From the NCBI GenBank assembly GCA_023246355.1, contig JAHFIQ010000001.1, positions 17,887 to 81,886 on the forward strand: a stretch of DNA of 64,000 nucleotides, in the 5' to 3' direction. The notes below the pieces were generated by a model. The model searched no databases and had not been told where the DNA came from. It was given only the letters and a program-made list of their open reading frames with translations. A program made the position numbers and the translations under genes. The DNA comes from Candidatus Uhrbacteria bacterium. GTDB taxonomy: Bacteria > Patescibacteriota > Patescibacteriia > UBA9934 > GWF2-40-263. Numbering within the stretch: the stretch's first letter is position 1; every line of letters starts with the position of its first letter. Shown here one piece after another: positions 1 to 64,000 of this stretch.

Positions 1-723
1 CGGAACATACCCTGCCGCCTTGATCGCAAGCATGATCATCTTGAACGCGTCTTCGTTGGTTTTGAGTGGAACCGCATAGCCGCCTTCGTCGCCCTTGAGG
101 GTTGAGAATCCTCTTTTCTTCAGAAGCGCGCCAAGCTCGTGGAACACTTCTGCGCCACACCTCACACGTTCACGAAACTTTTTCTGCAGGGGGACGATCA
201 TGAATTCTTGGAAGTCGAGAATCCAACCAGCGTGCGCTCCACCGTTTAAGACGTTCATGGTCGGGAGCGGCATTCGATAGGTCCTATTGGTCCCATTGGA
301 CTTAGACAGATCAAAGACCCATCGCAGATACGCATACAACGGCATCTGTTTTGCCCGAGCCGCAGCATGAGCGCAGGCAAGAGACACACCGAGAATCGCG
401 TTTGCCCCCAGCTTGGATTTGTTCATGGTCCCATCCAGTGCAAGCATCACCGCATCAATGTCGCGTTGATGCGTGACGTTCATGCCCCTCAGCGCTGGCG
501 CGATTTTTTTGTGAACGTTTGCTATAGCTTTTAAAACACCTTGCCCGTGATAACGCTTCTTGTCCCCATCGCGTAATTCAAGCGCCTCATGCACACCGGT
601 TGAGGCGCCACTTGGCACAGAGGCTGATCCTGAAACGCCATTTTCAAGCAAGACCGTCACCGAGAGAGTCGGATTGCCGCGTGAGTCTAAAATTTCGTGT
701 GCGTGAATGGATTCGATTTTCAT
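1..723 (-). CDS. eno: enolase (partial; C-terminus lies beyond window start)
   Basis: Reverse translation from 723 gives MKIESIHAHEILDSRGNPTLSV..., a classic enolase N-terminus; its ATG overlaps the pgk stop (ATGA). Confidence 0.9.
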   Translation of the reverse strand, partial: MKIESIHAHEILDSRGNPTLSVTVLLENGVSGSASVPSGASTGVHEALELRDGDKKRYHGQGVLKAIANVHKKIAPALRGMNVTHQRDIDAVMLALDGTMNKSKLGANAILGVSLACAHAAARAKQMPLYAYLRWVFDLSKSNGTNRTYRMPLPTMNVLNGGAHAGWILDFQEFMIVPLQKKFRERVRCGAEVFHELGALLKKRGFSTLKGDEGGYAVPLKTNEDAFKMIMLAIKAAGYVP

Positions 724-1904
724 AGGGTGAGGGCATCAACGCCAGGCAAAGGCTGGCCGGATAAAAATTGTAACATCGCACCGCCACCTGTGGAGAGTAG
801 CGTAAATTTGTCCGCCAATCCGAGGGACTCGATGAGCGGCATGGTGTCTCCTCCCCCCACAACCGTTGTGGCTTTTCCTGTACGTGAGGCCATGGCTATG
901 GCGATCTCGCGTGTTCCATGACAAAACGGTTGGATCTCGCAATACCCAAGCGGTCCATTCCAGACAATCGTCTTGGCGCTGCCAAGCATTTCCTGAAACG
1001 CCTTCACGGTCGCAGGACCAATGTCCACGATCCGGTCGCTCGCGTGAACAGCATCCGTGGTGACGACCTTACGTTTGGCATCACGACGAAGCGACCGCAC
1101 CACGACCACATCTGTTGGCAGGGCAAGTTTGTCTGCGTGCGACTTCAACAGCTTGGCACAGGCAGCGACGGATTCTTTTTCATAAACAGATTTCCCAACG
1201 CCTTTTCCTTGGGCAACCAAAAAGGCTGTGGCCAGAGCTCCACCGAGCAGGACGTGATCAAGCAGAGGAAGGAAACGCTCGAGCAATGGAATCTTGGTCG
1301 TCATCTTGAGACCACCCAGCACAAGCACGAATGGTTTTTTGCTGTGCGCCCCAAGTCTTCCAAGCACAGAAAGCTCATCGTGAAGAAGGGGTCCAGCGAA
1401 GGACGGAAGTTCACTGGTGATCGCATCCACACTCGCATGAGCCCGGTGAGAAACCGCAAATGCATCGTTCACATACAGGTCGCCAAGTTTGGCAAGCGCC
1501 TCGGCAAATGAGGGAGCGTTTTCTTCTTCGCGAGGATCAAAACGAAGATTTTCCAGGAGCAGCACTTCACCGTCTTGCATCACACGGACAGCTTTTTCTA
1601 CGTCCGCACCCACGACAGATCGTGCGACCTTCACTTTGGTACTCAACAGCCCCGAAAGACGTCTGGCAATCGGTTTGACTGAATAAGCCGCAACACGTTT
1701 TCCCTCTGGTCGCCCCAGATGCGTCATCACAATCACCCGCGCTCCTCGCTGCAACAGCCAATTCATCCCAACGGCTGATCGAGCAATACGACCATGTGGC
1801 CCATCCACGGCACGGCCTTTGACAATGGGCACGTTGCCATCAATACGAACCAAGACGCGTTTTCCGCGTAAGTTCATGGCAGTGGTGAGCCGGCGCAGCT
1901 TCAT
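720..1904 (-). CDS. pgk: phosphoglycerate kinase
   Basis: 394-aa ORF with RVDfNVP-like N-terminus and PGK-typical length; 4-nt overlap with the gap stop. Confidence 0.9.
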   Translation of the reverse strand: MKLRRLTTAMNLRGKRVLVRIDGNVPIVKGRAVDGPHGRIARSAVGMNWLLQRGARVIVMTHLGRPEGKRVAAYSVKPIARRLSGLLSTKVKVARSVVGADVEKAVRVMQDGEVLLLENLRFDPREEENAPSFAEALAKLGDLYVNDAFAVSHRAHASVDAITSELPSFAGPLLHDELSVLGRLGAHSKKPFVLVLGGLKMTTKIPLLERFLPLLDHVLLGGALATAFLVAQGKGVGKSVYEKESVAACAKLLKSHADKLALPTDVVVVRSLRRDAKRKVVTTDAVHASDRIVDIGPATVKAFQEMLGSAKTIVWNGPLGYCEIQPFCHGTREIAIAMASRTGKATTVVGGGDTMPLIESLGLADKFTLLSTGGGAMLQFLSGQPLPGVDALTL

Positions 1905-2908
1905 AACTTCCCTACATGCTCAACCAAATCTAGTAATCGCTGCGTGTATCCCCATTCGTTGTCATACCACGCCAAAATTTTCACAAGGTCGCCATCCACC
2001 ACGCGTGTCATTTCCAGATCCACGACCGTGCCATAGGGTGTGCCAATAAAATCAGAAGACACGAGCGGTTCATCGGTCACACCCAAAATACCTTTCCAGC
2101 GAGGAGATTTGGCTGCATCGACAAAGAGTTGGTTGACTTCTTCCACACTCGTATTCTTTTTGAGAAGAAACGTAAAATCGGTGAGTGACACATCGATCGT
2201 TGGCACGCGCACGGCAATCCCATCAAACTTCTCCTTCAGACTGGTGACAACTTTGGTTGTGGCTTTCGCGGCTCCGGTGGAGGTCGGGATCATGTTGACA
2301 AGGGCTGCGCGTGCACGGCGGAGATCGGGATGACCCTTTGGAGGAAGACCGTCTACGAGATTTTGCTCAGCTGTCACGGAGTGGATCGTGGTCATCATGG
2401 CTTTTTTCACACCGAGCGACTCAGCCAAAATCTGCGCCACCGGCGCCACGGAGTTGGTCGTGCACGACGCGTTGTTCACAACCGTGTCAGATGTTTTGCA
2501 GGCGGTATGATTCACGCCCATTAAAAATGTTGGAGCCTCATCTGAGGGAGCGGAAATCACGACTTTCTTGGCGCCGGCCGTGAGATGTTTTTGTGCGTCA
2601 GCAAGTTTGGTGAACCGGCCAGTGGACTCCACGACCACATCGACTTTTTCTTTCCCCCATGGAATCAACGCTGGATCCGTTTGCGTAAAAACAGGAATGA
2701 CTTTGCCATCGATCTTCAAGTGATCTTTTCCTGCCGTGACCTTGTGATTGAAGGCACGAAACACGGAATCGTACTTGAGCAGATGCGCCAAAATTTTTGG
2801 CTCGGTCAAATCATTCAAAGCCACAAAGGAAAGCCCTTTGCGATTCATCCCAGCGCGTAGCGTAGTGCGGCCAATCCGGCCAAAGCCATTGATAGCGACT
2901 CGAAGCAT
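1901..2908 (-). CDS. gap: glyceraldehyde-3-phosphate dehydrogenase
   Basis: 335 aa; N-terminal NGFGRIGR Rossmann motif and the ASCTTN active-site region. Confidence 0.9.
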   Translation of the reverse strand: MLRVAINGFGRIGRTTLRAGMNRKGLSFVALNDLTEPKILAHLLKYDSVFRAFNHKVTAGKDHLKIDGKVIPVFTQTDPALIPWGKEKVDVVVESTGRFTKLADAQKHLTAGAKKVVISAPSDEAPTFLMGVNHTACKTSDTVVNNASCTTNSVAPVAQILAESLGVKKAMMTTIHSVTAEQNLVDGLPPKGHPDLRRARAALVNMIPTSTGAAKATTKVVTSLKEKFDGIAVRVPTIDVSLTDFTFLLKKNTSVEEVNQLFVDAAKSPRWKGILGVTDEPLVSSDFIGTPYGTVVDLEMTRVVDGDLVKILAWYDNEWGYTQRLLDLVEHVGKL

Positions 2909-2970
2909 AGAAAATAATGTGGGTAGCCCCAGGCTTCAGCTTGGGTGCGATTGATCGATCACTAGTTTAT

Positions 2971-2998
2971 CACAACCAAAAAACAGGGGCGAACCCTG
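2971..2998 (-). terminator. rho-independent terminator downstream of tsf (minus strand)
   Basis: On the minus strand: CAGGG-TTCGC-CCCTG hairpin followed by TTTTTTGG. Confidence 0.55.
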
Positions 2999-3138
2999 TT
3001 TCTTTTCTGATGGGACTGTTTCCAAATGCGATGAGACCTGCTTGAACGGGGAAGCCAGCCGCCGAGACGTAGTGAAAACTACGTTGAGGTGGTGGCGGGG
3101 CCCCGTGAAAGCAGGGATCGCGCATTTGGGAAGAGTCC

Positions 3139-3726
3139 CTAGATACTGAAGCGAGCAAACCGCCGTATCTGCATATTCTCTCCCAGACTGGCGATTTTGC
3201 TTTTTACAAATTCCTCAATGGTCACATCCTCGTCCTTGATGAACGGCTGTTCCAGAAGCACGACCTCAGAATACCATTTGTTGAGTTTCCCTTCGACGAT
3301 TTTCGCGATCACCTCAGAGGGTTTGCCTTGCCCTTCCATTTCAGCCGTATAAATTTCTTTTTCCTTTGTCACGATCTCCTCTGGCACATCCTGACGAGAG
3401 AGATACAAAGGATCCGCCGCACTCACATGCAAGGCCAGGTCATGACAAAAAGAAATGAACGCTTCGTTGCGCGCGACAAAATCTGTCTCACACAATACTT
3501 CGACCATGGCGCCGAGCTTTCCATTGGCATGGATATAGCTATGCACACGACCCTCGTGGGTTTCGCGGTCAGCTTTCTTGGCAGCCTTGGCCACGCCGCG
3601 CTCTCGCAAGAGAACAACCGCTTTCTCCACGTCCCCCGATGTTTCCTCCAGAGCTTTTTTGGCGTCCATCATGCCGGCCCCTGTTTGGGCGCGCAGATCG
3701 GCCACCTGTTTTGCATCAATGCTCAT
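3139..3726 (-). CDS. tsf: elongation factor Ts
   Basis: 195 aa; N-terminus ...LRAQTGAGMMDAKKAL; co-oriented with rpsB in the usual rpsB-tsf order. Confidence 0.9.
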   Translation of the reverse strand: MSIDAKQVADLRAQTGAGMMDAKKALEETSGDVEKAVVLLRERGVAKAAKKADRETHEGRVHSYIHANGKLGAMVEVLCETDFVARNEAFISFCHDLALHVSAADPLYLSRQDVPEEIVTKEKEIYTAEMEGQGKPSEVIAKIVEGKLNKWYSEVVLLEQPFIKDEDVTIEEFVKSKIASLGENMQIRRFARFSI

Positions 3727-4454
3727 ACGTCTGTGGTCTTCTTGGTCACGACTGCTGCCGCTTTCATGGCCTCAGCCTTCCCCTCCTTAATCGCCTCGCT
3801 GGCGAGCTTAGAAATCATCTCAATCGCTTTCACCGCGTCATCATTTCCTGGAATGACTTTTGTAATGGCCGCGGGGTTCACATTCGTGTCACACAGAGCG
3901 ATCACAGGAATGCCTGTCACCTCTGCTTCTTTCACCGCGGTCTTTTCTGTTTTTGTGTCGATCACGAACAGCGCATCAGGCGCTTTTGTGAGATGTTGGA
4001 TGCCGCCGAACTTGTGTTCCATGTCATCGATCTCACGGTTGATCATCAGCTGTTCCATCTTGGTATATTTTTTGAGTTCGCCTTTCTCGCGCTGATCTTT
4101 GAGCGTCTTCATGCGCTTGAGCGTTTGCTTGATCTGCCCAAAATTAGTGAGCGTGCCGCCCAGCCATCGGTTGATGACATAGGGCATCTCGCACGCGGTC
4201 GCAGACGTCTGGATCGATTCCTTTGCTTGGAGCTTGGTCCCAACAAACAGAATGACCCCACCACGCGCCGCAATGCCTTTCAAGGTTTGGAGCGCGTCAC
4301 GGAGCTGAGCTTGCGTTTCCTCAAGGTTAATAATGTGGACGCCTGCACGTTCTCCGAAGATGTATTTTTTCATCTTGGGATGCCAGCGAGACGTCTGATG
4401 GCCGAAGTGCATGCCGGTTTTCAGCATGTCGACCAAGGACGGAAGATTGGGCAT
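3723..4454 (-). CDS. rpsB: 30S ribosomal protein S2
   Basis: 243 aa; HFGHQTSRWNPKM-like N-terminus. Confidence 0.9.
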   Translation of the reverse strand: MPNLPSLVDMLKTGMHFGHQTSRWHPKMKKYIFGERAGVHIINLEETQAQLRDALQTLKGIAARGGVILFVGTKLQAKESIQTSATACEMPYVINRWLGGTLTNFGQIKQTLKRMKTLKDQREKGELKKYTKMEQLMINREIDDMEHKFGGIQHLTKAPDALFVIDTKTEKTAVKEAEVTGIPVIALCDTNVNPAAITKVIPGNDDAVKAIEMISKLASEAIKEGKAEAMKAAAVVTKKTTDV

Positions 4455-4587
4455 ACATTTTCCTTTTGACTTCGGTGGTGCATACGAGGCCCGTAAACGG
4501 GAGGAACTCGCACGCGTTGATCCACCTGTTGAATTATGGCGGGAGTATAAGGATCATCGTCGTCTGCGTCAAGCATCTTGACAATCA

Positions 4588-4616
4588 GGCTGATTCTGAT
4601 AGTGTCTTGGTGCCCA
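4588..4616 (+). promoter_or_regulatory. putative sigma70-like promoter (TTGACA-N14-TGaTAGTGT) directly upstream of ORF 4627
   Basis: TTGACA at ~4588. The block ATTCTGATAGT recurs at 24202 at the same spacing after a TTGACA. Its -10 ends ~10 nt before the ATG, so the transcript would be near-leaderless. Confidence 0.4.
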
Positions 4617-4626
4617 TAGGATTTCA

Positions 4627-4995
4627 ATGTATATCAGACTCATCGGGCTTCTTCCTCTCGTGTTGCTCCTCACTGGCTGTAATGACATCGTCATGTCTGC
4701 CCAGGAGGCTGGAGAAAACCCAAGCAAGATGCTGGGAGCGCTCGCAACATTCGGAACGAGCGTCGCTCTGTTGCTGTTCATCTTCAGCGAAAGAGGAATC
4801 TGGCGAACGATCCTGGATTCCATCATCGTCACAGGGATGGTGGCACTCATCTTCTCACCGTTCTTCTACACCACCGAGGAACCGGAACGCGCCTACATGC
4901 TGGCGGCTTCTGGCGGCATGGGAGTCGTTATCGGACTCCTGGTGAAACTCGTAGACGCGGTGGCAGGATGGCTCAGGAGGCTCGGGGAGACGTAA
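4627..4995 (+). CDS. hypothetical small lipoprotein/membrane protein
   Basis: 122 aa; signal peptide with lipobox LLTGC followed by hydrophobic helices. Confidence 0.5.
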   Translation: MYIRLIGLLPLVLLLTGCNDIVMSAQEAGENPSKMLGALATFGTSVALLLFIFSERGIWRTILDSIIVTGMVALIFSPFFYTTEEPERAYMLAASGGMGVVIGLLVKLVDAVAGWLRRLGET

Positions 4996-5075
4996 CCTGC
5001 CGAGAGGCAGAAAGACGATGCAGCACACCTGCTGCAAACAACAGCGCACGGTACACGACCGAGCGCTTTTAAATT

Positions 5076-6131
5076 TCAACGAATGAACATCGCGTCGCCG
5101 AAGGAGAAGAAACGATACTGCTGACGGATAGCTTCGTGATAGGCAGTGAGGATTCTGTCGCGGCCGGCGAAAGCACTGGCCAAAACAAGCAAGGTCGATT
5201 TGGGAAGATGAAAATTCGTGATGAGAGCATCCACAATCTTGAATTCGAAACCAGGAGTGATAAAGAGATTCACATCACCGGAAAAGCCTTCGGTCGGGAG
5301 CAAGTCGACTGACTTTTTTTCACCGGGGTGAACTTTTTTCAACATCATTTTTGCCACACCCTCCAGTGTCCTCACGGTTGTCGTGCCAACAGCCACCACA
5401 CGACGACCTTCTTGCTTTGCCTGGTTGATCGCTTGCGCAGTCTCGGGTGTGATTGTCACGAACTCCGCATGCATCTCATGTTCCTCGATGGTCTGTGTCT
5501 TCATGGGTCGGAATGTTCCGACACCGACGTGAAGTGTGACGTAGTGAATCTCGATTCCCTTCTCATGGATCTTGCTCAGAAGCTCTTGAGTAAAATGAAA
5601 CCCAGCCGTGGGCGCAGCGACCGAACCCATCTGTTTGGCATACACGGTTTGATACTGATCCAGATTCGCTGGAGCCTCATGGACATACGGCGGAATAGGA
5701 ATCTGGCCGTGGGCATTTGCGTACTCGATCAGCGTTTCGTCCGATACGTCGAATTGGACCAAGAAGACATCTGACTTGGCTACAACCGTTCCCAGTACTG
5801 GACCCATGTTGATTCTGTCTCCCACATGAATGTTCCTGCCAGGCTTCATGAGCACATCCCAAAATTCACCACGCGGCCTGAGCAAAAATACTTCAACGGA
5901 TTTGCCCTTCACCTGCGCCTCCAGTCTGGCTCGAAACACTTTCGTGTTGTTCAACACCAAAACATCTCCCGCTTGGAGTTCGTCCAAGATCTGATAAAAC
6001 CGTTTGTGCTCCCACTCCCCTGTTGTCCGATCCACAACCATGAGCCGCGAGTGGTCACGTGGTTCAACGGAACGCTGAGCGATCAACTCAAGAGGGAGAT
6101 GGTAATCAAAGAGGTCTGTGGAAGTCCCCAT
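5076..6131 (-). CDS. queA: S-adenosylmethionine:tRNA ribosyltransferase-isomerase
   Basis: Start moved to the internal Met (MGTSTDLFDYHLPLELIAQ...), which matches the QueA N-terminus; the longer track ORF would overlap rpmE. Confidence 0.85.
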   Translation of the reverse strand: MGTSTDLFDYHLPLELIAQRSVEPRDHSRLMVVDRTTGEWEHKRFYQILDELQAGDVLVLNNTKVFRARLEAQVKGKSVEVFLLRPRGEFWDVLMKPGRNIHVGDRINMGPVLGTVVAKSDVFLVQFDVSDETLIEYANAHGQIPIPPYVHEAPANLDQYQTVYAKQMGSVAAPTAGFHFTQELLSKIHEKGIEIHYVTLHVGVGTFRPMKTQTIEEHEMHAEFVTITPETAQAINQAKQEGRRVVAVGTTTVRTLEGVAKMMLKKVHPGEKKSVDLLPTEGFSGDVNLFITPGFEFKIVDALITNFHLPKSTLLVLASAFAGRDRILTAYHEAIRQQYRFFSFGDAMFIR

Positions 6132-6224
6132 AACCCCAATATCATGAAGGATTCGCTTGAGATTGACAATCAACACACCCACTGTTATTCTCTGGCCACC
6201 GCACATATACCCGTGTGCCATCCT

Positions 6225-6515
6225 ATGAAAAAGGACATTCATCCAGAGTATTTCACAGACGCCAAAATCACCTGCGCCTGTGGAGCCGTCTATAAAATCG
6301 GCTCAACCCGCGAGGATATTCAAGTTGAATTGTGTGCCGCCTGCCATCCGTTTTACACAGGCAAGCAAAAAATTCTCGACACCGCTCGCCGCGTGGAGAA
6401 ATTCCAAGAGCGCGCCACCCGAAAAGTTGCTGGCACTACCGGCAAAAAGGTCAAAAAGCTCAAACGGACGGCTGCAAAGGTCGCCAAGCGCGAAGAAAAA
6501 GAGAAAGCCGCGTAA
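6225..6515 (+). CDS. rpmE: 50S ribosomal protein L31
   Basis: Internal Met of track ORF 5826..6515 gives MKKDIHPEY...CxxC...CHPFYTGKQ, the L31 signature. Confidence 0.85.
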   Translation: MKKDIHPEYFTDAKITCACGAVYKIGSTREDIQVELCAACHPFYTGKQKILDTARRVEKFQERATRKVAGTTGKKVKKLKRTAAKVAKREEKEKAA

Positions 6516-6517
6516 CA

Positions 6518-7624
6518 ATGGTACAATCAAAGGCGTCCTCTTGGACGCTTTTTATGTCTCTCACCGATCAACTCATTGCCCATCGAGCAAAACTACTCGA
6601 ACTCGAGTCCAAGCTTTCCGCTTCGGATACGCTTTCTGATCCGCGAAAACTGCGAGAGGTAAACGCGCAGTACCAAGACGAAAAAGAAATCGTCGAGATC
6701 GGCTCACGCTATGAAAAGGCGCTGACGGACCTTGCGGAAGCAAAATCCACACTCGTGGAATCAAAGGACGCCGAGTTGCTCACCCTCGTGCAGGAAGAAA
6801 TCGCTCAACTGGAACCAACGATTCCCGAGCTCGAGGCAGAGCTCACCGTCGCACTGATTCCACCGGACCCCATGGACAAAAAAAGTATCATCGTGGAAAT
6901 TCGCGCCGGCGCTGGGGGTGATGAATCGTCGCTGTTTGGGGCTGAGCTCATGAGAGCTTATTCTTTTTACGCGGAAGCACATGGATGGAAAACCGAACTT
7001 ATCTCTGCTAACCGAAGCGACGTGGGCGGATACAAGGAAGTCATTTTTGAAATCAAAGGCGTGAACGCGTACAGCCATCTCAAATATGAAAGTGGCGTGC
7101 ATCGTGTTCAGCGCGTGCCTGAAACAGAGAAAGCCGGACGTGTCCATACCTCAACCGTGACCGTGGCGATTTTGCCAGAAGTAGAAGAACTGGACATCAA
7201 AATAAAACCAGAAGATTTGAAAATCGAAGCCACGACCTCTCAAGGTGCAGGTGGCCAAAGCGTGAACACCACGTACTCCGCTGTGCGCGTGACACATCTT
7301 CCCACCGGCATCATGGTGTACTGCCAAGAGGAACGCAGCTTCAAACAAAACAAAGAGCGAGCCCTGTCGATCATTCGAGCTCGCGTGTATGCGGGTGAAC
7401 AGGAGCGGATTCAAAAAGAACGTGTCGAAGCACGGCGCGGCCAGATCGGCACGGGTGATCGCTCAGAAAAAATCCGCACCTACAATTTTCCACAGGACCG
7501 CGTAACCGATCACCGCATCCAAGAAAACTTTCACAACCTGCCAGCGATCATGAATGGACACCTTGAGCCAATCATCCTCGCCCTCAAAAAAGCCGAGGTC
7601 GCTGAACGTCTTTCAACGTCGTAA
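6518..7624 (+). CDS. prfA: peptide chain release factor 1
   Basis: GGQ motif (SQGAGGQSVNTT) and a PxT-type tripeptide (RVPETE), so RF1 rather than RF2. Confidence 0.85.
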   Translation: MVQSKASSWTLFMSLTDQLIAHRAKLLELESKLSASDTLSDPRKLREVNAQYQDEKEIVEIGSRYEKALTDLAEAKSTLVESKDAELLTLVQEEIAQLEPTIPELEAELTVALIPPDPMDKKSIIVEIRAGAGGDESSLFGAELMRAYSFYAEAHGWKTELISANRSDVGGYKEVIFEIKGVNAYSHLKYESGVHRVQRVPETEKAGRVHTSTVTVAILPEVEELDIKIKPEDLKIEATTSQGAGGQSVNTTYSAVRVTHLPTGIMVYCQEERSFKQNKERALSIIRARVYAGEQERIQKERVEARRGQIGTGDRSEKIRTYNFPQDRVTDHRIQENFHNLPAIMNGHLEPIILALKKAEVAERLSTS

Positions 7625-7626
7625 GT

Positions 7627-8322
7627 ATGCAAGCGATCATTCTTGCCGCCGGCAAAGGCGCACGATTGCGTCCCATTACGAATCAAACACCAAAAGCCCT
7701 CATCGACATCGCAGGCAAGCCGCTCATCGAATACGTGCTGCAGGCACTTCCAGATGCTGTCGATGAAATTTTTGTGGTGGTGAATCATCTGCGCGAGTCT
7801 CTGATGGCGCATCTGGGACCAACGTGGCAGAACAAACCCATCCGCTGGGTCATCCAGGAACCGCTCTCAGGCACGGCCGGGGCTGTGCATCTACTTCACG
7901 ATAAACTCCATGATTCTTTTCTCGTGATAAACGGCGATGATCTTTATCACAAAAACGATCTTGAACGTCTGATCATTCATGATCTCGCTCTGTTGTATTT
8001 CCCTATCGATCACGATCTGAAAGCAGGGGCACGTATCGACAAAGATCACTTTGCAGGACTTGGAGCCGGACGCAATGCTGTGTGCGGCGCCTATGTGTTG
8101 GATCAGCGTTTCTTTTCCGTGTCGCCTGTTGAAATCCAGGTCAGCGAGTTCACAGAGTACGGACTCCCCCAAACACTCGCTGCTCTTGCGAAAACCGAAG
8201 CGATTTCCGCTGTCCAGGCAACGTTCTGGATGCCTGTGGGAACTCAAGAAGAACTAGAAAAAGCTCGAAAAGCACTGGGTGTGGATAAACTAGGGGTATC
8301 TCCCCTTGACGCATCTTTCTGA
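7627..8322 (+). CDS. sugar-phosphate nucleotidyltransferase (NTP_transferase family)
   Basis: N-terminal ILAAGKGARLRP signature; 231 aa. Confidence 0.7.
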   Translation: MQAIILAAGKGARLRPITNQTPKALIDIAGKPLIEYVLQALPDAVDEIFVVVNHLRESLMAHLGPTWQNKPIRWVIQEPLSGTAGAVHLLHDKLHDSFLVINGDDLYHKNDLERLIIHDLALLYFPIDHDLKAGARIDKDHFAGLGAGRNAVCGAYVLDQRFFSVSPVEIQVSEFTEYGLPQTLAALAKTEAISAVQATFWMPVGTQEELEKARKALGVDKLGVSPLDASF

Positions 8323-9053
8323 GTCATATAACCTAGTCGTTACCGTCGGATGGCGAAGCGCAAGCTAAACCCAATCGACACAGCGCTCGTGAAGACGAAA
8401 GTCCACACGATCGCGAACGATCACGGGATCGAGAACAGGAAAAGGAAACTCAAGGCGACGGCCGAGAGTCAGGCACCGTTGGTGTCCCATAAGCCAAGCT
8501 TGAGGATTAAAACCCCTCAGCCGCAAACGGGAACAAACACCAGCCGCCGTCCTAATCCCCTCGTGAACCTGATCACCCCTCCTCAAAGCGAGTATCGACA
8601 ACATTCGGGTTCGCCTGGACAACATCGAGAAAACTCTGAGGACTCAAGGACAAAGCTCCTGCGTACCTGTGGAAAGACAGCAATGTCGATCCTAGCCAGT
8701 AGCCGAGGCCATAGATCTGCGACAAGTGATCCTCACGGATCAACTACCGCAAGTCAAAGCCAAAAGCGAAAGCAACAGAAAAACAGAAGCTGACAAGATG
8801 TCGCGGTAATAACCAAAAGCCAAGACTCACGTTTGTCCAAGAGAACGTCCGGAGGGATGGAGAGTGCATGACTGAAAATCTGGAACAAACGTGAGAGACG
8901 CTTGCGCCTCTTCCGTCCAGGTCAAGGTTTACACCTTCCACTCCCCTCCGTTCGTTGGAACGCCTGCGAACAAAGACCTCGGTCTCCACCCGCAACGACA
9001 GACTCACGCCCAAAAAGCCTCTGAGTCTGTTTTCTATTTGCTATACTTTCCCC

Positions 9054-9965
9054 ATGACCGTCATGGAAGCCCTTCAGTGGGCGAACAACAAACTGCGTAA
9101 GACTGGCGTTGATTCGCCTATGTTGGACGCGGAAATTCTTCTCTCTCACACCCTTGAAGTTTCCAAGTCATGGCTGTTTTCGCATTTCACGGATCCGCTC
9201 AAGACGCACCAACGAGAAAAATTCCATCTGCTCGTGGATCGCCGAGGCACCAGAGAACCTGTCGCCTACTTGGTTGGAAAAAAATCGTTCTACGGGCGTG
9301 ATTTTCAAGTGAACTCCTTTGTCCTCATCCCTCGGCCAGAAACAGAAACGCTCATCGAGACAGCGCTTGAGGTTCTGAGAGATGCTGATCCTGAGAGAAC
9401 ATTGCTTGCCGACATCGGCACAGGATCAGGAGCTATCGCTGTGACACTGGCCGCCGAGACCAAGCTTCCCATGATCGCGAGCGACATCGATCCCTCGGCG
9501 CTTTCCGTTGCAAAACAAAACGCCGCGCTCGCGGGCGTCGCTGACCAAATCGATTTCCAACAAGGCAATCTTGCCGAGCCTCTCATCCGCCTTTTCAAAT
9601 CCATTCGAGGACAGACAGGAGTCAAAACATCATCCGTGTATCCATTCAAACATCTGGTCGTCACCGCAAATCTTCCTTACTTACCCGAATCCAGAATCGA
9701 GAGACTGGAACCTGAAGTAAAAACCTACGAACCGCATCTCGCTCTTGCCTCAGGCGCGGACGGCCTTGATCATTACTTTGAACTGTTCCGTGAGCTCCGC
9801 CAAAATCGCAAAGTCCTTCCACGCCGTCTCACGGTCGTGATCGAAATCGATCCTGACCAAAAAACAGCCATTGAAAAGATGCTCCACCACGACTTCCCGA
9901 GCGCCAAGCCCGAAACACACAAGGACCTGCACGGCCACGATCGAGTGGTGAGGGTGGAGCTGTAG
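9054..9965 (+). CDS. prmC: release factor glutamine N5-methyltransferase (PrmC/HemK)
   Basis: Internal Met MTVMEALQWANNKL...; SAM-MTase motif DIGTGSGAIA; NPPY-like VTANLPYL. Confidence 0.8.
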   Translation: MTVMEALQWANNKLRKTGVDSPMLDAEILLSHTLEVSKSWLFSHFTDPLKTHQREKFHLLVDRRGTREPVAYLVGKKSFYGRDFQVNSFVLIPRPETETLIETALEVLRDADPERTLLADIGTGSGAIAVTLAAETKLPMIASDIDPSALSVAKQNAALAGVADQIDFQQGNLAEPLIRLFKSIRGQTGVKTSSVYPFKHLVVTANLPYLPESRIERLEPEVKTYEPHLALASGADGLDHYFELFRELRQNRKVLPRRLTVVIEIDPDQKTAIEKMLHHDFPSAKPETHKDLHGHDRVVRVEL

Positions 9966-10027
9966 CTTGACGGCCGTGCTTTTTTGTGCGATCGTGTGGC
10001 TGGTCATCCAGACCATCCGGAGTTGCG

Positions 10028-10831
10028 ATGAAACGTTCTCTCAACGGCGAAGAACTTCTTTGGGTCAGTTCAGCGGTCACCGCGCATCGAGCCTCATTGC
10101 GTGGTGAGCGACTCATCTCCTTGCGCACGCGCGTGAGTGAAGCGAAACGCACAGCCTTCTTCAACCTCTGTAGTCTCGCCGGTGGAATCGCGTGTGGCTT
10201 CCTGCTCTACATCAAACCCCACCAGATCCTGACCATGGGCCAGGCTGGAGAGTTGATCTTCATCTTCCTGTTCATGGGAGCCCTCGTAGCCTGCCTGTAC
10301 TCCCCGTTCTTCCTGATCGGGAGCCTCAACACGCTGTACAGGCATGCGGGGATCGTCTCCAAGCACGAGGGGCAGAATCGTCTCCCGGACGAGGAACACG
10401 AGGCCAACAACGCCCTCGGCCATCTGGCAATGATCGCCCACGAAAACGCCCTGTTCGTACAGCTGTGTCGTTGGCGATGGGAGGTCTACGAATCTCTTCG
10501 CGACAGCGGACAGATCGATCCTCACCCTGGAGGAGACGAAATCGAGGCACTGCTCGAACAGGCAGAGCACGAAATCAGTGAGGAGTTGAACGCGGTCAAT
10601 GGACTTCTACTCAGGCACAAGTACATGGACAAATCCGAGCTGGAACTGACCATCGAGAGAATCCTGTGGCGACCGAATCTCTTTGCCATCGGCAAGCGAC
10701 TCAGTCGAATGGCTGCTCTCGACCTGGACACGTTCCACCAGAAGATCGTGAAGGTGAACAGCTACAAGATCGAGGAAGATCCTCGGATCGGAGAGCTCGG
10801 CCACCTCTTGGAAACGCGCCTCGCCGCCTGA
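10028..10831 (+). CDS. hypothetical membrane protein
   Basis: ORF with two hydrophobic helices near the N-terminus; the start choice (MKRSLNGEEL) is uncertain. Confidence 0.45.
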   Translation: MKRSLNGEELLWVSSAVTAHRASLRGERLISLRTRVSEAKRTAFFNLCSLAGGIACGFLLYIKPHQILTMGQAGELIFIFLFMGALVACLYSPFFLIGSLNTLYRHAGIVSKHEGQNRLPDEEHEANNALGHLAMIAHENALFVQLCRWRWEVYESLRDSGQIDPHPGGDEIEALLEQAEHEISEELNAVNGLLLRHKYMDKSELELTIERILWRPNLFAIGKRLSRMAALDLDTFHQKIVKVNSYKIEEDPRIGELGHLLETRLAA

Positions 10832-11102
10832 CCTCTACGACTCACCCGCCCGCTCTCTCGAGCCTCGGCGGTTTTCTTTTTTCCACAGCCTTCGCGTTGA
10901 CAGAAACAGCACATTGTGATGAAATAGAAATACAGGTGAGGCATGTGCCTCCACATCCTGGTGTCAAATAAATCCCCCCAATTCAAAGGCCAAATGGTTT
11001 TTGATGTAGGGGGATTTTATTTTCCCCTGGATCAGGAAAACAGTGAGGACAACAAGTTCTGCCTAAAAATATTTATCAATTTCAACTCATGCACAAGAAG
11101 AC

Positions 11103-11129
11103 GGTAACAAGTTTTCGCAGGTGCGAAAA
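11103..11129 (+). repeat. 27-nt direct repeat copy 1 (GGTAACAAGTTTTCGCAGGTGCGAAAA) carrying the 18-nt palindrome TTTTCGCA-GG-TGCGAAAA
   Basis: 26/27 identical to the copy at 11673; read directly from the sequence. Confidence 0.8.
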
Positions 11130-11164
11130 AAGACTCCCCATCACCAACGCAACAATCGACAGTT

Positions 11165-11677
11165 ATGTACAGATCGCAGGAGCTAACTCATTTCCTACAA
11201 CTACTGGAAGAATCTGCTTTAGAGGCAAGCGAAATGTTCAGATTGTGGGCAAGTAGGCGTCCCTATCGTCGTGACCCTGAGGATCAATTAGCCGAGGAAC
11301 GACTGGAACAACGGCGAGCATTTCAGAAAAAAACAAAATATCTCCGCAGAAAAAAATTGATTCTCGCAAGGAAAACGGAAGCGGGATTGCTCTATGAGTT
11401 GACAGACGAAGGACGAACTGAAATTCTCAACAGATTAGTAAGAGAGAGATCGACTCTTCCCAACGGGGAAGTTTGTCTTGTTGTCTACGATGTTCCTGTT
11501 GAGGCAAGCCTCGGTAGAGACGCGTTGAGGTACTTTCTTAAACGGATAGGACTGACACGGGTACAGCAGAGCATCTGGCAGACGGATAAGGATGTCGTCT
11601 CAGAGGTTGTTGAATTTGTACGATCGGCAAAAATTCAAAAATGGGTTGAGGTCTATTATGCTAGGAAACAGGGGTAA
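11165..11677 (+). CDS. winged-HTH + Cas2-like (VapD/Cas2 fold) fusion protein, probable DNA-binding regulator
   Basis: 170 aa. The N-terminal half has a wHTH pattern (KLILARKTEAGLLYELTDEGR). The C-terminal segment LVVYDVPVE..GRDALRYFLKRIGLTRVQQSIW matches the Cas2 core motif (lvvYDv....R.klrk.l..yG.rvQ.Svf). Confidence 0.6.
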   Translation: MYRSQELTHFLQLLEESALEASEMFRLWASRRPYRRDPEDQLAEERLEQRRAFQKKTKYLRRKKLILARKTEAGLLYELTDEGRTEILNRLVRERSTLPNGEVCLVVYDVPVEASLGRDALRYFLKRIGLTRVQQSIWQTDKDVVSEVVEFVRSAKIQKWVEVYYARKQG

Positions 11678-11699
11678 CAAGTTTTCGCAGGTACGAAAA
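11673..11699 (+). repeat. 27-nt direct repeat copy 2 (GGTAACAAGTTTTCGCAGGTACGAAAA)
   Basis: Overlaps the stop codon of 11165..11677 and lies between convergent genes. Confidence 0.8.
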
Positions 11700-11810
11700 C
11701 TCGTTCCCACCGTAAGTCACGTGAACATTCGGTAAAAAATTCCAGATTTGTATCGGTGAATAAATGTTCCTGGCTTATGCCTGCCCCTTCGACTTGGCTG
11801 GGATCAGCTT

Positions 11811-12878
11811 CTAAGGAGCAATGGCGATGTTCTCTTCACTCCCCACGACTTCAATCCAGGTCACGCCTGCGTTCATCACGACCTCCTCACCGCTCACGCG
11901 GTCATAAAATTTCAATCGTTCACTTGCAGACGGCTTTCTCCAAGTTGCCTCGATCGCCTGTCCATCTTGAAACACATAGCCATCCCCTTCTCCCGTTGTC
12001 CGCACAGCTCGACGACCCACGCTGTCCAATATATCAATGTCTGTCATCACAACCGCCACGTTGTCTGCTGTAATCTGCGAACCCGTACTTGTCAGATGTG
12101 GCTCACCTGACTGCGAACGGACATACAAACCGAGTTCCGTGTCGTAACTCCAATCCGCAAAATAGATCGTTCCGTCAAAATCAACATGCAGACTCGACTC
12201 GCTCTTTGAGGGTTCTGGATCCTTAAACAACCACACATCGTAAAGTCTCTCAGGAACAACTCCCGCTTCTGTGCGCCGCGTCACAAACTCGTTCATGAGC
12301 GTTGTGGAAGTGAAGACGTTGTGTGGCGCAAAGCGATTCCCTGCCCGCCAAAAATACTCTCCCCACCAATATTGGTTAAAATCAAATGTGCCGCCAGAGG
12401 CAATCAAGTCGAGCGCGGCATTCGATCCTCCGACATGGACGTACAGGGCATCAAGTTCATTCGCCCAGTCCAGATAATACGGTCGAGCAGAGCGCACAGG
12501 ACCAATTTCTGCCACGTCTTCTTCAGAGGAAAAAAACGCGAGCAAACGAGGAATGGCTGCTTCCACTGGCGCCTCGATGACTAAAAACGCTTGGTCGATG
12601 CCAGACGGTGGCCAGGCATCTTCGTGGTTGTCGATCATAACCGCGAACACCTGAGGAAGTTCGACAAGAGGTGCGTAGATCGAAGCTCCAGTGAGTGGGT
12701 GTCGATACACAGCGTCAGAGGTTGTCTCTTGTTCGTCTGTTGGCTCTGGCGAAGATCGATAGACAAATTTAGGAAGAACAAGTGCCACCAGAATTGCCAA
12801 CCCCACCACAATAAGAAGACCGACCAACGTGAGCCGGTCGGTTTTCTTCAAGCGTTTGATGGCCTCCTTGAATCGCAT
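11811..12878 (-). CDS. DUF3048-like exported protein (YerB-like)
   Basis: Start set at the internal Met (MRFKEAIKRL..., signal/anchor helix), 1 nt after the rplY stop; 355 aa. Confidence 0.55.
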   Translation of the reverse strand: MRFKEAIKRLKKTDRLTLVGLLIVVGLAILVALVLPKFVYRSSPEPTDEQETTSDAVYRHPLTGASIYAPLVELPQVFAVMIDNHEDAWPPSGIDQAFLVIEAPVEAAIPRLLAFFSSEEDVAEIGPVRSARPYYLDWANELDALYVHVGGSNAALDLIASGGTFDFNQYWWGEYFWRAGNRFAPHNVFTSTTLMNEFVTRRTEAGVVPERLYDVWLFKDPEPSKSESSLHVDFDGTIYFADWSYDTELGLYVRSQSGEPHLTSTGSQITADNVAVVMTDIDILDSVGRRAVRTTGEGDGYVFQDGQAIEATWRKPSASERLKFYDRVSGEEVVMNAGVTWIEVVGSEENIAIAP

Positions 12879-12879
12879 G

Positions 12880-13587
12880 CTATTTCTTGTCAGATTTTTT
12901 TTCTTCCTTTTTCTCTGCCTCAGGAGCAGCACCTTCTTCACCTTCGGGCACTTCTTCTTTCTTCTTCTCAACCGCCACGGCTGTCACGTCCTCCACGACG
13001 GCTTCATTGAGCGCCTTCAACTCTTCCTCAGAACGAGGCGCGGTCACGCTCGCCACGGACAAGTGAAGATCATCCACGATCGTCACGCCTTCTGGAATGA
13101 TCAGATCGCTCAAGCGAATGACGTCCTCAAACGTCGTGAGCTTGCTGATATCCACTTCAATGTCACGCACCAATTTGGCTGGCAAACATTTCACCTTCAC
13201 TTCATCCACAGAGGTCATGAGTGTCCCTCCCAATGCCTTTACCGCCGGGGACTCACCAACGAACTTCAACTGAATCTCCGCTTCGATTTCTTTCTTCATG
13301 TCCACGGATTGAAAATCAACATGCGTGACTTCATCACGCAACGGCTCAGTTTGATAATCATGGATCAGAACATGCAAGGCATTCTTCCCATCGATGACAA
13401 GTTCAATAATGGAAGATTCACCAGCTGCCTTGTACATTTTGGCAAACTGGTTGCGATCAATCACGATGGACTGTGGCTGTGTGTCCGCGCCGTAGACAAC
13501 GGCAGGGACCAAACCTTGCGCACGAAGCGTGTTGGTTTTGCGGCCTTTCTGTGTTCGGGCTTGGGCTTCAAGTGTGAGGGTATTCAT
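12880..13587 (-). CDS. rplY: 50S ribosomal protein L25 / general stress protein Ctc
   Basis: Internal Met MNTLTLEAQARTQKGRK...; long acidic, K-rich C-terminal tail typical of Ctc-type L25. Confidence 0.8.
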   Translation of the reverse strand: MNTLTLEAQARTQKGRKTNTLRAQGLVPAVVYGADTQPQSIVIDRNQFAKMYKAAGESSIIELVIDGKNALHVLIHDYQTEPLRDEVTHVDFQSVDMKKEIEAEIQLKFVGESPAVKALGGTLMTSVDEVKVKCLPAKLVRDIEVDISKLTTFEDVIRLSDLIIPEGVTIVDDLHLSVASVTAPRSEEELKALNEAVVEDVTAVAVEKKKEEVPEGEEGAAPEAEKKEEKKSDKK

Positions 13588-13676
13588 AAAATTGATTTCG
13601 GCGACATTGTGCCGGGAGCGCCCCAAAAAGTCAAACCCCGCCAGGCAACAAGGAGCCTGACGGGGGAACGACCGGT

Positions 13677-14087
13677 TTACCGTGTCGCGGTTTGTTCCTG
13701 TACGTGTTTTTCTCGTTTTCTCACAACCCGAGTGACTTGATTACGCGAGGTCACACCCAGGGCCTGCTCCCAACGGGACGATTCAAAAAATCGGTGGATC
13801 TCGATCACGTCATCAATATGGACCACACGCTCAGATCGAAACCTGAGAGCATCTTCGTAACTCAGATCTGTGAGAAGCCCCACGGAGGAGGCACCGACCT
13901 GGTTTACGTGCACGAGTGCCAAAATGGCGTTCTGACACTTGCGGCATTGCACATGCAACAGGTGTGTTTCCCCTCCGCCAGCAAGCGCTCGAGCTTCCAT
14001 GGGGTTGTAACGCGTCTCGCAGACCGGACAAAACGAAACCAGTTTGAGTCCTTCGTTCCAGCGATCTGCATCAGAGAGTGTGGACAT
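13677..14087 (-). CDS. hypothetical zinc-ribbon protein (CPVC...CRKC)
   Basis: 136-aa ORF with two CxxC pairs, sitting between rplY and ftsW. Confidence 0.45.
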   Translation of the reverse strand: MSTLSDADRWNEGLKLVSFCPVCETRYNPMEARALAGGGETHLLHVQCRKCQNAILALVHVNQVGASSVGLLTDLSYEDALRFRSERVVHIDDVIEIHRFFESSRWEQALGVTSRNQVTRVVRKREKHVQEQTATR

Positions 14088-14096
14088 AGCGTACTC

Positions 14097-15245
14097 TTAC
14101 GATACCATACGCGAACTTGAATCAGCAATTGGTCGGGCAATGGCAATACTCTCGACGATGCCGATCAAGATGAGCATCGTGATAAGGGAAGAACCGCCGT
14201 AGCTCACCAACGGGAGCCCAATACCAGTCACGGGAAATAACCCAAGGTTCATCCCGATGTTGACGAGAAATTGAAGAAAGAAAACTGCGCCGCTCCCCAG
14301 CAGCAGGTAGCTCGTGAAGTCATCTCGTGAATTGATGGCGTGGCGACCACACCGATAAAAAAGAAACCCGAACGAACACAACACCAGTATCACGCCCAAA
14401 AACCCTAACTCCTCTGCGATGACCGCAAAAATAAAATCCGTTTGAGACTCCGGCAAAAACTTGAGCTGGCTCTGCGTGCCAAATCCCAAACCGCTTCCCC
14501 ACATCCCTCCCGATCCAATCGCAATGATCGCTTGGGTCACATTGTACCCTTGATCGAGCGGATCAAGACTTGGATCAATGAACGTCATGATGCGAGAACG
14601 CTGGTAATCCGCAAATAAGAAAAACCAACTGAAGACCAATAAGGCGACAAGCACGAGCACAATGGAAACAAGGTACCGCCACGGGACACCAACGAAAACC
14701 AAGAACAGAAACCACGTTCCCAGGAGTACAGACGCTGACCCAAAATCCGGTTCCAGCAGCACCAACACCACAGGCAATAAAACAATCAATCCGCTTTCCA
14801 TGAGGGAGCGCCATCGAAAAGGACGGCTGGCTCGACGGGCAAAATAGGTTGAGAGCGTGACGATCAGAGCAATCTTCATGAGTTCAACCGGTTGGAAACT
14901 CACCGGCCCCATCACAAACCATCCTTGGGAGCCACGAATTGTTTCACCAAATAAGAGCACGAGCCCAAGCAGCGCCGTGCACAGACAATACAGAGCCAGG
15001 GCATAATTTTGCAGGAGCTTGTAGTTTGAAAGTGCCACGAGCAAAAAACAGATCACACCTACAACCACAGCTACCAACTGTTTTTTCACGTGCAAAAAAC
15101 CAGAGGCTTCTTGTGATAGCTCAACGGAATAAATCGCAGAGAGACCTAACAACAGGAGCGTAAAGACACACAACAACAATAACCAGTCAGCTGAGCGAAG
15201 CTGACTCCACATGTGTGTGAGACGTGAGGGGCGATAGACACTCAT
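14097..15245 (-). CDS. ftsW: SEDS-family cell division/elongation protein FtsW/RodA
   Basis: 382 aa with ~10 TM segments and conserved SEDS motifs (GSGG.WGSGLG, PESQTDFIF). Confidence 0.8.
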   Translation of the reverse strand: MSVYRPSRLTHMWSQLRSADWLLLLCVFTLLLLGLSAIYSVELSQEASGFLHVKKQLVAVVVGVICFLLVALSNYKLLQNYALALYCLCTALLGLVLLFGETIRGSQGWFVMGPVSFQPVELMKIALIVTLSTYFARRASRPFRWRSLMESGLIVLLPVVLVLLEPDFGSASVLLGTWFLFLVFVGVPWRYLVSIVLVLVALLVFSWFFLFADYQRSRIMTFIDPSLDPLDQGYNVTQAIIAIGSGGMWGSGLGFGTQSQLKFLPESQTDFIFAVIAEELGFLGVILVLCSFGFLFYRCGRHAINSRDDFTSYLLLGSGAVFFLQFLVNIGMNLGLFPVTGIGLPLVSYGGSSLITMLILIGIVESIAIARPIADSSSRMVS

Positions 15246-16165
15246 TTGCGAAAAACACGCGTTCGAGTGTCCTGCGTGTTCTCCCCCGCTAATGGTTTAT
15301 ACACAGAAAGATCAAATAGATTGATGTCCAGAACGATCTCCACCTCGCTCACACTCGGAAGCGTCCCAAACCAGTTGAGGGTGACGTCCGCCGTCTCACC
15401 ACTGTCGAGCTCTGAGAGTGTCGCGCGATTGACGCCGACCACCGAGGAACCACGTTTCAACAGCACATAAAACGTGGGCTCATAGTAACTGTACGCCGTC
15501 TTATTGGTGACCGTGAAACTCGATCGGCCGTAGGCATCATTGTTTGCATTTACTTCTTTGGTGAACTGCGCGTTTTCTATCATGAGATTCAAATGCTCTG
15601 CTGCAAATGTTTCATAATCAGCAATCAGGTGATGATCCACGCGATGCCAGGTAACTTCCCCGATCACAAGCTCGGCCGTTGTCACAGGAACCGTGGATTC
15701 GTAAGCAAACTCGACCATGGCTTTTGACTGTGAAGGCAAAATGAATCCGGTTGCTGATTCTGTCACTCCCAAGTCTGTGTTGAACGTGTAGGAAAACTCA
15801 GCCCACCAGTCATCATTAGGATTCAAGAGCGTCGCATAGAGATCATAGCGATCACTGCCAATGGAAATCACCCGAGCTTCACCAGGTTCCAAATCATCCG
15901 CGTTATTTGCCACGGTGTACGCACGAAGATCCGACTGTCCTTGATCAATCATCTCAAGCACCGCGTTTGTTTCTTGATCGTAACTCAGCGCAAAGGCATC
16001 GAGCAGATGATAGAGCGCAAACAGAAGAATGACCGCGTCCACCGCGATGAATAGTCCATAGCCAACGCGACGCAACAAAGCACGGTGCTCGACCCACCAC
16101 AAGGAAAGCCGATACGTGCGCCGCGATTCTTTTTCTTCTTCCAGCAGAAGCCCTCCATTTTCCAT
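15242..16165 (-). CDS. hypothetical membrane-anchored protein
   Basis: 307 aa with one N-terminal TM helix; 4-nt overlap with the ftsW start. Confidence 0.5.
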   Translation of the reverse strand: MENGGLLLEEEKESRRTYRLSLWWVEHRALLRRVGYGLFIAVDAVILLFALYHLLDAFALSYDQETNAVLEMIDQGQSDLRAYTVANNADDLEPGEARVISIGSDRYDLYATLLNPNDDWWAEFSYTFNTDLGVTESATGFILPSQSKAMVEFAYESTVPVTTAELVIGEVTWHRVDHHLIADYETFAAEHLNLMIENAQFTKEVNANNDAYGRSSFTVTNKTAYSYYEPTFYVLLKRGSSVVGVNRATLSELDSGETADVTLNWFGTLPSVSEVEIVLDINLFDLSVYKPLAGENTQDTRTRVFRK

Positions 16166-16167
16166 AG

Positions 16168-18297
<2,130 letters not shown>

Positions 18298-18300
18298 GAA

Positions 18301-18328
18301 GGCGGGGCTTGACCCCGTCTTTGTTTTG
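18301..18328 (+). terminator. rho-independent terminator of gyrB
   Basis: GGCGGGG-CTTGA-CCCCGTC hairpin followed by TTTGTTTT. Confidence 0.6.
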
Positions 18329-18329
18329 A

Positions 18330-20160
18330 GGTAGAAAGCTTTGCCGAACGCGAGGTGTCGAGTTCGTCCTGAACGAATGATTCCCTGTTCGGCTCCTGAG
18401 TGACGAATCTGGTAGTGCTACAAAACGAATGAACAAGTGTCACTCTTCACTCGACGAGAGGTTCCATGTCGACCCAGTTCGACGAGGTCGACCTTGTCGA
18501 GTTCCAGTCTGACGTGGGTAGAAGTGCCTCATGGCGCTGCAATGTCTGTCAGACTTTATCAGGCGAACAACACGATGCCTTTACAGGCGTAGATCGCGGT
18601 GCCTGATTCTGTTGTGCGAGAAGTAGTTTGGCTTCGCGCCGTACCTCGGTATGCACGACTCCGATCGGACGAATCAACGGCTGTCTTCCAGCGACTTGCC
18701 CTCTGTCCGATCCAAGCTCGACGTAGCTTAGACTGTACAAAACGATCCAAGCGTTGTCGAGCAAACTGTGGACGTGTGCCTGGTTGTTTCCTACGAAGGC
18801 GTTCCTGTCCACTCAACTGCTGTACGATCCCGTGCCTGTCGAAAGACGAACCCACCGATGTACAGCACCGTCTGACGTCTATCGTGCTGACCGAGGTCGA
18901 CCAAGCCGATGTCAGACTCCCTATCGGACGACTACTACCTTGTCGAAAGACGGAGAAGAGTATGTCCAAATCTGTCGTGCGAATCCTTCGATGACCCTTG
19001 AGTCGAATCGGTCGTTGCACGACTCTTGCTGGACGATTGAACAGCTGCCTAATAGCGAGACATCGCGTGTCCAGCTTCCCGTGAACGATCACCGCAGTGC
19101 CTTCATGGCGAATGATCATGTGTTCAACACCGCTGCGCGAGTCAAGGTGTGTTGAAAGACGACTCCATGTCTGCGCAGCAACTCGAGTGACAAGCGATGG
19201 ACTGTTGAAAAACGATTCACCACGTGTCACTGACCCCATCGGGCGAAAGATGCAGTGGCGAGAGCCGCCGTGTGCTGTGCCTGATTGCAAGTGGACGAGA
19301 ACTACACTGCCCCTGGCTATCTGGCAGGTGTCAAGCCTCACTCGACGCAGGGCGACATGTCCAAACCCATCATTGAGATCAACTCGACTAGGATGGGCAA
19401 AGACGAAGTTCATGATGTCGAGTTTCCGTTGTGCGATCATCCGAATGACTTCGGTCGAAGCTACACTTGCACAACTCATGAGTGACGTATGAACGGCTGT
19501 TGAAAAACGCGTTGGCTAGTGTCACTCCTCCGCCCTTGGCTTCGGCCTTGGGTGTTTTATTTTGAACGACGTACTTGTGACCATATGGTCGAGAGTTCGT
19601 CACGTTCCAAATAGAGCGAAACATTGACATCTGTCCTCTTTCGGCGTAGTCATGAGGAGTCGGGCGTAGGAGATGTTGTTGAAAGACGACTGGTAGATGC
19701 CCGATTCTGCTGGACGATTTCGAGACTGCCATCTGGCGATCGTTGTGGTGTCCGGCTCCTGATGGACGAAGGTAGTCATGTCTTCGGACGATACTACACC
19801 TGTCCTTTTCCAGCTCGACGAATCATCCAGTGTTCACGGACGTGACGTACATTGTCGAGCCAACTCGTGGACGTGTGCCTGGTTGTTTCCAACGAAGGCG
19901 TTCCTGTCCGGTCTTGCCGAGCGAGGAGTAGCGTGTCGAAAGACGTAGGTCCATTTGCTCGGCCATCGAGTGAAGATTCGACTGATGTCGAAAGATGTTC
20001 CAGGGGATGTCACTCACTCCTTCGACGACCAGCCACGTGTCGCAAGACGATAGGCAAGGTGTCGAACAACTATCGGGCGAATCACGGACTGTCTCCGGAC
20101 GTCTGTAGAAGTGCCCGATTTCCAACCCTTGTCCCTTGGACGACCCAAGGGATTTTCTTT
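18330..20160. repeat. ORF-free ~1.8 kb region dense in degenerate short repeats centred on GACGA (TCGAAAGACGA / TGGACGA / TCGGACGA) and 43-60-nt diverged long repeats
   Basis: About 20 GACGA plus ~6 GACGT in 1.9 kb, against ~2 expected by chance. GUC-GAAA-GAC hairpins are frequent. 18768-18810 matches 19867-19909 at 42/43 nt, and the extended repeat is ~60 nt. The region is TA-depleted and CpG-rich, and no ORF has protein-like composition. Confidence 0.7.
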
Positions 20161-20296
20161 TTCTCTTAACCTAGCCAAAACGACGTAACCGGGTAACGAC
20201 TTTCATTGACACCAACGGAAGTTCCATGCTAGTTTGCGCCGTTGCTTTTCGAGCAACAAAACCCAAAGCCGACGGGCTCAAAACGTAGGTACCCAG

Positions 20297-21938
20297 ATGC
20301 GTTGCATCGGCATCCGACACCGTGTCAAGCAGACCAAGGACGGCGAAGCGCGTCCCACCCAGATGGTCATGTACGAGGACGACCAGTACACGAGCTACGA
20401 GCTGGAAGACGACAACGCCGAGCTCGACTTCGTGCGAGGCCGCTTCCCGGTCGCGTTCCGAGCCATCAACGAGACCGACAACCTCACGGACTTCAGCCCG
20501 CGGCACATCAAGTGGCGCACGGTGAGGAAGGACGAGGACACGAGCAAGCTCAATGCCGCGCACACGCGCAAGGTCGAAGGCAAGCTCCAGGTCGCGACCA
20601 AGGTGCCCACGAACTACGACGGCCTCAAGTCCGGCGACGTGGTGGGCATGAGCATGGGAGGCTCGGGCGACCGATTCGCCTATGCCCTCTCCAAGGTCGG
20701 CGAGAGCGTGGGTGCGACGGTCTACCGTCTTCCGCCCTTCGAGCTCAAGCGGATGCGTGTCGTGGACGCGAAGGACGAAGACGCGAAGCTCCTCGCCATC
20801 CTCGTGCGCGATCGTCGTGGACTCTTCCACGAAACGACGGCCGTCACTCGACGCATCATCAGCGTGCGTGAGTGCCAGGCCCTGCGAATCGACGCCCCTG
20901 AAGGGTCGGATCGCCTGCGAGCAGCGCCTGCAGAAGGCGATGATCGGACGCGTGTTCTGCACCGAGGGCGATTTCGCGGAGTTGGACATCGAGGCAGCGT
21001 TTGGTGAGATCAAGGCCAACGACCGCATCTACACGGCGCTCTCGGAAGAAGAAGGACAGCGCCTGCGCGCCCTGGACGCGGCCGTGAAGGAGACGGACGT
21101 GTGGCAGGAAATCCTCGACGACGTGATGGGCATCGGGCCCGCACTCGGCGGACGGATCATCTCGGCCGTGGGCGACTTCGGTCGGTTCATGGTCGAGCCC
21201 GACCAGGCGCAGATGGACGCCCTGTACAAGGAAAGCGTCCGGCTCGAACGCGAAGGCGGCTTCAAGGAGCTGCGCCAGTTCGTCCAGGAAGGTGACAACC
21301 CCTTCCAGACGCTGCAGCGCGTCGCCTCCTGGTGCCGCGCCAACGGCCGTCCCACCGAGGCAGCGAAGCTCGCCCGCGCGGTGCAGTGCCACGAGGAGCG
21401 CTCCAAACTCCGCCGCGACGCCCGCAACAAGACCCGCGGCAAGCTCAAGGCCTTCATGGGCGTGCACCTCCAGGTGAAGATCCACTGCGCCTCCTGTGGC
21501 AAGTTCCTCTCCGAGGGAGATCTCGTCGACAAGCAGACCGGGGAATCCAGTCCGCTCTGTCCCAAGTGCGGTGCCGAGTCGATCGTGTACGAGAACGTGT
21601 TCGCCAGGCGGCGTGGCGGCTCGGTGTCCAACTGGCATCCGGACGCGCGCCAGGCGCTCTACCTGCTGGGCGACCAGTTCAACCGGCAGAGCAACCGCAC
21701 GCGCTGGGGAGCCATGCTCCTCGACTACAAGGCGAAGTTCCGCGCCAAGCACCCGCAGGAAACGGATCCGGAAACCGGAAAGTCCCGTTACAGTGACGGC
21801 CACATCCACAAGATGGCCATGTGGCGGACGCTGACCAAGTTCGTGGAGTGGCTCGCCGATCAGTGGAGCGAACTGGTTCGCCGAGAGAGGCAGGCTGCCG
21901 CAGAGGCAAAGGTCAGCAAGGCCTCCATGAGCGCCTAG
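20297..21938 (+). pseudogene. TnpB/Cas12-like RuvC + zinc-ribbon protein with a +1 frameshift at the C4 tract (~20895-20898); would be ~547 aa if repaired
   Basis: GC3 bias passes from frame 2 to frame 0 at CCCC 20895-98. Motifs present: VVGMSMGGSGDRFAYALS (RuvC-I-like with S in the D position), VWQEILDDV (RuvC-II-like), IISAVGDFGRF..LYKESV (TnpB signature between RuvC-II and the zinc finger), CASCGK...CPKCG (OrfB zinc ribbon) and HPDARQALYL (degenerate RuvC-III). Confidence 0.45.
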
Positions 21939-21946
21939 CTCAACGA

Positions 21947-21975
21947 CCCCCTAGATTCACTCTAGGGGTTTTATT
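21947..21975 (+). terminator. rho-independent terminator after the GC-rich ORF
   Basis: CCCCTAG-ATTCACT-CTAGGGG hairpin followed by TTTTATT. Confidence 0.6.
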
Positions 21976-30400: not shown

Positions 30401-30762
30401 TTGATTACGATGCAAATGGAAATCCATCCTTCAATCTTGTTCAGTTTCTCAACAACCCTCATCCTGTCCTTGGACTTCGCGCTCAAAATTTGCTCGTAGA
30501 CAACTGGCAAGAAAGCGTAGCGGCGAATTACGTCCTAAACCAAGAACTGCAAATCGCTGGTCCAGTCTATCTCATGAACGAAGCGCTCAAAGAGCTTAAG
30601 GCCGCTGGGCATGAAAATTCTGCTGAGTCAAAATTTCTTACTCAGCAACTGGGTGAATATTTGAGAGCCAGAGCAGACGTCTTGGATGGAAACAATCCGA
30701 TCGTAAAAGAGGCGGCAACAGCCGCAGGAATCTACACGGAAGTCTTTGCGAGCAACCCCTAG
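27424..30762 (+). CDS. large hypothetical protein (1112 aa) with Pro/Ala/Thr-rich disordered N-terminal region
   Basis: Long low-complexity P/A/T segment of ~250 aa, then predicted TM helices, a coiled coil and a globular C-terminal domain. Confidence 0.6.
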   Translation: MKLPPPQREPGTGPNPSGERAPVTRSVPRAAKSEPAPTAAEAAASTSVATPEATPAQLETKKKKATPRKKAIVPTAASPTTPAESESTREAPPRIVDVHAPLPAEFTEDKFSEAAKLVITEAKAGSSNPDFIADISIDVVTDLLSDRLGLDRTGCLLMQRALEDRGVIGHKTFGVARKVLVDVWPPLGSSQASSPDSAPPTSTPVPGTPSPTVPVRRARLSSLPSRDPAPGAVVTPAAAPDAAPTTPPPDPTATGPVAPPRRAPRLTMPGARPAAASEAAPVASTPPEAPPSAATPEAAPSTPATPPEAVPAAAAATAPAEAGPAAARTTPEAPKGIFDSFTSGLRSAADRFMARFRGEVTAQDERDYKPTGADVTKGIAAGLMSVVASYTGIKIVADLPEWLTQKYFTSQERSRIKAALKAKETELDRAGAGDALEAKKLHLEESINASKFLTKEKKVQLIKELKDVIETRNAGVLLARDKRDQEIAKLLDQAIQSRIKNTQVLKETLNSALMVTGLAAMRGAAYGAVALWERRARLMQDERFKAGKIARGLDPQPNFINDLIIGGMQDTWKQLKGGGAETKAGKAVNFVQGLTIVMRAAGFAELAISEILQEGGPSSMIEASLKAWEEKGAGQAALDNIKAPWERIGSLFGRASEAVGGAPETAPGSGTDSGDTGTDTSGAGADSGADNTSPAQSNPDGSPSPEAGAGAPTSETVEYTESDIETGTVHKDDGIIEILQRQGMSAKAALAAAREAGIVRPGGDTRLATESIGRISILAYETDGHQVIVFHDTQTGNDLSLDQARAQGFTYEHGSGAPAVSETAVADHDAGASLEPAPDVEGSAEIPHTFVDGKITLNPIEGGFNVDTNPSSLSIDQVHGMGDLDAIGTAATAEIPAQQEIVNTLSQRIASELTILEKLDKQGLGNNPEAQYVKMLLRNDLFLANSRPGTFKVGELLYMKQQSDAYDVDKLIAVAEADRINDVRIPGLGKVEFDYDANGNPSFNLVQFLNNPHPVLGLRAQNLLVDNWQESVAANYVLNQELQIAGPVYLMNEALKELKAAGHENSAESKFLTQQLGEYLRARADVLDGNNPIVKEAATAAGIYTEVFASNP

Positions 30763-31268
30763 ATTCGATAGTGCAGCAACACACTCTGTTCATTGAGCTT
30801 GGTCACTTCGATCAAGCTCATTTGAATTCGATCAAACCCTTGGGCAAGTGGAATGCCGCTGCCAAACAAAATCGGCTCGATCGTGAGATACATGTCTGTC
30901 ACAAGTCCTGCTTGGAGAAACTGGCTATACACCGATGAACCACCACCAATGACAAGCTGGGTTACACCTTCTGATGCAAGATCCTGAACGAGATCTTTTG
31001 GATTTTGGTTTCTGAACTCCACCTCACCACCTTTTCCACCTAATCCACCTTTTCCACCCGTCTCACTGAGCACAATCAGCCTCCTTCCCTTCAGCGGCTT
31101 GCCAATGGTCTCAAACGTCCGGCGACCCATCACGACCACACCTGCTTCTTTTGTTTTGGCCACAAAAAAAGCCGTGTCTTCTTTTGACGTCCAATCAAGC
31201 GAACGTTGATTGGGAGACTGTGCAATCTTTCCGTCTGCGGAAATCGCGGCCACGAGAATCACCTTCAT
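30759..31268 (-). CDS. folA: dihydrofolate reductase family protein (DHFR/RibD_C-like) with in-frame GGKGGLGGKGG insertion
   Basis: MKVILVAAISADGKIA...VMGRRTFETIG...LIVLS; overlaps the thyA stop. The insertion is encoded by a TCCACCT 9-nt repeat. Confidence 0.7.
   Translation of the reverse strand: MKVILVAAISADGKIAQSPNQRSLDWTSKEDTAFFVAKTKEAGVVVMGRRTFETIGKPLKGRRLIVLSETGGKGGLGGKGGEVEFRNQNPKDLVQDLASEGVTQLVIGGGSSVYSQFLQAGLVTDMYLTIEPILFGSGIPLAQGFDRIQMSLIEVTKLNEQSVLLHYRI
31022..31059. repeat. TCCACCT micro-array, locus C, inserted in-frame inside folA
   Basis: caccaccttttccacctaatccaccttttccaccc on the plus strand encodes GGKGGLGGKGG on the minus strand. Confidence 0.7.
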
Positions 31269-31270
31269 AT

Positions 31271-32110
31271 CTAATACACGTTCACTGTAATTTTTAGATT
31301 CTCAATCGGCTCCATGGGCTGATATTGACTCTTTAGCTGCTGAAAAATCTCATCGACCAATGTGCCATCGCCTTGCGTCGCGCGGTGAAACGCTCCCTCA
31401 GGAACCACGAGTCTTACAGGAACATGCTCGTGATCACGATTCACAATCTCTCTGGCGCCATCAAAATGGTTGTCGTAAATATGCGCGTTGCTGATCGAAT
31501 GCGTGTAGATGCCAGGCTCAACGCCGAGCCGCTCGGCAAGCAGGCACTGGAGCAGGGCAAACCCAGCCGCATCATGCGGACAGCCGAGAATCATGTCGTT
31601 GCTGCGCACGATATTGTGCAAGTGAAGTTTCCCGCCAGCAATATTCACCGTGAACGAGTAGGGACAAGGGAGATTTTTTTTGGTGTCTACCGCAAGCCCG
31701 TCATCCGCTGGATCCCATGTCACAACCACGGCGTGACGCGAGTGAGGATTTTGGGTGAGATGATCGATGAGGCTCATAATTTGATCGCGACCAAAATGAT
31801 GTCTCCACCGGTATCCGTAGGCCGCCTTCACTGTCCCGTCCTCTTCTAAAAAGTCATCCCAAATTTTGGTGTAGGTACGCAGCCAGTCTGGTCGATTTTC
31901 TCCCATGAGATACCACACCTGCTCAGCCACAAACAGCTTCAGAGGAATTTTACGCAGCGTCAACAAGGGAAACGATTCTGAAACGTCCACGCGCAGGGTA
32001 ACACCAGGAAGCATCTTGGTCGTTCGTCCAGACCAAGGATTGGGGATCTCATAGCCGTGATCCATGATGTCAGCGATGGCGTTTCGATATTGGACGTCAA
32101 AGGGTGTCAT
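31271..32110 (-). CDS. thyA: thymidylate synthase
   Basis: 279 aa with ThyA motifs (LPPCH-like CPYSF region, RRHxxS-like, W..DP). Confidence 0.9.
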   Translation of the reverse strand: MTPFDVQYRNAIADIMDHGYEIPNPWSGRTTKMLPGVTLRVDVSESFPLLTLRKIPLKLFVAEQVWYLMGENRPDWLRTYTKIWDDFLEEDGTVKAAYGYRWRHHFGRDQIMSLIDHLTQNPHSRHAVVVTWDPADDGLAVDTKKNLPCPYSFTVNIAGGKLHLHNIVRSNDMILGCPHDAAGFALLQCLLAERLGVEPGIYTHSISNAHIYDNHFDGAREIVNRDHEHVPVRLVVPEGAFHRATQGDGTLVDEIFQQLKSQYQPMEPIENLKITVNVY

Positions 32111-32202
32111 ACTGGTCTATACTCTAACAGGCTCTCCCCTCTATTTCCAACAGATGAGATTCACGCTAAAATGCACGTGTTCTTCCAAACTCTGAAAAAC
32201 TT

Positions 32203-32916
32203 ATGCACAAGGGGAAATTTATCATGGTTGATGGTCTGACAGGATCGGGGAAGTCTACGATCTTGAATGCCGTACACACGTGGGCGACGAGCTGTGGCCA
32301 TCGCATCTGGCGGCTTCAGGATTGGAAGGAATCTGCGCCTCCGCGTTTTGCTGATATTGCTGACTTTGATGTGTACTTCACCTACGAGCCAACGCGCTCA
32401 TGGGTCGGCTCGGCGATCCGCTACGAACTCTCGCGTGATGATGAACCCTACGGTGGTCAGGAGCTCGCACATGCGTTTGCCCTTGATCGGGAAATCAGCT
32501 ACCGACGTCTGATCATTCCGGCGCTCAAGGCTGGCAAGACGATCATCCAAGACCGAGGCGTCGGCTCTTCGCTCGTGTACCAGCCCGTGATGAAAAACAG
32601 CGTGCCCCTTGAAACCGTGCTTGCTCTGCCTGGTAACACGCTCGCTTTGCAAAACGCCCCAGACGCTCTCATCCTCACACGTCTTGATCCTGAAATCGCC
32701 ATGGCGCGCATCAAATCTCGGAGTGACGACTCAAAAGGGGTATTCGCTGATCTCAACTTTATCAGAACCCAGGGTGAACGTTTTGCCAGCTCCTGGCTCA
32801 AAGGACTGTTTGAGGCCCAAGGAACCCTCGTGTATGAACTGGACACGTCCGGAACGCTGGAGGAGAGTCAGTCTCGCGCAACCCAACTCATCGAACAAAT
32901 TTTGACTACGTGCTAA
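32203..32916 (+). CDS. tmk: thymidylate kinase-like P-loop kinase
   Basis: P-loop DGLTGSGKST; DR(Y)-like DRGVGSSLVYQ; lid region. Confidence 0.65.
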   Translation: MHKGKFIMVDGLTGSGKSTILNAVHTWATSCGHRIWRLQDWKESAPPRFADIADFDVYFTYEPTRSWVGSAIRYELSRDDEPYGGQELAHAFALDREISYRRLIIPALKAGKTIIQDRGVGSSLVYQPVMKNSVPLETVLALPGNTLALQNAPDALILTRLDPEIAMARIKSRSDDSKGVFADLNFIRTQGERFASSWLKGLFEAQGTLVYELDTSGTLEESQSRATQLIEQILTTC

Positions 32917-33794
32917 CTATGCCAAAAATAATATCCATCGGCGAACTCATTGATGACTCCTGGGAGCTGTATCGCTCGCGATTTGTTGAGCTCATCACCA
33001 TTTCAGGTTGGCTCATCTTGACCGCGATTCTCTATGCGATCGCTCTGGCATTTTATCCAGCCGCGAGTACGCTTCAACTCTCTGGCGAACTCTCTGGCAC
33101 AGAAACCTTTGGGGTGATCCTGTTTTCCCTAACCACATTTGTGGTCACGCCGATCGTGAGTTTTTGGATTTACACATCACTGGCTAAAGCCGTGCACATG
33201 CATTTCGTGAGTAAAAAAATCGATCCCAAAAAAGCCATGCATGAAGGCAAGACGGTTTTCTTGCCAGCTCTTTTGACCTCTTTGATGGTACTGCTCATGA
33301 TTCTGCTCGCCATTGTCATCGGGTTTGCTCCTCCGGTTGTGCTTGCCACACTGGGATCTCTGACGCATGTCGGTGGGATCGTCACATTCGCGAACATCTT
33401 ACTCTTACTTGGCATCTTCGTGTCTCTGTTCCTGACGATTAAATGGACCGTCTACTACCTGCTCTCTCCCCTCTTAACCATTTTGAGTGGCGTCAAAGGC
33501 AAGGCCGCTCTGGAGGGCAGTCGTCGACTGATCGAAGGACGTTTCTGGTCCGTGCTCAGTCGTGTGGCCGTTCCCAAACTTGTGTTTGTGATCTTTGGTG
33601 TCTTTGCGATGTACCTTATCTCCTACGCGGTCGCGATTTTGGTAGACGCTTCCTCAGGACTCAATCTGGACATCCAACTGCGTGTGGCCACCATGCTCCA
33701 GACGATCGTCCCGATTTTGATTGCGACCTTGATCAATCCCCTTGTCATCATTTCAGATGTCCTCTTGTTGCGTTCACTTGAAGGAGAAACGTAG
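32910..33794 (+). CDS. hypothetical polytopic membrane protein
   Basis: 294 aa with ~6 TM helices; N-terminal motif ELIDDSWELYRSRF. Confidence 0.55.
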   Translation: MLTMPKIISIGELIDDSWELYRSRFVELITISGWLILTAILYAIALAFYPAASTLQLSGELSGTETFGVILFSLTTFVVTPIVSFWIYTSLAKAVHMHFVSKKIDPKKAMHEGKTVFLPALLTSLMVLLMILLAIVIGFAPPVVLATLGSLTHVGGIVTFANILLLLGIFVSLFLTIKWTVYYLLSPLLTILSGVKGKAALEGSRRLIEGRFWSVLSRVAVPKLVFVIFGVFAMYLISYAVAILVDASSGLNLDIQLRVATMLQTIVPILIATLINPLVIISDVLLLRSLEGET

Positions 33795-33798
33795 ACCT

Positions 33799-34545
33799 AT
33801 GCTCATGGAACCGTTCGAACTGTTGCACGAAAGCTGGAGTCTTTATCGAAAACACCTTTGGTCTTTGGTTGGTTACTCGGCGTGGATGCTCTTGCCTGTG
33901 GGCGCCCTTTTTTTGCTCACCTTTGCCCCAGATCATTGGCTGGTGTTTGTTGTGGCCATGCTCTGTACGCTTGTGGAAATCTATCTGGGACTCTGGATGA
34001 CCGTTGCTGTTGCCAGGTCCGTGACTCGCTTCTCACAAAAACAAGAAGTGAACCCAACGGCCATTTCTCATGAATCACTTCTGCGCATTCCTTCCCTCTT
34101 GCGAACCGCCATGCTCCAGGCCTTGGTCGTGATCGGTGGCTTACTTCTGTTTGTGATTCCAGGAATCGTCTTTACGGTTTGGTATGCGTTTGCGCAGTTG
34201 GCTACCGTGCTTGATGAGAAGCGCCCGATCGAAGCCTTGACCTTCAGTAAACTTTTGGTGAAGGGTCGATTCTGGGCTGTCGCCTGGCGTCTCACGAGTG
34301 TCCCCATTGTGATCGCTCTGATCTACGCGACAGTGATGGGACTGCTCGTCACCGCGTTTTCAACCTACACCGGAGCAGATCCTGAATTTCTGCTTGGAAC
34401 GGAAGGTCCATCATGGGTCCCACTTATGGATGCGATCGTTCAAGTCTTTCTGATCCCCTTCTTGTTGACCTATTCGGTTCTGCTCTTTCAGGACCTAAAA
34501 AAACATCCTGTGGAGCCTCTTGATAAAGGCTGCGACGTCGCGTAA
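33799..34545 (+). CDS. hypothetical polytopic membrane protein (paralog of the upstream gene)
   Basis: Internal Met MLMEPFELLHESWSLYRKH...; N-motif and topology match 32910..33794. Confidence 0.55.
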   Translation: MLMEPFELLHESWSLYRKHLWSLVGYSAWMLLPVGALFLLTFAPDHWLVFVVAMLCTLVEIYLGLWMTVAVARSVTRFSQKQEVNPTAISHESLLRIPSLLRTAMLQALVVIGGLLLFVIPGIVFTVWYAFAQLATVLDEKRPIEALTFSKLLVKGRFWAVAWRLTSVPIVIALIYATVMGLLVTAFSTYTGADPEFLLGTEGPSWVPLMDAIVQVFLIPFLLTYSVLLFQDLKKHPVEPLDKGCDVA

Positions 34546-34689
34546 CGTCTGGAGAGACCACTGCAAAGCTGCGTCTTTTCGTTTCACGGGCACCCGTCGA
34601 CCCCACTCTACGTAGAGAACCTACGTTTCGTGGGGCTCGACAGCCCGTTCAACGAAAATCCATCAGTTTTTCAGTGGTCTCTCACACAT

Positions 34690-36219
34690 ATGAAATACGA
34701 ACCGATTATCGGACTTGAAATTCACGTGCAGCTGAAAACGAAAACAAAGATGTTTTGTGGTTGCGCTGCTCACGACCAAGGCGTTCCACCAAACACGAAC
34801 GTCTGCCCAATTTGTCTGGGACACCCTGGCGTTTTGCCTGTGCCAAACGAGGCGGCTATTCGCTATGGGGTGCTCATGGGCCTCGCTCTCAACTGCACCA
34901 TTGCCGCGCATTCAAAATTCGACCGCAAGAATTATTTTTATCCTGACCTTCCCAAGGCGTACCAAATTTCCCAGTACGACTTGCCCATTGCGATCAACGG
35001 CTCGGTTGAAATTGATGTTCCCGGTGGGGAGCGTGAGCATGTCACCATTGGCATCACCCGAGCTCACTTGGAAGAAGACGCAGCCAAATCGTTTCACACA
35101 CATGACGGCAGTACGTGCGTTGATTTTAATCGTGGAGGCACGCCGCTTGTGGAAATCGTCACCGAGCCTGATTTTCGTTCGTCCAAGGAAGCCAAAGTCT
35201 TCCTGCAGGAGCTTCGACTGATCGCCCGCTACTTGGGAGTGTCCGACGCAGACATGGAAAAAGGTCACCTACGCTGTGATGCAAACGTGTCGCTTCGACG
35301 ACTTGATGAAAAAGGCGATGTGGTCGGTGAACGTTTCAATCCAAAAACAGAAGTCAAAAACCTGAACTCGTTCCGCCATGTCGAACGGGCGATTGAGTTT
35401 GAAATTGCTCGTCAAACGCATTTGTGGGAATCAGACACGCCGCCGCTTATCTCAACCACTCGCGGATGGAACGACACACGCGGCATCACCGAGGAACAGC
35501 GCTCCAAAGAAGAAGCCGCGGATTATCGTTACTTTCCGGAGCCTGACATTCCACCTCTGGCGCTCACCGAAATTGCCGACGAGATGCGCATGAAGCTGCC
35601 TGAATTGCCCTCTGCGCGACGAGTTCGATTCGCAACAGAGTACGGACTCAAACCCTCCGACGCACGCCAAATCTGTGATGATCCAGCGCTCGCTGATTTT
35701 GTGGAAGCGGTCTTCTCTGAGCTTGACTCGTGGCTACGTGCTCTGCCAGAAATGGAAGGACTGGACGAGGAGGCTCTCATCAAAGAACGTGGCAAGCTTG
35801 CCAACCTTGTCTCTGGCTGGCTTCTGTCAAAACTCATGGGCCTCATGATGGATCGCGGGATTGATATCCGCACGAGCAAAATCTCTCCAGAAAACTTTGC
35901 CGAATTCATCACGCTCATCGCGAGCCGCAAAATCAACAACACCACTGGCCTCACGATTCTCTCCTCCATGCTCGACAATGGCGACGACCCATCACATATC
36001 ATGGAAGACAAGCAGCTTGGACGCATGGATGACGCAAGTGAACTTGCTGAAATCGTGAGTCGTGTCCTTGCGGAAAATCCGGCGGAAGTCCTGCGCTACC
36101 AAGCAGGCGAAGAACAGCTGCTCAAATTGTTCATCGGTCTTGTCATGAAATCCACAGAAGGCACAGCCGACGCTGCCCTCACAAAAAATATCTTGCTGGT
36201 GAAGCTCAAAGCTGAATAA
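34690..36219 (+). CDS. gatB: aspartyl/glutamyl-tRNA amidotransferase subunit B
   Basis: Internal Met MKYEPIIGLEIHVQL...; GatB catalytic and YqeY-like tail. Confidence 0.9.
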   Translation: MKYEPIIGLEIHVQLKTKTKMFCGCAAHDQGVPPNTNVCPICLGHPGVLPVPNEAAIRYGVLMGLALNCTIAAHSKFDRKNYFYPDLPKAYQISQYDLPIAINGSVEIDVPGGEREHVTIGITRAHLEEDAAKSFHTHDGSTCVDFNRGGTPLVEIVTEPDFRSSKEAKVFLQELRLIARYLGVSDADMEKGHLRCDANVSLRRLDEKGDVVGERFNPKTEVKNLNSFRHVERAIEFEIARQTHLWESDTPPLISTTRGWNDTRGITEEQRSKEEAADYRYFPEPDIPPLALTEIADEMRMKLPELPSARRVRFATEYGLKPSDARQICDDPALADFVEAVFSELDSWLRALPEMEGLDEEALIKERGKLANLVSGWLLSKLMGLMMDRGIDIRTSKISPENFAEFITLIASRKINNTTGLTILSSMLDNGDDPSHIMEDKQLGRMDDASELAEIVSRVLAENPAEVLRYQAGEEQLLKLFIGLVMKSTEGTADAALTKNILLVKLKAE

Positions 36220-37078
36220 AGTCTTGCACCTTTTTTTCAGCTTCTGCTACATCTGCCACCCAGACAATCCTCGGATCCCGTTTGAACCACGTCATCTGAC
36301 GTTTGGCATAATCACGGGTGTCTTTTTTTATGTCCTCAATCACCTCTTCAAGGTTCTGTTCCCCTGAAAGAAAGCGACAGAGTTGCCGATAACCGATCCC
36401 AGTCATAGATTCAACATCGCAGCCATATCGATCTCCGAGGAAACGAACTTCCTCAACAAGTCCGTTTTGAATCATCTCATCAACACGCTTGTTGATCCTC
36501 TCGTTCAATTCCTGCCGTGGAACCAACAAGCCAATCTGTAACACATCAAACGGCGATGCTCCTTTTGTTTGTTGCTGACTCCATGGCTTTCCCGTGCGTT
36601 TTGTGACTTCCAGAGCACGGACCACACGGCGTTTATTCTGTGCGTCGATCATCTGCGCGCCTTCAGGGTCCAACGCCTGATACTCTTGAAATAGATCATC
36701 GAGTGCTCGCGCTTCGAGCTGTTCACGCATGACAGGATCACGTGCTGTATTTGTCAGGTCAAGATCATCAATGATCGCTCGCAGCCACAGTCCTGTGCCA
36801 CCGACAAAGATGGGCAGATGACCGCGGTTTAAAATTTCATGGGTCTTATTGGTCACATAGGTCTTATGATCTGCGACCGAGTACTGATGATCCGGATCCA
36901 CAAGATCGATGCCCCATTGCGCATCTTTGGTCTTGGCTGTTCCAATATCCATGCCCCGATACACCTGACGTGAATCAACGGAAATCAACTCGCCATGAAA
37001 CCGCTTGGCAAGCTCAAGGGCGAGGGTTGTTTTTCCTGAAGCCGTGGGTCCAACGATAGCGAGGATCTTTGGCTTCAT
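36206..37078 (-). CDS. miaA: tRNA dimethylallyltransferase
   Basis: Internal Met MKPKILAIVGPTASGKT (P-loop); 4-nt overlap with miaB. Confidence 0.85.
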   Translation of the reverse strand: MKPKILAIVGPTASGKTTLALELAKRFHGELISVDSRQVYRGMDIGTAKTKDAQWGIDLVDPDHQYSVADHKTYVTNKTHEILNRGHLPIFVGGTGLWLRAIIDDLDLTNTARDPVMREQLEARALDDLFQEYQALDPEGAQMIDAQNKRRVVRALEVTKRTGKPWSQQQTKGASPFDVLQIGLLVPRQELNERINKRVDEMIQNGLVEEVRFLGDRYGCDVESMTGIGYRQLCRFLSGEQNLEEVIEDIKKDTRDYAKRQMTWFKRDPRIVWVADVAEAEKKVQDFIQL

Positions 37079-38457
37079 AGTTTTTCCCCTTCCAAAATCC
37101 ACATGTCTGCTTTTGTAACTCTCACGTTCACGATCTTGCCGACAGAATCAGGAGTCCCAGGAAACCGCACCAGTTTCATCTCTCGAGAATTCCCATAGCA
37201 AAATCCTGGCTGTGTCATCATCGATTCTCGAATCTTCTCAGGCATGACCAGCATCTCGTCAGTGATCTTAGGTGGCTCATGACGATCGACCAACACCGAA
37301 ACCTCCTTGCCGAGATACGTCTGATTTTTTTCCTTCACGATTCTCTCCTGGAGCTCTTGCAACACATTCCATCGATGTTTCTTTTCCTCCAGGCTCACAT
37401 CATCTTTGAATGCCTTTGCTGCGGCTGTGCCTGACCGAACAGAGTATCGAGCCGTGTAGGAAATATCAAAACGAACCTGCTCATACAAGGCTACCGTTTT
37501 TTGAAATTGTTCTGGAGTCTCACCTGCAAATCCCACAATGATATCTGTGCCAATGGCGATGTGAGGAATCTTTGCGCGAAGACGGTCAACCACATCCAGA
37601 TACTGTGCAGCCGTGTAGCGTCGGTTCATTCGACGCAGAACTTCGTCGTCGCCTGACTGTACAGGAAGATGGATAAAATTGAGGTGAGCCGGAAGGGTCA
37701 TGGCATCGATCACCTCGTCGGTCATGTGAAGTGGATGTGGAGCCGTGAAATGCAGACGTGAGATCCCTTTGATTTGATTGACCTCCCAGAGCAACGCAGC
37801 GAAATGATCCTTGTACGGATTTTCTGTTGAAAAATGCTCAGGATCTGGTGCGCGGTAACTATTCACGGTCTGACCAAGCAGCGTAACTTCCGCGCAGCCA
37901 TGCAACGCTAATTCACGAATCTCCTCTACAATATCCTGACACGGTCGATTCTTCTCAAGTCCTCTGGAAAACGGAACCACGCAGTACGTACAAAACTTAT
38001 TACAGCCAGTTTGGATCGAGACAAACGCCTGGACATGGCTGTGATACTCAGGATGAACCTTCAAATAATCATCGAGTGTGTCCGTGCTATTCACGAGCTC
38101 CGGTCTCAACTCCCCCAACCAACGTGGGAGCTGTCCCATATCCTTGGTGGGAAAATACAGATCCACCATCGGGAGTCGTTTACGAAGCGCCCCATGTCGA
38201 TCCCGTCCTGGCATGCAACCCGTCACGCCGATGATCAACTCTCCCCGTTGCTCCTTGAGCGGTTGAAGTGAATGAATCAAACTAAACACGCGGTCTTCAG
38301 CACTCTGCCGCACAGAACAGGTGTTCACCAATATCACGTCCGCGGTTTGCTGATTCTCTGTCGACTCCAAACCAACGCCTTTCAAAATCGTCTCCATGCG
38401 CTCAGAGTCGCTTTTGTTCATCTGACAGCCGTAGGTGATGAGATGATAGGAAGGCAT
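37075..38457 (-). CDS. miaB: tRNA-2-methylthio-N6-dimethylallyladenosine synthase (radical SAM methylthiotransferase)
   Basis: UPF0004 N-domain (YGCQMN), radical SAM CxxxCxxC (CNKFCTYC) and a TRAM C-terminus. Confidence 0.9.
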   Translation of the reverse strand: MPSYHLITYGCQMNKSDSERMETILKGVGLESTENQQTADVILVNTCSVRQSAEDRVFSLIHSLQPLKEQRGELIIGVTGCMPGRDRHGALRKRLPMVDLYFPTKDMGQLPRWLGELRPELVNSTDTLDDYLKVHPEYHSHVQAFVSIQTGCNKFCTYCVVPFSRGLEKNRPCQDIVEEIRELALHGCAEVTLLGQTVNSYRAPDPEHFSTENPYKDHFAALLWEVNQIKGISRLHFTAPHPLHMTDEVIDAMTLPAHLNFIHLPVQSGDDEVLRRMNRRYTAAQYLDVVDRLRAKIPHIAIGTDIIVGFAGETPEQFQKTVALYEQVRFDISYTARYSVRSGTAAAKAFKDDVSLEEKKHRWNVLQELQERIVKEKNQTYLGKEVSVLVDRHEPPKITDEMLVMPEKIRESMMTQPGFCYGNSREMKLVRFPGTPDSVGKIVNVRVTKADMWILEGEKL

Positions 38458-38500
38458 AGGATTCTCATTTTACAACCTACAACCTACTCCCTACTGCCTA

Positions 38501-38531
38501 AATAGAAAAGCCGACCAGATCACTAGTCGGC
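38501..38531 (-). terminator. rho-independent terminator (minus strand) after 38544..39071
   Basis: GCCGAC-N10-GTCGGC hairpin followed on the minus strand by CTTTTCTATT. Confidence 0.5.
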
Positions 38532-38543
38532 GCGTAGGAGGAC

Positions 38544-39071
38544 TCATGCCCTCACGATCAGGAACGCGGTAAAGGCAGCGCGCAAGACGGTCTTGTAAAC
38601 ATGCGCTCGGTTTTTTCTCTCGGCATCGTCCACGGTTCTCATGAAGGTGTCCAATGGCTCCTTGAGCCATTGAGGAGTTGAAACACGCCGGAGTTCTTGC
38701 TCCACGGCAGCTTCAAGAGCGGCAAAAGAAGCGCTGACAGACGGCTCTTGTCGTTTGTACGGATCGTGCTCACGCAACCATGTTTCGATGGCAACGAGAT
38801 CCTCATCCGTAAACCTCATCCCGCGAAGTCCCCACCGCAGAAGCGTGGCATCATCGCGAGTGAAAATGTACTTTCCATCTGGCGCAGAGCCCATGGTCAG
38901 ACGCTCTAGAAGCGCCATGACCCTTGGATCATCCTGTGGTGTTTGCCTGCCTGGCGGTGCAGGCGGTTGACTCTCACCTTCTCTCACAACCCTGAGCGTC
39001 ATCATGAACTCCTGCACTCGCAAGTGTAGCTTCACCTTGGCAAATCCGAGCCAGTCTGTCAACAGATCCAT
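38544..39071 (-). CDS. hypothetical protein
   Basis: 175-aa ORF; the start may instead be the internal MMTLRV at ~39005. Confidence 0.45.
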   Translation of the reverse strand: MDLLTDWLGFAKVKLHLRVQEFMMTLRVVREGESQPPAPPGRQTPQDDPRVMALLERLTMGSAPDGKYIFTRDDATLLRWGLRGMRFTDEDLVAIETWLREHDPYKRQEPSVSASFAALEAAVEQELRRVSTPQWLKEPLDTFMRTVDDAERKNRAHVYKTVLRAAFTAFLIVRA

Positions 39072-39099
39072 TGACAGTGAACAACTTTTGCGCTATGAT
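39071..39099 (+). promoter_or_regulatory. sigma70-like promoter TTGACA-17-TATGAT upstream of 39141
   Basis: Consensus -35 and 5/6 -10 with 17-nt spacing. Confidence 0.5.
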
Positions 39100-39140
39100 T
39101 TAGCTATTATTCCAATCTTAATTCAATCTCAAAAGACATT

Positions 39141-40160
39141 ATGGGACTATTTGGAAAACTCTTGGGCCGTGAAGGAGCTCAAAAAAAAGAAGCAGCCGAG
39201 GCACCAAAGGCCGAAGCTGCTGAAGTCAAAGGGGCGAAAGAAGTCGGCAAGGAACGTGTGGACAAGATAGTCGAAAGCGCACGAGCCACAAAAGACGCGG
39301 CCATGAAAAGAGCTGGTTCTTCGCTCTCACGAGTCGGCGGCGCCCTGCGAGATGCTTTTTTTGCAACCATCGGTGGTGCGGAAAAAGGTGGAAAAGCAAC
39401 AGCACAATATGCTCGCGAAACCAAAGCAGAGGCTGGTGAACTGGTCGGGAAAGGCATTGACGCTGGGAATAAACTCGATAGCGATGTTGCCGCGTTTTTG
39501 AAAGATGCGGCTATTGCAGGAGTTGATCAGCTCAACAAAATTGGCGATTGGGGATCTGGAGCCATGAAAGAACTATCAGAAAAGGCTCCAGTGATTCATG
39601 CGGATGCAAAAGCACGGATGGAAAAAGGCGCTCAAAGTGTCGCCGATGACATCGGCGCCGCTGTCATGGAAGGCGTAAAGCAATTTGTTGCCTTCAAGGA
39701 CTGGGCCAATGCAGCGAAAAAAGAATTTGCGCAGAAGCGTGGTGAGGTTCACCAAGACATTGTGGACAGAGCCGCTGCCCGAATTGAACCGTATGCCATT
39801 GCCGCAGGAAAATTTGCCGAGAACGTGATCAATGTGCCACGTGATTCTCGAAAAGAATTTAACATCCTCGCCGCAAAGGCCGGGGCCGCCAAGGATCGTT
39901 TCATCGGTTCTGTAAACGAAGCTCGCCTCCAGGCTGCTGGAACAGCTGAACTCAAAGGTGAAGTAGCACAATTGCGTGAGGAAATCGCCCGACTCAGCCG
40001 CATGATGGAAGCCAGACAGCAGCTTTCATCGGTTGTCCCTGAATCCCAAGGAGCTGCGGGATCTGAGGCAAGAGACGCTGAAGCTGAGACGGAAATCGTC
40101 AGAGGCGAAACGGAAGAATTCGAAGAAGAAGAGACGGTAAAAGAAAGCGCGACTGGTTAA
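39141..40160 (+). CDS. hypothetical Ala/Lys/Glu-rich helical protein
   Basis: 339 aa; amphipathic repeats with coiled-coil-like composition. Confidence 0.5.
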   Translation: MGLFGKLLGREGAQKKEAAEAPKAEAAEVKGAKEVGKERVDKIVESARATKDAAMKRAGSSLSRVGGALRDAFFATIGGAEKGGKATAQYARETKAEAGELVGKGIDAGNKLDSDVAAFLKDAAIAGVDQLNKIGDWGSGAMKELSEKAPVIHADAKARMEKGAQSVADDIGAAVMEGVKQFVAFKDWANAAKKEFAQKRGEVHQDIVDRAAARIEPYAIAAGKFAENVINVPRDSRKEFNILAAKAGAAKDRFIGSVNEARLQAAGTAELKGEVAQLREEIARLSRMMEARQQLSSVVPESQGAAGSEARDAEAETEIVRGETEEFEEEETVKESATG

Positions 40161-40194
40161 CCCAAGAGTCCTTACTCACTCACACGAACATCTT

Positions 40195-40551
40195 ATGACA
40201 CGAGAGGAAGTCATCAAGCTCGTTCAGGACTCTGACCTGAGCGCCGCTGGCAAGAACACCTGGATCTCCCGCATTCGCGAGGAAGGTCTCACCCAATCTC
40301 TGGTCGATGATCTGAAAGCCGTGCTCCAAGTTGAAATCGATGCTGGATTCCAAAAGCTCGGCATCGATATCTCAGACACGCCTGAATACAAAGCCGCCGA
40401 GGCAGAAATGGTCAAAGACGCTGAAGCCGCAAAAGCCGACTACGATCAGAAAATGGCTGCGCTTGCCTCACAAGTCAAGCAAGCAGAAGCTGATGCTCTG
40501 AAAGCCGTAGACGACATCAAGATTCAAGCCGTCAAAAGCAGCATAACGTAA
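40195..40551 (+). CDS. hypothetical small acidic protein
   Basis: 118-aa ORF followed by a terminator. Confidence 0.45.
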   Translation: MTREEVIKLVQDSDLSAAGKNTWISRIREEGLTQSLVDDLKAVLQVEIDAGFQKLGIDISDTPEYKAAEAEMVKDAEAAKADYDQKMAALASQVKQAEADALKAVDDIKIQAVKSSIT

Positions 40552-40593
40552 ACAAAAAATCACCCTGCGTTTTATCGCAAGGTGATTTTTGTT
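40552..40593. terminator. bidirectional terminator between 40195..40551(+) and thrS(-)
   Basis: An A-run, then ATCACC(C)TGCG...CGCA(A)GGTGAT stem-loop, then a T-run. Confidence 0.55.
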
Positions 40594-42334
40594 AGCCAGG
40601 AAACTGTGACTGTTGCTTGGCTGTTGCAAGAAGATCTGCTTGAGCGATCGTGAGATCTTCCTCTTGTCCAAACACGTTCACTTTGAACTCCCCTCCCTCG
40701 ACTTCTTTGGCGCCGATGACGATCGTCCAAGGAATTTTCGACGTTGCCGCGTTGCGAACCTTCTTGCCAACCTTTTCATCGGAATCATCAAGATCAGCAC
40801 GAATGCCTGCCTCTCCGAGTCCAGACAATAATTTTTCAGCAAACGGTACGAAGTCTGAGCTCACGGTTGCCAACCGAATCTGCACGGGCGCAAGCCAGAA
40901 CGGAAACGCTCCAGCATAGTGCTCAATCAAGACCGCCATAAATCGTTCAAGCGAACCCGAGATGGCCCGATGGATCATGACAGGTCGCTTCTTCGTCCCA
41001 TCCTGCGCTGTGTACTCAAGCTCAAATCGCTCAGGTTGGTTGAAGTCGAGCTGGATCGTCGCCAGCTGCCAGGTACGGCCGATCGCATCAGTCGCCATGA
41101 AGTCGATCTTTGGACCATAGAACGCTGCTTCTCCCACTCCTAGCTCGTAGCTCACACCGATCTGCTCGAGCAACTCCTTGAGTGTTCCCACCGCACTCTG
41201 CCACACGTCAGCCCCACCGAGATATTTCTCCGGATGCTCTGGATCGTTCACACTCAACCGAACCGAAAGCGGCATGCCAAACGCCTGATAAAACTTGGTG
41301 ATGATTTCATAGATCCCACGCGCTTCATCTTTTACCTGTTCAAGGGCACAAAATAAGTGAGCGTCGTCTTGCGTGATGGATCGCACACGTGTGAGCCCAG
41401 CGAGTTGCCCCGTGTTTTCATCACGATACACGGTTGTCACTTCTGAAAAACGAACGGGCAGGTCTCGATACGACCGAGGTTCAGACGCGAAAATCTGCGT
41501 GTGATGTGGACAGTTCATGGGCTTCAACACAAACGCATCGTCAGACTTTTTGCTCGACACATGAAATATATCATCAGCAAACTTGTCCCAGTGGCCACTG
41601 GTTTTATAGAGATCGCTTTTCGCCAAATGGGGAATATGCACACGCTCATAGCCATAAGGCTTCATGAGCGACCAGACAAACTCGTCCAGCAGCCGACGCA
41701 TGGTTGTTCCTTTGGGGGTGAACAGCGGGAGACCAGAACCAACCAACGGTGAGAACGCAAACAGTCCCAGCTCTGCACCGAGTTTCCGGTGGTCGCGCTT
41801 CTTCGCCTCTTCCAACATCGCCACATGCGCAGCGAGTTCCTCTTTGGTCGCAAAGGCAACAGCATAAATACGCGTCAGCTGGTCGTTCTTCTCATCTCCT
41901 CGCCAGTACGCTCCAGCAAGCTTGGTGAGTTTGAACGACTGTGGATCGATGTGGGCAAGTGAGTCCGCATGGCCGCCACGGCACAAATCAACGTACGCGC
42001 CTGATCGATACAACGTGAGTGTCTGGCCGTCCTTGGAAAATTCATCAATGAGTTCTATTTTATATTTGTTGTCCTTGAATACAGCACGCGCCTCATCAGC
42101 AGTCACTTCCTCTCGTTCAAACGAAGAAAACGTCGGGAGTAACTCACGCATCTTCTCTTCGATCTTGGGCAGGTCTTCCTCAGAGATCGTTTTGGTAAAC
42201 GCAAAATCGTAATAAAAACCGTCTTCAATGGCAGGACCGATCGTCCGTTTGGTATCCGGCCAAAGCTCCATCACAGCTGCGGCAAGGAGATGGGCCAAGG
42301 AATGGCGCAAATGCTCGAGTGATTCTTGATTCAT
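40592..42334 (-). CDS. thrS: threonyl-tRNA synthetase
   Basis: 580 aa; class II aaRS core with ThrRS-specific motifs (HRKLG, the FTPKG region) and an anticodon-binding C-terminus. Confidence 0.9.
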   Translation of the reverse strand: MNQESLEHLRHSLAHLLAAAVMELWPDTKRTIGPAIEDGFYYDFAFTKTISEEDLPKIEEKMRELLPTFSSFEREEVTADEARAVFKDNKYKIELIDEFSKDGQTLTLYRSGAYVDLCRGGHADSLAHIDPQSFKLTKLAGAYWRGDEKNDQLTRIYAVAFATKEELAAHVAMLEEAKKRDHRKLGAELGLFAFSPLVGSGLPLFTPKGTTMRRLLDEFVWSLMKPYGYERVHIPHLAKSDLYKTSGHWDKFADDIFHVSSKKSDDAFVLKPMNCPHHTQIFASEPRSYRDLPVRFSEVTTVYRDENTGQLAGLTRVRSITQDDAHLFCALEQVKDEARGIYEIITKFYQAFGMPLSVRLSVNDPEHPEKYLGGADVWQSAVGTLKELLEQIGVSYELGVGEAAFYGPKIDFMATDAIGRTWQLATIQLDFNQPERFELEYTAQDGTKKRPVMIHRAISGSLERFMAVLIEHYAGAFPFWLAPVQIRLATVSSDFVPFAEKLLSGLGEAGIRADLDDSDEKVGKKVRNAATSKIPWTIVIGAKEVEGGEFKVNVFGQEEDLTIAQADLLATAKQQSQFPG

Positions 42335-42379
42335 ACGAAAAGCGGTCTGGTTAATGACCGCTCTACCTTACGATACTTA

Positions 42380-43588
42380 CTACTGAATTTCAATATAGAT
42401 GTGATCCTTCAGCCGAGGGACGTGAGAGATCCAGAATGGAAAGAACTTCACCTCTACGGCGGTGGCCAGACCCTCGTGCATGAGAAGATCTGCAACCTCC
42501 TGCTCACTCATGCCCACGAACTGACTCACATCAAGGGCCTCGCTCGCCACTGAGGGAATCGCTTGAGCGGCAAAATTCACCTGAAGTGTGGCTTCTTTGT
42601 CCTCTTCGTCAACGGCGGCCAACGTCAGTTCGATCATCGTTGGATCCACCCTCACAAACGTCTGCCCTTGCCCAAGGCCCTCATAGAGTTTGCGCAAGGC
42701 GATCGATTCAATCGTCGCGCGATCAAAGAACACGCCCACGACTTTGATCGAAAGGGTCACGTCATAATTCGCTGCTTCACTTCCAGGTTCAATGCTCACA
42801 CGCTGCTCTTGCACGGCTGTGAGATAGACGGCATCGGAAAACGCCTCGCCAACTTCGGTCTTCAACATGGACTGTGCATCTGATTCAAGACCTGCTTGAA
42901 CTTCTGCAACGGCTTTATCAATATCTTCCTGTGAAACGATTGCCACCTTTGTGACACCACCCGTGAACGCCTCAGAACTTTCTGCAGATACAGACGTTTG
43001 TCTCACAGCTGAGAGACCAGGAATCGTAAACGTTGTCGGGAGAATATCTCCGCTGGCCCCAGGCTCGTCTGCATAGACTTCCGCTTCAACAGATCCACCA
43101 GAGGGAACGGTCACGGCATCTTTCAAACGAAACAACACTCCATCTGAGGATAGCAAACGCGTTGTCGCGACCAATCCTTGGTCAAACGATAAGGTGTTCG
43201 TGATCGTTACAAACCCCGTTGCCACACCCTCGACATCTTTGAGGGAGGCTTCATCCATGGAGGGAGTGAACGTTTGGGTTTTCCCTAAGGTTCCGGACAC
43301 GACACGACCTTGAATCGCTGCATTTTCAACTCCTGTCTCACGGATCGCGGTCACAAACTCAGTTGTCACAGGTGTCTGAACCGCCGTCACATGAATGACT
43401 GCCTGAACCGTTGAGAGATACAAAACAGCTATCAAGACGACGGCAACCACAAAGACAAACGTGACGGCAATGCGCCGATAGATCATCAACGGCAGGGCGC
43501 CAGGTTCATGGATGTCGATCTCAACGGGTTTAGGCTCAACCTTCTTTACGGCTACACGTTTTTTGGTTGTGGTCTTCTTGGTGGGCAT
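42380..43588 (-). CDS. hypothetical membrane-anchored protein
   Basis: 402 aa; basic N-terminus, single TM helix, then a Thr/Val-rich extracytoplasmic domain. Confidence 0.5.
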   Translation of the reverse strand: MPTKKTTTKKRVAVKKVEPKPVEIDIHEPGALPLMIYRRIAVTFVFVVAVVLIAVLYLSTVQAVIHVTAVQTPVTTEFVTAIRETGVENAAIQGRVVSGTLGKTQTFTPSMDEASLKDVEGVATGFVTITNTLSFDQGLVATTRLLSSDGVLFRLKDAVTVPSGGSVEAEVYADEPGASGDILPTTFTIPGLSAVRQTSVSAESSEAFTGGVTKVAIVSQEDIDKAVAEVQAGLESDAQSMLKTEVGEAFSDAVYLTAVQEQRVSIEPGSEAANYDVTLSIKVVGVFFDRATIESIALRKLYEGLGQGQTFVRVDPTMIELTLAAVDEEDKEATLQVNFAAQAIPSVASEALDVSQFVGMSEQEVADLLMHEGLATAVEVKFFPFWISHVPRLKDHIYIEIQ

Positions 43589-43608
43589 AGATGAGCAAAT
43601 TATACCAA

Positions 43609-43758
43609 TAACTTCTTGGAAAGAAAAATTCTGGTCGAATGGTCTGCCTGCCCGCCATCGGCCTGCGCCTCAGGCGCTGGCAGGCGGGGCGAGCCCCACA
43701 GAATGTTTGCGTGGGGTCGGACAGACCTGAGACCAGAATTTTTCTTTCCAAGAAGTTA
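43609..43758. repeat. palindromic intergenic element copy 1 (28-bp perfect inverted arms + conserved 48-nt core)
   Basis: Arms TAACTTCTTGGAAAGAAAAATTCTGGTC / GACCAGAATTTTTCTTTCCAAGAAGTTA. Core ...GGCGAGCCCCACAGAATGTTTGCGTGGGGTCGGACAGACCTGA. The right arm ends on the dnaE stop codon. Confidence 0.8.
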
Positions 43759-46700
43759 CTCGACCGTAACATTTTGTCTTCCGACAAGCTGTGCGATCGC
43801 GCTCACCATCGGTTCGGTGACAGACACGGCATAGTCGGTTTCAATGCGCCGCATGCGCCCACCAGACTCAACCATCAGACACACAGGCTTTGTCCCCGGA
43901 GCCGAGGTCAAAATCTCCCGCAACTGCGCGACCATTTCCTGTGTGGGCTTGCCTTGTAGGACAATCGACAGAGCCCCGCGATGGAGAATCTTTGGCGCCT
44001 CTTCCTTTGCCATCTCCTCTCGCAGTGAAGGCGTGACCCACTGCCCGTCTTTTAACATCTGTGCCAACTCTGCGAGTCCAGACTCAGGAACAGGGAGAAA
44101 ACTGTTTGCGAGAATTTTTGTCTCTTCTCCTTCTCGTACAGAAACTTTTCCAGACACGAGCAGGATCGTATCCTCAACAAGAAGTGACCGAGCATCGGTG
44201 AACACACGAGGAAACACAACGACTTCCATACTCCCGCTGACATCCTGAAGTCCTACAAACGCCATGGCCTCTCCCTTTTTTGTCACGATCTGCTTCACAG
44301 ACGTCACGATGCCTCCACAGCGAACGAATGTGGCATCCGCCGTGGTTGGGACATCTTTGCACGCGGTCAGATGCTCCTTTAGGGCTTCCTGCATCGGTTC
44401 ACAGGGATGGGCTGAGACATACAGGCCAAGCAATTCTTTTTCCCACGAGAGTCGCTCTCGCATGGTGGCAGGCTCAGCATCCCTCAACACAAGCGTGTGA
44501 CTGGCTCCTTGTGTGGAAGACGCAAATAGACTTTGTTGATTGGTCGCTTTCTCTTGTTGAACCTGTTTGTGATGAAGCAAGATGCGATCCATGTTTTCCA
44601 AAATCTGTTTACGTTCCACAAACCGATCAAGCGCCCCCACCTTTGCCAGGGCTTCCAAGGATTTCTTGTTGAACGCTCGATGAGAAATCCGACTCACAAA
44701 ATCGCTCAAGTCCCGAAAAGGTCCATGGGCTTTACGCTCAGCAATAATGTTTTCCACGACTTCCTCTCCTAAATTCTTCACCACAAGCAATCCAAAACGG
44801 ATTTGGGTATCGTCGATATACGTAAAATCCTTCCGTGACTCGTTGATGTCTGGCGACAGCACTTCGATCCCAAGACGCGCACATTCGTGTACAGCCTCGG
44901 CTATCTTTTCGAGGTCCCCCGACTCAGCCGTCATCAGAGCCGTCATGTACTCAGAGGGATAATTTGCCTTCAGATAGGCTGTTTGGTACGCAACCATGCC
45001 GTAGGATGCTGCATGAGCCTTATTGAATCCGTAGGCCGCAAACGGTTCGATGAGTTTCCACAGCTCTTTTGCCTGAGATTTTGGAAGGCCGTGCTCTACA
45101 AACCCTTCGATCAGTTTTACTTTCTGCTGGGCCATTTCCTCTGGAATTTTTTTTCCCATGGCCTTGCGCAGTTTGTCCGCTTCCAGCCAGGTGTATCCAG
45201 CCAGGTGGATGGCGGTCAACATGACGTCATCTTGATACACCAAAAGCCCATAGGACTTTTGTAAAAACTCCTCCATGCGTGGATCCAAAAATTGAACGAG
45301 TGCGGAATTGTGCTTGCGACGAATGTACTCAGGGATCGACTCGATCGGTCCGGGACGATACAAGGCGACCATGGCCATGATGTCTTCCACGCGCTCGGGT
45401 TTCAAATCCATGAGATACTTCGTCATCCCCTCACCTCCCAGCTGAAACACACCCATCGTGTGACCGGCGGCAAGCAAGTGAAACGTCTTCTCATCATCTA
45501 CGGGAATTTCGTCTGTGACAATATTGATGCCTTTAACCGCTCGGACGAGTTCGACGGCATCCCCCAAAATCGACAGGTTGCGGATCCCCAAAAAATCCAT
45601 CTTGATCAGTCCTGCGGCTTCGACCGATTTCATTTCGTATTGCGTGATGACTTTTCCTTCACGCGTATCGATCTGCAGCGGCGTAAACGCGGTGAGGGTT
45701 TGCGGAGAGATAACCACACCAGCCGCATGGATGGAGACATGGCGTGCACAGCCTTCAATACGCCGCGCCAAATCGATCATGCGTCGGACCTGAGAATCTG
45801 TATCGTATTTCTTTTTCAGATCAGGCGACTCGTTCAGGGCTCGTTCAAGCGTCATGGGAAATCCCTGTGCTCCCATGGGAACGAGCTTGGCGACCGCATC
45901 CACCATGCCGTACACAAACCCAAGCGCTCGGCCCACATCCCGCACAGAACCCCGTGCCATCATCGTTCCAAACGTACAAATTTGTGCCACCTTGTCATGG
46001 CCGTATTTTTCTCGCACGTAGTCGAGCACTTCGTCGCGTCGGTTATCAGCAAAATCCGCGTCGATATCCGGGGCGGAAGGACGCTGAGGATTGAGGAATC
46101 GTTCAAACGGAAGCTGGTAGAGCAACGGATCAATGCTCGAGATCCCAATGGAAAATCCCACGAGCGAGCCAGCCGCGCTTCCTCGTGTGGTCGTAACGAT
46201 GCCGTGCTCACTACTCCACGTCAAAAAATCTGACACAATCAAAAAGTAGGGACAAAATCCTTTGGAGTCGATAATTTCGAGTTCGTATTCAAGACGCCAG
46301 ATTTCTTCCTTCGTGAGTTCTCGACCCCGCTTCTCTTTCAGGTTGGCAAAGGCGCGGTCGGTAAGAACCGAACGAAAGGTCGTACCCTCTGGAATGACGA
46401 AGTGCGGAAAATTCCACTTCCCAAGTTCCAGGGTCACCTGGCAACGCTCTGCGATGAGCGCGGTATTCTCGATCGCTTCCGGGACATCAGCGAAACGCTC
46501 TTCCATATATTCCCCGCTCACCATGGACGCATCGTAATCAAACTGATTGATGCGCTCAAAGTGCTCAAGCGTCTTGCCGCCCTTGATGCAATTCAAAATT
46601 TTCCAGGCTTCGACATCCTGTGGCTTCACATAAAACGTATTCTTGGTCGCCACAAGAGGCACCTGCATCCGCTTTCCCAACGCGATGAGTTGCGTGTTCA

Positions 46701-47259
46701 TGGCCTCTTGCTCAGCGATCTCAGGACGATCAACGAGCTCAAGAAAAAAATTTCCCTGACCAAACGTCTGTTCATACCAACGCACGGCTTGTTCTGCCTC
46801 TGTCACTTTCCCCGCACGCAGAAGCTCGTCGATCTCTCCCAGATGTCCACCTGAGAGCGCGATGAGTCCGGAGGCGTGAGCCGAAAGAAGTTCTTTATCG
46901 ATTCTGGGCTTGTAATAAAATCCTTCGAGAAATCCCAAGGAGGAAAGCTTGAGCAGATTCAAGTAGCCCTCGTTGTTCTCTGCCAAACACACAAGACGAT
47001 GGGGTTTGACATCGATGTGGGCGCGTTTCAACTGACGACTCTCCTGTGCCACATAAAAGTCCACGCCGATGATAGGCTTGATCCCTGCATCCTGCGCCTT
47101 TTGATAAAACTCAATCGTCCCATACAACGCCCCGTTGTCTGTGAGCGCCACAGCCTTTTGGCCGGCTTCTTTCACACGCTTCAAAAGATCCTTCACCTTT
47201 GGAAGAGCCTCAAGCAGGGAGTAGTGAGAATGCGTATGGAGATGGACGAAGCGGGACAT
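43756..47259 (-). CDS. dnaE: DNA polymerase III alpha subunit
   Basis: 1167 aa; PHP domain (HLHTHSHYSLL), polymerase core and OB fold. Confidence 0.9.
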   Translation of the reverse strand: MSRFVHLHTHSHYSLLEALPKVKDLLKRVKEAGQKAVALTDNGALYGTIEFYQKAQDAGIKPIIGVDFYVAQESRQLKRAHIDVKPHRLVCLAENNEGYLNLLKLSSLGFLEGFYYKPRIDKELLSAHASGLIALSGGHLGEIDELLRAGKVTEAEQAVRWYEQTFGQGNFFLELVDRPEIAEQEAMNTQLIALGKRMQVPLVATKNTFYVKPQDVEAWKILNCIKGGKTLEHFERINQFDYDASMVSGEYMEERFADVPEAIENTALIAERCQVTLELGKWNFPHFVIPEGTTFRSVLTDRAFANLKEKRGRELTKEEIWRLEYELEIIDSKGFCPYFLIVSDFLTWSSEHGIVTTTRGSAAGSLVGFSIGISSIDPLLYQLPFERFLNPQRPSAPDIDADFADNRRDEVLDYVREKYGHDKVAQICTFGTMMARGSVRDVGRALGFVYGMVDAVAKLVPMGAQGFPMTLERALNESPDLKKKYDTDSQVRRMIDLARRIEGCARHVSIHAAGVVISPQTLTAFTPLQIDTREGKVITQYEMKSVEAAGLIKMDFLGIRNLSILGDAVELVRAVKGINIVTDEIPVDDEKTFHLLAAGHTMGVFQLGGEGMTKYLMDLKPERVEDIMAMVALYRPGPIESIPEYIRRKHNSALVQFLDPRMEEFLQKSYGLLVYQDDVMLTAIHLAGYTWLEADKLRKAMGKKIPEEMAQQKVKLIEGFVEHGLPKSQAKELWKLIEPFAAYGFNKAHAASYGMVAYQTAYLKANYPSEYMTALMTAESGDLEKIAEAVHECARLGIEVLSPDINESRKDFTYIDDTQIRFGLLVVKNLGEEVVENIIAERKAHGPFRDLSDFVSRISHRAFNKKSLEALAKVGALDRFVERKQILENMDRILLHHKQVQQEKATNQQSLFASSTQGASHTLVLRDAEPATMRERLSWEKELLGLYVSAHPCEPMQEALKEHLTACKDVPTTADATFVRCGGIVTSVKQIVTKKGEAMAFVGLQDVSGSMEVVVFPRVFTDARSLLVEDTILLVSGKVSVREGEETKILANSFLPVPESGLAELAQMLKDGQWVTPSLREEMAKEEAPKILHRGALSIVLQGKPTQEMVAQLREILTSAPGTKPVCLMVESGGRMRRIETDYAVSVTEPMVSAIAQLVGRQNVTVE

Positions 47260-47295
47260 AGCCAGATGAGCTTAGCATTCCAAGAGACGAAATTC

Positions 47296-47330
47296 AAAAA
47301 CAGCTCCGACGCAACGTCGGAGCTGTTTTG
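47296..47330. terminator. bidirectional hairpin terminator (ACAGCTCCGACG-CAA-CGTCGGAGCTGT flanked by A-run and T-run)
   Basis: Perfect 12-bp stem between an A-run and a T-run; it terminates the minus-strand gene 47332..47631. Confidence 0.6.
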
Positions 47331-47331
47331 G

Positions 47332-47631
47332 TCATTCTTTTTTCTTTGTTTTTTTTGATTCCTTTTGCATCTTCTTTTCGATCAAGTATTCCACCGCTTT
47401 TGTGCCGGTGTGCATGATGGCTCCCAGCGCGGTTGAGGTGTGATCGAACTTGCTGCGAATGCCATCGATCGCTTTTTCCATTTTTGAGAGCGTTTCTTGC
47501 ACCAAGCTGATGGTATCGTTTGCACGTTTCATGATGCTGGCAACTTGCCACAGCAACCAAAAGACCACGGCTGAAATCCACAGCACACAGAACGCTAGAA
47601 CGATGTAGAGAATCTCTAAAGGTGTGAACAT
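47332..47631 (-). CDS. small membrane protein (DUF948-like)
   Basis: 99 aa; N-terminal TM helix, helical domain and a K-rich tail. Confidence 0.5.
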   Translation of the reverse strand: MFTPLEILYIVLAFCVLWISAVVFWLLWQVASIMKRANDTISLVQETLSKMEKAIDGIRSKFDHTSTALGAIMHTGTKAVEYLIEKKMQKESKKTKKKE

Positions 47632-47649
47632 AACCTCCTTGATTGAAAC

Positions 47650-50067
47650 TTATGATCTCATTGTAGCACCAAACTCTTTTGTGAGCACGTGGCGGATCTT
47701 TTCAATCTCACGATCTACTTCTTGTGAAGTGAGCGTTCGCTCTGCCGAGCGGAACGAGAGATGAATCGCCACGGATTTTTTGCCTTCTTCAATCCCTTTT
47801 CCCTGGAAGACATCAAAGAGCTCGACATGAACAAGGAGTGACGATGCCGCACGCACCGCTGCCTCCAGAGCCCCGTAGGCTGTCCGTGCCTCTACGACAA
47901 ATGCCACATCACGCTTGGCATCAGGAAATAGTGGGATGGGTGTAAAAGTCTGTCCTGCGCGAGCTCGCTGTGTGAGTTCTGTGACATTCAACTCACAGAC
48001 GGCCACACGATCCATTCCCAAACTCTTTGCTGCAGGGGCATCCACCTCAGCGACAACGCCAATCTTTTTTCCGCTCACAAGGATATCCGCGCATCTGGCC
48101 GGGTGCATCCAAGATGCAGGAGGCGTTGGAGTAAACTCAACGGCACATCCCTCTTGCGAGAGAAGATCATGCATCATCGTTCGAACATGCACAAACGGGG
48201 ACTCATCCCCATGAGCCGAATACGCCACCGCTAAGTGATACGGCTGCAAAGGCAAACGACCTTTTTGCCCGTCTTCGTCACCTTTCCTTTCCCCAAAAAA
48301 TACGCGATCGATTTCAAACAAGGATACGTTTGGAAACGAATGCTGATTCATGGCCACGGCTTCCAAAAGATTTGGCAGCAGCGAACGGACTAGATACGGA
48401 CGATCAGAGGCAAGAGGATTCGCGAGTTTCAAATGCTCTTTTGGATCGAAACCAAGCGCAGCGAGCGTCTGGGGAGACACGAACGCGTACCGATAGACTT
48501 CTGTTGAGGCGAGCTCTGAGGCAAGCGTATGCCGCAGTCGACGGGAGAGTAAACGCACTGGATCTTGGACAGGCGGTGCGATCGAAAAGGATGGCAGCGA
48601 GGAGACGATGCGATCGTATCCCCAAATACGCGCCACTTCTTCGATCAAGTCTTCTTTGATCGAAACGTCTTTTGTGGCACGCCAAGATGGAATGGTGACG
48701 CTCAGGTGTTTTGCTTTTGTTTTCACAGTGAATCCAAGCCTAGACAGGATATCGGTTATCTCTTTTGTAGAAATCTCCACGCCAAGAAATCCACTCACGT
48801 CTGATACTGAAAGCGAAAGAATCACCGGCTTTGGCTTTCGAGGAAACACGTCAACGATCTTGGATGCGACTCGAGCACCAGGACAGAGTTTTGACATGAG
48901 CTCAACCGCGCGAGAAAGCGCCAAGGCACACAGCTCAGGATCCAAGGACTTCTCAAAACGCGCTGAGGACTCAGAACGCAGTCCTAACTTCATGGAAGTC
49001 TTGCGCACACTCACCGGCGAAAAATTTGCCGATTCAAACACGATGCGAGTCGTCTTCTCGCTCACGCCACTGCCCTCACCTCCCATCACTCCTGCAATCG
49101 CCATGGGCTTTTCACGGTTGGCGATCAGAAGCATCTCCGTGCTCAGCTGATAGGTTTTCTCATCTAGCGCCGTAATCTTTTCTTTTGGTTTGGCTGAGCG
49201 GACAACAATGCTCTCACCCAACACATCCGCATCAAACGCGTGCATGGGCTGACCGAGTTCGAGCATCACCGCATTGGTCACGTCCACGACATTGTTGATC
49301 GATCGCACACCGCAAGACGACAATCGTACTCGCAACCACTCAGGTGATGGAGCGACCGTGATCCCGTCCATCGCAAGAGCCATATAACGCGGGCAGAGTC
49401 CTGGCTCATCGATCACAACAGAGAGATTGATCCCTTTACCTGGCTTCAATCGTTGTAGACGAGAGGATACAAGAGGAATGCGATACAACGCGGCCACTTC
49501 GCGTGCCATGCCATAGTGTCCCATCAGATCAGGACGGTTGGTAAGAGACTTATGCTCGATATCAAACACAACATCATCCCGACCAAGTGCTTTTGAGAGT
49601 GGTGTTCCTGCCTTGTCCGAAATTGCACTGAGATCCATGATCTCGTGTTCGCCTTCGCTGCTCTTTTCAATCCCGATTTCGATCCCAGCACAAATCATGC
49701 CCTCACTTTTTTCCCCACGAATCTTCGTAGGTGCTAGCTCTACCAACTCACCTTCCCCATGCCATTTCACTCGAGCGCCCGGCAACGCCACCGCGACCTT
49801 CATGCCTTCTGCCACATTCGTGCCTCCGCAAACAATCTGCGTTTCTCGTGAACCAACATCCACGCGACATAACTTCAGTCGATCAGCGTTTGGGTGGAGC
49901 AAGACGGCCTTCACAACTCCCACGACCATCTTATCCATGGCCTGTGCTTGATCGATCACCTTCTCGACTTCCACCGTAGAAAGCGTAATCCTCTTGGCCA
50001 AATCAAAATCTGAGACCCCTTTGGGGAGCTTCACAAACTCTGACAGCCATTTTTTTGAAATCAACAT
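47650..50067 (-). CDS. pheT: phenylalanyl-tRNA synthetase beta subunit
   Basis: Start set at the internal Met MLISKKWLSEFVKLP.... The upstream extension in the track ORF is translation of the palindromic element. B3/4, B5 and FDX domains are present. Confidence 0.9.
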   Translation of the reverse strand: MLISKKWLSEFVKLPKGVSDFDLAKRITLSTVEVEKVIDQAQAMDKMVVGVVKAVLLHPNADRLKLCRVDVGSRETQIVCGGTNVAEGMKVAVALPGARVKWHGEGELVELAPTKIRGEKSEGMICAGIEIGIEKSSEGEHEIMDLSAISDKAGTPLSKALGRDDVVFDIEHKSLTNRPDLMGHYGMAREVAALYRIPLVSSRLQRLKPGKGINLSVVIDEPGLCPRYMALAMDGITVAPSPEWLRVRLSSCGVRSINNVVDVTNAVMLELGQPMHAFDADVLGESIVVRSAKPKEKITALDEKTYQLSTEMLLIANREKPMAIAGVMGGEGSGVSEKTTRIVFESANFSPVSVRKTSMKLGLRSESSARFEKSLDPELCALALSRAVELMSKLCPGARVASKIVDVFPRKPKPVILSLSVSDVSGFLGVEISTKEITDILSRLGFTVKTKAKHLSVTIPSWRATKDVSIKEDLIEEVARIWGYDRIVSSLPSFSIAPPVQDPVRLLSRRLRHTLASELASTEVYRYAFVSPQTLAALGFDPKEHLKLANPLASDRPYLVRSLLPNLLEAVAMNQHSFPNVSLFEIDRVFFGERKGDEDGQKGRLPLQPYHLAVAYSAHGDESPFVHVRTMMHDLLSQEGCAVEFTPTPPASWMHPARCADILVSGKKIGVVAEVDAPAAKSLGMDRVAVCELNVTELTQRARAGQTFTPIPLFPDAKRDVAFVVEARTAYGALEAAVRAASSLLVHVELFDVFQGKGIEEGKKSVAIHLSFRSAERTLTSQEVDREIEKIRHVLTKEFGATMRS

Positions 50068-50079
50068 AGTGAGATGTTT

Positions 50080-50188
50080 GATCTGTGCAAAACGATGCCT
50101 GTTCTCCTCAGGACCTGTCCGACCCCACACAAACATTCTGTGGGGCTCGCCAGGCCGTTCGTCGAACATTCATCGTTTTGCACAGATC
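50080..50188. repeat. palindromic intergenic element copy 2 (18-bp perfect arms; core in reverse orientation)
   Basis: Arms GATCTGTGCAAAACGATG / CATCGTTTTGCACAGATC; the core is the reverse complement of the core of copies 1 and 3. Fills the pheS-pheT spacer, and its right arm overlaps the pheS stop. Confidence 0.8.
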
Positions 50189-51215
50189 AAAATTGATTCA
50201 AGAAACGCAGGTCGCCACTTTCAAAAAGTCGAATATCGTCAATGCCATACTTGAGCATCACCAAGCGCATGAGTCCAAACCCAAACGCAAATCCGGAATG
50301 CGTCTGAGGATCTACTCCCCCCTCGCGCAACACGTTTGGATGGATCATGCCAGCTCCAAACACTTCGAGCCAACCGGATTTCTTACACAATCGACACCCA
50401 TCGCCCTTGCAAAGATAACACGTGACTTCGCCATTCACACCTGGCTCAACGAATGGATAAAATTTGGGACGTAGACGGATCTTCGTCTCTTGCCCATAGA
50501 GATGTTTCCCCACGGCCTCCAGCACCCCCTTCAAATGCGCAAACGAAATGCCGCGGTCAACGACCACACCTTCAATCTGATGCAAGGTATGTTCGTGGCG
50601 GACATCGGTCGCTTCGTTTCGAAAGCAACGTCCAGGAACAATCATCCGAAGTGGCACGCCATACTCTCGCATGCCGCGGATTTGCACCGGCGAGGTATGC
50701 GTTCGCATCACTACTCCCTCATGACCTTTCACATAAAACGTATCCTGCATATCGCGAGCTGGATGGGTTGGAGGGATGTTGAGCGCCGTAAAGTTAAAAA
50801 AATCACTTTCCATTTGCGGGCCGTCAGCCACAATAAACCCCATCGACGTAAACAAATCCTCAAGGTCCTCCCGCACCTGCGTAATCGGATGCAGATGTCC
50901 TTTTGGATGTGACGTCATCTCTGGCTGTGTGACATCGATCCACTCCCCTGAAGCCTTCGATGCCAAGGAAGCCTTCGATGCCATTTCGATTGCCTCCGCG
51001 TACGCCGTTTCGATCGCCTCCTTGACTTCGTTCACCATCGCCCCCACCAGCTTGCGCTCCTCCTGTGCCAAACTCGCCATGTCTTTCATGGCCGCATTCA
51101 GCTTTCCACGGCGACCCAAAAATTCTGTCTTGAGTTGTTCAAGTGCATCGCGATCTGTCACCTTCGCCACAAGATGCAAAAAATCTTTTTTGACGTGTTG
51201 AAGCTGCTCCTTCAT
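50187..51215 (-). CDS. pheS: phenylalanyl-tRNA synthetase alpha subunit
   Basis: 342 aa with class II motifs and the PheS-specific region. Confidence 0.9.
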   Translation of the reverse strand: MKEQLQHVKKDFLHLVAKVTDRDALEQLKTEFLGRRGKLNAAMKDMASLAQEERKLVGAMVNEVKEAIETAYAEAIEMASKASLASKASGEWIDVTQPEMTSHPKGHLHPITQVREDLEDLFTSMGFIVADGPQMESDFFNFTALNIPPTHPARDMQDTFYVKGHEGVVMRTHTSPVQIRGMREYGVPLRMIVPGRCFRNEATDVRHEHTLHQIEGVVVDRGISFAHLKGVLEAVGKHLYGQETKIRLRPKFYPFVEPGVNGEVTCYLCKGDGCRLCKKSGWLEVFGAGMIHPNVLREGGVDPQTHSGFAFGFGLMRLVMLKYGIDDIRLFESGDLRFLNQF

Positions 51216-52327
51216 ATCGAAATGAGATTTTTTATCGCTCCCAAGATCTCGTCACTAAACGTCACCAGGTCTTTATAGGTCACCAGCACGACCAAGACCA
51301 TCAGGAGCATGAACCCGAGATTGTGTGCGGCGATCTCAACACGTTGGTTCACAGGACGACCACGAAGTTTCTCGAGAAAGAGGAACAACACCCGTCCACC
51401 ATCAAGCGCTGGGAAAGGAAAGATGTTGATGATCGCCAGGTTAATCGACAGGATCGCGGTGAACTGGAGCAGATACACGAAGCCCATGGCCGCGACCTGT
51501 CCGGTCATCACCGCAATGCCAACCGGACCGGAAAGATCAACACCAACGTGCTGTGTGATAATGAGATCACGAATCAAACCATAAAAGGCGGCGACAACTT
51601 CGCCGGTAAGTTGAATCGTCGTCCACACACCCTGACCGATCGCCTGAAAAAACGGATACGAAACCAAACCCGTTGTCACGAATGCCAGACCAACGCCCGT
51701 GGTGTCAACGCTTTCGAGATACTCACTCGTCAGAGCAGAGGTCGAATACGTCCCATCGGACTTCTGCACCACAAGTTGGATACCTTCACTTGAATGCTGC
51801 GCCATGTATTCACGCGCCTGTGCATCAGAAACAAAGACCTGGCCGTCCACGGAAACAATCTCGTCACCCGCGACGATCCCAGCGACCGCAGCCGGTGAAC
51901 CATCGACGACTTGCATGACCGTGATTGCTTCCTCAGAAACCCGAGCACTGTTTGGCAGTGTCTCATCAACCACGCTTGGGAGACCACTCATGTACCCGAT
52001 CGAAAACAGCACCATCGCGAGCAAAAGATTCATGGCCACACCTGCCACCAGGACGAGAAATCGCTGCCAGGCTTTTTTTGAGGCAAAGCTGTCGTGATCT
52101 CCTGCATGCTCTCCAGACTCGCCTTTGATCTTCACGAAACCTCCCAGCGGAATCCAGTTGATCGAATACATCGTCTCCCCACGCTGCACTCCCCACAACC
52201 TTGGCGGAAATCCAAACCCAAATTCTTCCACCTTCATGCCCATCCGTTTGGCCACAATAAAATGCCCAAACTCGTGTACGAAGACGAGAAGCGAGAGAAC
52301 AAGAATGAATAGCAAGAGTGTGCCCAT
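51212..52327 (-). CDS. rseP: RIP metalloprotease RseP (site-2 protease)
   Basis: HEFGH zinc motif in TM1, PDZ domain and LDG motif. Confidence 0.85.
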   Translation of the reverse strand: MGTLLLFILVLSLLVFVHEFGHFIVAKRMGMKVEEFGFGFPPRLWGVQRGETMYSINWIPLGGFVKIKGESGEHAGDHDSFASKKAWQRFLVLVAGVAMNLLLAMVLFSIGYMSGLPSVVDETLPNSARVSEEAITVMQVVDGSPAAVAGIVAGDEIVSVDGQVFVSDAQAREYMAQHSSEGIQLVVQKSDGTYSTSALTSEYLESVDTTGVGLAFVTTGLVSYPFFQAIGQGVWTTIQLTGEVVAAFYGLIRDLIITQHVGVDLSGPVGIAVMTGQVAAMGFVYLLQFTAILSINLAIINIFPFPALDGGRVLFLFLEKLRGRPVNQRVEIAAHNLGFMLLMVLVVLVTYKDLVTFSDEILGAIKNLISI

Positions 52328-52329
52328 AG

Positions 52330-53532
52330 TTACTTTGTCACTCGCACAAAATATCTTTTTCCTTTTTGAATGAGGGCGCCAGAATCTACCACACGCTCCT
52401 GATCCTCAACCACGACATCGTTTACTTTCACTCCCCCTCCATCGATGAGACGCCGCGCGTCGGTCTTTGAGGAAGCAAAACTGACTTCGACAAGGAGATC
52501 TAAAATCTTCATCGAGCCTTTTACGCGAACCTCCTGAATTTCCTCAGGTGTTTCTTTTTTTTGAAACAGCTGATCGAAACGATCGGACGCGGCTTGTGCC
52601 TCTTTGTCTCCATGATAAAACCCAACGATCTTACGAGCCAAGCGTGCTTTCAGATCTCGCGGATTCACTTCTTCACGAATGAGGGATTTGGAAATCGCCA
52701 CGACTTCGTCCATAGGCACATCCGTGAGTAATTCAAACCCGCCGACGATCATCCCATCGGTCCAGCTCATCACTTTGCCAAACATCTCGTCGCTGGAATC
52801 GGCGAGTGTGATCATGTTGCCTTCGCTCTTACCCATCTTTTTTCCTGTGGGATCCGCGAGGAGCTTATCGGTGATGACGAACTTTTCCTTACCACGCATG
52901 GCTTTCATCAGATCGCGGCCGGCAAGCATGTTAAATGTCTGATCATTTCCACCGACTTCTCCGTCTACGTCCATCGCAACACAATCGTAGCCCTGCATGA
53001 GTGGATACAGAAATTCGTGCAGATGAATCGGCTTGCCTTCCTTCATCCGATTTTCAAACATATCGCGTTCAAGCATTTGTTGAACGGTAAAATGCGCAGC
53101 GACTTCGATTACTTCGTTAAAGTTGAGCTTGCTGAGCCACTCAGAGTTGTACTTGAGCTCTACCGGGTTCTTTCCACCGAAGTCTAAAATTTTACTTGCT
53201 TGCTGTTTGTAGTGCTCTGCATTTTTGAGTACCTCCTCTCGTGTCAGACGTTTGCGCGCCGCTGATTTGTCTGTTGGGTCACCGATCATGCCGGTAAAAT
53301 CGCCGATGAGCAGAATCACCTTGTGGCCTAGATCTTGAAACTGTCGAAGCTTGCGCAGTTGAATCGAGTGGCCGATGTGGAGATCTGGTCCTGTTGGATC
53401 AATGCCAAGATAGAGTGAAAGCGGTTTGCCTTCTTTGAGACGCGACTCCAAAAACTCGGGCGACGGATAGACATGTTCCACTCCCCGCGTGAGCAGCTCT
53501 TCGATTTTTTGTGGATCAGTTGAGACGGCCAT
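52330..53532 (-). CDS. tyrS: tyrosyl-tRNA synthetase
   Basis: HIGH (HIGHSI) and KMSKS (KMGKS) motifs; C-terminal S4 domain. Confidence 0.9.
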   Translation of the reverse strand: MAVSTDPQKIEELLTRGVEHVYPSPEFLESRLKEGKPLSLYLGIDPTGPDLHIGHSIQLRKLRQFQDLGHKVILLIGDFTGMIGDPTDKSAARKRLTREEVLKNAEHYKQQASKILDFGGKNPVELKYNSEWLSKLNFNEVIEVAAHFTVQQMLERDMFENRMKEGKPIHLHEFLYPLMQGYDCVAMDVDGEVGGNDQTFNMLAGRDLMKAMRGKEKFVITDKLLADPTGKKMGKSEGNMITLADSSDEMFGKVMSWTDGMIVGGFELLTDVPMDEVVAISKSLIREEVNPRDLKARLARKIVGFYHGDKEAQAASDRFDQLFQKKETPEEIQEVRVKGSMKILDLLVEVSFASSKTDARRLIDGGGVKVNDVVVEDQERVVDSGALIQKGKRYFVRVTK

Positions 53533-53535
53533 AGA

Positions 53536-54375
53536 TTACTTCCCCAATCGTTTTTTATCTTCAGATTTTTGTAGATAATTCTTCTTTGAGACGACAGAAC
53601 GACCAAGGCGTTTCTCCAGATTCTTTCTTGCCCCTCCAGCGATATCTCCACCAGCCTTAGCGTCCGCACGCAATTTCTTTACCCCTTTTGAATCTTCTGT
53701 ACGGTGAATTTCCGTTGTCGCTCGCTCACCAAGCATGTTGAAAATAAGTTCAAAGTCATCCATGTGATCACGTAGGTTTTCCCGCTTGAGACCTTTGAGT
53801 TTTTTATACTCACTTGGCGTAACGCCAAACGTGGCTTTGGAAATTTCCGCAGTCAAAATTTCATAATCTTGTCGATCTTTCGCCCCTCGATTTTTCCATT
53901 CTTCCGTAAGCTCCTCACGAATAACAATGCCACGCATTCTTTTTTCTATCCAGTCTTCATTGTAGCCCTTAAGTTTGTAGAGCATCCTCGTCCTTTTTGT
54001 GGCCAGCTCTGGATTTTCAATTTCCTGCACTCGTTCATATCCAACCTTTGCCAACCAACGCTTAAAAGGTTCGGCTTTGGGGGATGGAATCGACTGAATG
54101 AGACGAAAAATACCTTCTGTGTCAGCACAGTCGGTTTCGTACTTTTTGCCGTCTGATGCTTCCAGTTTCAGTTGTCTACAAATTGTAGACAACTGAAACT
54201 GGCTTTCATCATGAACCCTAGCTTTCATCGCCGTCCAGTACTTACTGGGTTGAGAACTGTCTGTCAGTGCTTCAATAACATCCACAACCGAAAACCACCA
54301 CTCCCCCTGATGGAGCGTCCTTCGAATTTTCTTTCCCTTAAACAGGGCAATTTTTTGGATGTTCGTTGAATCCAT
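53536..54375 (-). CDS. Bro-N domain / DinD-like (DNA damage-inducible protein D family) protein
   Basis: 279 aa; the N-terminal Bro-N-like region and the C-terminal region resemble DinD. Confidence 0.55.
   Translation of the reverse strand: MDSTNIQKIALFKGKKIRRTLHQGEWWFSVVDVIEALTDSSQPSKYWTAMKARVHDESQFQLSTICRQLKLEASDGKKYETDCADTEGIFRLIQSIPSPKAEPFKRWLAKVGYERVQEIENPELATKRTRMLYKLKGYNEDWIEKRMRGIVIREELTEEWKNRGAKDRQDYEILTAEISKATFGVTPSEYKKLKGLKRENLRDHMDDFELIFNMLGERATTEIHRTEDSKGVKKLRADAKAGGDIAGGARKNLEKRLGRSVVSKKNYLQKSEDKKRLGK
54162..54202. repeat. 41-nt perfect palindrome (20-bp arms) inside the DinD-like CDS
   Basis: CCAGTTTCAGTTGTCTACAA-A-TTGTAGACAACTGAAACTGG; encodes ...QFQLSTICRQLKLE.... Confidence 0.8.
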
Positions 54376-54381
54376 ACTACT

Positions 54382-55203
54382 TTAGAGGAGCGCAAGCCAT
54401 TCACGAATCAATTTCTTCGTGTCCTCTGGTCCTTCCACGGCAATGGTGTCGATCCCTGTGCGCTTCACCGGTTCATCGTTACCGCCTTCATACAGAGCGT
54501 CGCCCGTAAAAATCATTTTTTGAACATCCACGCCAAGGTGATCGACCATCTGACCAATGCCATAGCCTTTGTCAATGCCTTTCATCGTGACATCAATGGA
54601 AGACTTCCCAGGCACTTTCACTTCAAATTCTGGTAGGTACTCCTTGAGTCTCGCTACGATTTCCCATCTTCGATCCTGGGGAGAACCTTTATACGCCTCC
54701 TTCAACTCAACTGGGGCTTGTTGACCGAGCGCCGAAAACGTCACTTGCGTTCCACGATCCTCGATGACCTGACCATATGTTTTTTCTGGATGCTTATAGT
54801 GAATATCCTTGAACGCCATTTCGAATGCATTTTTAATTTTGGTCCGTTGCTCGATCGAAAGCTGATGAGAATAGACTGTTTTCCATTCTCCATTTTCATA
54901 CCGCAAAAAATGAGCACCGGAGGTCGGAAACAAAAACAAATTGCCAAAAAGATTCTCATGCCCCTGAAGACTCTTCAATAGTTGCTCTTCCGTCACGGGA
55001 AACCATCCACCCCCAATGACCGCGACTTTCCGTTTTTTTAGCAACTCTGAGAAGAGACCAGCCATTTCTGCATCCATTGGAGTCTTGCTTCTGTTTAATG
55101 TTCCATCGAAGTCAAACACGAACAATTCCTTTTGACGAATATCACGAGTCATAATTGACGATTGTGGCTGAATCACGTACGATTTAAGAGAATTAAACAT
55201 CAA
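54382..55203 (-). CDS. HAD-superfamily hydrolase (HAD-IIB-like)
   Basis: Motif I FVFDFDGTL; C-terminal GDALYEGGNDEP (motif IV). The start may be the internal Met at ~55152. Confidence 0.65.
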   Translation of the reverse strand: MMFNSLKSYVIQPQSSIMTRDIRQKELFVFDFDGTLNRSKTPMDAEMAGLFSELLKKRKVAVIGGGWFPVTEEQLLKSLQGHENLFGNLFLFPTSGAHFLRYENGEWKTVYSHQLSIEQRTKIKNAFEMAFKDIHYKHPEKTYGQVIEDRGTQVTFSALGQQAPVELKEAYKGSPQDRRWEIVARLKEYLPEFEVKVPGKSSIDVTMKGIDKGYGIGQMVDHLGVDVQKMIFTGDALYEGGNDEPVKRTGIDTIAVEGPEDTKKLIREWLALL

Positions 55204-55208
55204 TTTCT

Positions 55209-55760
55209 ATGGAACTCCTTTGGGCTCTTGTCATTGTTGTCGTCCTGCTCGCTGTGTGGCTCATTCTAACATACAACGGGCTGGTCACCTTCCGAAATCG
55301 GGTGGAAGAAGCCTGGAGTGATATCGAAGTGCAGATGAAGCGTCGCTATGACCTTATCCCCAACCTGGTAAATACGGTGAAGGGCTACGCCGGTCACGAA
55401 GATAGTGTTTTCACAAAGGTCACCGAGGCTCGAGCCGCTGCCATGGGAGCCAGAACCATGAAAGAACATGCTGCCGCTGAGAACATGCTCACCGACACGT
55501 TGAAATCTCTTTTTGCTGTCTCGGAAAGTTATCCTGCTCTGCAAGCCTCACAAAACTTTTTGCAACTCCAACACGAACTCACGGACGCGGAAGACAAAAT
55601 CCAAGCCTCTCGCCGTTTCTACAACACCAATGTCCGCGACTACAACACCAAGCTCCAAGTGTTCCCAACCAACCTGATCGCTCCCACATTTGGATTTACC
55701 AAACGCGAATTCTTCGACGCACCAGACGTGGCGCTTGAGACTCCTGTCGTAAAATTCTGA
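55209..55760 (+). CDS. lemA: LemA family protein
   Basis: 183 aa with N-terminal TM; LemA pattern (YNGLV...RRYDLIPNLV). Confidence 0.8.
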   Translation: MELLWALVIVVVLLAVWLILTYNGLVTFRNRVEEAWSDIEVQMKRRYDLIPNLVNTVKGYAGHEDSVFTKVTEARAAAMGARTMKEHAAAENMLTDTLKSLFAVSESYPALQASQNFLQLQHELTDAEDKIQASRRFYNTNVRDYNTKLQVFPTNLIAPTFGFTKREFFDAPDVALETPVVKF

Positions 55761-55767
55761 GTTTACG

Positions 55768-55860
55768 AATCAAGCATGAGTGGCACGGTGTCTGCCCCTG
55801 ATCGGCAGCGCAGCGCCAGCGAGCACCGGCAGGGTCTGCACCGTGACGAGGCTCATGCTT
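55768..55860. repeat. GC-rich nested inverted-repeat structure between lemA and htpX
   Basis: TCAAGCATGAG...CTCATGCTTGA outer stem, CACGGTG/CACCGTG inner stem and a CTGCC-CCTGATC-GGCAG hairpin. Confidence 0.6.
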
Positions 55861-55877
55861 GAACGGAAACTCCTGAT

Positions 55878-56759
55878 ATGTACTCCCAAATCGACGCCAA
55901 CAAACGCAAGACCTGGCTGCTCATTTCACTCTTTACAATTGTGATCGTGGGATTGGGTTGGTTCTTTGGTGAATACACAGGCGCTGGCAACGTCGGCATT
56001 ATCGTGGCTGTGCTTCTGGCAACGTTCATGAACCTGACGGGATACTTCTGGGGCGACAAGGTGGCGCTCGCGTCCTCAGGCTCAAAAGAAATTCAAAAAA
56101 CGGACAACCCACGTCTCTACCGCATGGTGGAAAACCTCGCCATCACCTCGGGCATGGCCATGCCAAAAGTCTATGTGATGAACGATCCCTCTGCCAACGC
56201 CTTTGCCACAGGACGGGATCCGGAACACGCTTCTGTCTCGGTGACCACAGGGCTTTTGGACATCATGGACGACAATGAATTGGAAGGCGTCCTTGCCCAC
56301 GAACTGTCACATGTTAAAAACTACGACATCCGCGTGATGACCATCGTCATCGTGCTCGTGGGTATCGTGCTGCTCCTCTCGGATATTCTGATGCGCACCA
56401 TGTTCTGGGGTGGTCGCGATCGCGACAATCGTGGAGGCGGCATCCTCTTGATCATTGGGCTCGTGCTGGCGATCCTGTCTCCGTTTTTTGCCGAGCTCAT
56501 CAAACTCGCTGTCTCACGCTCTCGTGAATACTTGGCCGATGCCTCTGGCGCCATGCTCACGCGCTATCCGGAAGGCTTGGCAAAGGCGCTTGAAAAAATT
56601 GCCCTTCATGATCGTCCTCTTAAACGCGCCAACCACGCCACGGCCCATCTGTTCCTCGCCAATCCCTTCGATCCTCATGTCACAAAAAAGTTTGAACAGC
56701 TGTTTTCCACACATCCACCGATCGAGGAGAGGATTGCGAAGTTGAGAACGATGATATAA
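55878..56759 (+). CDS. htpX: protease HtpX (M48 zinc metalloprotease)
   Basis: HELSHV zinc motif; 4 TM helices; the lemA-htpX pairing. Confidence 0.85.
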   Translation: MYSQIDANKRKTWLLISLFTIVIVGLGWFFGEYTGAGNVGIIVAVLLATFMNLTGYFWGDKVALASSGSKEIQKTDNPRLYRMVENLAITSGMAMPKVYVMNDPSANAFATGRDPEHASVSVTTGLLDIMDDNELEGVLAHELSHVKNYDIRVMTIVIVLVGIVLLLSDILMRTMFWGGRDRDNRGGGILLIIGLVLAILSPFFAELIKLAVSRSREYLADASGAMLTRYPEGLAKALEKIALHDRPLKRANHATAHLFLANPFDPHVTKKFEQLFSTHPPIEERIAKLRTMI

Positions 56760-56855
56760 AGGTGGAATAGGTGGACAAGGTAGACAAGGTGATCCCCGAC
56801 TCCGAACTCCGAGCACCTTTTCCACCACATCCACCTTCCCACCTCTTCCACCTTC
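56760..56855. repeat. TCCACCT micro-array, locus D (AGGTGGA arm then CCACCT x4 ending 3 nt before the clpC ATG)
   Basis: aggtggaataggtggacaaggtagacaaggtga ... ttttccaccacatccaccttcccacctcttccacctt. Confidence 0.75.
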
Positions 56856-56858
56856 CTT

Positions 56859-59351
56859 ATGCCTCAGGACATCGTCGACAAATTTTCTTCCCACTTGAAA
56901 AACGTCCTCACTCGAGCGCTGTGTTTGGTTGTGGAAACAGATCAGAAAGCCATCCACCCAGAACATCTCTTGTGGGCTATGGGAACACAAAAAGGCTGTA
57001 TCGGCGCAGAGATTCTAAAAAAATCTGGAGTGAAGCTCGTGGAGCTGAAAAAATTGGCCGGTGTGAGACAGGTCGTTCATCCACTGACAGCTGGCAGTGA
57101 TCTCTCCCTCCATCTTTCACAAGACGCCAAACGCATGGTGGAAAAAGCGGTACTCACGGCCAACATGTATGGCCACCGCTATGTAGGAACGGAACATTTG
57201 CTCTCGGGCATCCTTCAAATTGAAAGCCCGACCACACAACAATTTTTCCATGAGCAGAACACGGACATGAAAGAGCTGCGTTCACAACTCGCGATCGTTC
57301 TCAAAAGCACCTCCCGATTTCCAGATCTCACCGAAGCTCCCAAAGGCGGACAAGCAGTTGTGGCACAACCTGGCGCCCAGACAAAAGAGACAGGACAACC
57401 ACAAGAGAAAAAAATTTCCGCGGTGGAATATTTTAGTGTGGAACTCACCACAAAGGAAGCTCAGAAACGGATCGATCCGGTGATTGGTCGCGACAGGGAG
57501 ATAGAACGACTCATGGAAATTTTGTGCCGTCGCACAAAAAACAATCCTCTCCTGCAAGGTGAACCAGGCGTTGGCAAAACAGCGATCGTCGAGGGTCTTG
57601 CCAAAAAAATCACGCAAGGGGATGTCCCGCCCGTCCTGGCTCACAAACGCATTTTTGCTCTCGACATGGCGCTCGTGGTCGCTGGCACCATGTACCGAGG
57701 CGAATTCGAAGGACGACTCCGCCAAATCGTTGATGAAGTTAAACAAGACCCTGAGATGATTTTATTTATCGACGAAATTCACTCCATCGTCGGTGCGGGT
57801 TCTGCCTCAGGCTCTCTGGACGCGGCGAATATTTTGAAGCCGGCCCTTGCGCGCGGCGAAATTCGTTGCATCGGTGCCACCACGCCTGGAGAGTTCAAAA
57901 AATACATCGAAAGCGACAGTGCTCTGGAGAGACGATTCCAATCGGTCTATGTCGAAGAACCCAGCCGTGAAAAAACCATTGAGATCCTCGAAGGCGTGGC
58001 TCCCCACTTTGAACAGTTTCATCGTGTACGAATTTCTCACGAAGCCATTCGCGAGGCAGTGAATCTCTCCGAACGCTACATCCAAGATCGCCAGCTCCCA
58101 GACAAGGCGATTGATCTGATCGACGAAGCCGCTGCTGCCACGCGTGTCCGCGATACCCATCCCGCTCCGTTACAAAAAGAACGCGCCCTCTTTGATGCCC
58201 TCGACCAGGTCAAAGAACTCAAACGCCAGGCGGTCGTGGAAGAACGATTCTTCGAGGCCATGGAACTCAAAGCCCAGGAGGACCGCACCCAAGCCCATTT
58301 GGCCTCGTTGCGCATTGAAGAGGATACGTCTCCCATCCCTGTGATCACCGAGCAGGACATTGCTCGCGTTGTTTCACGTGCCACGGGTATTCCACTGGAT
58401 GGAATCTTGGAACAGGACTTGAGCGAGCTCATGCGCCTTGAAGATAAGATGCGTGCTTCCGTGCTTGGCCAAGACGAAGCGCTGAGCATCGTTGCTGGAG
58501 CCCTGCGACGAGCCAAAGCTGGCATGGCTCATCCCAAACGCCCGCTCGCATCGTTTTTGTTCTTGGGACCTTCCGGTGTCGGAAAAACAGAACTGGCCAA
58601 AACCGTTGCCGACCTGTTGTTCCACTCCAAAAATAATTTCATCAGACTGGACATGTCCGAGTACTCAGAAGCCTTCACGATGTCCAAACTCATCGGCGCC
58701 CCGGCTGGATACATCGGATACAAAGAAACATCAAACCTCACCGATCGTGTGAAGCAACGACCCTACTCCGTTGTGCTTTTTGATGAAATCGAAAAAGCCC
58801 ATCGCGATGTGCAGAACCTGCTTTTGCAAATCCTCGAGGAAGGTGAACTCGCCGACGCCACGGGTCGCACGGTCAATTTCAAAAATACGGTAATTATCTT
58901 AACCAGCAATGTCGGACTTGAGCGCTTTGAACAAGGCGAGATGGGATTCATGGGAAGCGATGGCGATCGCACCATCACCCTCAACGCTGATCTCCAAAAA
59001 GAACTCGCTGAGCGCTTTCGCCCGGAACTCTTAAATCGTCTGGACCACACTTGCGTGTTCAAACTTCTCACACCAGAGACACTCACAGCCATTGCCAACA
59101 AACAACTTGAGGAACTCGTGAGCCGCCTCAAAGAACAAGGCCTCACACTCACCATCCACGAGAGCGTCGCCGCCCACCTCGCCAAACAGGCCGATGCAAA
59201 ATCCGGCGCCCGCCAGTTGAGATCCCTCATCCAAAAAGACATTGAACACAAAATTGCGGAACAATTGAGCCAGAAACATCGACCTCGAGCGTTTAACATT
59301 AAACTCAAAAACAAAAACATCGTCGTCACAAAAAACTATGCCAACACGTGA
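56859..59351 (+). CDS. clpC: ATP-dependent Clp protease ATP-binding subunit ClpC-like (class I Clp/Hsp100)
   Basis: Clp_N repeats and two AAA+ modules ([15 protein letters not shown]; [12 protein letters not shown]), with a short M-domain. Confidence 0.85.
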
Positions 59352-59508
59352 AGTCGACCAGCTCATCGATCAGCTCATACAACTTGGTGAGGACAAAGAA
59401 GAACTCAATTTTTATCGAGACATTTTTGACGATCTTGAGGAACCCGCACAAAAGGATATCCTCGACAATCTTAAACAAGAAATCAAAGATCTGCTCGCCG
59501 CGGCATAG
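59338..59508 (+). CDS. possible small acidic helical protein (56 aa) translationally coupled to the next gene
   Basis: ATG overlaps the clpC 3' end; its stop lies 2 nt before the ATG at 59511. Below the track threshold; coordinates may be off by 1. Confidence 0.3.
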   Translation: MPTREVDQLIDQLIQLGEDKEELNFYRDIFDDLEEPAQKDILDNLKQEIKDLLAAA

Positions 59509-59510
59509 CT

Positions 59511-61712
59511 ATGGGAAAGGAGGCACAGCAACAGGTCATGGATCAGGCTCAAGCAAGACGCCAGGAAACATTCATGGCGGGGCTTATTGCAGGCATGAAA
59601 AAAGACCCAAGCTCCAGAGGTGCTCTCATGGCACTGGGTCGAACAGGCATTGGTTCTGCGATCATCGACCTCACTCCGTTTTTGGGAGGCATCAAACAAA
59701 TCAACGAAAGCATTGACGGCGAACGAACCACTGGAGAAAAACTCAGTGGAAAAAAACGGATCATTCATGGTCTGGTAGGCGCAGGAAGCCTGGTATTGGA
59801 TTTCACAGGAATAGGAGAAGGGGTAGAACTGCTGAAAGTTGGTGGAAAATCTGTCGGGCTTGTGAAAGGCGTTGCTTCTAAACTCGCGGGTCGAGGTGCA
59901 ACCAAGTCTGCTGCGCTTTTTGAAAAATCAGCCGCCTTCATGGTGAAAAACCCTGAGCTCGTCGCGGCAGGAGAAAAAGCCGCACAGAATCACATCGATG
60001 ACGCCATCCGGTATACCAGCAAAGCTTCCAAAAGCGATGCGCGCAAAACACTCAAAGAGGAAGCTTCTAAACACCTACCACCAGAAATAGCTGGTGCTCT
60101 GATTGATGCAGGGGAAGCCAAACTCAGAGGATCTGTCTTCCCTTCTGGTGGCCAAACATCGCCCACAAGCAGTCCACTGAATTTGGAATCCGCGCGCAAA
60201 GCGGCATTGACAGCGAGACGTGTGCAAAGCTTTGCACAGCAGGCGCCTGCTGTATCCGCACAGACACTCTTTTCAGAATCCTCTCAAAATCAGATAAGCG
60301 TGAGCGCACAAAAACAAGAGGCACCGAGCGATCAAACGCAGACGACGGAGAGTGTGACAAAACAGGAGATCATGGAAAAAGCGCAGAGCGGGCGTGTCAA
60401 AACATTTCTGGCTGCCAGAGCAAAAGGCACAGTCATGTCAGTCGTGTCTGGTGGAACGTGGTTCATTGTAAAAAGAGTAGGTCAAAATAAGGTTGCCTCT
60501 GCCGTCATGGATCTCGTGCCATTTTTGGGAGGAATCAAACAACTAAGCGAAGCCGTCGATGGAAAGACAACCACAGGTGAAAAACTCGTCGGAAAAAAAA
60601 GGATCATTCATGGTCTTGTGGGCGTCGTGAGTTTCGGATTGGATTTCACGGGTGTTGGAGAGGTGGCCGAGGTGGTAAAAGGAGCTCGCATCGCCGGAAA
60701 ATCAACGGGATTCATGACGCGTTCAGCTGGGGTACTCAGTGCACGCGGCGCAACGAAGTCTGCGGCATTAGCAGAAAAATCTGCAGCTTTCATGGCACGC
60801 AATCCAGAGTTAGTCAAAGCGGCCGAAAACGTTGCTGAAAAACACCTAGACGATGGAATCAAGTATGTTCGTACTGCTTCCAAAAGTGATGCGCGTAAGA
60901 CCCTCAAAGAGGAAGCTTCCAAGTTCATGCCTCCGGCCGTTGCCGAAATCATCGTTCAAGCAGGTGAAGCAAAAATGAGAGGGGCTCCCATTCCTTCTAT
61001 CTCTGATTCCGCTCGCAAGGCCGCACTCAGTGCCGCAAGAGGATCCAAACCTTTACAGATGCCCGCCCATCAGCAACTTCGCATTCCACCAACTCCACGT
61101 GCACGTGACGAAGAGGAAGAGGAACAAGAAGCGCAAGAACAGGAACAGGCAGTGCTCTACGAGCAGGCACTTCTGAGCCACCTGATCCAATCTAAACGCA
61201 GCAAAGAGACAGAAGATGATGAAGAAGAGAAAAAAACGCTCGCACAAAAAGGCAAACGTGCTGCCGTGCGGTATGTCTTTAAACAGGCGATGCGACGCGG
61301 ATTTATTTTTCTGCTTGACTTTATCGCTGCAGCGTGCGACCTCTCGAGTGCGGGCATATCGTTTGTCATCGACATCTTCATCTACGCCTTCACGCTCGGT
61401 TACTTGAACCTAGAAATGATCTATGGAAGATGGATCGCGAAAGGCAAAAGTAAAATTATCTCTCCGACTTCCTGGTTTCCGATTCCCATGGTCGTTGATC
61501 CAGAGGCGATTATTCTACAAAGTTTCATCATAAGCATGGATATTGCTTTAGGAGTCGCTGTGGTCGTCATGGGAGCTGGTGGCATGTGCATCTTGCATGA
61601 TTACGTGACGCTTGTCTCAGATCCGGTAGCCGTAGGGACAGCCTTGGCGTCTGGCAACGTCGGAGATATGTGCTTGGGTGGTATAATGTCACTAGTCATC
61701 AATGGCATATGA
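59511..61712 (+). CDS. large hypothetical protein (733 aa) with an internal ~190-aa tandem duplication and a C-terminal multi-TM region
   Basis: Repeat 1 (~res 35-225) and repeat 2 (~res 305-500) share ...DLxPFLGGIKQ...TTGEKLxGKKRIIHGLVG...RGATKSAAL.EKSAAFM..NPELV...SKSDARKTLKEEASK.... Confidence 0.6.
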   Translation: MGKEAQQQVMDQAQARRQETFMAGLIAGMKKDPSSRGALMALGRTGIGSAIIDLTPFLGGIKQINESIDGERTTGEKLSGKKRIIHGLVGAGSLVLDFTGIGEGVELLKVGGKSVGLVKGVASKLAGRGATKSAALFEKSAAFMVKNPELVAAGEKAAQNHIDDAIRYTSKASKSDARKTLKEEASKHLPPEIAGALIDAGEAKLRGSVFPSGGQTSPTSSPLNLESARKAALTARRVQSFAQQAPAVSAQTLFSESSQNQISVSAQKQEAPSDQTQTTESVTKQEIMEKAQSGRVKTFLAARAKGTVMSVVSGGTWFIVKRVGQNKVASAVMDLVPFLGGIKQLSEAVDGKTTTGEKLVGKKRIIHGLVGVVSFGLDFTGVGEVAEVVKGARIAGKSTGFMTRSAGVLSARGATKSAALAEKSAAFMARNPELVKAAENVAEKHLDDGIKYVRTASKSDARKTLKEEASKFMPPAVAEIIVQAGEAKMRGAPIPSISDSARKAALSAARGSKPLQMPAHQQLRIPPTPRARDEEEEEQEAQEQEQAVLYEQALLSHLIQSKRSKETEDDEEEKKTLAQKGKRAAVRYVFKQAMRRGFIFLLDFIAAACDLSSAGISFVIDIFIYAFTLGYLNLEMIYGRWIAKGKSKIISPTSWFPIPMVVDPEAIILQSFIISMDIALGVAVVVMGAGGMCILHDYVTLVSDPVAVGTALASGNVGDMCLGGIMSLVINGI

Positions 61713-62926
61713 GTGAGCGCACAAAAAAACTTCTGCTGGTTGGAGGATTTATTCTGTCCGTTTTTCTCATTGCCTTCGTTCTCTATAAACTTTTTTTCAA
61801 AGGAATCGTGCCTGAAGCAAGCGTTGAACCGACCGTAGAAGCTCCTGGTGAACTTCCGACCTCAGGCGAAGGCGCTCCGGGTGTGACCACAGAAGAACCA
61901 ACCGGAACAACAGGACTCCAAGAAGCCGACGAGGTCGCCCATGGCGGACTGACCCAGACCGTGGAACTCACGACCGGCGCTGTCTACAACGCGGTGTTGA
62001 GTGGTGATGGATCAAGCATCAACTACTACAATGCCAGCGACGGACGTTTTTATACCATCAACGCCGATGGCGAAGTCGTCGCACTTTCTGACAAACAATT
62101 TCCCGAAGCCGAAAACGTCGAATGGAACAAGGATTCTGAAAAGGCCTTAATCGAATTTCCAGACGGAAGCAACATCATCTATGACTTCAGTGCGGAAAAA
62201 CAAGTCACCCTTCCCAATCACTGGGAGGACTTTGATTTCTCCCCGACGTCGGACGAAATCATTGGCAAAAGCGTGGCTCTGGATGAAAGCAATCGCTTCT
62301 TGGTGATTGCCAGCGACGACGGTTCCCAAGTCCAGGCGATTGCCGAGCTTGGAGAAAATGAAGATAAGGTCGACATCAACTGGTCGCCAAACGACCAAGT
62401 GGTTGCCTTTGCCAACACGGCTAGCTCAAGCTCCAGCGGAGTGGATCGCCACGTCATCTATCCTGTTGGCAAAAACCAAGAAAACTACAAAGGCTTAGTT
62501 GTCGAAGGTCTCAACTTTGATTCCCTCTGGTCCCCCAACGGGAAACAACTCCTCTACTCAGTGGCGGGCGACTATAGCGACAACAAGCCACTCCTATGGA
62601 TCGTCGATGCCACCGCTTCCACGATGGGAGACAACCGATCGAGTCTTGGACTCAATACCTGGGTGGATAAATGCTCCTGGTCTTCTGCCTCGACGGTCTA
62701 CTGTGCTGTGCCCATTGACCTGCCAGCAAACGCTGGTCTGCAGCGTTCCTTGTATCAGGATCTCCCCGACGCGTTGTACAAACTTGACCTCACCAGCAAC
62801 TCGGCTCGACTCATTGCCATTCCTGAGGAGGAGACATCCATGAGCGACCTTTGGGTGTCTGATGATGAATCGATGCTGTATTTCACCAACACAAGCGGAC
62901 AGTTGGAACTTCTCAAATTAAAATAG
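61709..62926 (+). CDS. membrane-anchored beta-propeller protein (TolB/PD40-like repeats)
   Basis: Start set at MSERTKKLLLVGGFILSVFLIAF (ATGA overlap with the upstream stop); WSPNG/NWSPND repeats. Confidence 0.55.
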   Translation: MSERTKKLLLVGGFILSVFLIAFVLYKLFFKGIVPEASVEPTVEAPGELPTSGEGAPGVTTEEPTGTTGLQEADEVAHGGLTQTVELTTGAVYNAVLSGDGSSINYYNASDGRFYTINADGEVVALSDKQFPEAENVEWNKDSEKALIEFPDGSNIIYDFSAEKQVTLPNHWEDFDFSPTSDEIIGKSVALDESNRFLVIASDDGSQVQAIAELGENEDKVDINWSPNDQVVAFANTASSSSSGVDRHVIYPVGKNQENYKGLVVEGLNFDSLWSPNGKQLLYSVAGDYSDNKPLLWIVDATASTMGDNRSSLGLNTWVDKCSWSSASTVYCAVPIDLPANAGLQRSLYQDLPDALYKLDLTSNSARLIAIPEEETSMSDLWVSDDESMLYFTNTSGQLELLKLK

Positions 62927-62927
62927 G

Positions 62928-63033
62928 TTCTTCTTCAAAAGTTATTTTTTTGTCGAAAGGGCTGGCGAGCCCCACAGAATGTTTGTGTGGGGTCGGACAG
63001 ACCTGAGACGAAAAAATAACTTTTGAAGAAGAA
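62928..63033. repeat. palindromic intergenic element copy 3 (27-bp near-perfect arms + conserved core)
   Basis: Arms TTCTTCTTCAAAAGTTATTTTTTTGTC / GACGAAAAAATAACTTTTGAAGAAGAA. Core GGCTGGCGAGCCCCACAGAATGTTTGTGTGGGGTCGGACAGACCTGA. Fills the spacer 62927-63041. Confidence 0.8.
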
Positions 63034-63041
63034 CCCATCGT

Positions 63042-63692
63042 ATGTCCCATCGCTGGCTTACATTTTTATCGATCACGGTTCTAGGAATCATTGTCTTTAT
63101 TTTTTTTGGACTTCGCCTTCGACCGATTGAAATCCCAAGAATCGAAACAACGGCTGTGGTTGGTTCCCAAACCGAACCGACCGTCACCTTTGTGAATCCC
63201 TCCAAGGGAGCCAAAGACGCAGCCGTGACCCTGGTGGTCTTTTCTGACTTTCAGTGCGATGCGTGCGCCTCACTCGCTGACTCACTAGACGTCATCCTAA
63301 AAACCTATCCCGATGACGTACGACTCGTTTGGAAAAACCTCCCCAATGAATCTCTCCATCCCCTGGCCACCCCTGCTGCCATTGCGGCACACTGCGCCGC
63401 AGAGCAAGGGAAATTTTGGGAATATCACGATGAACTTTTTCAGAAACAGGCCTACCTCTCAGAATCCATCTTCACCCAAATCGCCAGCTCGATAGGACTG
63501 GATGTCGAGAGCTTTCAGTCGTGTTATGACCAGCGTGACACGCTTCCGATCGTCACAAAAGACTATGAAGAAGGCTTAGCGCTGGGTCTTACCTCCACTC
63601 CTTCCCTCTACATTGGGAATCAGCTCCTGATCGGTGCTCTGGATGTCCAGGAACTCCTCTCGGTTGTTGAAGAGCAGCTGAGCGCACCGTAG
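63042..63692 (+). CDS. DsbA-family thiol:disulfide oxidoreductase
   Basis: N-terminal TM helix; thioredoxin fold with CDAC active site (FSDFQCDAC). Confidence 0.7.
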   Translation: MSHRWLTFLSITVLGIIVFIFFGLRLRPIEIPRIETTAVVGSQTEPTVTFVNPSKGAKDAAVTLVVFSDFQCDACASLADSLDVILKTYPDDVRLVWKNLPNESLHPLATPAAIAAHCAAEQGKFWEYHDELFQKQAYLSESIFTQIASSIGLDVESFQSCYDQRDTLPIVTKDYEEGLALGLTSTPSLYIGNQLLIGALDVQELLSVVEEQLSAP

Positions 63693-63694
63693 CT

Positions 63695-64000
63695 ATGACG
63701 CGTCGACTTCCCATCCTGCTGTTGACTCTGCTCTGGCTCGGCTTTTTTTGTTTGACGAGTCCTGCCTTGGCACAGGATTCGACCTCAACAAACGATCTTG
63801 TTCCTAATCTGAGCATCGACATTCCTGGCGTGTCGTTTTCCAGTATCCTCTCAGAAGGCGGGGTGCTGCAAATCAACTTTCTGCAAGACTACATCGCTGG
63901 CGTCTACAAATTTCTGCTTGGCATCGGCACACTCATTACGATTGTCATGATCATGATCGGCGGGCTGCAATACACCCTGGCGGCAGGAACAGGAGACGTG
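63695..64000 (+). CDS. hypothetical secreted/membrane protein (partial; continues beyond the window)
   Basis: Signal peptide ...SPALAQ and a downstream TM helix; the ORF runs off the window end. Confidence 0.45.
   Translation, partial: MTRRLPILLLTLLWLGFFCLTSPALAQDSTSTNDLVPNLSIDIPGVSFSSILSEGGVLQINFLQDYIAGVYKFLLGIGTLITIVMIMIGGLQYTLAAGTGDV

Follow-up and report, generated by a model that had tools for sequence, protein, structure and literature searches.

The window analyzed here is a 64,000-nt stretch of DNA from an uncultured groundwater bacterium (Uhrbacteria, CPR), and the genes around the locus of interest encode QueA, RF-1, an NTP-transferase, PrmC, an unknown ORF, DUF3048, L25, RodA and GyrB. 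Two direct copies of a 27-nt repeat lie on the + strand, and the sole long ORF between them encodes a 170-aa protein (Table 1). Copy 1 reads GGTAACAAGTTTTCGCAGGTGCGAAAA, and copy 2 is identical to it at 26 of 27 positions (consensus GGTAACAAGTTTTCGCAGGT(G/A)CGAAAA) with a start-to-start spacing of 570 nt; the positions, identity and spacing of the pair agree with the original prediction. No further copy with three or fewer mismatches was present in the 64 kb window, and within this available sequence the 27-mer does not behave as the common genome-wide repeat that had been considered as a counter-explanation. None of 100 dinucleotide shuffles of the sequence yielded two matches to the 27-mer, and these shuffles, together with 92 control genes (see below), rule out a chance repeat.

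An inner palindrome had been proposed for each copy. It is perfect in copy 1, with an 8+2+8 arrangement (TTTTCGCA-GG-TGCGAAAA), but in copy 2 a G>A change disrupts one inner pair; there the palindrome is widened outward, with arms of about 15/16 nt (GGGTAACAAGTTTTCG-CAGGTA-CGAAAACTCGTTCCC). The two elements are here referred to as U (upstream) and D (downstream). The end of copy 1 is separated from the ATG by 35 nt, and the TAA stop codon (11675-11677) lies inside copy 2, as had been noted, where it forms part of the left outer box of D.

The GC content is 0.44-0.47 over 10850-11900 vs. 0.52-0.59 in the flanks, which bears out one half of an earlier description of the locus as an AT-rich island between convergent housekeeping genes. 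The other half needs revision: the upstream neighbor, an ORF at 9986-10831, is on the same strand as the 170-aa gene and has no Pfam match, and part of the island is a separate element, S. This ORF was absent from every relative's locus examined and was present in L014, which is the window's own locus from another sample. Searches against Rfam yielded no match at the gathering threshold anywhere in the window, and in 10800-11850 none even at E<=1.

Table 1. Coordinates of the features at the locus (positions in the window).
Feature	Position	Strand	Remarks
Context element S, promoter-like box and ~95-nt hairpin/terminator	10870..11034	+	
Upstream element U (27-nt copy 1)	11103..11129	+	left outer box GGTAAC; inner palindrome 11112-11129; right outer box degenerate
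Degenerate right arm and lost ancestral start	11130..11164	+	window reads GACTCCCCATCAC; relatives GTCCGC-AT-ATG
CDS of the 170-aa wHTH and Cas2-like 'mini-PaaX' protein	11165..11677	+	
N-terminal part, long basic helix ending YLRRKK, then beta-hairpin wing	11165..11443	+	
C-terminal Cas2-like ferredoxin-fold domain, aa 104-168	11474..11668	+	D109, R118, R122, Q134, S136, W138 kept
Downstream element D, 37-nt imperfect palindrome containing copy 2 (11673-11699)	11672..11708	.	stop codon in left outer box

The encoded wHTH and Cas2-like protein

In an AlphaFold2 model (pLDDT 81), aa 1-93 form three helices and a beta-wing, the N-terminal winged-helix DNA-binding domain found in regulators of the PaaX family, and the chain then continues into a beta-alpha-beta-beta-alpha-beta domain. 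The latter matched Pfam PF20803, PaaX_M ('PaaX central Cas2-like domain'), over aa 104-168 with a score of 37.8 bits (cut-off 24; E 2.1e-9), and PaaX_M was also matched by all 33 aligned relatives. The top structural match in the PDB was PaaX from E. coli (8a39), with Cas2 and VapD next, and a profile of the family reached solved Cas2 proteins (3exc, E 1e-4). Similarity in Pfam and profile searches was therefore found where it had been expected, and the PaaX-like architecture of a wHTH joined to a Cas2-like domain stands as originally proposed. Other models gave less: NCBIfam cas2 (TIGR01573) scored 21.3 bits, under its cut-off of 24.5, PF09827 had no match in the window protein and weak matches in 11 of 33 relatives, and PF07848 did not match the window protein. 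The PaaX_C domain (PF08223) is missing, the protein stopping right after the Cas2-like domain at aa 170, and was found in only 1 of 47 homologues. No paa genes occur near the window gene, and the neighbors at other loci are equally unrelated. The protein was rejected as a PaaX orthologue since it lacks PaaX_C, a PF07848 match and nearby paa genes. Public assemblies call a 147-aa version that starts at M24 (P0001).

In line with the absence of a CRISPR context noted before, array-type repeats were not found in the 64 kb window, the neighbors are housekeeping genes, and no cas genes, cas1 included, were detected among the ten neighboring ORFs scanned against Pfam, nor in the DUF3048 gene. Cas2 proper and a CRISPR mini-array were both rejected on the sub-threshold score, the fusion, and the lack of array-type repeats and cas neighbors. 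PADLOC returned Cas2 models only for the window protein, and no relatives of the protein family or of the palindrome were found in viral contigs; a role as a toxin or abortive infection component, once suggested for this gene, gained nothing from either result. No small partner ORF (VapX-like or antitoxin) lies beside the window gene. The window protein may have nuclease activity, judging from the Cas2 hallmark residues that are still in place.

Homologues were recovered from MAGs of Candidatus Uhrbacteria and other Patescibacteria, and the family members with source names came from CPR/Patescibacteria assemblies. With 1.84 billion representatives as target, a profile search recovered 5,726 clusters (50% identity), of which 3,924 scored E<=1e-10. 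Because most are 160-220 aa long, the short two-domain form (wHTH and Cas2-like) is a large family in its own right.

Palindromes at the start and stop of the gene in relatives

Framing of the gene was assessed in 19 distinct loci, comprising ten genome contigs (one re-fetched as L022/L023), three metagenome contigs (one duplicating a genome locus), six loci obtained by exact protein look-up, and the window. Loci were scored by the highest 18-mer identity found when the start-proximal 70 nt were compared with the stop-proximal 80 nt. All 16 scored family loci reached 16-18 of 18, whereas the maximum among 92 control genes from the same sequences was 14, and the framing is in this sense specific to the family. 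Each of the 16 scored loci, with protein identities to the window protein of 30% to 73%, has a locus-specific composite palindrome of 30-40 bp in two places, ahead of the start (U) and at or past the stop (D), and the pair was present in every Uhrbacteria locus examined. In members of 30-43% identity (L020 and L021) the palindromes are unrelated and both positions are still kept, with AGTATACTAAACTGACGG/CCGTCAGTTTAGTATACT in L020 (30% identity) and GCATAACTTTTTCACGA/TCGTGAAAAAGTTATGC in L021. Three further loci were inspected by eye: L013 (28% identity) has a clear U/D pair, with ...TACGCTATAGCGTA... between ACAATATT arms, L030 reads TTGACTAT...ATAGTCAA, its D beginning right after the stop codon where the contig ends, and L029 is ambiguous for U and D. 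In L012, both D and the 3' end of the gene have been lost to a deletion. Third or solo copies of the 18-nt core (four or fewer mismatches) were found neither in any locus nor in the 64 kb window, and a generic-motif match at 56876, which falls within an 830-aa ORF near the 5' end of its coding region, was dismissed as a regulon site. Framing by U and D is thus a trait of the family, kept in nearly all relatives examined. The original reading of the repeats as operators is strongly backed by this pair, which is kept and co-varies with the gene in nearly every relative.

The position of the start codon relative to U is also conserved: in 10 of the 15 aligned loci the ATG is found exactly at dyad+21, on the 3' side of the dyad. 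The window U aligns in register with its counterparts in 14 other loci, and its ATG is at dyad+45. Its right outer box is disrupted (GACTCCCC where relatives have GTCCGC), the ancestral CATATG has become CATCAC, no in-frame ATG, GTG or TTG exists in 11108-11164, and no SD-like motif was seen in 11130-11164. Since the first usable start lies 23 nt downstream of the ancestral one, the window protein is without the basic N-terminal tail of ~10 residues present in its orthologues. At the other end of the gene, the stop codon (TGA, TAA or TAG) falls within the left outer box of D in six loci (the window, L007-L010 and L021), and in the other loci it lies up to about 25 nt upstream of D. The spacing between U and D is 561-677 bp, and no helical phasing was apparent when computed from the aligned-locus coordinates. 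A promoter scan of 10700-12000 returned no sigma-70 consensus, and most U elements lack a visible canonical -10 box. Few genes have an SD motif (3 of 42); a generally leaderless genome was not supported by a shuffle test (6 of 42 genes observed vs. 6.8 expected).

When aligned on the dyad, the elements are in register as G[GT][AG]AC, an A/T-rich linker, TTTCG, a 6-nt centre, CGAAA, a linker and GTCC(GC). Complementarity between the arms was high in two stretches, positions 2-7 from the dyad (83-100%, mean of about 90%) and positions 13-14 (80-87%), and fell to only about 45% in positions 9-12. Transition-type mismatches were evenly divided overall (21 G:T and 21 A:C); U copies had 12 A:C vs. 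4 G:T, which runs against wobble on the + strand, and D copies, in which symmetry was higher than in U, had a mild excess of G:T (9 vs. 4 A:C). Because there are two paired blocks per half-site and no overall wobble bias, the pattern of symmetry fits protein contacts on DNA and not a stem. In 9 of 15 loci, 6 or more of 14 nt in the D tail are T (2 of 14 for the window D), and this T-rich tail, the greater symmetry of D and its G:T excess suggest that D often doubles as a terminator hairpin.

A different reading, in which the palindromes fold into hairpins at either end of the mRNA and are bound or cut by the Cas2/VapD-fold domain, leading to post-transcriptional autoregulation or a toxin-like activity, seems rather unlikely to us. 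The Cas2/VapD fold is an RNase fold, and the position of Cas2 and VapD among the structural matches, the conserved Cas2 hallmark residues and the G:T excess and T-rich tails of the D copies would all suit such hairpins, as would the predicted RNA folds, which are good both for U of L003 (-29.3 kcal/mol, z -9.8) and for the window D (-16.3 kcal/mol, z -3.0 on the + strand; -25.2, z -6.5 on the - strand). However, pairing is lost at positions 9-12, the U copies are biased in the opposite direction, and the orientation of the loop or centre flips between U and D; in L007, L008 and L010 this centre is inverted with the outer arms unchanged. Moreover, a stable stem formed by U would lie directly next to the ATG and block initiation, and PaaX_M is a dimerisation module in a bona fide DNA-binding repressor.

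Over 36 nt, U and D of the same locus had a mean identity of 0.81, vs. 0.57 between U and the D of other loci, the own D was the top match to U in 12 of 15 loci, and paralogues within one MAG differ in the palindrome centre. Between orthologous loci, identity was 0.75-0.97 for U-U and 0.64-0.86 for D-D, while the adjacent 40 nt mostly fell to 0.10-0.47, the exception being 0.88 upstream of U in L007/L008. Because both elements are conserved between orthologues while their flanks mostly are not, U and D, the 6-nt centre included, are under purifying selection. This selection on both copies argues against U being a plain promoter region and D a plain terminator for the host machinery or another factor, with a likeness that stems from a duplicated P-gene unit and occasional gene conversion. 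Generic signals of this kind would also not be expected to change wholly between distant members and yet always be paired with the gene, and U/D similarity was seen in 0 of 92 neighboring genes. We therefore regard the promoter and terminator reading as very doubtful, with some features in its favor: D keeps the 'GTCCGCAT' tail of U without the ATG, as a tandem-duplication remnant would, the D copy of L017 lies immediately 5' of the next gene's ATG, and the left outer box is like a -35 element (GTGACA).

Locus history and mobility

Because PrmC and DUF3048 are direct convergent neighbors in relatives, ORF281 of the window is specific to this lineage, as is the block between about 11035 and about 11810. 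The gap between PrmC and DUF3048 is 26 nt in L028, 316 nt with a tRNA-Leu(TAA) in L026, and holds other inserts in L027. Homology with L026 stops near 11035 and starts again near 11810, neither of them at the repeats, and no solo palindrome is present at the empty sites in L026 and L028, which argue against a target-site duplication or insertion junctions at the palindromes. The original prediction had offered the repeats as the boundaries of a small mobile cassette and a block at 11.08-11.72 kb as the candidate insertion; neither proposal is supported here, as the inserted block extends from about 11035 to about 11810 and its empty site has no solo palindrome. The S element consists of a promoter-like box (TTGACA-N17-TGAAAT) followed by the ~95-nt hairpin/terminator, is sRNA-like and conserved, and precedes tRNA-Leu at the empty site of L026 as well as the closest homologous cassettes, in L001 and L002. 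The simplest history would be that S-tRNA-Leu was swapped for S-cassette via recombination in S, a passive relocation and not a transposition at the palindromes.

Mobility of the gene was also considered more broadly, with the palindromes as the ends or the recombination sites of a small attC- or REP-type cassette that can relocate, and the gene as part of a non-autonomous mobile unit. The family does occur in at least four chromosomal contexts, three MAGs carry two paralogues each, the window copy occupies the variable gap between PrmC and DUF3048, group-B copies adjoin tRNA-Lys, the GC content is below that of the flanks, and in L007, L008 and L010 D has its inner core in the opposite orientation to that of U. 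Against this stand the empty sites without a solo palindrome and the homology limits that miss the repeats, the stability of orthologous positions across species whose proteins are only 55-75% identical, and the lack of a recombinase or transposase near the loci, of third or solo copies in any locus and of relatives in viral contigs. Recombination in the shared upstream S element would account better for the relocation, and we consider mobility through the palindromes to be quite improbable.

Predicted autoregulation and known systems

The reading that we favor is that the gene probably encodes an autoregulated two-domain 'mini-PaaX', for which both repeats are the cognate composite operators, U over the putative promoter and start region and D as a second operator. 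We infer that it is the encoded protein that binds the two elements, with D as its second site, and that it does so as a repressor; the binder could also be another factor. In the proposed mechanism, the N-terminal winged helix would bind DNA and the Cas2-like domain would be the dimerisation module, as in PaaX, with an operator half-site made up of the outer box G[GT][AG]AC and the inner box TTTCG, separated by an A/T-rich linker and arranged around the 6-nt centre. Because most relatives have their ATG exactly at dyad+21, occupancy of U, over the gene's own putative promoter and start region, would repress the gene (negative autoregulation). D would be bound by the same protein at or just after the stop, acting in many loci as a terminator hairpin too. 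Binding there may strengthen or sharpen autoregulation, either by looping between U and D or by a 3'-end roadblock that stalls RNA polymerase around the stop, and may insulate the gene from neighboring, convergent transcription.

A bolder version, which we hold to be unlikely, is that P-gene-P (palindrome, gene, palindrome) is a self-contained regulatory cassette typical of CPR, in which a Cas2-fold/wHTH protein recognises palindromes the size of CRISPR repeats, and the copy at the stop codon controls 3'-end formation (by a roadblock before the stop or a U-D loop) or makes the unit a relocatable, self-insulating, selfish module. If true, the P-gene-P cassette would be a new autoregulatory or mobile architecture, going beyond a PaaX-like repressor with an extra site.

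The short wHTH and Cas2-like proteins constitute a very large uncharacterized family, and we know of almost no transcription factor with a known site in CPR/Patescibacteria. Under the framing rule, by which one palindrome marks both start and stop, the cognate site could be read from sequence alone, member by member, which would make protein-DNA specificity and autoregulation in uncultured bacteria directly testable. The family also points to a use of the Cas2 fold outside CRISPR, and if D controls 3'-end formation or looping, the regulatory design would be an unusual one.

Several known systems share parts of this arrangement. REPtrons (RAYT and REP) and attC cassettes likewise have a single gene bracketed by palindromic repeats. 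A REPtron consists of a HUH Y1 transposase gene with flanking REPs that are dispersed genome-wide, and was rejected because the protein here is a wHTH joined to a Cas2-like domain and no HUH transposase, the repeats are direct and not inverted, and only two copies occur in 64 kb. Integron attC sites are 57-141 nt long with R''/L''-L'/R' cores and are accompanied by an integrase or a cassette array; the present elements are ~36 nt, with GACA/TTTCG boxes and not RYYYAAC/GTTRRRY, and with no integrase, no array and no solo site at the empty locus an integron cassette was rejected as well. From CRISPR Cas2 the window protein differs by its score under the cas2 cut-off, its fusion to a wHTH and surroundings in which no array or cas1 was detected by the scans, and compared with a CRISPR array, the 'spacer' between the window repeats is the 543-nt gene body of the protein itself. 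The match to VapD (3ui3) is at the fold level only, and unlike VapD the window protein is fused to a wHTH and has no VapX-like partner. Two operator copies, one at the promoter and the other hundreds of bp downstream, are also found in lac (O1/O2), gal (OE/OI) and deo, but in the present family the two copies bracket the gene of the regulator itself, exactly at its start and its stop, in the large majority of members examined.

The closest system is PaaX (E. coli/Pseudomonas; PDB 8a39, 3l09), a phenylacetyl-CoA-responsive regulator with the same N-terminal wHTH followed by a Cas2-like PaaX_M domain. PaaX has in addition a PaaX_C effector domain and a link to paa genes, whereas the window protein has neither and its host belongs to the CPR (Uhrbacteria). 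To our knowledge, PaaX has not been described with a second operator at its stop codon. PaaX is an autorepressor whose operator is a long palindrome with distant half-sites, TGATTC-N27-GAATCA (PMC9493321). The spacing here, GGACA-N22-TGTCC, is on the same scale as that of the PaaX half-sites. No description of an arrangement framing both start and stop was found in the searchable literature, and we rate the system as a putative PaaX-type autorepressor with a conserved self-framing operator pair, in which the kind of regulator is known and the framing variant would be new.

Element S and the PrmC-DUF3048 gap

The genes for PrmC and DUF3048 border the variable gap that holds the wHTH-Cas2-like cassette of the window. 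In the related MAG JACRJW, a tRNA-Leu(TAA) gene is located between these two genes (window 11035-11810 compared with L026:5060-5210, the relative's empty site), whereas this tRNA is missing at the corresponding position of the window and the cassette stands in its place. Screening of the full 64 kb window with ARAGORN recovered zero tRNA genes.

An unannotated, sRNA-like element, referred to here as element S, lies ahead of the tRNA-Leu(TAA) gene of a relative; in the window and in the homologous loci L001 and L002 it lies ahead of the cassette. Element S carries the conserved motif TTTTCCACAG, a promoter-like TTGACA-N17-TGAAAT and a structure of roughly 95 nt that terminates in a long hairpin and a T-run. 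The RNA of the window copy has a predicted MFE of -41.8 kcal/mol (z -4.0), and comparison of four sequences showed compensatory changes at 7 pairs; no match to element S was found in Rfam.

The same variable gap also holds a 281-aa ORF, which is a lineage-specific insertion. This ORF had no match in Pfam, and tblastn recovered no homologue from the relatives' loci, the sole match being L014, which represents the same locus as the window sampled a second time elsewhere.

Features of the window and copies of element S in related loci
Feature	Position	Strand	Description
Element S	window 10870-11034		unannotated, sRNA-like
Element S copy	L026:5211-5371	-	
Element S copy	L002:2649-2770		
Element S copy	L001 about 2725-2890		
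281-aa ORF	window 9986-10831		between PrmC and element S
47-nt element	window 18398, 19185, 19480		three copies; palindromic ends GAGTGAC-N33-GTCACT
43-nt repeat	window 18768 and 19867		copies 98% identical
68-nt direct repeat	window 43688-43755 and 62964-63031		87% identity
Short degenerate repeats	window 22064-22128, 26681-26783, 31020-31062, 56760-56848		several intergenic sites

Variants of the cassette

A more distant member of the cassette family, with a protein 47% identical to that of the window, was observed in L017/L018. Here the palindrome at the end of the cassette gene (D) is followed by an ATG at an offset equal to that in the palindrome before the start codon (U) (L017/L018:3516-3566). 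This ATG is the start of the next gene, encoding a BNR/PSII_BNR protein, an arrangement in the sequence suggesting that a target gene may here have D as its promoter-operator. A natural deletion variant of a group-B cassette was found in metagenome Ga0075999_119 (L012:3001-3460), in which the gene has lost its last roughly 30 codons and D is wholly absent, with U and the upstream tRNA-Lys intact.

Translation initiation and other repeats

Shine-Dalgarno-like cores were present upstream of only 3 of the 42 long ORFs in the whole window; most translation in this genome is thus initiated independently of an SD motif. TAnnnT boxes 4-12 nt 5' of the ATG of these ORFs were not enriched relative to shuffles (6 observed, 6.8 expected), giving no support for general leaderlessness.

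About 1.9 kb located 3' of gyrB (window 18300-20170) lacks a convincing ORF and contains the 47-nt and 43-nt repeats; no Rfam family matched this region. The short degenerate repeats, with the sequence ACCTTTTCCACCTATTCCACC or the complementary-strand form AGGTGGAATAGG, are frequently found directly 5' of genes. Both copies of the 68-nt repeat, which includes a hairpin (CCCCACA...TGTGGGG), are intergenic and adjoin a gene start, and could represent a shared leader or regulatory RNA.

Follow-up and report, generated by a model that had tools for sequence, protein, structure and literature searches.

A probable 31-unit stem-loop TIGR array beside a frameshifted tasR gene in Candidatus Uhrbacteria

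Introduction

TIGR (tandem interspaced guide RNA) systems are RNA-guided DNA-binding systems first described in 2025 which, unlike CRISPR, are reported in the literature to read both DNA strands and to need no PAM. The dual-repeat system of TaTasR (PDB 9MTY) has conserved 8-12-nt edge and loop repeats, 36-nt tigRNAs and CCA as box C, and its protein has nuclease activity (D11) (Faure et al. 2025, PMC12045711). A clade of TasR proteins from CPR bacteria has been described in which the RuvC domain is expanded and dead and the tigRNA loop contains a hairpin (Xu et al. 2026, bioRxiv 10.64898/2026.09.09.750476). Box C/D RNPs and IS110 bridge RNAs have both been described as evolutionarily related to Tas proteins. 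Stem-loop arrays carry on average ~7 tigRNAs (17,756 tigRNAs in 2,559 arrays), and TIGRFinder defines them by 14-nt intervals with a box C in {CCA, CGA, CTA, CAA} and a box D in {TG, CG}, which pair across a gap of <=15 nt, and by a stem of >=5 bp.

Here we analyse a 64-kb window, meaning the whole stretch of DNA studied, from a Candidatus Uhrbacteria (CPR/Patescibacteria) chromosome, and conclude with high confidence that 18343-20119 (+) is the stem-loop TIGR array of the adjacent tasR gene. The locus is a new example of a system kind already described, and no new kind. It resembles the CPR stem-loop clade of Candidatus Staskawiczbacteria CsTasR (547 aa; Xu et al. 2026, bioRxiv 10.64898/2026.09.09.750476), a likeness drawn from the description of CsTasR: the host belongs to the CPR, the Tas protein has ~546 aa with an expanded RuvC-like domain and Arg at the first catalytic position (R8 in CsTasR), the units combine two 9-nt spacers, box C CGA, box D UG, variable stems (>=5 bp) and a small inter-spacer hairpin, and the array adjoins tas on the same strand with a terminator at its end. 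Unlike in that clade, the third base of box C is here A or U and tasR is frameshifted, and a CxxC...CxxC zinc-ribbon insertion shared by the TasR of the window and its closest homolog is absent from most clade members. Typical stem-loop arrays are also far shorter, so that the family gains an unusually long (31-unit) chromosomal array from Candidatus Uhrbacteria, in two sub-arrays with two putative promoters.

With TaTasR (PMC12045711) the locus shares the order of box, spacer and loop elements, the C:G pair between box C and box D, the fold of RuvC, coiled coil and Nop, and the rho-independent terminator, whereas the edges are here variable covarying stems, the unit measures ~48 nt and the residue equivalent to D11 is Arg. 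As in box C/D snoRNA/sRNA-Nop RNPs and IS110 bridge RNAs, each RNA would hold two short guides and Nop-bound box C/D-like anchors. Unlike the box C/D snoRNPs, the locus has no K-turn/L7Ae module and its target would by analogy be DNA, not rRNA; unlike bridge RNAs, the units are tandemly arrayed. Tandem variable guides beside an effector gene, with presumed transcription and processing of a precursor, recall CRISPR, although the guides here have no long conserved repeats and carry paired 9-nt spacers, two per guide. A CRISPR array was considered and rejected: the conserved elements are only 2-3-nt boxes, the spacers are 9 nt long, and no cas gene was found among the scanned neighbours.

Motif content and spacing

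A first-pass annotation of this DNA had counted about 20 GACGA and 6 GACGT in 18330-20230, against ~2 expected. The excess is real: 18 and 12 copies are present, compared with 3.3 and 1.9 per 1.9 kb as extrapolated from the rest of the window, and TGTC has 35 copies where 7.1 are expected. The enrichment of GACG[AT] and TGTC is roughly 6-fold, unique to this region within the 64-kb window, and strand-specific, given that the reverse complements are not enriched (TCGTC 2, ACGTC 2, GACA 5). For the combined pattern TGT[CT]-N3-16-[GA]ACG[AT], 26 of the 54 window matches on the + strand fall inside the region, which makes up 3% of the sequence, compared with 1 of 42 on the - strand. Claims about composition fared less well: the region is not TA-poor (0.026 vs 0.022 in the rest of the window), and its CpG content is only modestly higher (0.086 vs 0.071).

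We read GACG[AT] as the box C (CGA/CGU) anchor of the TIGR array and TGTC as its box D (UG) anchor. CG[AT]-N9-TG[TC] occurs 47 times, whereas other spacings from 0 to 20 give 1-8 occurrences each, the Markov mean is 4.4 (maximum 10 in 300 simulations) and the reverse strand has 1. A region that standard gene models leave unexplained can be recognised as a TIGR array by a simple box C-N9-box D spacing test. The 22-30-nt recurrence noticed at first is exact, given that spacer modules begin alternately ~22 (9+13) and ~30 nt (9+21) apart, which results in a period of ~52 nt.

A protein-coding gene that has decayed, or a genuine one on the minus strand, could account for an ATG-initiated ORF of 306 aa at 18559-19479 (-), the longest in the region, and for the 284-aa and 78-aa products among the gene calls of the assemblies. 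However, as had been supposed, no credible gene is present: the 306-aa ORF has no Pfam match, and the 52-nt periodic architecture of the + strand, with its covarying stems, explains the whole region. Relatives, where a conserved coding gene had been proposed as the sign of a pseudogene, retain single guide units only and no reading frame. We see virtually no chance that the region is or was coding; rather, gene callers fill it with spurious ORFs of 284-306 aa.

Architecture of the array

The region parses into 31 units of ~48 nt, one per ~52 nt, in two sub-arrays (22 + 9 units) that both lie on the tasR strand. A unit runs from a 6-nt 5' arm through box C, the 9-nt spacer A and box D to a short loop hairpin, and then through box C, the 9-nt spacer B and box D to a 6-nt 3' arm; pyrimidine-rich linkers of 3-5 nt separate the units. 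The loop between the spacers is 7-10 nt long in 29 of the 31 units, 14 nt in one and 44 nt in one. Connectors of alternately ~13 and ~21 nt join the modules into a single chain (18351-20112), with the signal lost only across the terminator/promoter gap. The features are as follows (A and B, spacers A and B).

18343-19527 (+): TIGR sub-array 1, units 1-22; chain of box C-N9-box D modules, period ~52 nt
18343-18393 (+): unit 1, irregular; arms GCCGAA/TTCGGC; first box D degenerate
18398-18445 (+): unit 2; A ATCTGGTAG, B ATGAACAAG; arms GAGTGA/TCACTC
18449-18502 (+): unit 3; A GAGGTTCCA, B GGTCGACCT; 14-nt loop with TCGA/TCGA hairpin
18507-18554 (+): unit 4; A GGGTAGAAG, B TGCAATGTC; box C CGT and CGC
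18558-18607 (+): unit 5; A ACAACACGA, B AGATCGCGG; folds into terminal stem, two unpaired 9-mers and central hairpin
18611-18659 (+): unit 6; A GAAGTAGTT, B ACCTCGGTA
18664-18711 (+): unit 7; A ATCAACGGC, B CTTGCCCTC
18716-18762 (+): unit 8; A AGCTTAGAC, B TCCAAGCGT
18767-18813 (+): unit 9; A GTGCCTGGT, B AGGCGTTCC; duplicate of unit 27
18819-18866 (+): unit 10; A TCCCGTGCC, B ACCCACCGA; arms GCTGTA/TACAGC; loop UC-GAAA-GA
18870-18917 (+): unit 11; A CTATCGTGC, B CCAAGCCGA
18923-18970 (+): unit 12; A CTACTACCT, B AGAAGAGTA; weak terminal stem (3 bp); second box C CGG
18974-19023 (+): unit 13; A ATCCTTCGA, B ATCGGTCGT
19028-19075 (+): unit 14; A TTGAACAGC, B GACATCGCG
19080-19128 (+): unit 15; A TCACCGCAG, B ATGATCATG; 4-bp stem
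19132-19179 (+): unit 16; A GTCAAGGTG, B CTCCATGTC
19185-19232 (+): unit 17; A GCGATGGAC, B TTCACCACG; first box C CAA
19238-19285 (+): unit 18; A AAGATGCAG, B CGTGTGCTG
19290-19336 (+): unit 19; A GAACTACAC, B TCTGGCAGG; weak stem (2 bp); second box C CTA
19340-19423 (+): unit 20; A AGGGCGACA, B AGTTCATGA; 44-nt loop, extended hairpin; fold -29.3 kcal/mol
19428-19475 (+): unit 21; A TCATCCGAA, B AGCTACACT
19480-19527 (+): unit 22, last of sub-array 1; A ATGAACGGC, B GTTGGCTAG
19659-20119 (+): TIGR sub-array 2, units 23-31; chain of box C-N9-box D modules
19659-19705 (+): unit 23; A AGGAGATGT, B CTGGTAGA (8 nt)
19709-19756 (+): unit 24; A TTTCGAGAC, B TCGTTGTGG
19761-19808 (+): unit 25; A AGGTAGTCA, B TACTACACC; 3-bp stem
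19813-19860 (+): unit 26; A ATCATCCAG, B GACGTACAT
19866-19912 (+): unit 27; A GTGCCTGGT, B AGGCGTTCC; duplicate of unit 9
19916-19963 (+): unit 28; A GGAGTAGCG, B AGGTCCATT; arms GCCGAG/CTCGGC
19968-20015 (+): unit 29; A TTCGACTGA, B TCCAGGGGA; both box C mutated (AGA, TGT)
20020-20067 (+): unit 30; A CCAGCCACG, B TAGGCAAGG
20072-20119 (+): unit 31, last; A ATCACGGAC, B CTGTAGAAG

The longer repeats seen at first are genuine and find their place in this architecture. The ~60-nt repeat (18768-18810 and 19867-19909, 98% identical; 18754-18767 and 19852-19865, 93%) represents units 9 and 27, which are duplicates of each other. The recurring GTGTCACTC corresponds to box D together with the 3' arm in units 2, 22 and 29, with the same arm in unit 17, and TGCC(T/C)GATT likewise consists of box D and the 3' arm in units 5, 18, 23 and 31. 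What repeats along the array itself is only the 2-3-nt box motifs and the covarying stems.

The two arms pair within their own unit (5.4 contiguous bp; arms of other units give 1.8 and neighbouring arms 1.4). Of the 124 cells at stem positions 3-6, 107 are paired, above the maximum of 86 in 5000 permutations. In alignment A2, 96.1% of cells are paired, compared with 70.7% after shuffling and 24-41% after sliding, and double-sided changes occur in 68 cells vs 17.7 in shuffles, none of 500 of which reaches 68. At least 5 contiguous stem pairs are found in 25 of the 31 units, from 21 distinct arm sequences. [quoted passage not shown] Folds of single units match the predicted terminal stem, two unpaired 9-mers and central hairpin; the terminal stem closes on the box C:box D C-G pair and the second box D:box C pair closes the central hairpin. 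Weak stems or mutated boxes are seen in five or six units (units 1, 12, 19, 25, 29).

One or two large structured or protein-sponge RNAs, as the first-pass annotation had also proposed, whose GACGA hairpins titrate an RNA-binding protein without guiding to DNA, would be in line with two terminated transcription-unit-like blocks holding ~60 repeated protein-binding-like motifs, and with a frameshifted TasR through which guide function may have been lost. However, the suggested Rfam comparison gave no match at the gathering threshold anywhere in the window (OLE, GOLLD, ROOL, HEARO and others), every ~48-nt unit is a self-contained hairpin whose local pairing makes long-range helices unnecessary, and the 9-nt segments, almost all of them unique, show no compositional constraint, as would suit guides but not sponge sites. 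The architecture moreover equals the published tigRNA definition and accompanies tas genes, and we therefore consider an RNA of this kind highly unlikely.

The stem-loop TIGR array has the box spacing, paired intervals and variable terminal stem of the TIGRFinder definition, together with C:G box pairing at both pseudo-symmetric positions, an adjoining Tas gene on the same strand and a rho-independent terminator. An early idea of a degenerate guide-array-like locus serving the neighbouring gene was thus right about the guide array and wrong about its degeneracy: the array is a regular stem-loop one.

Transcription signals

Each sub-array lies between a promoter-like site and an intrinsic terminator, and a further pair brackets tasR. 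The function of the promoter-like sites is putative.

16258-18297: gyrB, with Pfam support
18298-18327 (+): intrinsic terminator of gyrB, hairpin 18298-18322 then U-run; -16.0 kcal/mol, z = -3.5
18309-18337 (+): promoter-like P1 of sub-array 1, TTGACC-N17-TAGAAA
19531-19563 (+): intrinsic terminator of sub-array 1, hairpin 19531-19554 then U-run; -14.9 kcal/mol, z = -3.0
19624-19652 (+): promoter-like P2 of sub-array 2, TTGACA-N17-TAGTCA
20131-20163 (+): intrinsic terminator of sub-array 2, hairpin 20131-20153 then U-run; from terminator scan, -14.6 kcal/mol
20206-20235 (+): promoter-like site of tasR, TTGACA-N18-TAGTTT
21948-21975 (+): intrinsic terminator after tasR, with AACGACC just before it; -13.4 kcal/mol

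TTGACM-N17/18-TAGWHW occurs 4 times in the window vs 0.16 expected, for a consensus partly derived from these sites; the occurrence at 24185 lies outside the set from which the pattern was derived. The "ACGACCC hairpins" flanking the island, once taken for relatives of the array motif, turned out to be intrinsic terminators. The -35 element of P1 is located inside the gyrB terminator.

The tasR gene

The gene that adjoins the array had been described as TnpB/Cas12-like. By its sequence it is instead a TasR of the CPR clade, beginning 178 nt downstream of unit 31, with a GC content of 0.61-0.64 vs ~0.51 in the flanks.

20297-21938 (+): tasR, 546 aa once corrected for the frameshift; supported by NF052498, tblastn with an intact homolog (P0002) and 9MTY matches
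20895-20898 (+): CCCC run whose extra C shifts the tasR frame; the homolog reads ...RIDAMKGRIAC...

The corrected protein scores 113.8 bits with NCBIfam NF052498 (TIGR_Tas_endo; cutoff 100), the second ORF alone 99.7 bits, and homologs 105-124 bits. A profile of 20 homologs matches TaTasR (PDB 9MTY) at E = 6e-13. In the AlphaFold model of P0002 (pLDDT 86.8), which is 79-82% identical to the protein of the window, the predicted fold is an IS110-related RuvC-like N-domain, a coiled coil and a Nop/CTD domain, and Foldseek ranks 9MTY TIGR-TasR 1-2 (E = 8e-9, TM-target 0.60), followed by IS621 and ISCro4.

The protein starts with MRCIGIRHR, in which residue 7 is an Arg at the position of the first RuvC catalytic Asp; the IGIRHR motif is nearly invariant in 20 homologs, and the Arg is at least 90% conserved. 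On the basis of this one motif and of the analogy with CsTasR, the RuvC domain should be inactive.

The evolutionary relationship of the protein to IS110 recombinases (weak NF033542 matches; IS621 and ISCro4 in Foldseek) raises the alternative of an array of IS110-type bridge RNAs, or of the non-coding end of an IS110/IS1111 element, that would program recombination and not DNA binding; there, too, split guides are flanked by box C/D-like motifs. However, the IS110 model NF033542 gives 26 bits against a cutoff of 140, the Asp replaced by Arg is essential in DEDD recombinases, 31 tandem units stand against a single two-loop RNA, the chromosomal site is fixed and syntenic in five species, and 9MTY TasR is the better structural match. 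We give recombination by such an element very little weight.

In this genome tasR is not an intact ORF: one inserted nucleotide leaves two ORFs, 20297-21007 (236 aa) and 20952-21938 (328 aa). The frameshift is population-wide, with the identical split in 13 contigs that come from at least 7 samples and were built by two assembly pipelines. The effector has probably been inactivated recently or, at best, is produced in two pieces, while the array remains intact; therefore, the system may be non-functional in this strain. A frameshifted tasR persisting beside an intact array adds to the natural variation of the family.

Proposed mechanism

By analogy with the described systems, each sub-array would be transcribed from its own promoter as a precursor, and cleavage within the linkers would release the individual tigRNAs (Faure et al. 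2025, PMC12045711; Xu et al. 2026, bioRxiv 10.64898/2026.09.09.750476). [quoted passage not shown] Because the first RuvC Asp is replaced by Arg here and in CsTasR alike, the complex is expected to act as a DNA-binding repressor of transcription that does not cut. A search of the window and database scans gave no convincing DNA target for any spacer, the database matches being noise; within the window, the best-matching candidate is located in gatB and agrees at 16 of 18 positions (p ~0.1).

Related loci

We compared 79 homologous tas loci from GTDB genomes. (A)CGA-N9-TG or CTA-N9-TG ranks first among the motifs enriched on the tas strand. This strand carries 578 units, of which 561 are no more than 2.5 kb away from tas, and the opposite strand carries 27. 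The motif and its periodicity, whose conservation in relatives had been named as decisive, recur in 60 of the 79 loci as at least 3 units of the same architecture beside tas. Between gyrB and secE the locus is syntenic in five related species, and several Uhrbacteria species share the gene order ftsW-gyrB-[array]-tasR-secE-nusG.

These comparisons also bear on the explanation that had been favoured at first, namely that IS200/IS605 (TnpA-Y1/RAYT) ends gave rise to a REP/BIME-like hairpin cluster. The many short, GC-rich hairpins that share a recurring pentamer would suit it, as would an adjoining gene that resembles a mobile element in its high GC and weak IS110-like signal. However, the motif forms one strictly strand-specific cluster in 64 kb, the stems differ in sequence and covary while conservation is limited to 2-3-nt boxes, the variable segments are exactly 9 nt in strict periodicity, and the units travel with a Tas gene, not with TnpA or TnpB. 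The synteny in five related species shows that the locus is not dispersed. A REP/BIME origin is thus extremely improbable.

As a TIGR locus, the region offers leads on natural TIGR-Tas targets and on array growth through its synteny, a few guides found across species and one guide with swapped spacers. All 18 spacer nt of unit 5 are identical in three species (the window and two other Uhrbacteria), while in the terminal stem an A-U pair has given way to G-C, a compensatory change across species. In the counterpart of unit 7 in one relative (L030), spacers A and B are swapped and the loop is unchanged, an exchange that would preserve the same duplex target.

A tentative and rather unlikely extension is that the array is a vertically inherited, chromosomally fixed TIGR locus and no mobile defence island, that purifying selection across species acts on a few of its guides, such as those of units 5 and 7, and that a nuclease-dead TasR natively regulates conserved, probably host-genomic targets. 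If this were true, the swapped unit 7 would be a clue to the origin of dual-spacer units. The relative L030 also carries an ortholog of unit 9 and a unit that is 89% identical to unit 23.

A stem-loop TIGR array beside tasR

The motif-rich region downstream of gyrB is a genuine and striking feature that known biology explains: a stem-loop TIGR array which, with its TasR gene, belongs to the CPR clade reported in 2025–2026. TIGR arrays are tandem units with two ~9-nt spacers, each with a box C before and a box D after it; the surrounding sequence consists either of a pair of short repeats in alternation or of stem-loops that vary, and the arrays adjoin the gene of a Nop-domain Tas protein and are closed by a terminator (Faure et al. 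2025, PMC12045711). In the CPR TasR clade an enlarged RuvC domain has lost catalysis (the 547-aa CsTasR of Staskawiczbacteria has R8 and V126), the protein is an RNA-guided repressor, and the stem-loop tigRNAs, encoded on either side of tas, have a small hairpin within the loop (Xu et al. 2026, bioRxiv 10.64898/2026.09.09.750476). By analogy with this family, the array would be processed to tigRNAs and would direct RNA-guided DNA binding without cleavage. Specific to this locus are the array length and its organization in two sub-arrays, box C with A or U as its third base, a TasR zinc-ribbon insertion, a population-wide tasR frameshift, and a fixed place in the chromosome, with a few guides conserved between species. 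The features are as follows.

16258–18297, gyrB (Pfam), with a strong terminator hairpin directly after it
18343–19527, + strand, sub-array 1 (units 1–22)
19531–19563, hairpin and U-run closing sub-array 1
19659–20119, + strand, sub-array 2 (units 23–31)
20131–20163, hairpin and U-run closing sub-array 2
20297–21938, tasR, split into two overlapping ORFs of 236 and 328 aa in a 1.7-kb stretch with a GC of 0.61–0.64 (flanks ~0.51)
20895–20898, C-run in tasR with one extra C, the cause of the frameshift
next after tasR, secE, nusG, rplK and rplA

Motif cluster

The first-pass annotation had described 18330–20230 as packed with GACGA hairpins and long repeats. The enrichment is borne out, with 18 GACGA and 12 GACGT against 3.3 and 1.9 expected from the remainder of the window, and TGTC, counted against the same background, occurs 35 times with 7.1 expected. 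Reverse complements of GACG[AT] and TGTC are not enriched there, so the motif feature belongs to the + strand. A hairpin-like regular expression has 26 of its 54 + strand matches and 1 of its 42 − strand matches inside the region, and together with sliding-window counts it identifies the cluster as the sole one in 64 kb. The long repeats are present in the sequence, and the reported lack of a credible gene also stands: the ORFs are unsupported, and a 306-aa minus-strand ORF is without a Pfam match. The claim that the region is TA-poor fails when it is compared with the rest of the window. The proposed comparison with Rfam, run over the whole window at the gathering threshold, gave no match, including none to a curated tigRNA family.

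Across the array, public gene calls annotate hypothetical proteins of 46, 284 and 78 aa (12209–13367 in L001). ORFs over the array, both these calls and 18559–19479 on the − strand, are almost certainly spurious.

Unit architecture and stem covariation

Measured from each CG[AT] to each TG[TC] after it in the region, distances give a single spike, with 47 pairs at exactly 9 nt and 1–8 at any other value between 0 and 20; in 300 first-order Markov simulations this spacing has a mean count of 4.4 and never more than 10, and the reverse strand holds one CG[AT]-N9-TG[TC] occurrence. Hammerhead or K-turn motifs, ToxI-like type III antitoxin repeats, a CsrB-like sponge, iterons or oriC, and attC sites had been considered and were each dropped once the exact 9-nt spacing and the Tas match appeared. 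The connectors between spacer modules alternate between ~13 nt and ~21 nt, and the chain of modules is unbroken from 18351 to ~19520 and again from 19665 to 20112. The region parses into 31 units, the typical one of 48 nt being a 6-nt 5' arm, CGA/CGU, 9-nt spacer A, UG, an 8-nt loop (often UC-GNRA-GA), CGA/CGU, 9-nt spacer B, UG and a 6-nt 3' arm, with linkers of 3–5 nt, nearly without G, between units. The GACGA first noticed combines the final two bases of the stem with box C, and TGTC combines box D with the stem's first two bases. The published definition of stem-loop arrays takes CCA, CGA, CTA or CAA as box C and TG or CG as box D, with intervals of 14 nt, a gap of up to 15 nt within a pair and at least 5 bp of stem, and such arrays have a mean of ~7 tigRNAs each (bioRxiv 10.64898/2026.09.09.750476).

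The arms comprise 21 distinct 6-mers among the 31 units. The 5' and 3' arms of the same unit form a mean of 5.4 contiguous pairs, as against 1.8 for arms from different units and 1.4 for arms facing each other across a linker, so the stem closes the unit and does not bridge neighboring units. At stem positions 3–6, 107 of 124 cells are paired, where the maximum of 5000 permutations is 86. Aligned with MAFFT, 29 units have 96.1% of their cells paired (shuffled, 70.7%; partner slid, 24–41%), and changes on both sides affect 68 cells, compared with 17.7 in shuffles, a value that 0 of 500 shuffles reach. Each of the two box C:box D pairs is C-G in 28 of these 29 units, and units folded individually adopt the expected fold. 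The spacers have an even base composition and are all unique except in the duplicated unit 9/27.

Arm families recur with unrelated spacers (window 18398–20119): GAGTGA/TCACTC in units 2, 17, 22 and 29, ATCGGG/CCCGAT in units 23 and 31, with ATCGGG/CCTGAT in unit 18, and GCTCGA/TCGAGC in units 8 and 26. A two-unit block is duplicated (units 8–9 and 26–27), with spacers kept in one unit only. The recurring arm families and the block duplication may be a clue to how units are generated.

Just 5' of each sub-array and of tasR lies a TTGAC(A/C)-N17/18-TAG(A/T)(A/C/T)(A/T) site. The window has four copies of this pattern against 0.16 expected; the fourth (TTGACA-N17-TAGTCT, 24185–24213, in the rplA-dcd intergenic region) is outside the set that gave the pattern. 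This suggests that TTGACA...TAGnnn is a native promoter form in the host genome, and from these promoter-like sites each sub-array would have its own transcription start. The array of the related locus L030 opens alike, with a terminator, TTGACA-N17-TAAACA and the first unit.

TasR protein and frameshift

Pfam gave no match for the two tas ORFs, and PHROGs gave a generic ‘transposase’ only. The decisive lead came from NCBIfam, in which the second ORF hits NF052498, ‘TIGR-Tas system RNA-guided endonuclease’, at 99.7 bits (cutoff 100); its only sequence relative in the PDB is the TIGR-TasR structure 9MTY, and the N-terminal ORF alone has nothing significant among PDB sequences. The frameshift-corrected TasR of 546 aa reaches 113.8 bits on NF052498, as against only 26 bits on the IS110 model (cutoff 140), and a profile of 20 homologs matches 9MTY with E = 6e-13. 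An AlphaFold model of the intact 554-aa homolog P0002 (pLDDT 86.8) has TIGR-TasR 9MTY as its best Foldseek match, followed by the IS621 and ISCro4 bridge recombinases. The TasR N-terminus, MRCIGIRHR, has Arg at the position of the first catalytic Asp of RuvC/IS110 proteins; almost all clade members share this Arg, the counterpart of R8 in CsTasR.

By tblastn, P0002 matches the window in frame 1 at 82% identity up to ...LRIDA and resumes in frame 2 from LKGRIAC... at 79% identity. The split ORFs recur in 13 contigs from at least seven samples and two assembly pipelines, so the frameshift is real in the population. Contigs with the split tasR also carry the identical array; the array region is 100% identical in all seven other contigs compared, so strain variation is uninformative on array turnover. 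Despite the frameshift, the 31-unit array has little decay. The split gene may reflect recent pseudogenization, a split TasA-like product or frameshift bypass. In the P0002 model the frameshift falls in the first long coiled-coil helix and the second ORF begins near the end of that helix, which makes a functional split TasR doubtful.

The GC content of tasR (0.61–0.64 in window 20001–22000) differs from that of the array and the rest of the window (~0.51), and Tas identity between syntenic relatives is low beside that of the flanking proteins (see below); the gene may be a fast-evolving one or a product of replacement by recombination.

Related loci and shared units

A Tas alignment scan of GTDB genomes gave 79 loci, nearly all in Patescibacteria. 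On the tas strand of these loci the most over-represented pairing of trimer and spacing is, in the great majority, ACG at d=10 or CGA at d=9, and in some it is CTA at d=9. Of the 79 loci, 47 have module clusters immediately flanking tas on its upstream or downstream side; 65 clusters share the strand of tas and one does not. With a stricter detector of whole units, 578 calls share the tas strand and 27 fall on its complement. Of the 578, 561 map no farther than 2.5 kb from tas, and three or more units are called in 60 of the 79 loci. In the window, 23 of the detector's 25 + strand calls are inside the array, which on this count is level with the largest of those loci (24 units).

The best named relatives of the window GyrB are from Candidatus Uhrbacteria, and five Uhrbacteria species (L009, L010, L011, L018 and L030) share the order ftsW-hyp-gyrB-[array]-tas-secE-nusG-rplK. 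In these syntenic species Tas is 55–68% identical, as against 86–98% for NusG, and the arrays mostly differ in content and size (7–12 strict units). Tas identity in the syntenic relatives is far below that of both flanking proteins, NusG and GyrB.

A few units are shared nonetheless. Unit 5 (18558–18607) is 94% identical across three species (L009 5537–5588 and L030 5524–5577), with 18 of 18 spacer nucleotides unchanged in both relatives in otherwise unrelated surrounding arrays and a compensatory A-U to G-C change in the stem (ATCAGG/CCTGAT to ATCGGG/CCCGAT). Unit 9/27 has 17 of 18 spacer positions identical in L030. Unit 7 (18664–18711) and L030 5363–5411 have the common loop TCTTCCAG, differing arms, and spacers A and B swapped (16 of 18). 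Simple descent does not explain this swap; the swapped spacers specify the same duplex target, and swapped guides are functional (Faure et al., PMC12045711). Six cross-species unit matches are seen versus 0.16 expected by chance, which, from very few units, hints at selection on targets.

Target searches

The reported cleavage leaves 8-nt 3' overhangs, which gives the target geometry 5'-spacer B-reverse complement of spacer A-3'. We searched the window for self-targets in both possible geometries with ≤3 mismatches. The only site with ≤2 mismatches is that of units 9/27 in gatB (34779–34796, 16 of 18, both mismatches central), and it is not significant, with controls giving 0.15 such sites per run. 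The site lies ~88 nt into the 5' part of the ORF, where the orthologous L030 unit matches 17 of 18, and in a conserved PPNT codon block in which a perfect match needs a non-conservative change. Given the controls, the central mismatches and the PPNT constraint, we treat gatB as a chance match.

The predicted unit-5 target 18-mer, AGATCGCGGTCGTGTTGT, has exact matches in 59 metagenome contigs and 5 viral contigs, and these were set aside as background because the flanks are unrelated and mostly high-GC, not CPR-like. When 684 units were compared with all CPR loci examined, the correct geometry gave 23 matches and the incorrect one 16, which is noise. The noise in the window, databases and CPR loci agrees with the authors' remark that 9-nt spacers yield many false target matches (bioRxiv 10.64898/2026.09.09.750476).

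Surroundings

The window GyrB has 679 aa and is without an intein domain; several GyrBs of close Uhrbacteria relatives (P0123, P0125, P0127 and P0135, from L009 and others) have ~1110 aa with the intein domain PF14890. Zero tRNA/tmRNA genes were detected in window 1–64000. Three terminators around tasR contain or follow ACGACC (21942–21975, 22025–22050 and also 20139–20146), and AACGACC directly precedes the hairpins after tasR; these motifs could be vestiges of box C and terminal units of a former downstream array. The exact 16-nt direct repeat CACCTCATCCACCTAT occurs in two copies with 18-nt spacing at window 22094–22127, at the 5' end of the longest secE ORF and upstream of the shorter secE start chosen by the gene caller.

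Follow-up and report, generated by a model that had tools for sequence, protein, structure and literature searches.

The Rickettsia palindromic elements (RPEs; Ogata et al. 2000 Science 290:347) are described in PMC10969869 as elements of the MITE type that are ~100-150 bp long and carry a conserved peptide of their own. In the same source, they are dispersed non-coding repeats that are also found in frame in unrelated housekeeping genes. ERIC, BOX, and MITE sequences are small intergenic repeats that form hairpins and occasionally lie in ORFs as translational fusions (PMC10969869). We searched the literature on repeats and MITEs in Patescibacteria/CPR and on insertions in the CD loop of dihydrofolate reductase (DHFR) and, in what we searched, found no description of the arrangement reported here, only the RPE/MITE precedent. 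Coding minisatellites and contingency loci are in-frame tandem repeats with unit lengths that are multiples of 3. Here, we compare with these systems an array of short repeat units that lies in frame within folA of a Candidatus Uhrbacteria bacterium. The whole stretch of DNA that was analyzed, 64,000 nucleotides, is referred to as the window, and the features at the folA locus are as follows.

30759..31268, minus strand: folA, encoding a Thermotoga maritima-type dihydrofolate reductase of 169 aa, assigned from Pfam matches, fold, and conserved residues

31018..31059, minus strand: the folA array, five AGGTGGA-type units in frame, a solo arm of 42 nt

31271..32110, minus strand: thyA (thymidylate synthase), directly upstream of folA and in the same orientation

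The folA product scored above the cut-offs of two Pfam families, DHFR_1 (PF00186; 59.1 bits, with a cut-off of 25) and RibD_C (63.9 bits, with a cut-off of 24.1), and its best solved relative was the T. maritima DHFR 1cz3 (phmmer E = 1.8e-25). An AF2 model of the product had a mean pLDDT of 92.8, and Foldseek matched this model to 1cz3_A with a TM of 0.88, an rmsd of 2.0, and E = 7.9e-19. The active-site residues W26, D31 (the catalytic acidic residue), and F34/F35 were invariant in 56 homologues; their spacing matches that of E. coli W22, D27, and F31. The thyA-folA arrangement recurs in relatives, and tmk lies near folA, divergent from thyA. The predicted activity, NADPH-dependent reduction of dihydrofolate, fits with this proximity to thyA and tmk.

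The translation of folA contains ...RRLIVLSETGGKGGLGGKGGEVEFRNQ..., in which positions 31026-31058 of the array encode G71-G81, GGKGGLGGKGG. A preliminary description of this DNA had reported the same peptide in frame within a DHFR-family gene. Translation of the minus-strand ORF and the Pfam scores above cut-off bear this out, and the plus strand at 31027-31059 reads ccaccttttccacctaatccaccttttccaccc, as given there. On the sense strand, the array is G GGTGGAAAA GGTGGATTA GGTGGAAAA GGTGGTGA GGTGGAG, with a spacing of 9-9-9-8, and its final unit consists of native E-V-E codons. The 8-nt unit shifts the frame, such that GGT-GGA-AAA gives way to the native GAG-GTG-GAG-TTC (E-V-E-F). The preliminary description attributed the intact frame to the 9-nt period. 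Since one unit is 8 nt long, the frame is kept by the net length of the array (+18 nt relative to the nearest insert-free relatives) and not by the period alone; hence, the frame is intact as claimed, but the period is not the sole cause. A period divisible by three is a likeness to coding minisatellites, as are the frame-keeping differences in copy number between lineages described below. The array differs from coding minisatellites in that one unit is 8 nt long and in that its units are common to an intergenic family.

In the AF2 model, the insert G71-G81 sits between strands 63-67 and 81-86. Residues 71-80 are the sole part of the model with low confidence (mean pLDDT of 51). Modeling of the loop, which had been proposed as a check, thus showed it protruding with low confidence from between two strands, whereas the rest of the DHFR fold was confidently predicted. 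HMMER aligned the insert with SSQPGTD------ERVTW of an enterobacterial DHFR (Yersinia pestis, 3q1h) and with RRPK----TSNNPSL of the T. maritima DHFR. The insert had been placed previously at the short turn of canonical DHFRs, for which E. coli SSQPGTDDRV was quoted, and the alignment with 3q1h (SSQPGTD--ERVTW) agrees with that position. The low-confidence loop aligns with E. coli residues 63-71; this part of the adenosine-binding subdomain, about residues 64-71 of E. coli DHFR, is called the CD loop. It is preceded by the strand ...IVLS and followed by ...VEF, and in this respect the site is equivalent to that of the canonical DHFR loop. It differs in length: 14 residues in the window, 17 in the sister species, and up to ~38 in other Uhrbacteria, compared with ~8 in canonical DHFR and ~10 in the T. 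maritima DHFR. From the model and the conserved residues, the insert-bearing DHFR looks intact and is predicted to retain its function, and the array probably encodes a neutral peptide.

We then asked how often the repeat occurs elsewhere in the window. There were 26 copies of TCCACCT, compared with an expectation of 7.4, and 26 copies were reached in 0 of 100 shuffles. Eight chains of three or more AGGTGGA-like units with 8-10-nt spacing were found in the window, compared with none in 50 shuffles; six of the 8 are intergenic arms, one is the folA array, and one is in gyrB. The two top scores that Tandem Repeats Finder gave in the window both belong to the folA array, 68 (period of 18, 2.3 copies) and 50 (period of 9, 3.6 copies), and it detected no 9-nt minisatellite of any other sequence in the window. 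The intergenic arms form three inverted pairs with the architecture (AGGTGGAnn)x3-4, spacer, (nnTCCACCT)x3-4. These pairs, and the stretch in gyrB, are as follows.

22064..22125, plus strand: intergenic pair with an AGGTGGA arm at 22064-22088 and a TCCACCT arm at 22101-22125; hairpin z = -6.4

26654..26780, no strand assigned: intergenic pair between divergent genes, with an AGGTGGA arm at 26654-26687 and a TCCACCT arm at 26756-26780; z = -5.1

56760..56853, plus strand: intergenic pair with an AGGTGGA arm at 56760-56784 and a TCCACCT arm at 56821-56853; z = -4.0

18002..18044, plus strand: stretch within gyrB that may be a second coding copy, made up of five 9-nt units, AGGTCGATG AAGTGGACA AGGTGGAAG AGGTGGCTG AGGGGGA

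The TCCACCT arm of the first pair ends 2 nt upstream of an ATG at 22128, the start of a gene that we presume, from reading by eye and from its position before nusG, to encode a putative SecE. In the second pair, TCCACCT is on the sense strand of each flanking gene, just upstream of its ATG. The third pair lies between a stop codon at 56759 and an ATG at 56859; judged by eye, the flanking products are presumably HtpX-like and Clp-like. Its TCCACCT arm (56821-56853) has a spacing of 9-8-9 and thus includes an 8-nt unit, as the folA array does. All intergenic copies in the window and in the related loci L003, L010, and L015 have this polarity: their TCCACCT arm belongs to the sense strand and closely precedes a start codon. 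The array positions in these three loci are non-orthologous. Window genes apparently lack Shine-Dalgarno (SD) sequences, and there was no match to an Rfam family anywhere in the window.

We defined the family as chains of at least 3 units with the core AGGTGGA (at most 1 mismatch) and a spacing of 9 nt, occasionally 8 nt. In unit, spacing, and identity, the folA array agrees with the family; in hairpin formation and intergenic position, it does not. The array is intragenic, with the AGGTGGA orientation on the sense strand, unlike the intergenic copies. RNA folding of the folA sense strand predicted no structure (z = 0.17), and no inverted partner arm was present within folA or nearby. The folA array has exact matches of 14 nt to the first intergenic pair (at 22063), 14 nt to the second (at 26750), and 13 nt to the third (at 56814), and such matches were found in 0 of 30 shuffles. 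The codons for glycine point in the same direction. The 8 Gly codons of the array are GGT GGA three times and then GGT GGT, and 7 of them fit a GGT-GGA alternation. Usage in the genome is 0.23 for GGT, 0.29 for GGA, 0.32 for GGC, and 0.16 for GGG, under which the pattern has a probability of ~1.6e-5 by our own arithmetic. This pattern points to a DNA repeat and not to a selected peptide. Together, the common heptamer core, the 9-nt period, the occasional 8-nt unit, and the exact strings of 13-16 nt (including the one from the sister species, below) indicate that the folA array and the intergenic arrays are of the same family. The preliminary description had assigned the array to this family, and we reach the same assignment from core, period, 13-14-nt matches, and Gly codon choice.

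Two other coding arrays were considered as insertions. The gyrB stretch reads as 13 residues in a hypervariable acidic linker. We aligned 35 Uhrbacteria GyrB sequences and found that the linker is hypervariable and of similar or greater length; the gyrB stretch was not accepted as a clear insertion and is listed only as possible. An array in miaA of L009 was rejected as an insertion, as it aligns with an ancestral segment that is present in other species.

We compared 120 DHFR homologues, which their sources describe as Candidatus Uhrbacteria or Patescibacteria. Among these, an array at the folA site was found in the sister species only (P0002; loci L001, L002, L010, and L090). The DHFR of the sister species is about 86% identical to that of the window overall and 91% identical outside the loop. 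In a neighbor-joining (NJ) tree, the window and P0002 are sisters, and the outgroups P0006, P0008, and P0009 have the short loop. The loop of these next relatives reads ETPGxVEG (identity of 81% for P0006, 75% for P0009/L011, and 73% for P0008/L013). The DNA of the insert-free loop is GAA ACG CCA GGA GCG GTG GAA GGC GTC GAG, which encodes ETPGAVEG, and insert-free relatives have six codons where the window has twelve. We found no arrays in 11 kb around the insert-free loci L005, L006, and L013; arrays were present in 6 of 83 loci. Co-occurrence of folA and intergenic arrays was considered as a statistical test and was not used, as the window and L010 represent one event and are non-independent. 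A comparison of orthologs had been proposed to establish whether the insert is lineage specific, and it is: outside the window, only the sister species carries an array, and the next relatives have ETPGxVEG. Distant relatives in which other, unrelated codons specify the same Gly-Lys loop would have contradicted the preliminary description, and none were found; the sister species uses the same codons.

The array in the sister species has six units, begins at the same junction, and is read partly in another frame (GGKGGEVDEVDKVAQ). Its DNA is GGTGGAAAA GGTGGTGA GGTGGATGA GGTAGATAA GGTGGCCCA GGTGGAG, with a spacing of 9-8-9-9-9. The 5' junction and the first codons are those of the window (GGT GGA AAA GGT GG), and the 8-nt unit is second, so the later units read EVDEVDKVAQ. 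The two alleles therefore differ by indels of whole units (net 9 nt) and by a moved 8-nt unit. The unit order in the sister species (GGTGGA, GGTGGT, GGTGGA, GGTAGA, GGTGG..) mirrors that of an intergenic arm, L003:17553-17594, and the sister folA array has a 16-nt exact string in common with the intergenic array of its own contig. An alignment of the window with L010 and L013 revealed no evident target-site duplication at the junctions of the folA insert.

Reading of the same units in another frame is predicted for a repeat at the DNA level and is not predicted for a selected peptide. This bears on the possibility that a Gly/Lys-rich flexible loop was selected for an effect on DHFR (on cofactor, dynamics, or a partner), with the DNA period as a by-product. 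Such selection would fit the location of the loop in the adenosine-binding subdomain and the common variation of its length in the family. However, the codons used depart strongly from those preferred in the genome, the same DNA units yield a different peptide in the sister species, the peptides in other lineages are unrelated (PLLFKEGLGVV, PPLTKGGQGG, and RWEGGEVKENG), and AF2 confidence is low for the segment. We give protein-level adaptation very little credence.

The array could also be an independent local minisatellite that arose by slippage of a native GGTGGA stretch, with its likeness to the intergenic copies due to a common seed or to mutational bias. Insert-free relatives already have GCG GTG GAA GGC and GTG/GTC GAG at this place, the 18-nt period with 2.3 copies is typical of local duplication, and there is a precedent for local duplication in the same loop (16 nt, in L009). 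The frame of the native seed, however, is G-GTG-GA, whereas most units read GGT-GGA. The array has its core, period, and 8-nt variant in common with the intergenic arms, to which it is further connected by the exact matches of 13-16 nt and, in the sister species, by the unit order. The window has no 9-nt minisatellite of another sequence. We consider a purely local origin unlikely.

Short tandem repeats common to several loci can mislead short-read assemblers, and an array of this kind might be an artefact of assembly or sequencing, e.g., from reads misjoined at the repeat. We found the identical DHFR protein on 12 contigs from separate assemblies or sources (5 for P0001 and 7 for P0121), and a 120-kb ENA contig was 100% identical to the window across 6495 nt. 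These two observations make an assembly artefact very unlikely. The sister allele was recovered from four separate contigs (L001, L002, L010, and L090), the folA frame is intact, and the predicted fold is confident, all of which also argue against an artefact. We regard the chance of one as negligible.

The same data allowed us to look for variation within species. There was no polymorphism in unit number: the loops were identical across the 12 contigs of P0001/P0121, and the sister-species loops were identical across the 5 contigs of P0002/P0122/P0123/P0124 and in L090. A metagenome scan with a flank-anchored, variable-gap pattern recovered the two known alleles only, and the loop of the single metagenome match was likewise identical. 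The absence of unit-number polymorphism in either species indicates that the folA array is not a contingency locus, and we dropped the idea of a phase-variable locus for this reason. The array differs in this from coding minisatellites and contingency loci, as it also does in its host, which is a housekeeping enzyme and not a surface or phase-variable protein. We concluded that the folA array has changed between species and has no visible instability today. The repeat had been called expansion-prone, and this holds between species, where whole units have been gained or lost, but not within species.

To place the insert in a wider context, we fetched one locus per species from 80 related species and built a tree from 79 sequences, i.e., 78 of the 80 species and the window. 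Measured from RRLIVLS to VEF, the most frequent segment length is 21 residues and the longest 49. Loops were expanded in 26 of the 79 sequences, which requires the state to change at least 13 times on the NJ tree, and 53 of 79 had no insert. The DHFR loop is generally permissive of inserts or prone to them. In L009, the loop carries a purely local tandem duplication of 16 nt.

Many of the other expanded loops contain a different kind of element. A perfect hairpin of 9-10 bp was present in the loop in at least 8 species, as well as in L003, with the form CCCCTCCTT-loop-AAGGAGGGG or with paired variants such as CCCCCCC/GGGGGGG and CCTCCCC/GGGGAGG. These hairpins encode peptides such as PLLFKEGLGVV and PPLTKGGQGG (RWEGGEVKENG is another loop peptide found among the lineages), and they were gained or lost at least 6 times on the tree. 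In relatives, the element consists of a 21-nt perfect hairpin inside a sequence of ~49 nt. In L015, the 49-nt folA element agrees at 47 of 49 positions with an intergenic copy that lies 6.5 kb from it in reverse complement, and this is direct evidence for the entry of a different small element into the same DHFR loop. In 1.29 Mb from 83 loci, there were 22 perfect C/T-G/A hairpins, of which 10 were in the DHFR loop. Three more were beside folA, one of them 12 nt upstream of the ATG and two shortly after the stop codon, and several others were in frame within other proteins, including miaA in L081. The position of the hairpin in the loop and its orientation differ among lineages. At conserved residues within the hairpin element, codons were identical between species in 11/12 to 16/17 cases (92-94%), compared with 52-58% elsewhere in folA (Fisher p = 0.003-0.014). 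This level of codon identity implies recent spread, gene conversion, or selection at the nucleotide level. We considered internal translation starting after the SD-like arm of the hairpin and rejected it: L015 and L018 have a GTG in frame, but L003, L051, L022, and L081 do not.

These observations bear on whether the embedded array and hairpins keep a function as nucleic acid, such as factor binding, SD-like pausing, or an RNA signal that tunes thyA-folA, and are under selection for it. The concentration of hairpins (10 of 22 in one loop and 3 more beside folA), the elevated codon identity within the hairpin element, and stems that are kept perfect through paired changes (CCCCTCC/GGAGGGG, CCCCCCC/GGGGGGG, and CCTCCCC/GGGGAGG) are in favor of such a function. 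However, 53 of 79 species are insert-free, the window array has neither a partner arm nor a predicted structure, position and orientation of the element vary by lineage, and window genes apparently use no SD sequences. Moreover, recent insertion or gene conversion would also explain the conservation, as the 47/49 copy in L015 suggests. We find a retained function for the embedded elements decidedly improbable. A more far-reaching reading, which we put forward as unlikely, is that the Uhrbacteria DHFR loop is a recurrent landing site for two intergenic repeat families and that the embedded copies are nucleotide-constrained signals for thyA-folA. The two families would, on this doubtful footing, be the nonamer arrays and the bipartite hairpins, the latter with perfect stems and with arms like the Shine-Dalgarno sequence and its complement. 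The embedded copies might then act, although we would not expect it, as an RNA hairpin, an SD-like pause site, or a protein-binding array, being targeted or selected and more than tolerated junk.

The explanation that we consider probable is capture of an intergenic nonamer arm, in frame, in a permissive DHFR loop, followed by remodeling, with the resulting linker neutral. The folA array would be a single arm from a family of AGGTGGAnn nonamer arrays that is specific to the clade. Judging from the phylogeny, the arm would have become part of the region coding for DHFR in an ancestor shared by the window species and its sister, where it may have replaced ~6 codons of a short ancestral E-T-P-G-x-V-E-G loop between two beta strands. 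The most likely route would be illegitimate recombination, gene conversion, or slipped-strand copying, and the GGTGGA-like strings in the native Val-Glu codons (GCG GTG GAA GGC ... GTG GAG) may have served as the seed. A point against capture is that native GGTGGA-like codons are also found in insert-free relatives. Comparison of the two species shows that whole units were later gained and lost, that the 8-nt unit was relocated, and that only versions with a frame-keeping net length survived. Persistence of the array would be due to its site, a loop of the adenosine-binding subdomain that is exposed to solvent and structurally tolerant; the purine-rich orientation is predicted to encode a linker of Gly/Lys (or Glu/Val/Asp) that is flexible and hydrophilic. 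The repeat had also been described as possibly mobile. It is indeed shared with intergenic copies, but transposition, recombination, and slippage on native GGTGGA-like codons appear indistinguishable here. We found no partner arm, no evident target-site duplication, and, within the 64-kb window, no cognate transposase, so active transposition of the array into folA would be conjecture.

We compared this picture with the described mobile repeats. ERIC, BOX, and MITE sequences, most of which exceed 100 bp, are delimited by defined ends or by terminal inverted repeats; in contrast, the family described here is a variable-number nonamer array with strict start-codon polarity, and we identified no terminal repeats or target duplications. 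Like RPEs and MITEs, the array has dispersed copies (8 arrays in 64 kb) and lies in frame at a tolerated surface site. It lacks their palindrome or terminal inverted repeats and their length of ~100-150 bp, being a direct array of 42 nt. The likeness to RPEs extends to in-frame sites compatible with the fold, an added peptide, a host protein that is spared, and a small reduced genome; in both, intergenic repeats of a selfish or regulatory kind are tolerated in frame on the protein surface. The insert here differs from RPEs in size (36-45 nt), in being one arm of tandem 9-nt units with no palindrome, in the different frames used by sister species, and in that one loop of one enzyme was hit repeatedly. 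The hairpin elements of L015 and other relatives are nearer to RPEs than the window array is.

The folA array offers a clean, phylogenetically dated case, in a bacterium of the candidate phyla radiation, in which non-coding repeat DNA became protein sequence of an essential enzyme. The DHFR loop tolerates or attracts inserts of 6 to ~30 residues, a property of value in protein engineering and in explaining how enzymes acquire indels. For annotation, low-complexity segments in Patescibacteria proteins that are Gly-rich or of the "PPLxKGG" type may be derived from repeats. Finally, two families of intergenic elements have strict start-codon polarity in a genome that apparently lacks SD-led initiation.

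Tandem 9-nt AGGTGGA/TCCACCT units were present between genes in the window and in three loci from related Uhrbacteria species (L003, L010 and L015):

Window 22064-22125, 26654-26780 and 56760-56853: intergenic nonamer arrays
L003:2268-2347, 7138-7231, 17553-17594 and 19880-19902: intergenic nonamer arrays
L010:3294-3326: intergenic nonamer array
L015:13681-13767: intergenic nonamer array

In all of these, polarity was strict relative to the downstream gene. On the sense strand of that gene, the AGGTGGA arm follows the stop codon, and the TCCACCT arm comes after a spacer, roughly 0-40 nt before the start codon overall and 0-20 nt before it in the window. Folding gave long hairpins for the paired arrays (z = -4 to -6.4). 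Array sites were non-orthologous across related genomes.

Of about 55 genes predicted in the window, almost none had a Shine-Dalgarno (SD) sequence in its upstream region, and TATAAT/TATACT-like boxes were found instead about 8-15 nt 5′ of many ATGs (e.g., genes at 16258, 43588, 9054 and 61709). Together, these sequence features suggest that mRNAs of this organism are leaderless or have very short leaders.

A second repeat family consists of bipartite hairpin elements of the form [GGGGGTTA..TAACCACCCC]-TnA-[CCCCTCCTT-loop-AAGGAGGGG]:

L003:9929-9989, L015:12141-12190 and L077:10518-10578: bipartite hairpin elements
L065:4180-4240, L046:10516-10538 and L058:7393-7476: bipartite hairpin elements

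In L003 and L077, only 6-12 nt separate the end of the SD-like 3′ arm from a start codon downstream, and these two elements look like an SD-sequestering hairpin.

The following genes, ORFs and in-frame elements were also noted:

Window 18002-18044: five AGGTGGA-like units of 9 nt within gyrB (16258..18297)
Window 27424..30762 (+): large Pro/Ala-rich ORF convergent with the DHFR gene folA
Window 36206..37102 (-): miaA homologue, homologous to annotated miaA of L009 and L003
Window 37075..38457 (-): ORF matching the position of miaB beside miaA in L003
L081:3827-3850 and 4511-4532: hairpin elements in frame in MiaA, peptides FPPPSLRRGLGGG and SPSPARGRVGEGG
L073:12461-12480 and L062:12178-12200: hairpin elements in frame, peptides PPPAKEGPGEV (541-aa ORF) and PPLTPPPYEEGNRG (241-aa ORF)

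The gyrB units are translated within a hypervariable acidic linker. At this position the linkers of other Uhrbacteria GyrB proteins are unrelated and no shorter, so the units are not demonstrable as an insertion. Window gyrB encodes 679 aa without an intein; for L003 gyrB (L003:20300-20531) the annotation gives 1109 aa and includes an intein-splicing domain.

In the DHFR homologue P0050, the folA loop (L009:10205-10255; peptide GGGKVEKWEGGEVKERG) is encoded by a tandem duplication, AAGGTGGAGAAGTGGG AAGGTGGAGAAGTGAAA. Because the duplicated unit is 16 nt, its two copies are translated in different frames. The ORF convergent with window folA is 1112 aa by longest-ORF call versus 760 aa by ENA gene call, and there is a 4-nt overlap between its stop and that of folA. 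Its same-position homologues are 750 to 1175 aa, some with weak FtsK_gamma matches.

Directly 5′ of the start codon of ORF 37075..38457 is a short tandem repeat, GTAGGTTG TAGGTTGT (38458-38487; TRF period 7, TACAACC), unlike the AGGTGGA arrays; the L003 orthologue has an AGGTGGA/TCCACCT array at the corresponding upstream spot. When window MiaA is compared with L009:3707-4672 and other loci, most other Uhrbacteria have a segment (WVESEIEKGGSINQLFGARKTFLVEGVPH, about 30 residues) missing from the window and L003 proteins. A hairpin insert in L081 MiaA sits at the site of this segment. Hairpin elements are read in frame in proteins besides DHFR (L081, L073 and L062), and from their occurrence in MiaA and the 541-aa and 241-aa ORFs, peptide inserts derived from repeats may be a general feature of Uhrbacteria.

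Follow-up and report, generated by a model that had tools for sequence, protein, structure and literature searches.

What kind of DNA element keeps a nearly constant centre between long complementary arms that look unrelated from one copy to the next? The question is raised by a 64,000-nt stretch of a Candidatus Uhrbacteria genome, the whole of which was analysed and is referred to below as the window. A preliminary description had reported three intergenic palindromes with a shared core inside perfect, copy-specific inverted repeats, and had proposed either a structured RNA with a strongly selected closing helix or a mobile core whose insertion generates an inverted duplication of its flank. 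In our best reading, the palindromes belong to a previously undescribed family of MITE/REP-like palindromic elements. We further lean, with some reserve, towards the view that this is a lineage-specific family of non-autonomous mobile elements in which the whole hairpin, stem and tip together, moves as a unit.

A pattern search of the window located the core, GAGCCCCACAGAATGTTTGNGTGGGGTCGGACAG, at 43691-43724(+), 50115-50148(-) and 62967-63000(+). Three matches of the 34-nt pattern, compared with none in 100 shuffles, bear out the observation of three core copies. As a total for the window, three proved too low, as two more, diverged copies (c4 and c5) were detected, and further members were found outside it. 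The features to which the text refers are as follows.

43609-43758, + strand: c1, subfamily A; arms 43609-43636 and 43731-43758, core 43637-43730.
43647-43688, + strand: nested 42-nt GC-rich hairpin of c1, between GGTCTG and GCGAG, placed by alignment.
43589-43608, - strand: retained ancestral spacer of a 402-aa gene, with the extended -10-like motif TGGTATAAT; homologous to the empty-site spacer of L008.
50077-50191, - strand: c2, an A tip on a B-like stem, sense with pheS-pheT.
62925-63036, + strand: c3, subfamily A; arms 62925-62954 and 63007-63036, core 62955-63006.
34552-34683, - strand: c4, intermediate between A and B (nhmmer E=5e-6; covariance model 34.2 bits; fold z -9.9).
3013-3138, + strand: c5, subfamily B (nhmmer E=2e-29; fold -88 kcal/mol, z -10.9).
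L022 14877-15001: c6, subfamily B, 3 kb beyond the left end of the window in this genome, from profile and covariance-model searches.
L008 13501-13627: L008b, subfamily B, in the genome that also carries L001, from profile and covariance-model searches.

Subfamily A is the type first reported and comprises c1, c2, c3, L001 and L002. Subfamily B, with c5, c6 and L008b, is defined by an extra apical hairpin, and the intermediate c4 has an apical extension hairpin and imperfect arms. The B profile picks up A copies weakly (c2, E=0.006), indicating that the two subfamilies are homologous, and c5 was linked by BLAST to L008 13510-13612. The census stands at nine copies, six in ~84 kb of one genome and three in two other Uhrbacteria genomes. 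Genome-wide and metagenome-wide pattern scans used the subfamily A core, and B copies were sought within the fetched loci (L numbers). With the A core, the genome-wide scan found exact matches elsewhere only at L001 and L002, in two Candidatus Uhrbacteria genomes from groundwater metagenomes; four matches from the metagenome scan were rejected as chance matches inside coding sequence. The pheS and gatB genes of the window are closest to Uhrbacteria/Patescibacteria sequences.

Long palindromes in metagenomic contigs invite the suspicion that the arms are misassembled. Identical elements were present in several independent public assemblies of the same population; c3 was identical in four of them, with one contig breaking within it. 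In addition, short-read contigs from three samples end inside the core (position 1 of L016 and the ends of L020 and L021). Identical copies in independent assemblies, together with contig breaks in the core, indicate a real repeat, and the suspicion was not borne out. The overlapping open reading frames and the N-terminal extension of pheT had been called artefacts of the element, and we agree: orthologous pheT starts with MLISKKW directly after pheS, and in the ENA gene calls for this genome pheT runs 23 aa into c2 (828 aa vs ~805 aa).

The copies c1-c3 each fill a spacer between genes on the same strand, with Pfam assignments confirming the flanking genes. As had been described, their stems start at the upstream stop codon or within it; they stop short of the following start codon by 3-20 nt. 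The stops touched are the dnaE TAA at 43756-43758 (c1), the pheS TGA at 50187-50189 (c2) and a TAG at 62924-62926 (c3). Copy c1 is antisense to dnaE and the 402-aa gene, both on the - strand. Copy c2 is sense with pheS and pheT, likewise on the - strand, and c3 with its two + strand neighbours, a DsbA-like gene and a 418-aa ORF. Copy c4 fills the spacer ahead of gatB (ATG at 34690). Copy c5 adjoins the tsf stop codon (3139-3141, - strand) and is inserted between this stop and the tsf terminator hairpin at ~2980-3008. Both c4 and c5 are antisense to their flanking genes, and c6 is sense-oriented.

Some features of the surrounding DNA were recorded alongside. Canonical bidirectional terminator-like hairpins, each an A-run, a 5-15 bp stem and a T-run, lie at 2980-3008, 40555-40590 and 47297-47329 and exemplify the ordinary terminators of this genome. 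An extended -10-like motif (TGGTATAAT, TGCTATACT or TGTATACT) is conserved ~10 nt before the ATG of the 402-aa gene, at 43589-43608 (- strand) of the window, L008 18146-18168 and L026 ~20477-20511. To judge from this motif, the 402-aa gene that follows dnaE may be transcribed from a promoter of its own with a very short leader; c1 occupies precisely the interval from the dnaE stop to the motif. The PT-TG (pre-toxin) gene at 59511-61712, a polymorphic toxin locus adjoining c3, differs in length among strains of one population (712 vs 733 aa; L013 6533-8671, L014 554-2755).

All nine copies, 108-150 nt long, share a common plan, and c1-c3 each fold into one long rod-like hairpin with fold z-scores of -10 to -12. 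From the base towards the tip, an outer stem (~12-20 bp) gives way to an inner one (7-10 bp), after which come a tandem G·A junction of 2x2 nt (5'-GA/5'-GA), a helix of 6 bp (GGNCUG/CAGNCC in A, ACGGGG/CCCCGU in B), a small asymmetric internal loop and a GC helix (CCCCAC/GUGGGG in A). The apex is either a variable loop or an extra hairpin with another flanking GA/GA junction. A constant distance of 28-33 bp separates the GA junction from the stem base. GAUGA and (C)UGA-like motifs adjoin the closing stem, and the half-sites of the tip are asymmetric and conserved (GCGAG vs TCGGA). Copies from three genomes do not differ in their core stems or internal loops. The nested 42-nt hairpin of c1, predicted to fold as a side hairpin, occurs in no other copy. 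The T-run is found on the 5' side of the core in three copies (c3, c4 and L001), but on the 3' side in c1, c2 and L002.

The arms had been described as perfect, which is true of c1 (28 nt, 28/28 complementary) and of the outer arms of c2 (50077-50097 / 50171-50191; 21 nt, 21/21 paired) but not of c3, where the inverted repeat at its widest extent (62923-62954 / 63007-63038) is complementary at 30/32 positions (94%), with one G·T and one A·C. The inner stem of c2 (50098-50107 / 50161-50170) is imperfect and carries two tandem G·A junctions.

To ask how the palindromes arrived at these spacers, we compared the orthologous junctions of relatives. The L008-bearing genome is syntenic with the window. 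At the site of c1 it has the dnaE TAA, 23 nt and the ATG of the 402-aa gene, and this spacer has its homologue, also of 23 nt, immediately after c1 in the window; in L026 the dnaE junction is likewise empty and measures 35 nt. In L007, L008 and L010, whose PheS proteins are 79-90% identical to that of the window, only 1-3 nt separate the pheS stop from the pheT ATG. At the site of c4, gatB is preceded by spacers of 12 and 34 nt in two relatives (L026 and L027). None of the copies shows positional conservation, and the empty sites contain neither arm nor an earlier palindrome. This shows that arm, core and arm were inserted together, and the three junctions without the element support mobile insertion, one half of the second proposal in the preliminary description.

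The other half of that proposal, namely that insertion generates an inverted duplication of the flank, could not be upheld. We regard it as extremely improbable that a short mobile core copied its flank in inverted form, or landed in the loop of an existing palindrome. In its favour, the arms of c1 (TAA/TTA) and c2 (TTTGA/TCAAA) reach 3-5 nt into the stop-codon region, a short inverted continuation of the stem that could reflect a minor outward extension of the palindrome. An A tip on a B-like stem, as found in c2, would fit tips moving between hairpins of the family. Against flank copying, the arms are missing from the empty sites, and the full 23-nt ancestral spacer survives downstream of c1. 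Within +/-400 nt of flank, moreover, the longest words shared with the arms are at chance level, stems are common to copies at unrelated loci, and the total stem length is constant. The model is already contradicted for c1, c2 and c4. A third copy of any arm was not present in any sequence searched. Phage-derived "spacers" were ruled out as a source of the arms, as the three arm sequences searched had no exact match in viral contigs.

Visual comparison of the flanks of all nine copies revealed no consistent target-site duplication; only c6 has a direct repeat (CACTA/CACTA). As a candidate ortholog of c4, the gatB spacer of L011 (GatB 92% identical) was rejected, for it holds an unrelated element of another family. 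This second palindromic family has shared termini CTGTGTCATCC...GGGATGACACAG and occurs at L011 ~9880-9990 (before gatB) and L027 ~20150-20330 (after dnaE), with no copy in the window. Its presence at the same gatB and dnaE junctions in other Uhrbacteria marks these junctions as recurrent landing sites.

Further repeats of other kinds were seen. A perfect 20+1+20 bp palindrome without the core (CCAGTTTCAGTTGTCTACAA T TTGTAGACAACTGAAACTGG) lies at 54162-54202, inside the Bro-N domain ORF 53536-54375(-). Intergenic inverted repeats of purine-rich (GGTGG/AGGTTAGG-like) and CCACC-rich sequence were found at 26673-26779 of the window and at 1423-1608, 9019-9095 and 13885-13974 of L011; one of them occupies the same position in the window and in the syntenic L011, and they are of a different class from the hairpin elements. 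In L011 and L012 the last ~120 nt are made up of ~3 tandem copies of a 40-nt unit, GGGACCTGTCCCTCGAAGCTCGACAAGATCGAGCGAAGT; the corresponding place in the window is taken by the 3' end of the 402-aa gene. At L001 231-410, a 20-bp closing stem (95% complementary) surrounds a 140-nt GC-rich segment without a match in Rfam, which may be another structured element or RNA.

If the arms were inserted with the core, the question remains why they differ so much between copies. As a property of the family, the claim that they are completely different is not supported. The 10 bp next to the core are homologous among the A copies (5-8/10 identical positions), and the outer stems of c4, c6 and L008b are ~80-90% identical. 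Stems of c6 and L008b agree at 17/20 and 16/18 positions, although neither the locus nor the genome is the same, and those of c4 and c6 agree at 16/20 (shuffle p<0.0005 for both comparisons). The stem of c2 resembles the B stems (GA.CT.TG.AAAAC..GATGA; p ~0.01 vs c6, ~0.03 vs c4). Among the A copies the outer arms show weak mutual similarity (p 0.02-0.04), with little or none in c1, c3 and L002; shared descent of these outer stems is suggested by analogy with the B copies. Stems common to copies at different loci and in different genomes indicate that the arms are inherited parts of the element.

Tips show another pattern of relatedness. The tip of c6 is identical at 59/65 positions to that of c5 from the same genome, compared with 49/66 for its stem relative L008b, and the terminal loop is nearly identical in c1-c3 and differs in L001 and L002. 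Tips thus follow the genome and stems follow the element lineage, which points to exchange or homogenisation of tips between copies; on sequence comparison, the elements are mosaics of tips and stems. At four-fold degenerate sites, the window and its nearest relatives are 36-46% identical. With synonymous sites so close to saturation, unconstrained stem sequence has had time to randomise since the insertions could have taken place. The apparent paradox of young copies with unrelated arms is dissolved by this near-saturation and by the shared stems.

We next considered orientation. Relative to flanking genes, five of the nine copies are sense (c2, c3, c6, L002, and L001 relative to its upstream gene) and four are antisense (c1, c4, c5 and L008b). 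Of 16 bins, 15 have a negative GC skew, and the cumulative skew falls almost unbroken, so that the whole window lies in one replichore. Within it, the orientations alternate (c5 +, c4 -, c1 +, c2 -, c3 +), and a replication-strand bias is absent. Random orientation in one replichore fits a selfish element inserted at random, and argues against a host RNA that needs co-transcription as well as against strand-specific insertion of the IS200/REP type. As an observation in its own right, the six copies of this genome, at ~-3100, 3013, 34552, 43609, 50077 and 62925, alternate strictly (-,+,-,+,-,+), with a chance of ~0.03.

Orientation independent of transcription would also suit a host site acting at the DNA level, where the hairpin, a cruciform or the tip binds a chromosomal protein (for replication priming, segregation or the nucleoid), or where the element is a bidirectional terminator. 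In keeping with this, the A arms are Watson-Crick perfect without strand bias, and A/T runs flank the inner stem as they do in the genome's bidirectional terminators at 40555-40590 and 47297-47329. The order of T-run and A-run, however, is inverted in c3, c4 and L001, leaving no consistent terminator geometry, and the asymmetric tip half-sites are ill-suited to a symmetric dimer binding duplex DNA. Given also that the copies lack positional conservation and show no replication-strand bias although the window lies in one replichore, we hold a host DNA site to be quite unlikely.

Pairing statistics bear on the form in which the element is selected. In the five A copies, 18/20 arm pairs change on both sides and are still paired, whereas 13/15 core pairs are invariant; one core pair covaries between U-A and C-G (G-C in c4). 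Across six copies, the arms contain 166 Watson-Crick pairs, 4 G·T, 4 A·C and 7 other pairs, and in subfamily A arms the G·U pairs have no strand bias (4 vs 4). Wobble pairs are far fewer in these arms than is usual for evolving RNA helices. Mostly Watson-Crick arms without strand bias fit copying of one arm from the other at the DNA level. Quasipalindrome template switching is a known process that turns imperfect inverted repeats perfect (PMC7202029), and it has been suggested that template-switch copying maintains perfect inverted repeats in bacteria (PMC5941160). Such copying would, however, erase the G·A junctions and bulges, which are kept across subfamilies and genomes, and this indicates selection on the folded form.

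Which strand folds is indicated by an asymmetry. The tandem GA/GA junctions are conserved on one strand only, and this GA strand folds more stably than the other in 8/9 copies under both RNA and DNA parameters. In subfamily B, 11 G·U pairs are on the GA strand vs 2 on the other; in subfamily A the numbers are 7 vs 8. The asymmetry makes one strand of fixed polarity, either RNA or single-stranded DNA, the likely selected form, and, together with the covarying helices, suggests that this folded single strand is the propagating form.

The same asymmetry can be claimed for a host-functional structured RNA, that is, a cis-acting mRNA element serving processing, stability or translational coupling, or a small RNA gene, whose tip is bound by a host protein and whose closing helix is selected for pairing alone. 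The conserved GA/GA internal loops with covarying helices between them agree with such an RNA, as do the G·U bias of subfamily B and the greater stability of that strand. Extra hairpins occur only at loops or bulges (the c1 insertion and the apical extension of subfamily B), the core is identical across genomes with saturated synonymous sites, and the stems begin at a stop codon and end shortly before the next start. Yet the four antisense copies have no evident promoter, and a terminator precedes c5. Orthologous junctions are empty, and the A arms lack the G·U bias. Searches for a curated family, including the small ribozymes that the preliminary description had brought up, gave no support, even permissively: the window and four loci had no match in Rfam 15 at the gathering score, and at E<=10 only generic miRNA-precursor/hairpin models appeared, weakly. 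Overall, a host RNA seems to us improbable, though it deserves to be taken seriously.

Two specific folds were tried and rejected. A type II hammerhead was considered for the GAAA and CUGA flanking the closing stem; the elements fold as a rod without a three-way junction, neither CUGANGA nor A15.1-U16.1 falls into place, and Rfam gave no match. The register that a K-turn or box C/D would need at the outer junction in subfamily B breaks the outer stem.

The latter bears on the possibility of degenerate TIGR-type or box C/D-like guide RNA units with a variable closing stem, bound by a Nop-domain Tas protein. In CPR bacteria, TIGR stem-loop arrays have stems that are variable yet consistently palindromic, beside box C/D motifs (PMC12045711), and our elements recall this arrangement in having GAUGA and (C)UGA-like motifs beside their closing stem. 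The copies are, however, solitary and dispersed in housekeeping operons, their would-be spacers are conserved and pair with each other, the K-turn register is incompatible with the outer stem, and the window encodes no Nop-domain protein that we could find. A guide RNA origin is therefore very improbable.

Enzymes or carriers of the element were also sought. The window encodes no transposase, reverse transcriptase, HUH protein, Nop-domain protein or integrase. Cores A and B and three arm sequences found nothing relevant in viral contigs or in phage and plasmid records, and a six-frame translated search of the core against a protein database, meant to catch spurious ORFs, yielded one candidate and none that scored.

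Returning to the mobile hairpin that we favour, its life cycle can be outlined as follows. The hairpin, a rod in which tandem G·A junctions and single bulges set the short helices apart, would be copied as a whole via a folded single-stranded intermediate, RNA or ssDNA. Its landing place would be a tiny spacer right behind a stop codon, in either orientation. The asymmetric, G·A-studded tip would be the constant module, most likely recognised by an enzyme encoded elsewhere, and tips would be exchanged or homogenised between copies within a genome. The stem would need only pairing and would drift, while intrastrand template switching kept the arms complementary. Copies c1-c3 would then represent different old stem lineages with the same tip, which may be why they looked like one core with unrelated arms. 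The element may be tolerated only in short spacers behind stops, where a stable stem would loop the insert out of the mRNA. Once inserted and co-transcribed, it would give the mRNA a duplex of 28-33 bp. As a passenger the element is probably neutral, but it could also be cut by RNase III or stabilise the 3' end. Strong tip conservation in resident copies could alternatively reflect a host function.

A bolder version is that the element is a selfish hairpin, propagating as a folded single strand of fixed polarity, in which the tandem-G·A tip is the sole sequence-specific module, tips and stems are reshuffled, and mobilisation depends on an uncharacterised CPR protein, possibly a reverse transcriptase or an HUH-type nuclease. 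We offer this tentatively, as a possibility rather than an expectation; if true, reshuffling of tips and stems would amount to a modular evolution not described for bacterial repeats.

Small palindromic repeats have been well studied in Proteobacteria and Firmicutes, and in the literature we found no description of such repeats for CPR/Patescibacteria. CPR genomes are ~1 Mb in size and thought to be streamlined; here, hairpins of 110-150 nt are inserted into spacers of 1-35 nt within essential operons (dnaE, pheST, gatB and tsf). Conservation is the reverse of the classical pattern, with a constant tip, a drifting stem and mosaic combinations of the two, and the family points to a mobilisation mechanism not yet known. 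It also provides a natural system for studying the upkeep of long perfect palindromes. In practice, short-read assemblies are interrupted at the repeat, and CPR annotations acquire spurious ORFs and N-terminal extensions from it.

The family can finally be compared with known systems. MITE-type repeats that are co-transcribed with genes include Correia/nemis of Neisseria, ERIC of enterobacteria and BOX and RUP of pneumococci. Like these, the elements are ~100-150 bp long and non-coding, occupy spacers next to stop codons in either orientation, would form long mRNA hairpins and vary in presence among related genomes. As short, non-coding, dispersed repeats with insertion polymorphism (nine copies, three empty junctions) they resemble MITEs in general. 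A fixed-length direct target-site duplication was not found among the copies. With respect to terminal repeats, the outer stems of c4, c6 and L008b are similar and those of c1, c3 and L002 little or not, and the window holds no parent insertion sequence. Correia, ERIC, BOX and RUP have conserved terminal inverted repeats and a defined duplication, whereas here the tip is most conserved and the outer stem least, duplication is inconsistent and a parent insertion sequence is not known.

REP/REPIN elements, mobilised by RAYT (HUH Y1) proteins, and the ends of IS200/IS605 are likewise imperfect hairpins just downstream of genes. In both, conserved bulges and mismatches are read in the folded single strand by a trans-acting enzyme. 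REP stems are conserved with a 5' GTAG and REPIN loops vary, the reverse of the pattern here, where the tip is conserved and the stems vary. These known systems also have a replication-strand bias, while our elements alternate within one replichore, and the window contains no RAYT gene or other HUH protein. Intrinsic terminators are short GC-rich hairpins with a U-tract right behind them on the transcribed strand; the present stems, by contrast, measure 28-33 bp and the side of the T-run is inconsistent among copies. In integron attC sites, R''/R' core sites (RYYYAAC / GTTRRRY) are at the hairpin base, the tip is variable and an integrase is adjacent; here the stem bases differ and lack GTTRRRY, conservation is at the tip and no integrase is encoded in the window.

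Single-strand origins of the ssoA type work only as one folded DNA strand. These origins of rolling-circle plasmids resemble the present elements in being long imperfect hairpins in which small apical or internal motifs are kept and the rest only as structure, but they are plasmid-borne, single-copy and dependent on orientation relative to replication, and our elements are chromosomal, multi-copy and found in both orientations. Quasipalindrome correction (PMC7202029; PMC5941160), a mutational process and not an element, would explain Watson-Crick-perfect arms that diverge between copies. With TIGR arrays (PMC12045711) the family shares CPR hosts and variable palindromic closing stems next to short conserved purine motifs. 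Those arrays are tandem, lie next to tas and have box C/D K-turns and two unpaired variable spacers of 8-12 nt, whereas the elements described here are solitary, lack a Nop-domain match in the window, and have candidate spacers that pair, forming a conserved, self-paired interior.

Follow-up and report, generated by a model that had tools for sequence, protein, structure and literature searches.

Correia elements of Neisseria (CREE or NEMIS) are about 100-150 bp long, carry terminal inverted repeats of about 26 bp and fold over their whole length into a long hairpin. They lie beside or between genes in either orientation, are co-transcribed, contain no ORF and differ in presence or absence between relatives; their repeats are conserved in sequence and are accompanied by a TA duplication. 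REP sequences, with the BIME and REPIN-RAYT systems (IS200/IS605-like Y1), are imperfect palindromes of 20-40 nt with a 5' GTAG, found just past stop codons in hundreds of copies and often as inverted pairs. In classical MITEs (IS630/Tc1-type, IS5-type and others) the terminal repeats are those of the parent IS, the interior varies and insertion creates direct target duplications. Integron attC sites are conserved in the R''/R' boxes (RYYYAAC / GTTRRRY), which lie at the stem base, and form cassette arrays beside intI. ERIC (IRU) sequences and Rickettsia palindromic elements (RPE), likewise imperfect palindromes, measure about 100-150 bp and occur in transcribed parts of genomes both compact and ordinary; their copies are alignable along their whole length. 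CPR bacteria (Patescibacteria) have very small, densely packed genomes, in which repeats and mobile DNA are usually said to be scarce.

The DNA analysed here, called the window below, is a stretch of 64,000 nucleotides (64 kb) from a Candidatus Uhrbacteria bacterium, and homologues of its PheS and EF-Ts likewise assign it to Candidatus Uhrbacteria, within the Patescibacteria (CPR). The spacer between pheS and pheT in this window is occupied by a long palindrome, c2, which belongs to an undescribed small family that is narrowly distributed (Candidatus Uhrbacteria) and unusual among bacterial repeats; such elements were not found described in CPR bacteria in a literature search. The features of c2 are as follows.

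50077-50191, minus strand: complete element c2 in the pheS-pheT spacer, recognised by its palindrome, its fold, the covariance model and the empty site in relatives.
50171-50191, minus strand: 5' arm in RNA orientation, UUUGAUCUGUGCAAAACGAUG, containing the pheS stop UGA.
50098-50170, minus strand: interior, with a degenerate inner stem that has purine-purine mismatches beside the arm, followed by the conserved core.
50077-50097, minus strand: 3' arm, CAUCGUUUUGCACAGAUCAAA, ending 9 nt before the pheT start codon.
50065-50067, minus strand: true pheT start codon, with an N-terminus (MLISKKW...) that matches relatives.

Element c2 is an imperfect palindrome of 115 nt with its core on the minus strand, that is, in the sense orientation of the pheS-pheT operon, as the first-pass annotation of this DNA had stated. 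The 18-nt arms GATCTGTGCAAAACGATG and CATCGTTTTGCACAGATC were located exactly at 50080-50097 and 50171-50188, and two matches to the 18-nt arm were found vs 0.11 expected by chance. Pairing runs on to 21 bp (TTTGATC...GATCAAA, 50077-50097 with 50171-50191), giving a perfect outer stem (21/21). The pheS stop codon TGA (50187-50189, minus strand) lies wholly within this extended stem and overlaps the 18-nt arm by the 2 nt reported in the first-pass annotation; the pheT ATG is 12 nt past the 18-nt arm (given as 13 nt there) and 9 nt past the extended stem. When folded as RNA, the minus strand of c2 reached -71.1 kcal/mol (z = -10.8, with 0 of 200 shuffles as stable) and the plus strand -61.9 kcal/mol, while the values for single-stranded DNA were -41 and -38.5 kcal/mol. 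The core of c2 reads GAAC / GGCCUG / G-CGA-G / CCCCACA-loop-UGUGGGG / UCG-GA / CAGGUC / CUGA. No ORF was confined to the element.

Public gene calls start pheT at an in-frame ATG at 50134-50136, within the core loop of c2 (also at L020 11080), and so predict an 828-aa product carrying 23 spurious residues compared with the true start at 50067. The start inside the core loop is an artefact of the insertion, and elements of this kind misguide gene callers, as public annotations begin pheT within the element. RPEs can likewise be read in frame. The elements also break assemblies: the public contig L022 ends inside c2, since assemblies break at repeats.

The core of c2 had been noticed before, as its reverse complement, at 43.6 kb and 62.9 kb, and this was confirmed: the interior of c2 is 93% identical to 43683-43724 and 92% identical to 62949-63000 in reverse complement, the core strand being minus in c2 and plus in these two copies (c1 and c3). 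A covariance model built from five copies recovered copies at E = 1e-11 to 5e-27, with a score of 80.6 bits (E = 2e-22) for c2, and a search with the model found a fourth copy, c4, on the minus strand at about 34551-34683 (38.4 bits, E = 6e-9). A divergent relative at 3012-3139, c5, was found by an inverted-repeat search and by reading of the sequence. The model did not detect c5, which is nevertheless probably a family member, judging from its GAAC...GUGA junction, an apical ACGTAG/CTACGT hairpin as in c4 and an arm motif like that of c2 and c4. The other copies are listed below.

43609-43758, plus strand: c1, with perfect arms of 28 bp and, besides the core, an additional internal hairpin; it follows the dnaE stop directly and is antisense to dnaE.
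62923-63038, plus strand: c3, with 29-bp arms (perfect part 62926-63035), in sense orientation.
34551-34683, minus strand: c4, with partly irregular arms and the apical ACGTAG/CTACGT hairpin, in antisense orientation.
3012-3139, plus strand: c5, probable member, abutting the tsf stop upstream of the tsf terminator, in antisense orientation.
L008 2358-2474 and L009 3652-3768: homologous copies in Candidatus Uhrbacteria MAGs, with arms that differ from those of the window copies.

The two MAG copies came from a pattern scan of 185,579 species-representative genomes, which gave two real and eight chance matches, so that true homologues were present in two Candidatus Uhrbacteria MAGs only. A viral scan gave chance matches only, two metagenome scans gave no matches or chance ones only, and no further copies were present in the 10 kb past either window end or in about 95 kb from relatives. 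The family as known comprises seven copies from about 0.3 Mb of Uhrbacteria DNA read, namely at least four and probably five in 64 kb (a density of 4-5 per 84 kb) and the two in other Uhrbacteria MAGs. The window sequence is metagenome-derived, and this is all that speaks for c2 as a chance palindrome or an assembly artefact. Such an origin is scarcely credible, given that c2 is present in independent assemblies from several samples, that fold z-scores among the copies range from -9 to -14 with 0 of 200 shuffles as stable, that covariance model E-values go down to 5e-27, and that homologues occur in two NCBI MAGs.

Read in one orientation, the core-bearing copies all have the order outer stem - GAAY - GGUCUG - G-CGA-G - CCCCAC - variable loop - GUGGGG - UCG-GA - CAGACC - UGA - outer stem. 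Within this asymmetric core of about 50 nt, P3 (CCCCAC:GUGGGG) was invariant and P2 (GGUCUG:CAGACC) showed one compensatory change, in c2, and the unpaired junction bases (GAAY, UGA, G and GA) were invariant across genomes. Extra hairpins are located between P2 and GCGAG in c1 and in the apical loop in c4 and c5. The whole element is 110-150 nt long, and its arms of 20-30 bp are almost purely Watson-Crick within each copy; counted outward from the junction, Watson-Crick pairs numbered 28/28 in c1, 28 plus one U.G in c3 and 29/30 in L009.

Between copies the arms are about 50-65% alike, that is, 35-50% divergent, so that an end agrees much more closely with the opposite end of its own copy than with those of other copies. 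The 18-21-nt arm sequence is peculiar to c2, and what the copies have in common is the core and a loose arm pattern: a terminal motif resembling GA-CTTCTGCAAAAG, a stretch of 7-10 bp made of A/T only, and GTY as the triplet ahead of GAAY. Covariation was pronounced, as 9 of the 10 innermost arm pairs changed on both sides, with two to four Watson-Crick pair types per arm position and 94.5% of cells paired, a level reached in 0 of 500 shuffles. Tandem purine-purine mismatches recur at identical arm positions in c2, c4 and c5, which make up a subgroup. The family thus combines an asymmetric centre that is conserved with ends that evolve quickly and in concert, the opposite of a classical MITE.

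A second long hairpin was found in the L008 MAG at 231-410. Its 20-bp arms (AGTTCAGCAAGATAGAGCTT) resemble those of the L008 family copy and enclose a different, branched interior of 140 nt, for which a local E-value search gave no credible Rfam match. This hairpin hints at modularity, with arms and interiors able to enter different combinations.

The sites of the elements were compared with those of relatives. The pheS-pheT gap is 1-2 nt in L024, L025 and L026, and relatives with 89% and 79% identical PheS read TTTTAG-AT-ATG and TTTTAG-T-ATG at the pheS stop and pheT ATG, whereas the window genome has about 120 extra nt including both arms and a TGA stop in place of TAG. Downstream of dnaE, relative L025 has a 23-nt spacer with a TATACT box, and the window genome retains this spacer with 144 nt added directly after the TAA. 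Downstream of tsf, the element is absent from L047, L050 and L051, and relatives with 89-94% identical EF-Ts run straight to the terminator; in the window genome c5 stands between the tsf stop and that terminator. The site of c3, at the DsbA-like gene, is a 2-nt gap in a JGI relative, as judged by gene coordinates. Because pheS and pheT are only 1-2 nt apart in relatives, the whole element including both arms is a lineage-specific insertion, and so are the copies that follow dnaE and tsf and the one ahead of the DsbA-like gene.

The empty sites in relatives contain neither arm. An origin of the arms as inverted copies of the local flank was rejected on this ground, and it is also unlikely that the core landed in a pre-existing hairpin. 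When the flanks of all seven copies were compared, no consistent target-site duplication was found; only c1 can be read as TA...TA, so that a TA target duplication of the IS630-like type fits c1 only.

In L049, whose EF-Ts is 91% identical, a different insert of about 125 nt lies between the tsf stop and the terminator (4088-4215). It holds a CTGCCCG...GGCAGGCGGG segment that resembles the extra hairpin of c1, and was rejected as the same element since it is not a hairpin (z = -0.8).

The distance from the preceding stop codon to the start of the element is 0-7 nt in all seven copies: 0 nt or an overlap in c1, c2, c3, c5 and the L008 copy, 5 nt in c4 and 7 nt in the L009 copy. In the operon-internal copies, 0-5 nt separate the stop from the stem, and 6-9 nt the stem from the next ATG. 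Besides c2, these are c3, which follows the stop of ORF 61670-62926 and precedes the DsbA-like ORF with its ATG at 63042, and c4, which is separated by 5 nt from the stop of ORF 33742-34545 on one side and by 6 nt from the gatB ATG at 34690 on the other. Since the spacers available to c1 and c5 are much longer than the position used, placement at the stop codon looks like a preference, through targeting or survival, and not the result of short spacers alone. The abutted stop codons include TAA, TAG and TGA, and a SECIS or recoding hairpin was rejected for this reason.

With respect to the gene at whose stop they lie, c2, c3 and the L009 copy are sense and c1, c4, c5 and the L008 copy antisense (3 vs 4). 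The orientations reported in the first-pass annotation (antisense at dnaE, sense at c2 and at 62.9 kb) were correct, and the mixture persists with seven copies. Along the window the orientation alternates (+, -, +, -, +) and thus follows neither transcription nor a single replication direction. From the mixed orientation it had been argued that a strictly strand-specific RNA function was improbable. The mixture itself stands; it is compatible with an RNA role, since both strands of a palindrome this close to perfect can fold.

A hairpin of such high stability just behind a stop codon, with T-runs inside the 3' arm in some copies (c1 and L009), could in principle act as an intrinsic, possibly bidirectional, terminator or as an attenuator between pheS and pheT. 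For c2 this is very improbable. The stem is followed by AACATCTCACT in the sense direction and by ATTGATTCAAG in the antisense direction, with no T-tract after it on either strand, and a scan of 49800-50500 found no terminator-like site. A terminator would moreover stand inside an essential two-subunit operon without a separate pheT promoter, c5 lies upstream of a separate canonical tsf terminator, and ordinary terminators of the window are hairpins of 15-18 bp followed by T-runs (e.g. 47297-47329).

Our preferred reading, which we hold to be rather likely, is a non-autonomous mobile palindromic element of the REP / MITE / Correia-like kind that is mobilised in trans through recognition of its core. 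A mobile DNA palindrome is favoured because of the mixed orientation, the nearly pure Watson-Crick arms, the insertion polymorphism and the lack of a flanking promoter. Against it speak the conserved centre with variable ends, the lack of a consistent target-site duplication, the small number of known copies (seven), the viral and metagenome scans without a real match and the more stable fold of the core strand, which would suit a strand-specific RNA as well; the mechanism that would keep the arms complementary is at the stage of a proposal. The DNA-level element suggested in the first-pass annotation, for example a hairpin substrate of recombination or transposition, gains from the empty sites, the mixed orientation and the arm mismatches, which are transitions on either strand; the enzyme it would need has no counterpart nearby. 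No transposase, RAYT (Y1_Tnp, PF01797) or recombinase was found among the ORFs of the 64-kb window or the Pfam matches of the neighbouring 10 kb beyond each end, together about 10% of the genome, and the flanking genes are ordinary housekeeping genes (gyrB, ftsW, nusG, rplK, rplA, thyA, gatB, miaA, miaB, dnaE, pheST, tyrS and clpB).

Compared with the systems described above, the family is like Correia elements in size, in the hairpin formed from terminal repeats, in its dispersal in either orientation, in its presumed co-transcription with neighbours, in the lack of an ORF and in the differences of presence or absence between relatives. It differs in that the arms diverge by 35-50% in place of a conserved 26-bp terminal repeat, while the centre is conserved, in that the TA duplication is inconsistent, and in having a far lower copy number and a CPR bacterium as host. 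The MITE traits found were short length without an ORF, complementary ends of 20-30 bp, multiple copies and empty sites in relatives, with presence/absence differences for c1, c2, c3 and c5. In contrast to MITEs, the family shows no direct target-site duplication and no terminal repeats conserved among copies, and the window has no IS that could be a parent; its conservation is the inverse of theirs. REP and RAYT systems resemble it as non-coding imperfect palindromes just past stops, in either orientation and without target duplication, with asymmetric hairpin irregularities that tell the strands apart and a trans-acting enzyme that is presumed. The family members, however, are single hairpins of 110-150 nt in low copy number, without GTAG and without inverted doublets. 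ERIC and RPE share the size, the imperfect palindrome and the transcribed location, but no sequence similarity; a preference for abutting stop codons and co-evolving arms are, to our knowledge, not described for them.

The absence of a target-site duplication bears on another possibility, in which the element is the target of a site-specific recombinase that works on single-stranded DNA in folded form, as in attC, IS200/IS605 or RAYT systems, and not a transposon-derived MITE. The imperfect hairpin has conserved extrahelical or unpaired bases that would mark one strand, its structure is more conserved than its arm sequence, and it is stable as ssDNA, all of which are attC-like properties. This origin is nonetheless quite doubtful. 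The element is not an attC site, since its conserved bases are in the centre, whereas the attC R boxes are basal; the copies are dispersed singletons amid housekeeping genes and do not form cassette arrays, the window contains no IntI (or other integrase), Y1 or HUH gene, the GTAG conserved in REP sequences is lacking, and orientation alternates within 64 kb, showing no correlation with replication direction.

The main rival to a mobile element is a structured cis-acting RNA module on mRNAs, in which a long double-stranded stem would carry a protein-binding core made of internal loops of the tandem G.A type (GAAY/UGA) and a bulged G. Such a module could be a site of RNase III processing, stabilise 3' ends or couple translation; it would have spread by duplication and now be kept by selection. 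We regard this as unlikely. The core strand folds better than its complement in six of the seven copies, by 0.7 to 24.6 kcal/mol (24.6 in c5), and this gives a weak hint that one particular single strand, RNA or ssDNA, may be the active form; the energy difference is partly built into the shared core. In c5, four G.U pairs are on the core strand and none on the other, but across all copies the count is roughly 9 vs 4, which is not significant, and mismatches occur on both strands. An RNA module would also fit the junction nucleotides, invariant across genomes while the paired arms covary, and the spacing of the three operon copies between the stop and the next ATG. Against it, four of the seven copies are antisense to the abutted gene, so that the core strand would not be transcribed with that gene, and the flanks have no conserved promoter. 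The arms are almost purely Watson-Crick, while selected RNA helices usually tolerate many G.U pairs, and the empty sites in close relatives mean that the host does not need the element.

No Rfam family matched either: Rfam 15 gave no matches at gathering thresholds over the whole window, and a local E-value search around c2 returned only microRNA-precursor noise far below threshold. Several known RNA motifs, namely the hammerhead (CUGAUGA...GAAA), k-turn or box C/D, sarcin-ricin and group II domain V, were rejected by eye, as the GAAY/UGA and G-CGA-G/UCG-GA junctions fit none of them; at most, the junctions fit tandem sheared G.A pairs. Arms that act as phage-derived spacers in an shRNA-like guide were rejected because the arms of different copies are alignable and have motifs in common, and TIGR arrays are not applicable, being tandem arrays and not dispersed single hairpins.

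Under the preferred reading of a mobile element, a transposase or recombinase encoded elsewhere in the genome would recognise the conserved asymmetric core in trans, probably acting on a folded single strand or a cruciform. The arms may stay matched through a requirement for closure, if only tightly closed hairpins are propagated or tolerated. After insertion, c2 would be co-transcribed with pheS-pheT, judging from its position and the absence of a terminator or promoter, and would form a hairpin of about -70 kcal/mol in the transcript. The base of its stem would bring the pheS stop near the pheT start, which is probably why insertions at such positions are tolerated, and could conceivably preserve the termination-reinitiation coupling given by the 1-2-nt spacer in relatives.

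A more specific and distinctly improbable proposal takes the element for a self-templating hairpin transposon. The mobile form would be a single folded strand, of DNA or of RNA copied to DNA, made up of the core and one arm; at each transposition snap-back synthesis would restore the second arm, or the first arm would serve to correct it. New copies would be targeted to the position right after a stop, or be tolerated nowhere else; there the closed stem would hold the stop and the next start together. If true, it would account for arms that are 35-50% divergent between copies and yet near-perfectly complementary within a copy, and the closed stem would preserve termination-reinitiation coupling in a genome with 1-2-nt spacers.

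Hairpins of 110-150 nt have recently colonised the 1-2-nt gaps of essential, translationally coupled genes (pheS-pheT, ORF-gatB and ORF-dsbA), and CPR genomes do tolerate selfish or semi-domesticated palindromes. It is unusual for a conserved centre to be flanked by co-evolving ends, and for all copies to be placed just behind stop codons; with complete genomes and transcriptomes, the family would lend itself to study of how the arms of a palindrome stay matched and how an operon remains expressed despite an insertion of -70 kcal/mol. Its importance lies mainly in the genome biology and annotation of CPR bacteria and is moderate rather than major.

Other repeats and hairpins were observed in and around the window. 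A second family of intergenic palindromic repeats, with 9-nt periodic units (GGTGGAWNA / ACCTTTTCCACCTATTCC), is located at 22095-22128, 26654-26783, 31020-31062 and 56759-56854, and in relative L050 at 4588-4668; related GGCTACAAGG-type palindromes are located at L049 2688-2762 and L050 9180-9261. Three 47-nt units bounded by GAGTGAC...GTGTCACT lie at 18398-19526, where the local ORFs are without Pfam matches, and a 43-nt repeat is present at 18768 and 19867 in two copies with 98% identity, in a region whose ORFs also lack Pfam matches. Short hairpins followed by T-runs at 47297-47329, 24149-24186, 40555-40590 and 2979-3006 are likely intrinsic terminators, far shorter than the family elements. 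At 54162-54202 there is a perfect 20-bp palindrome with a 1-nt loop and without the family core, within a Bro-N-domain ORF (53536-54375, minus strand). Just past the right window end, recG is called as two adjacent ORFs (243 or 236 aa, and 435 aa; L041 14157-16201 and L042 8241-10285), and T4SS-like genes (TraG, TraC and pilin) are located near the split recG of L041 and L042.
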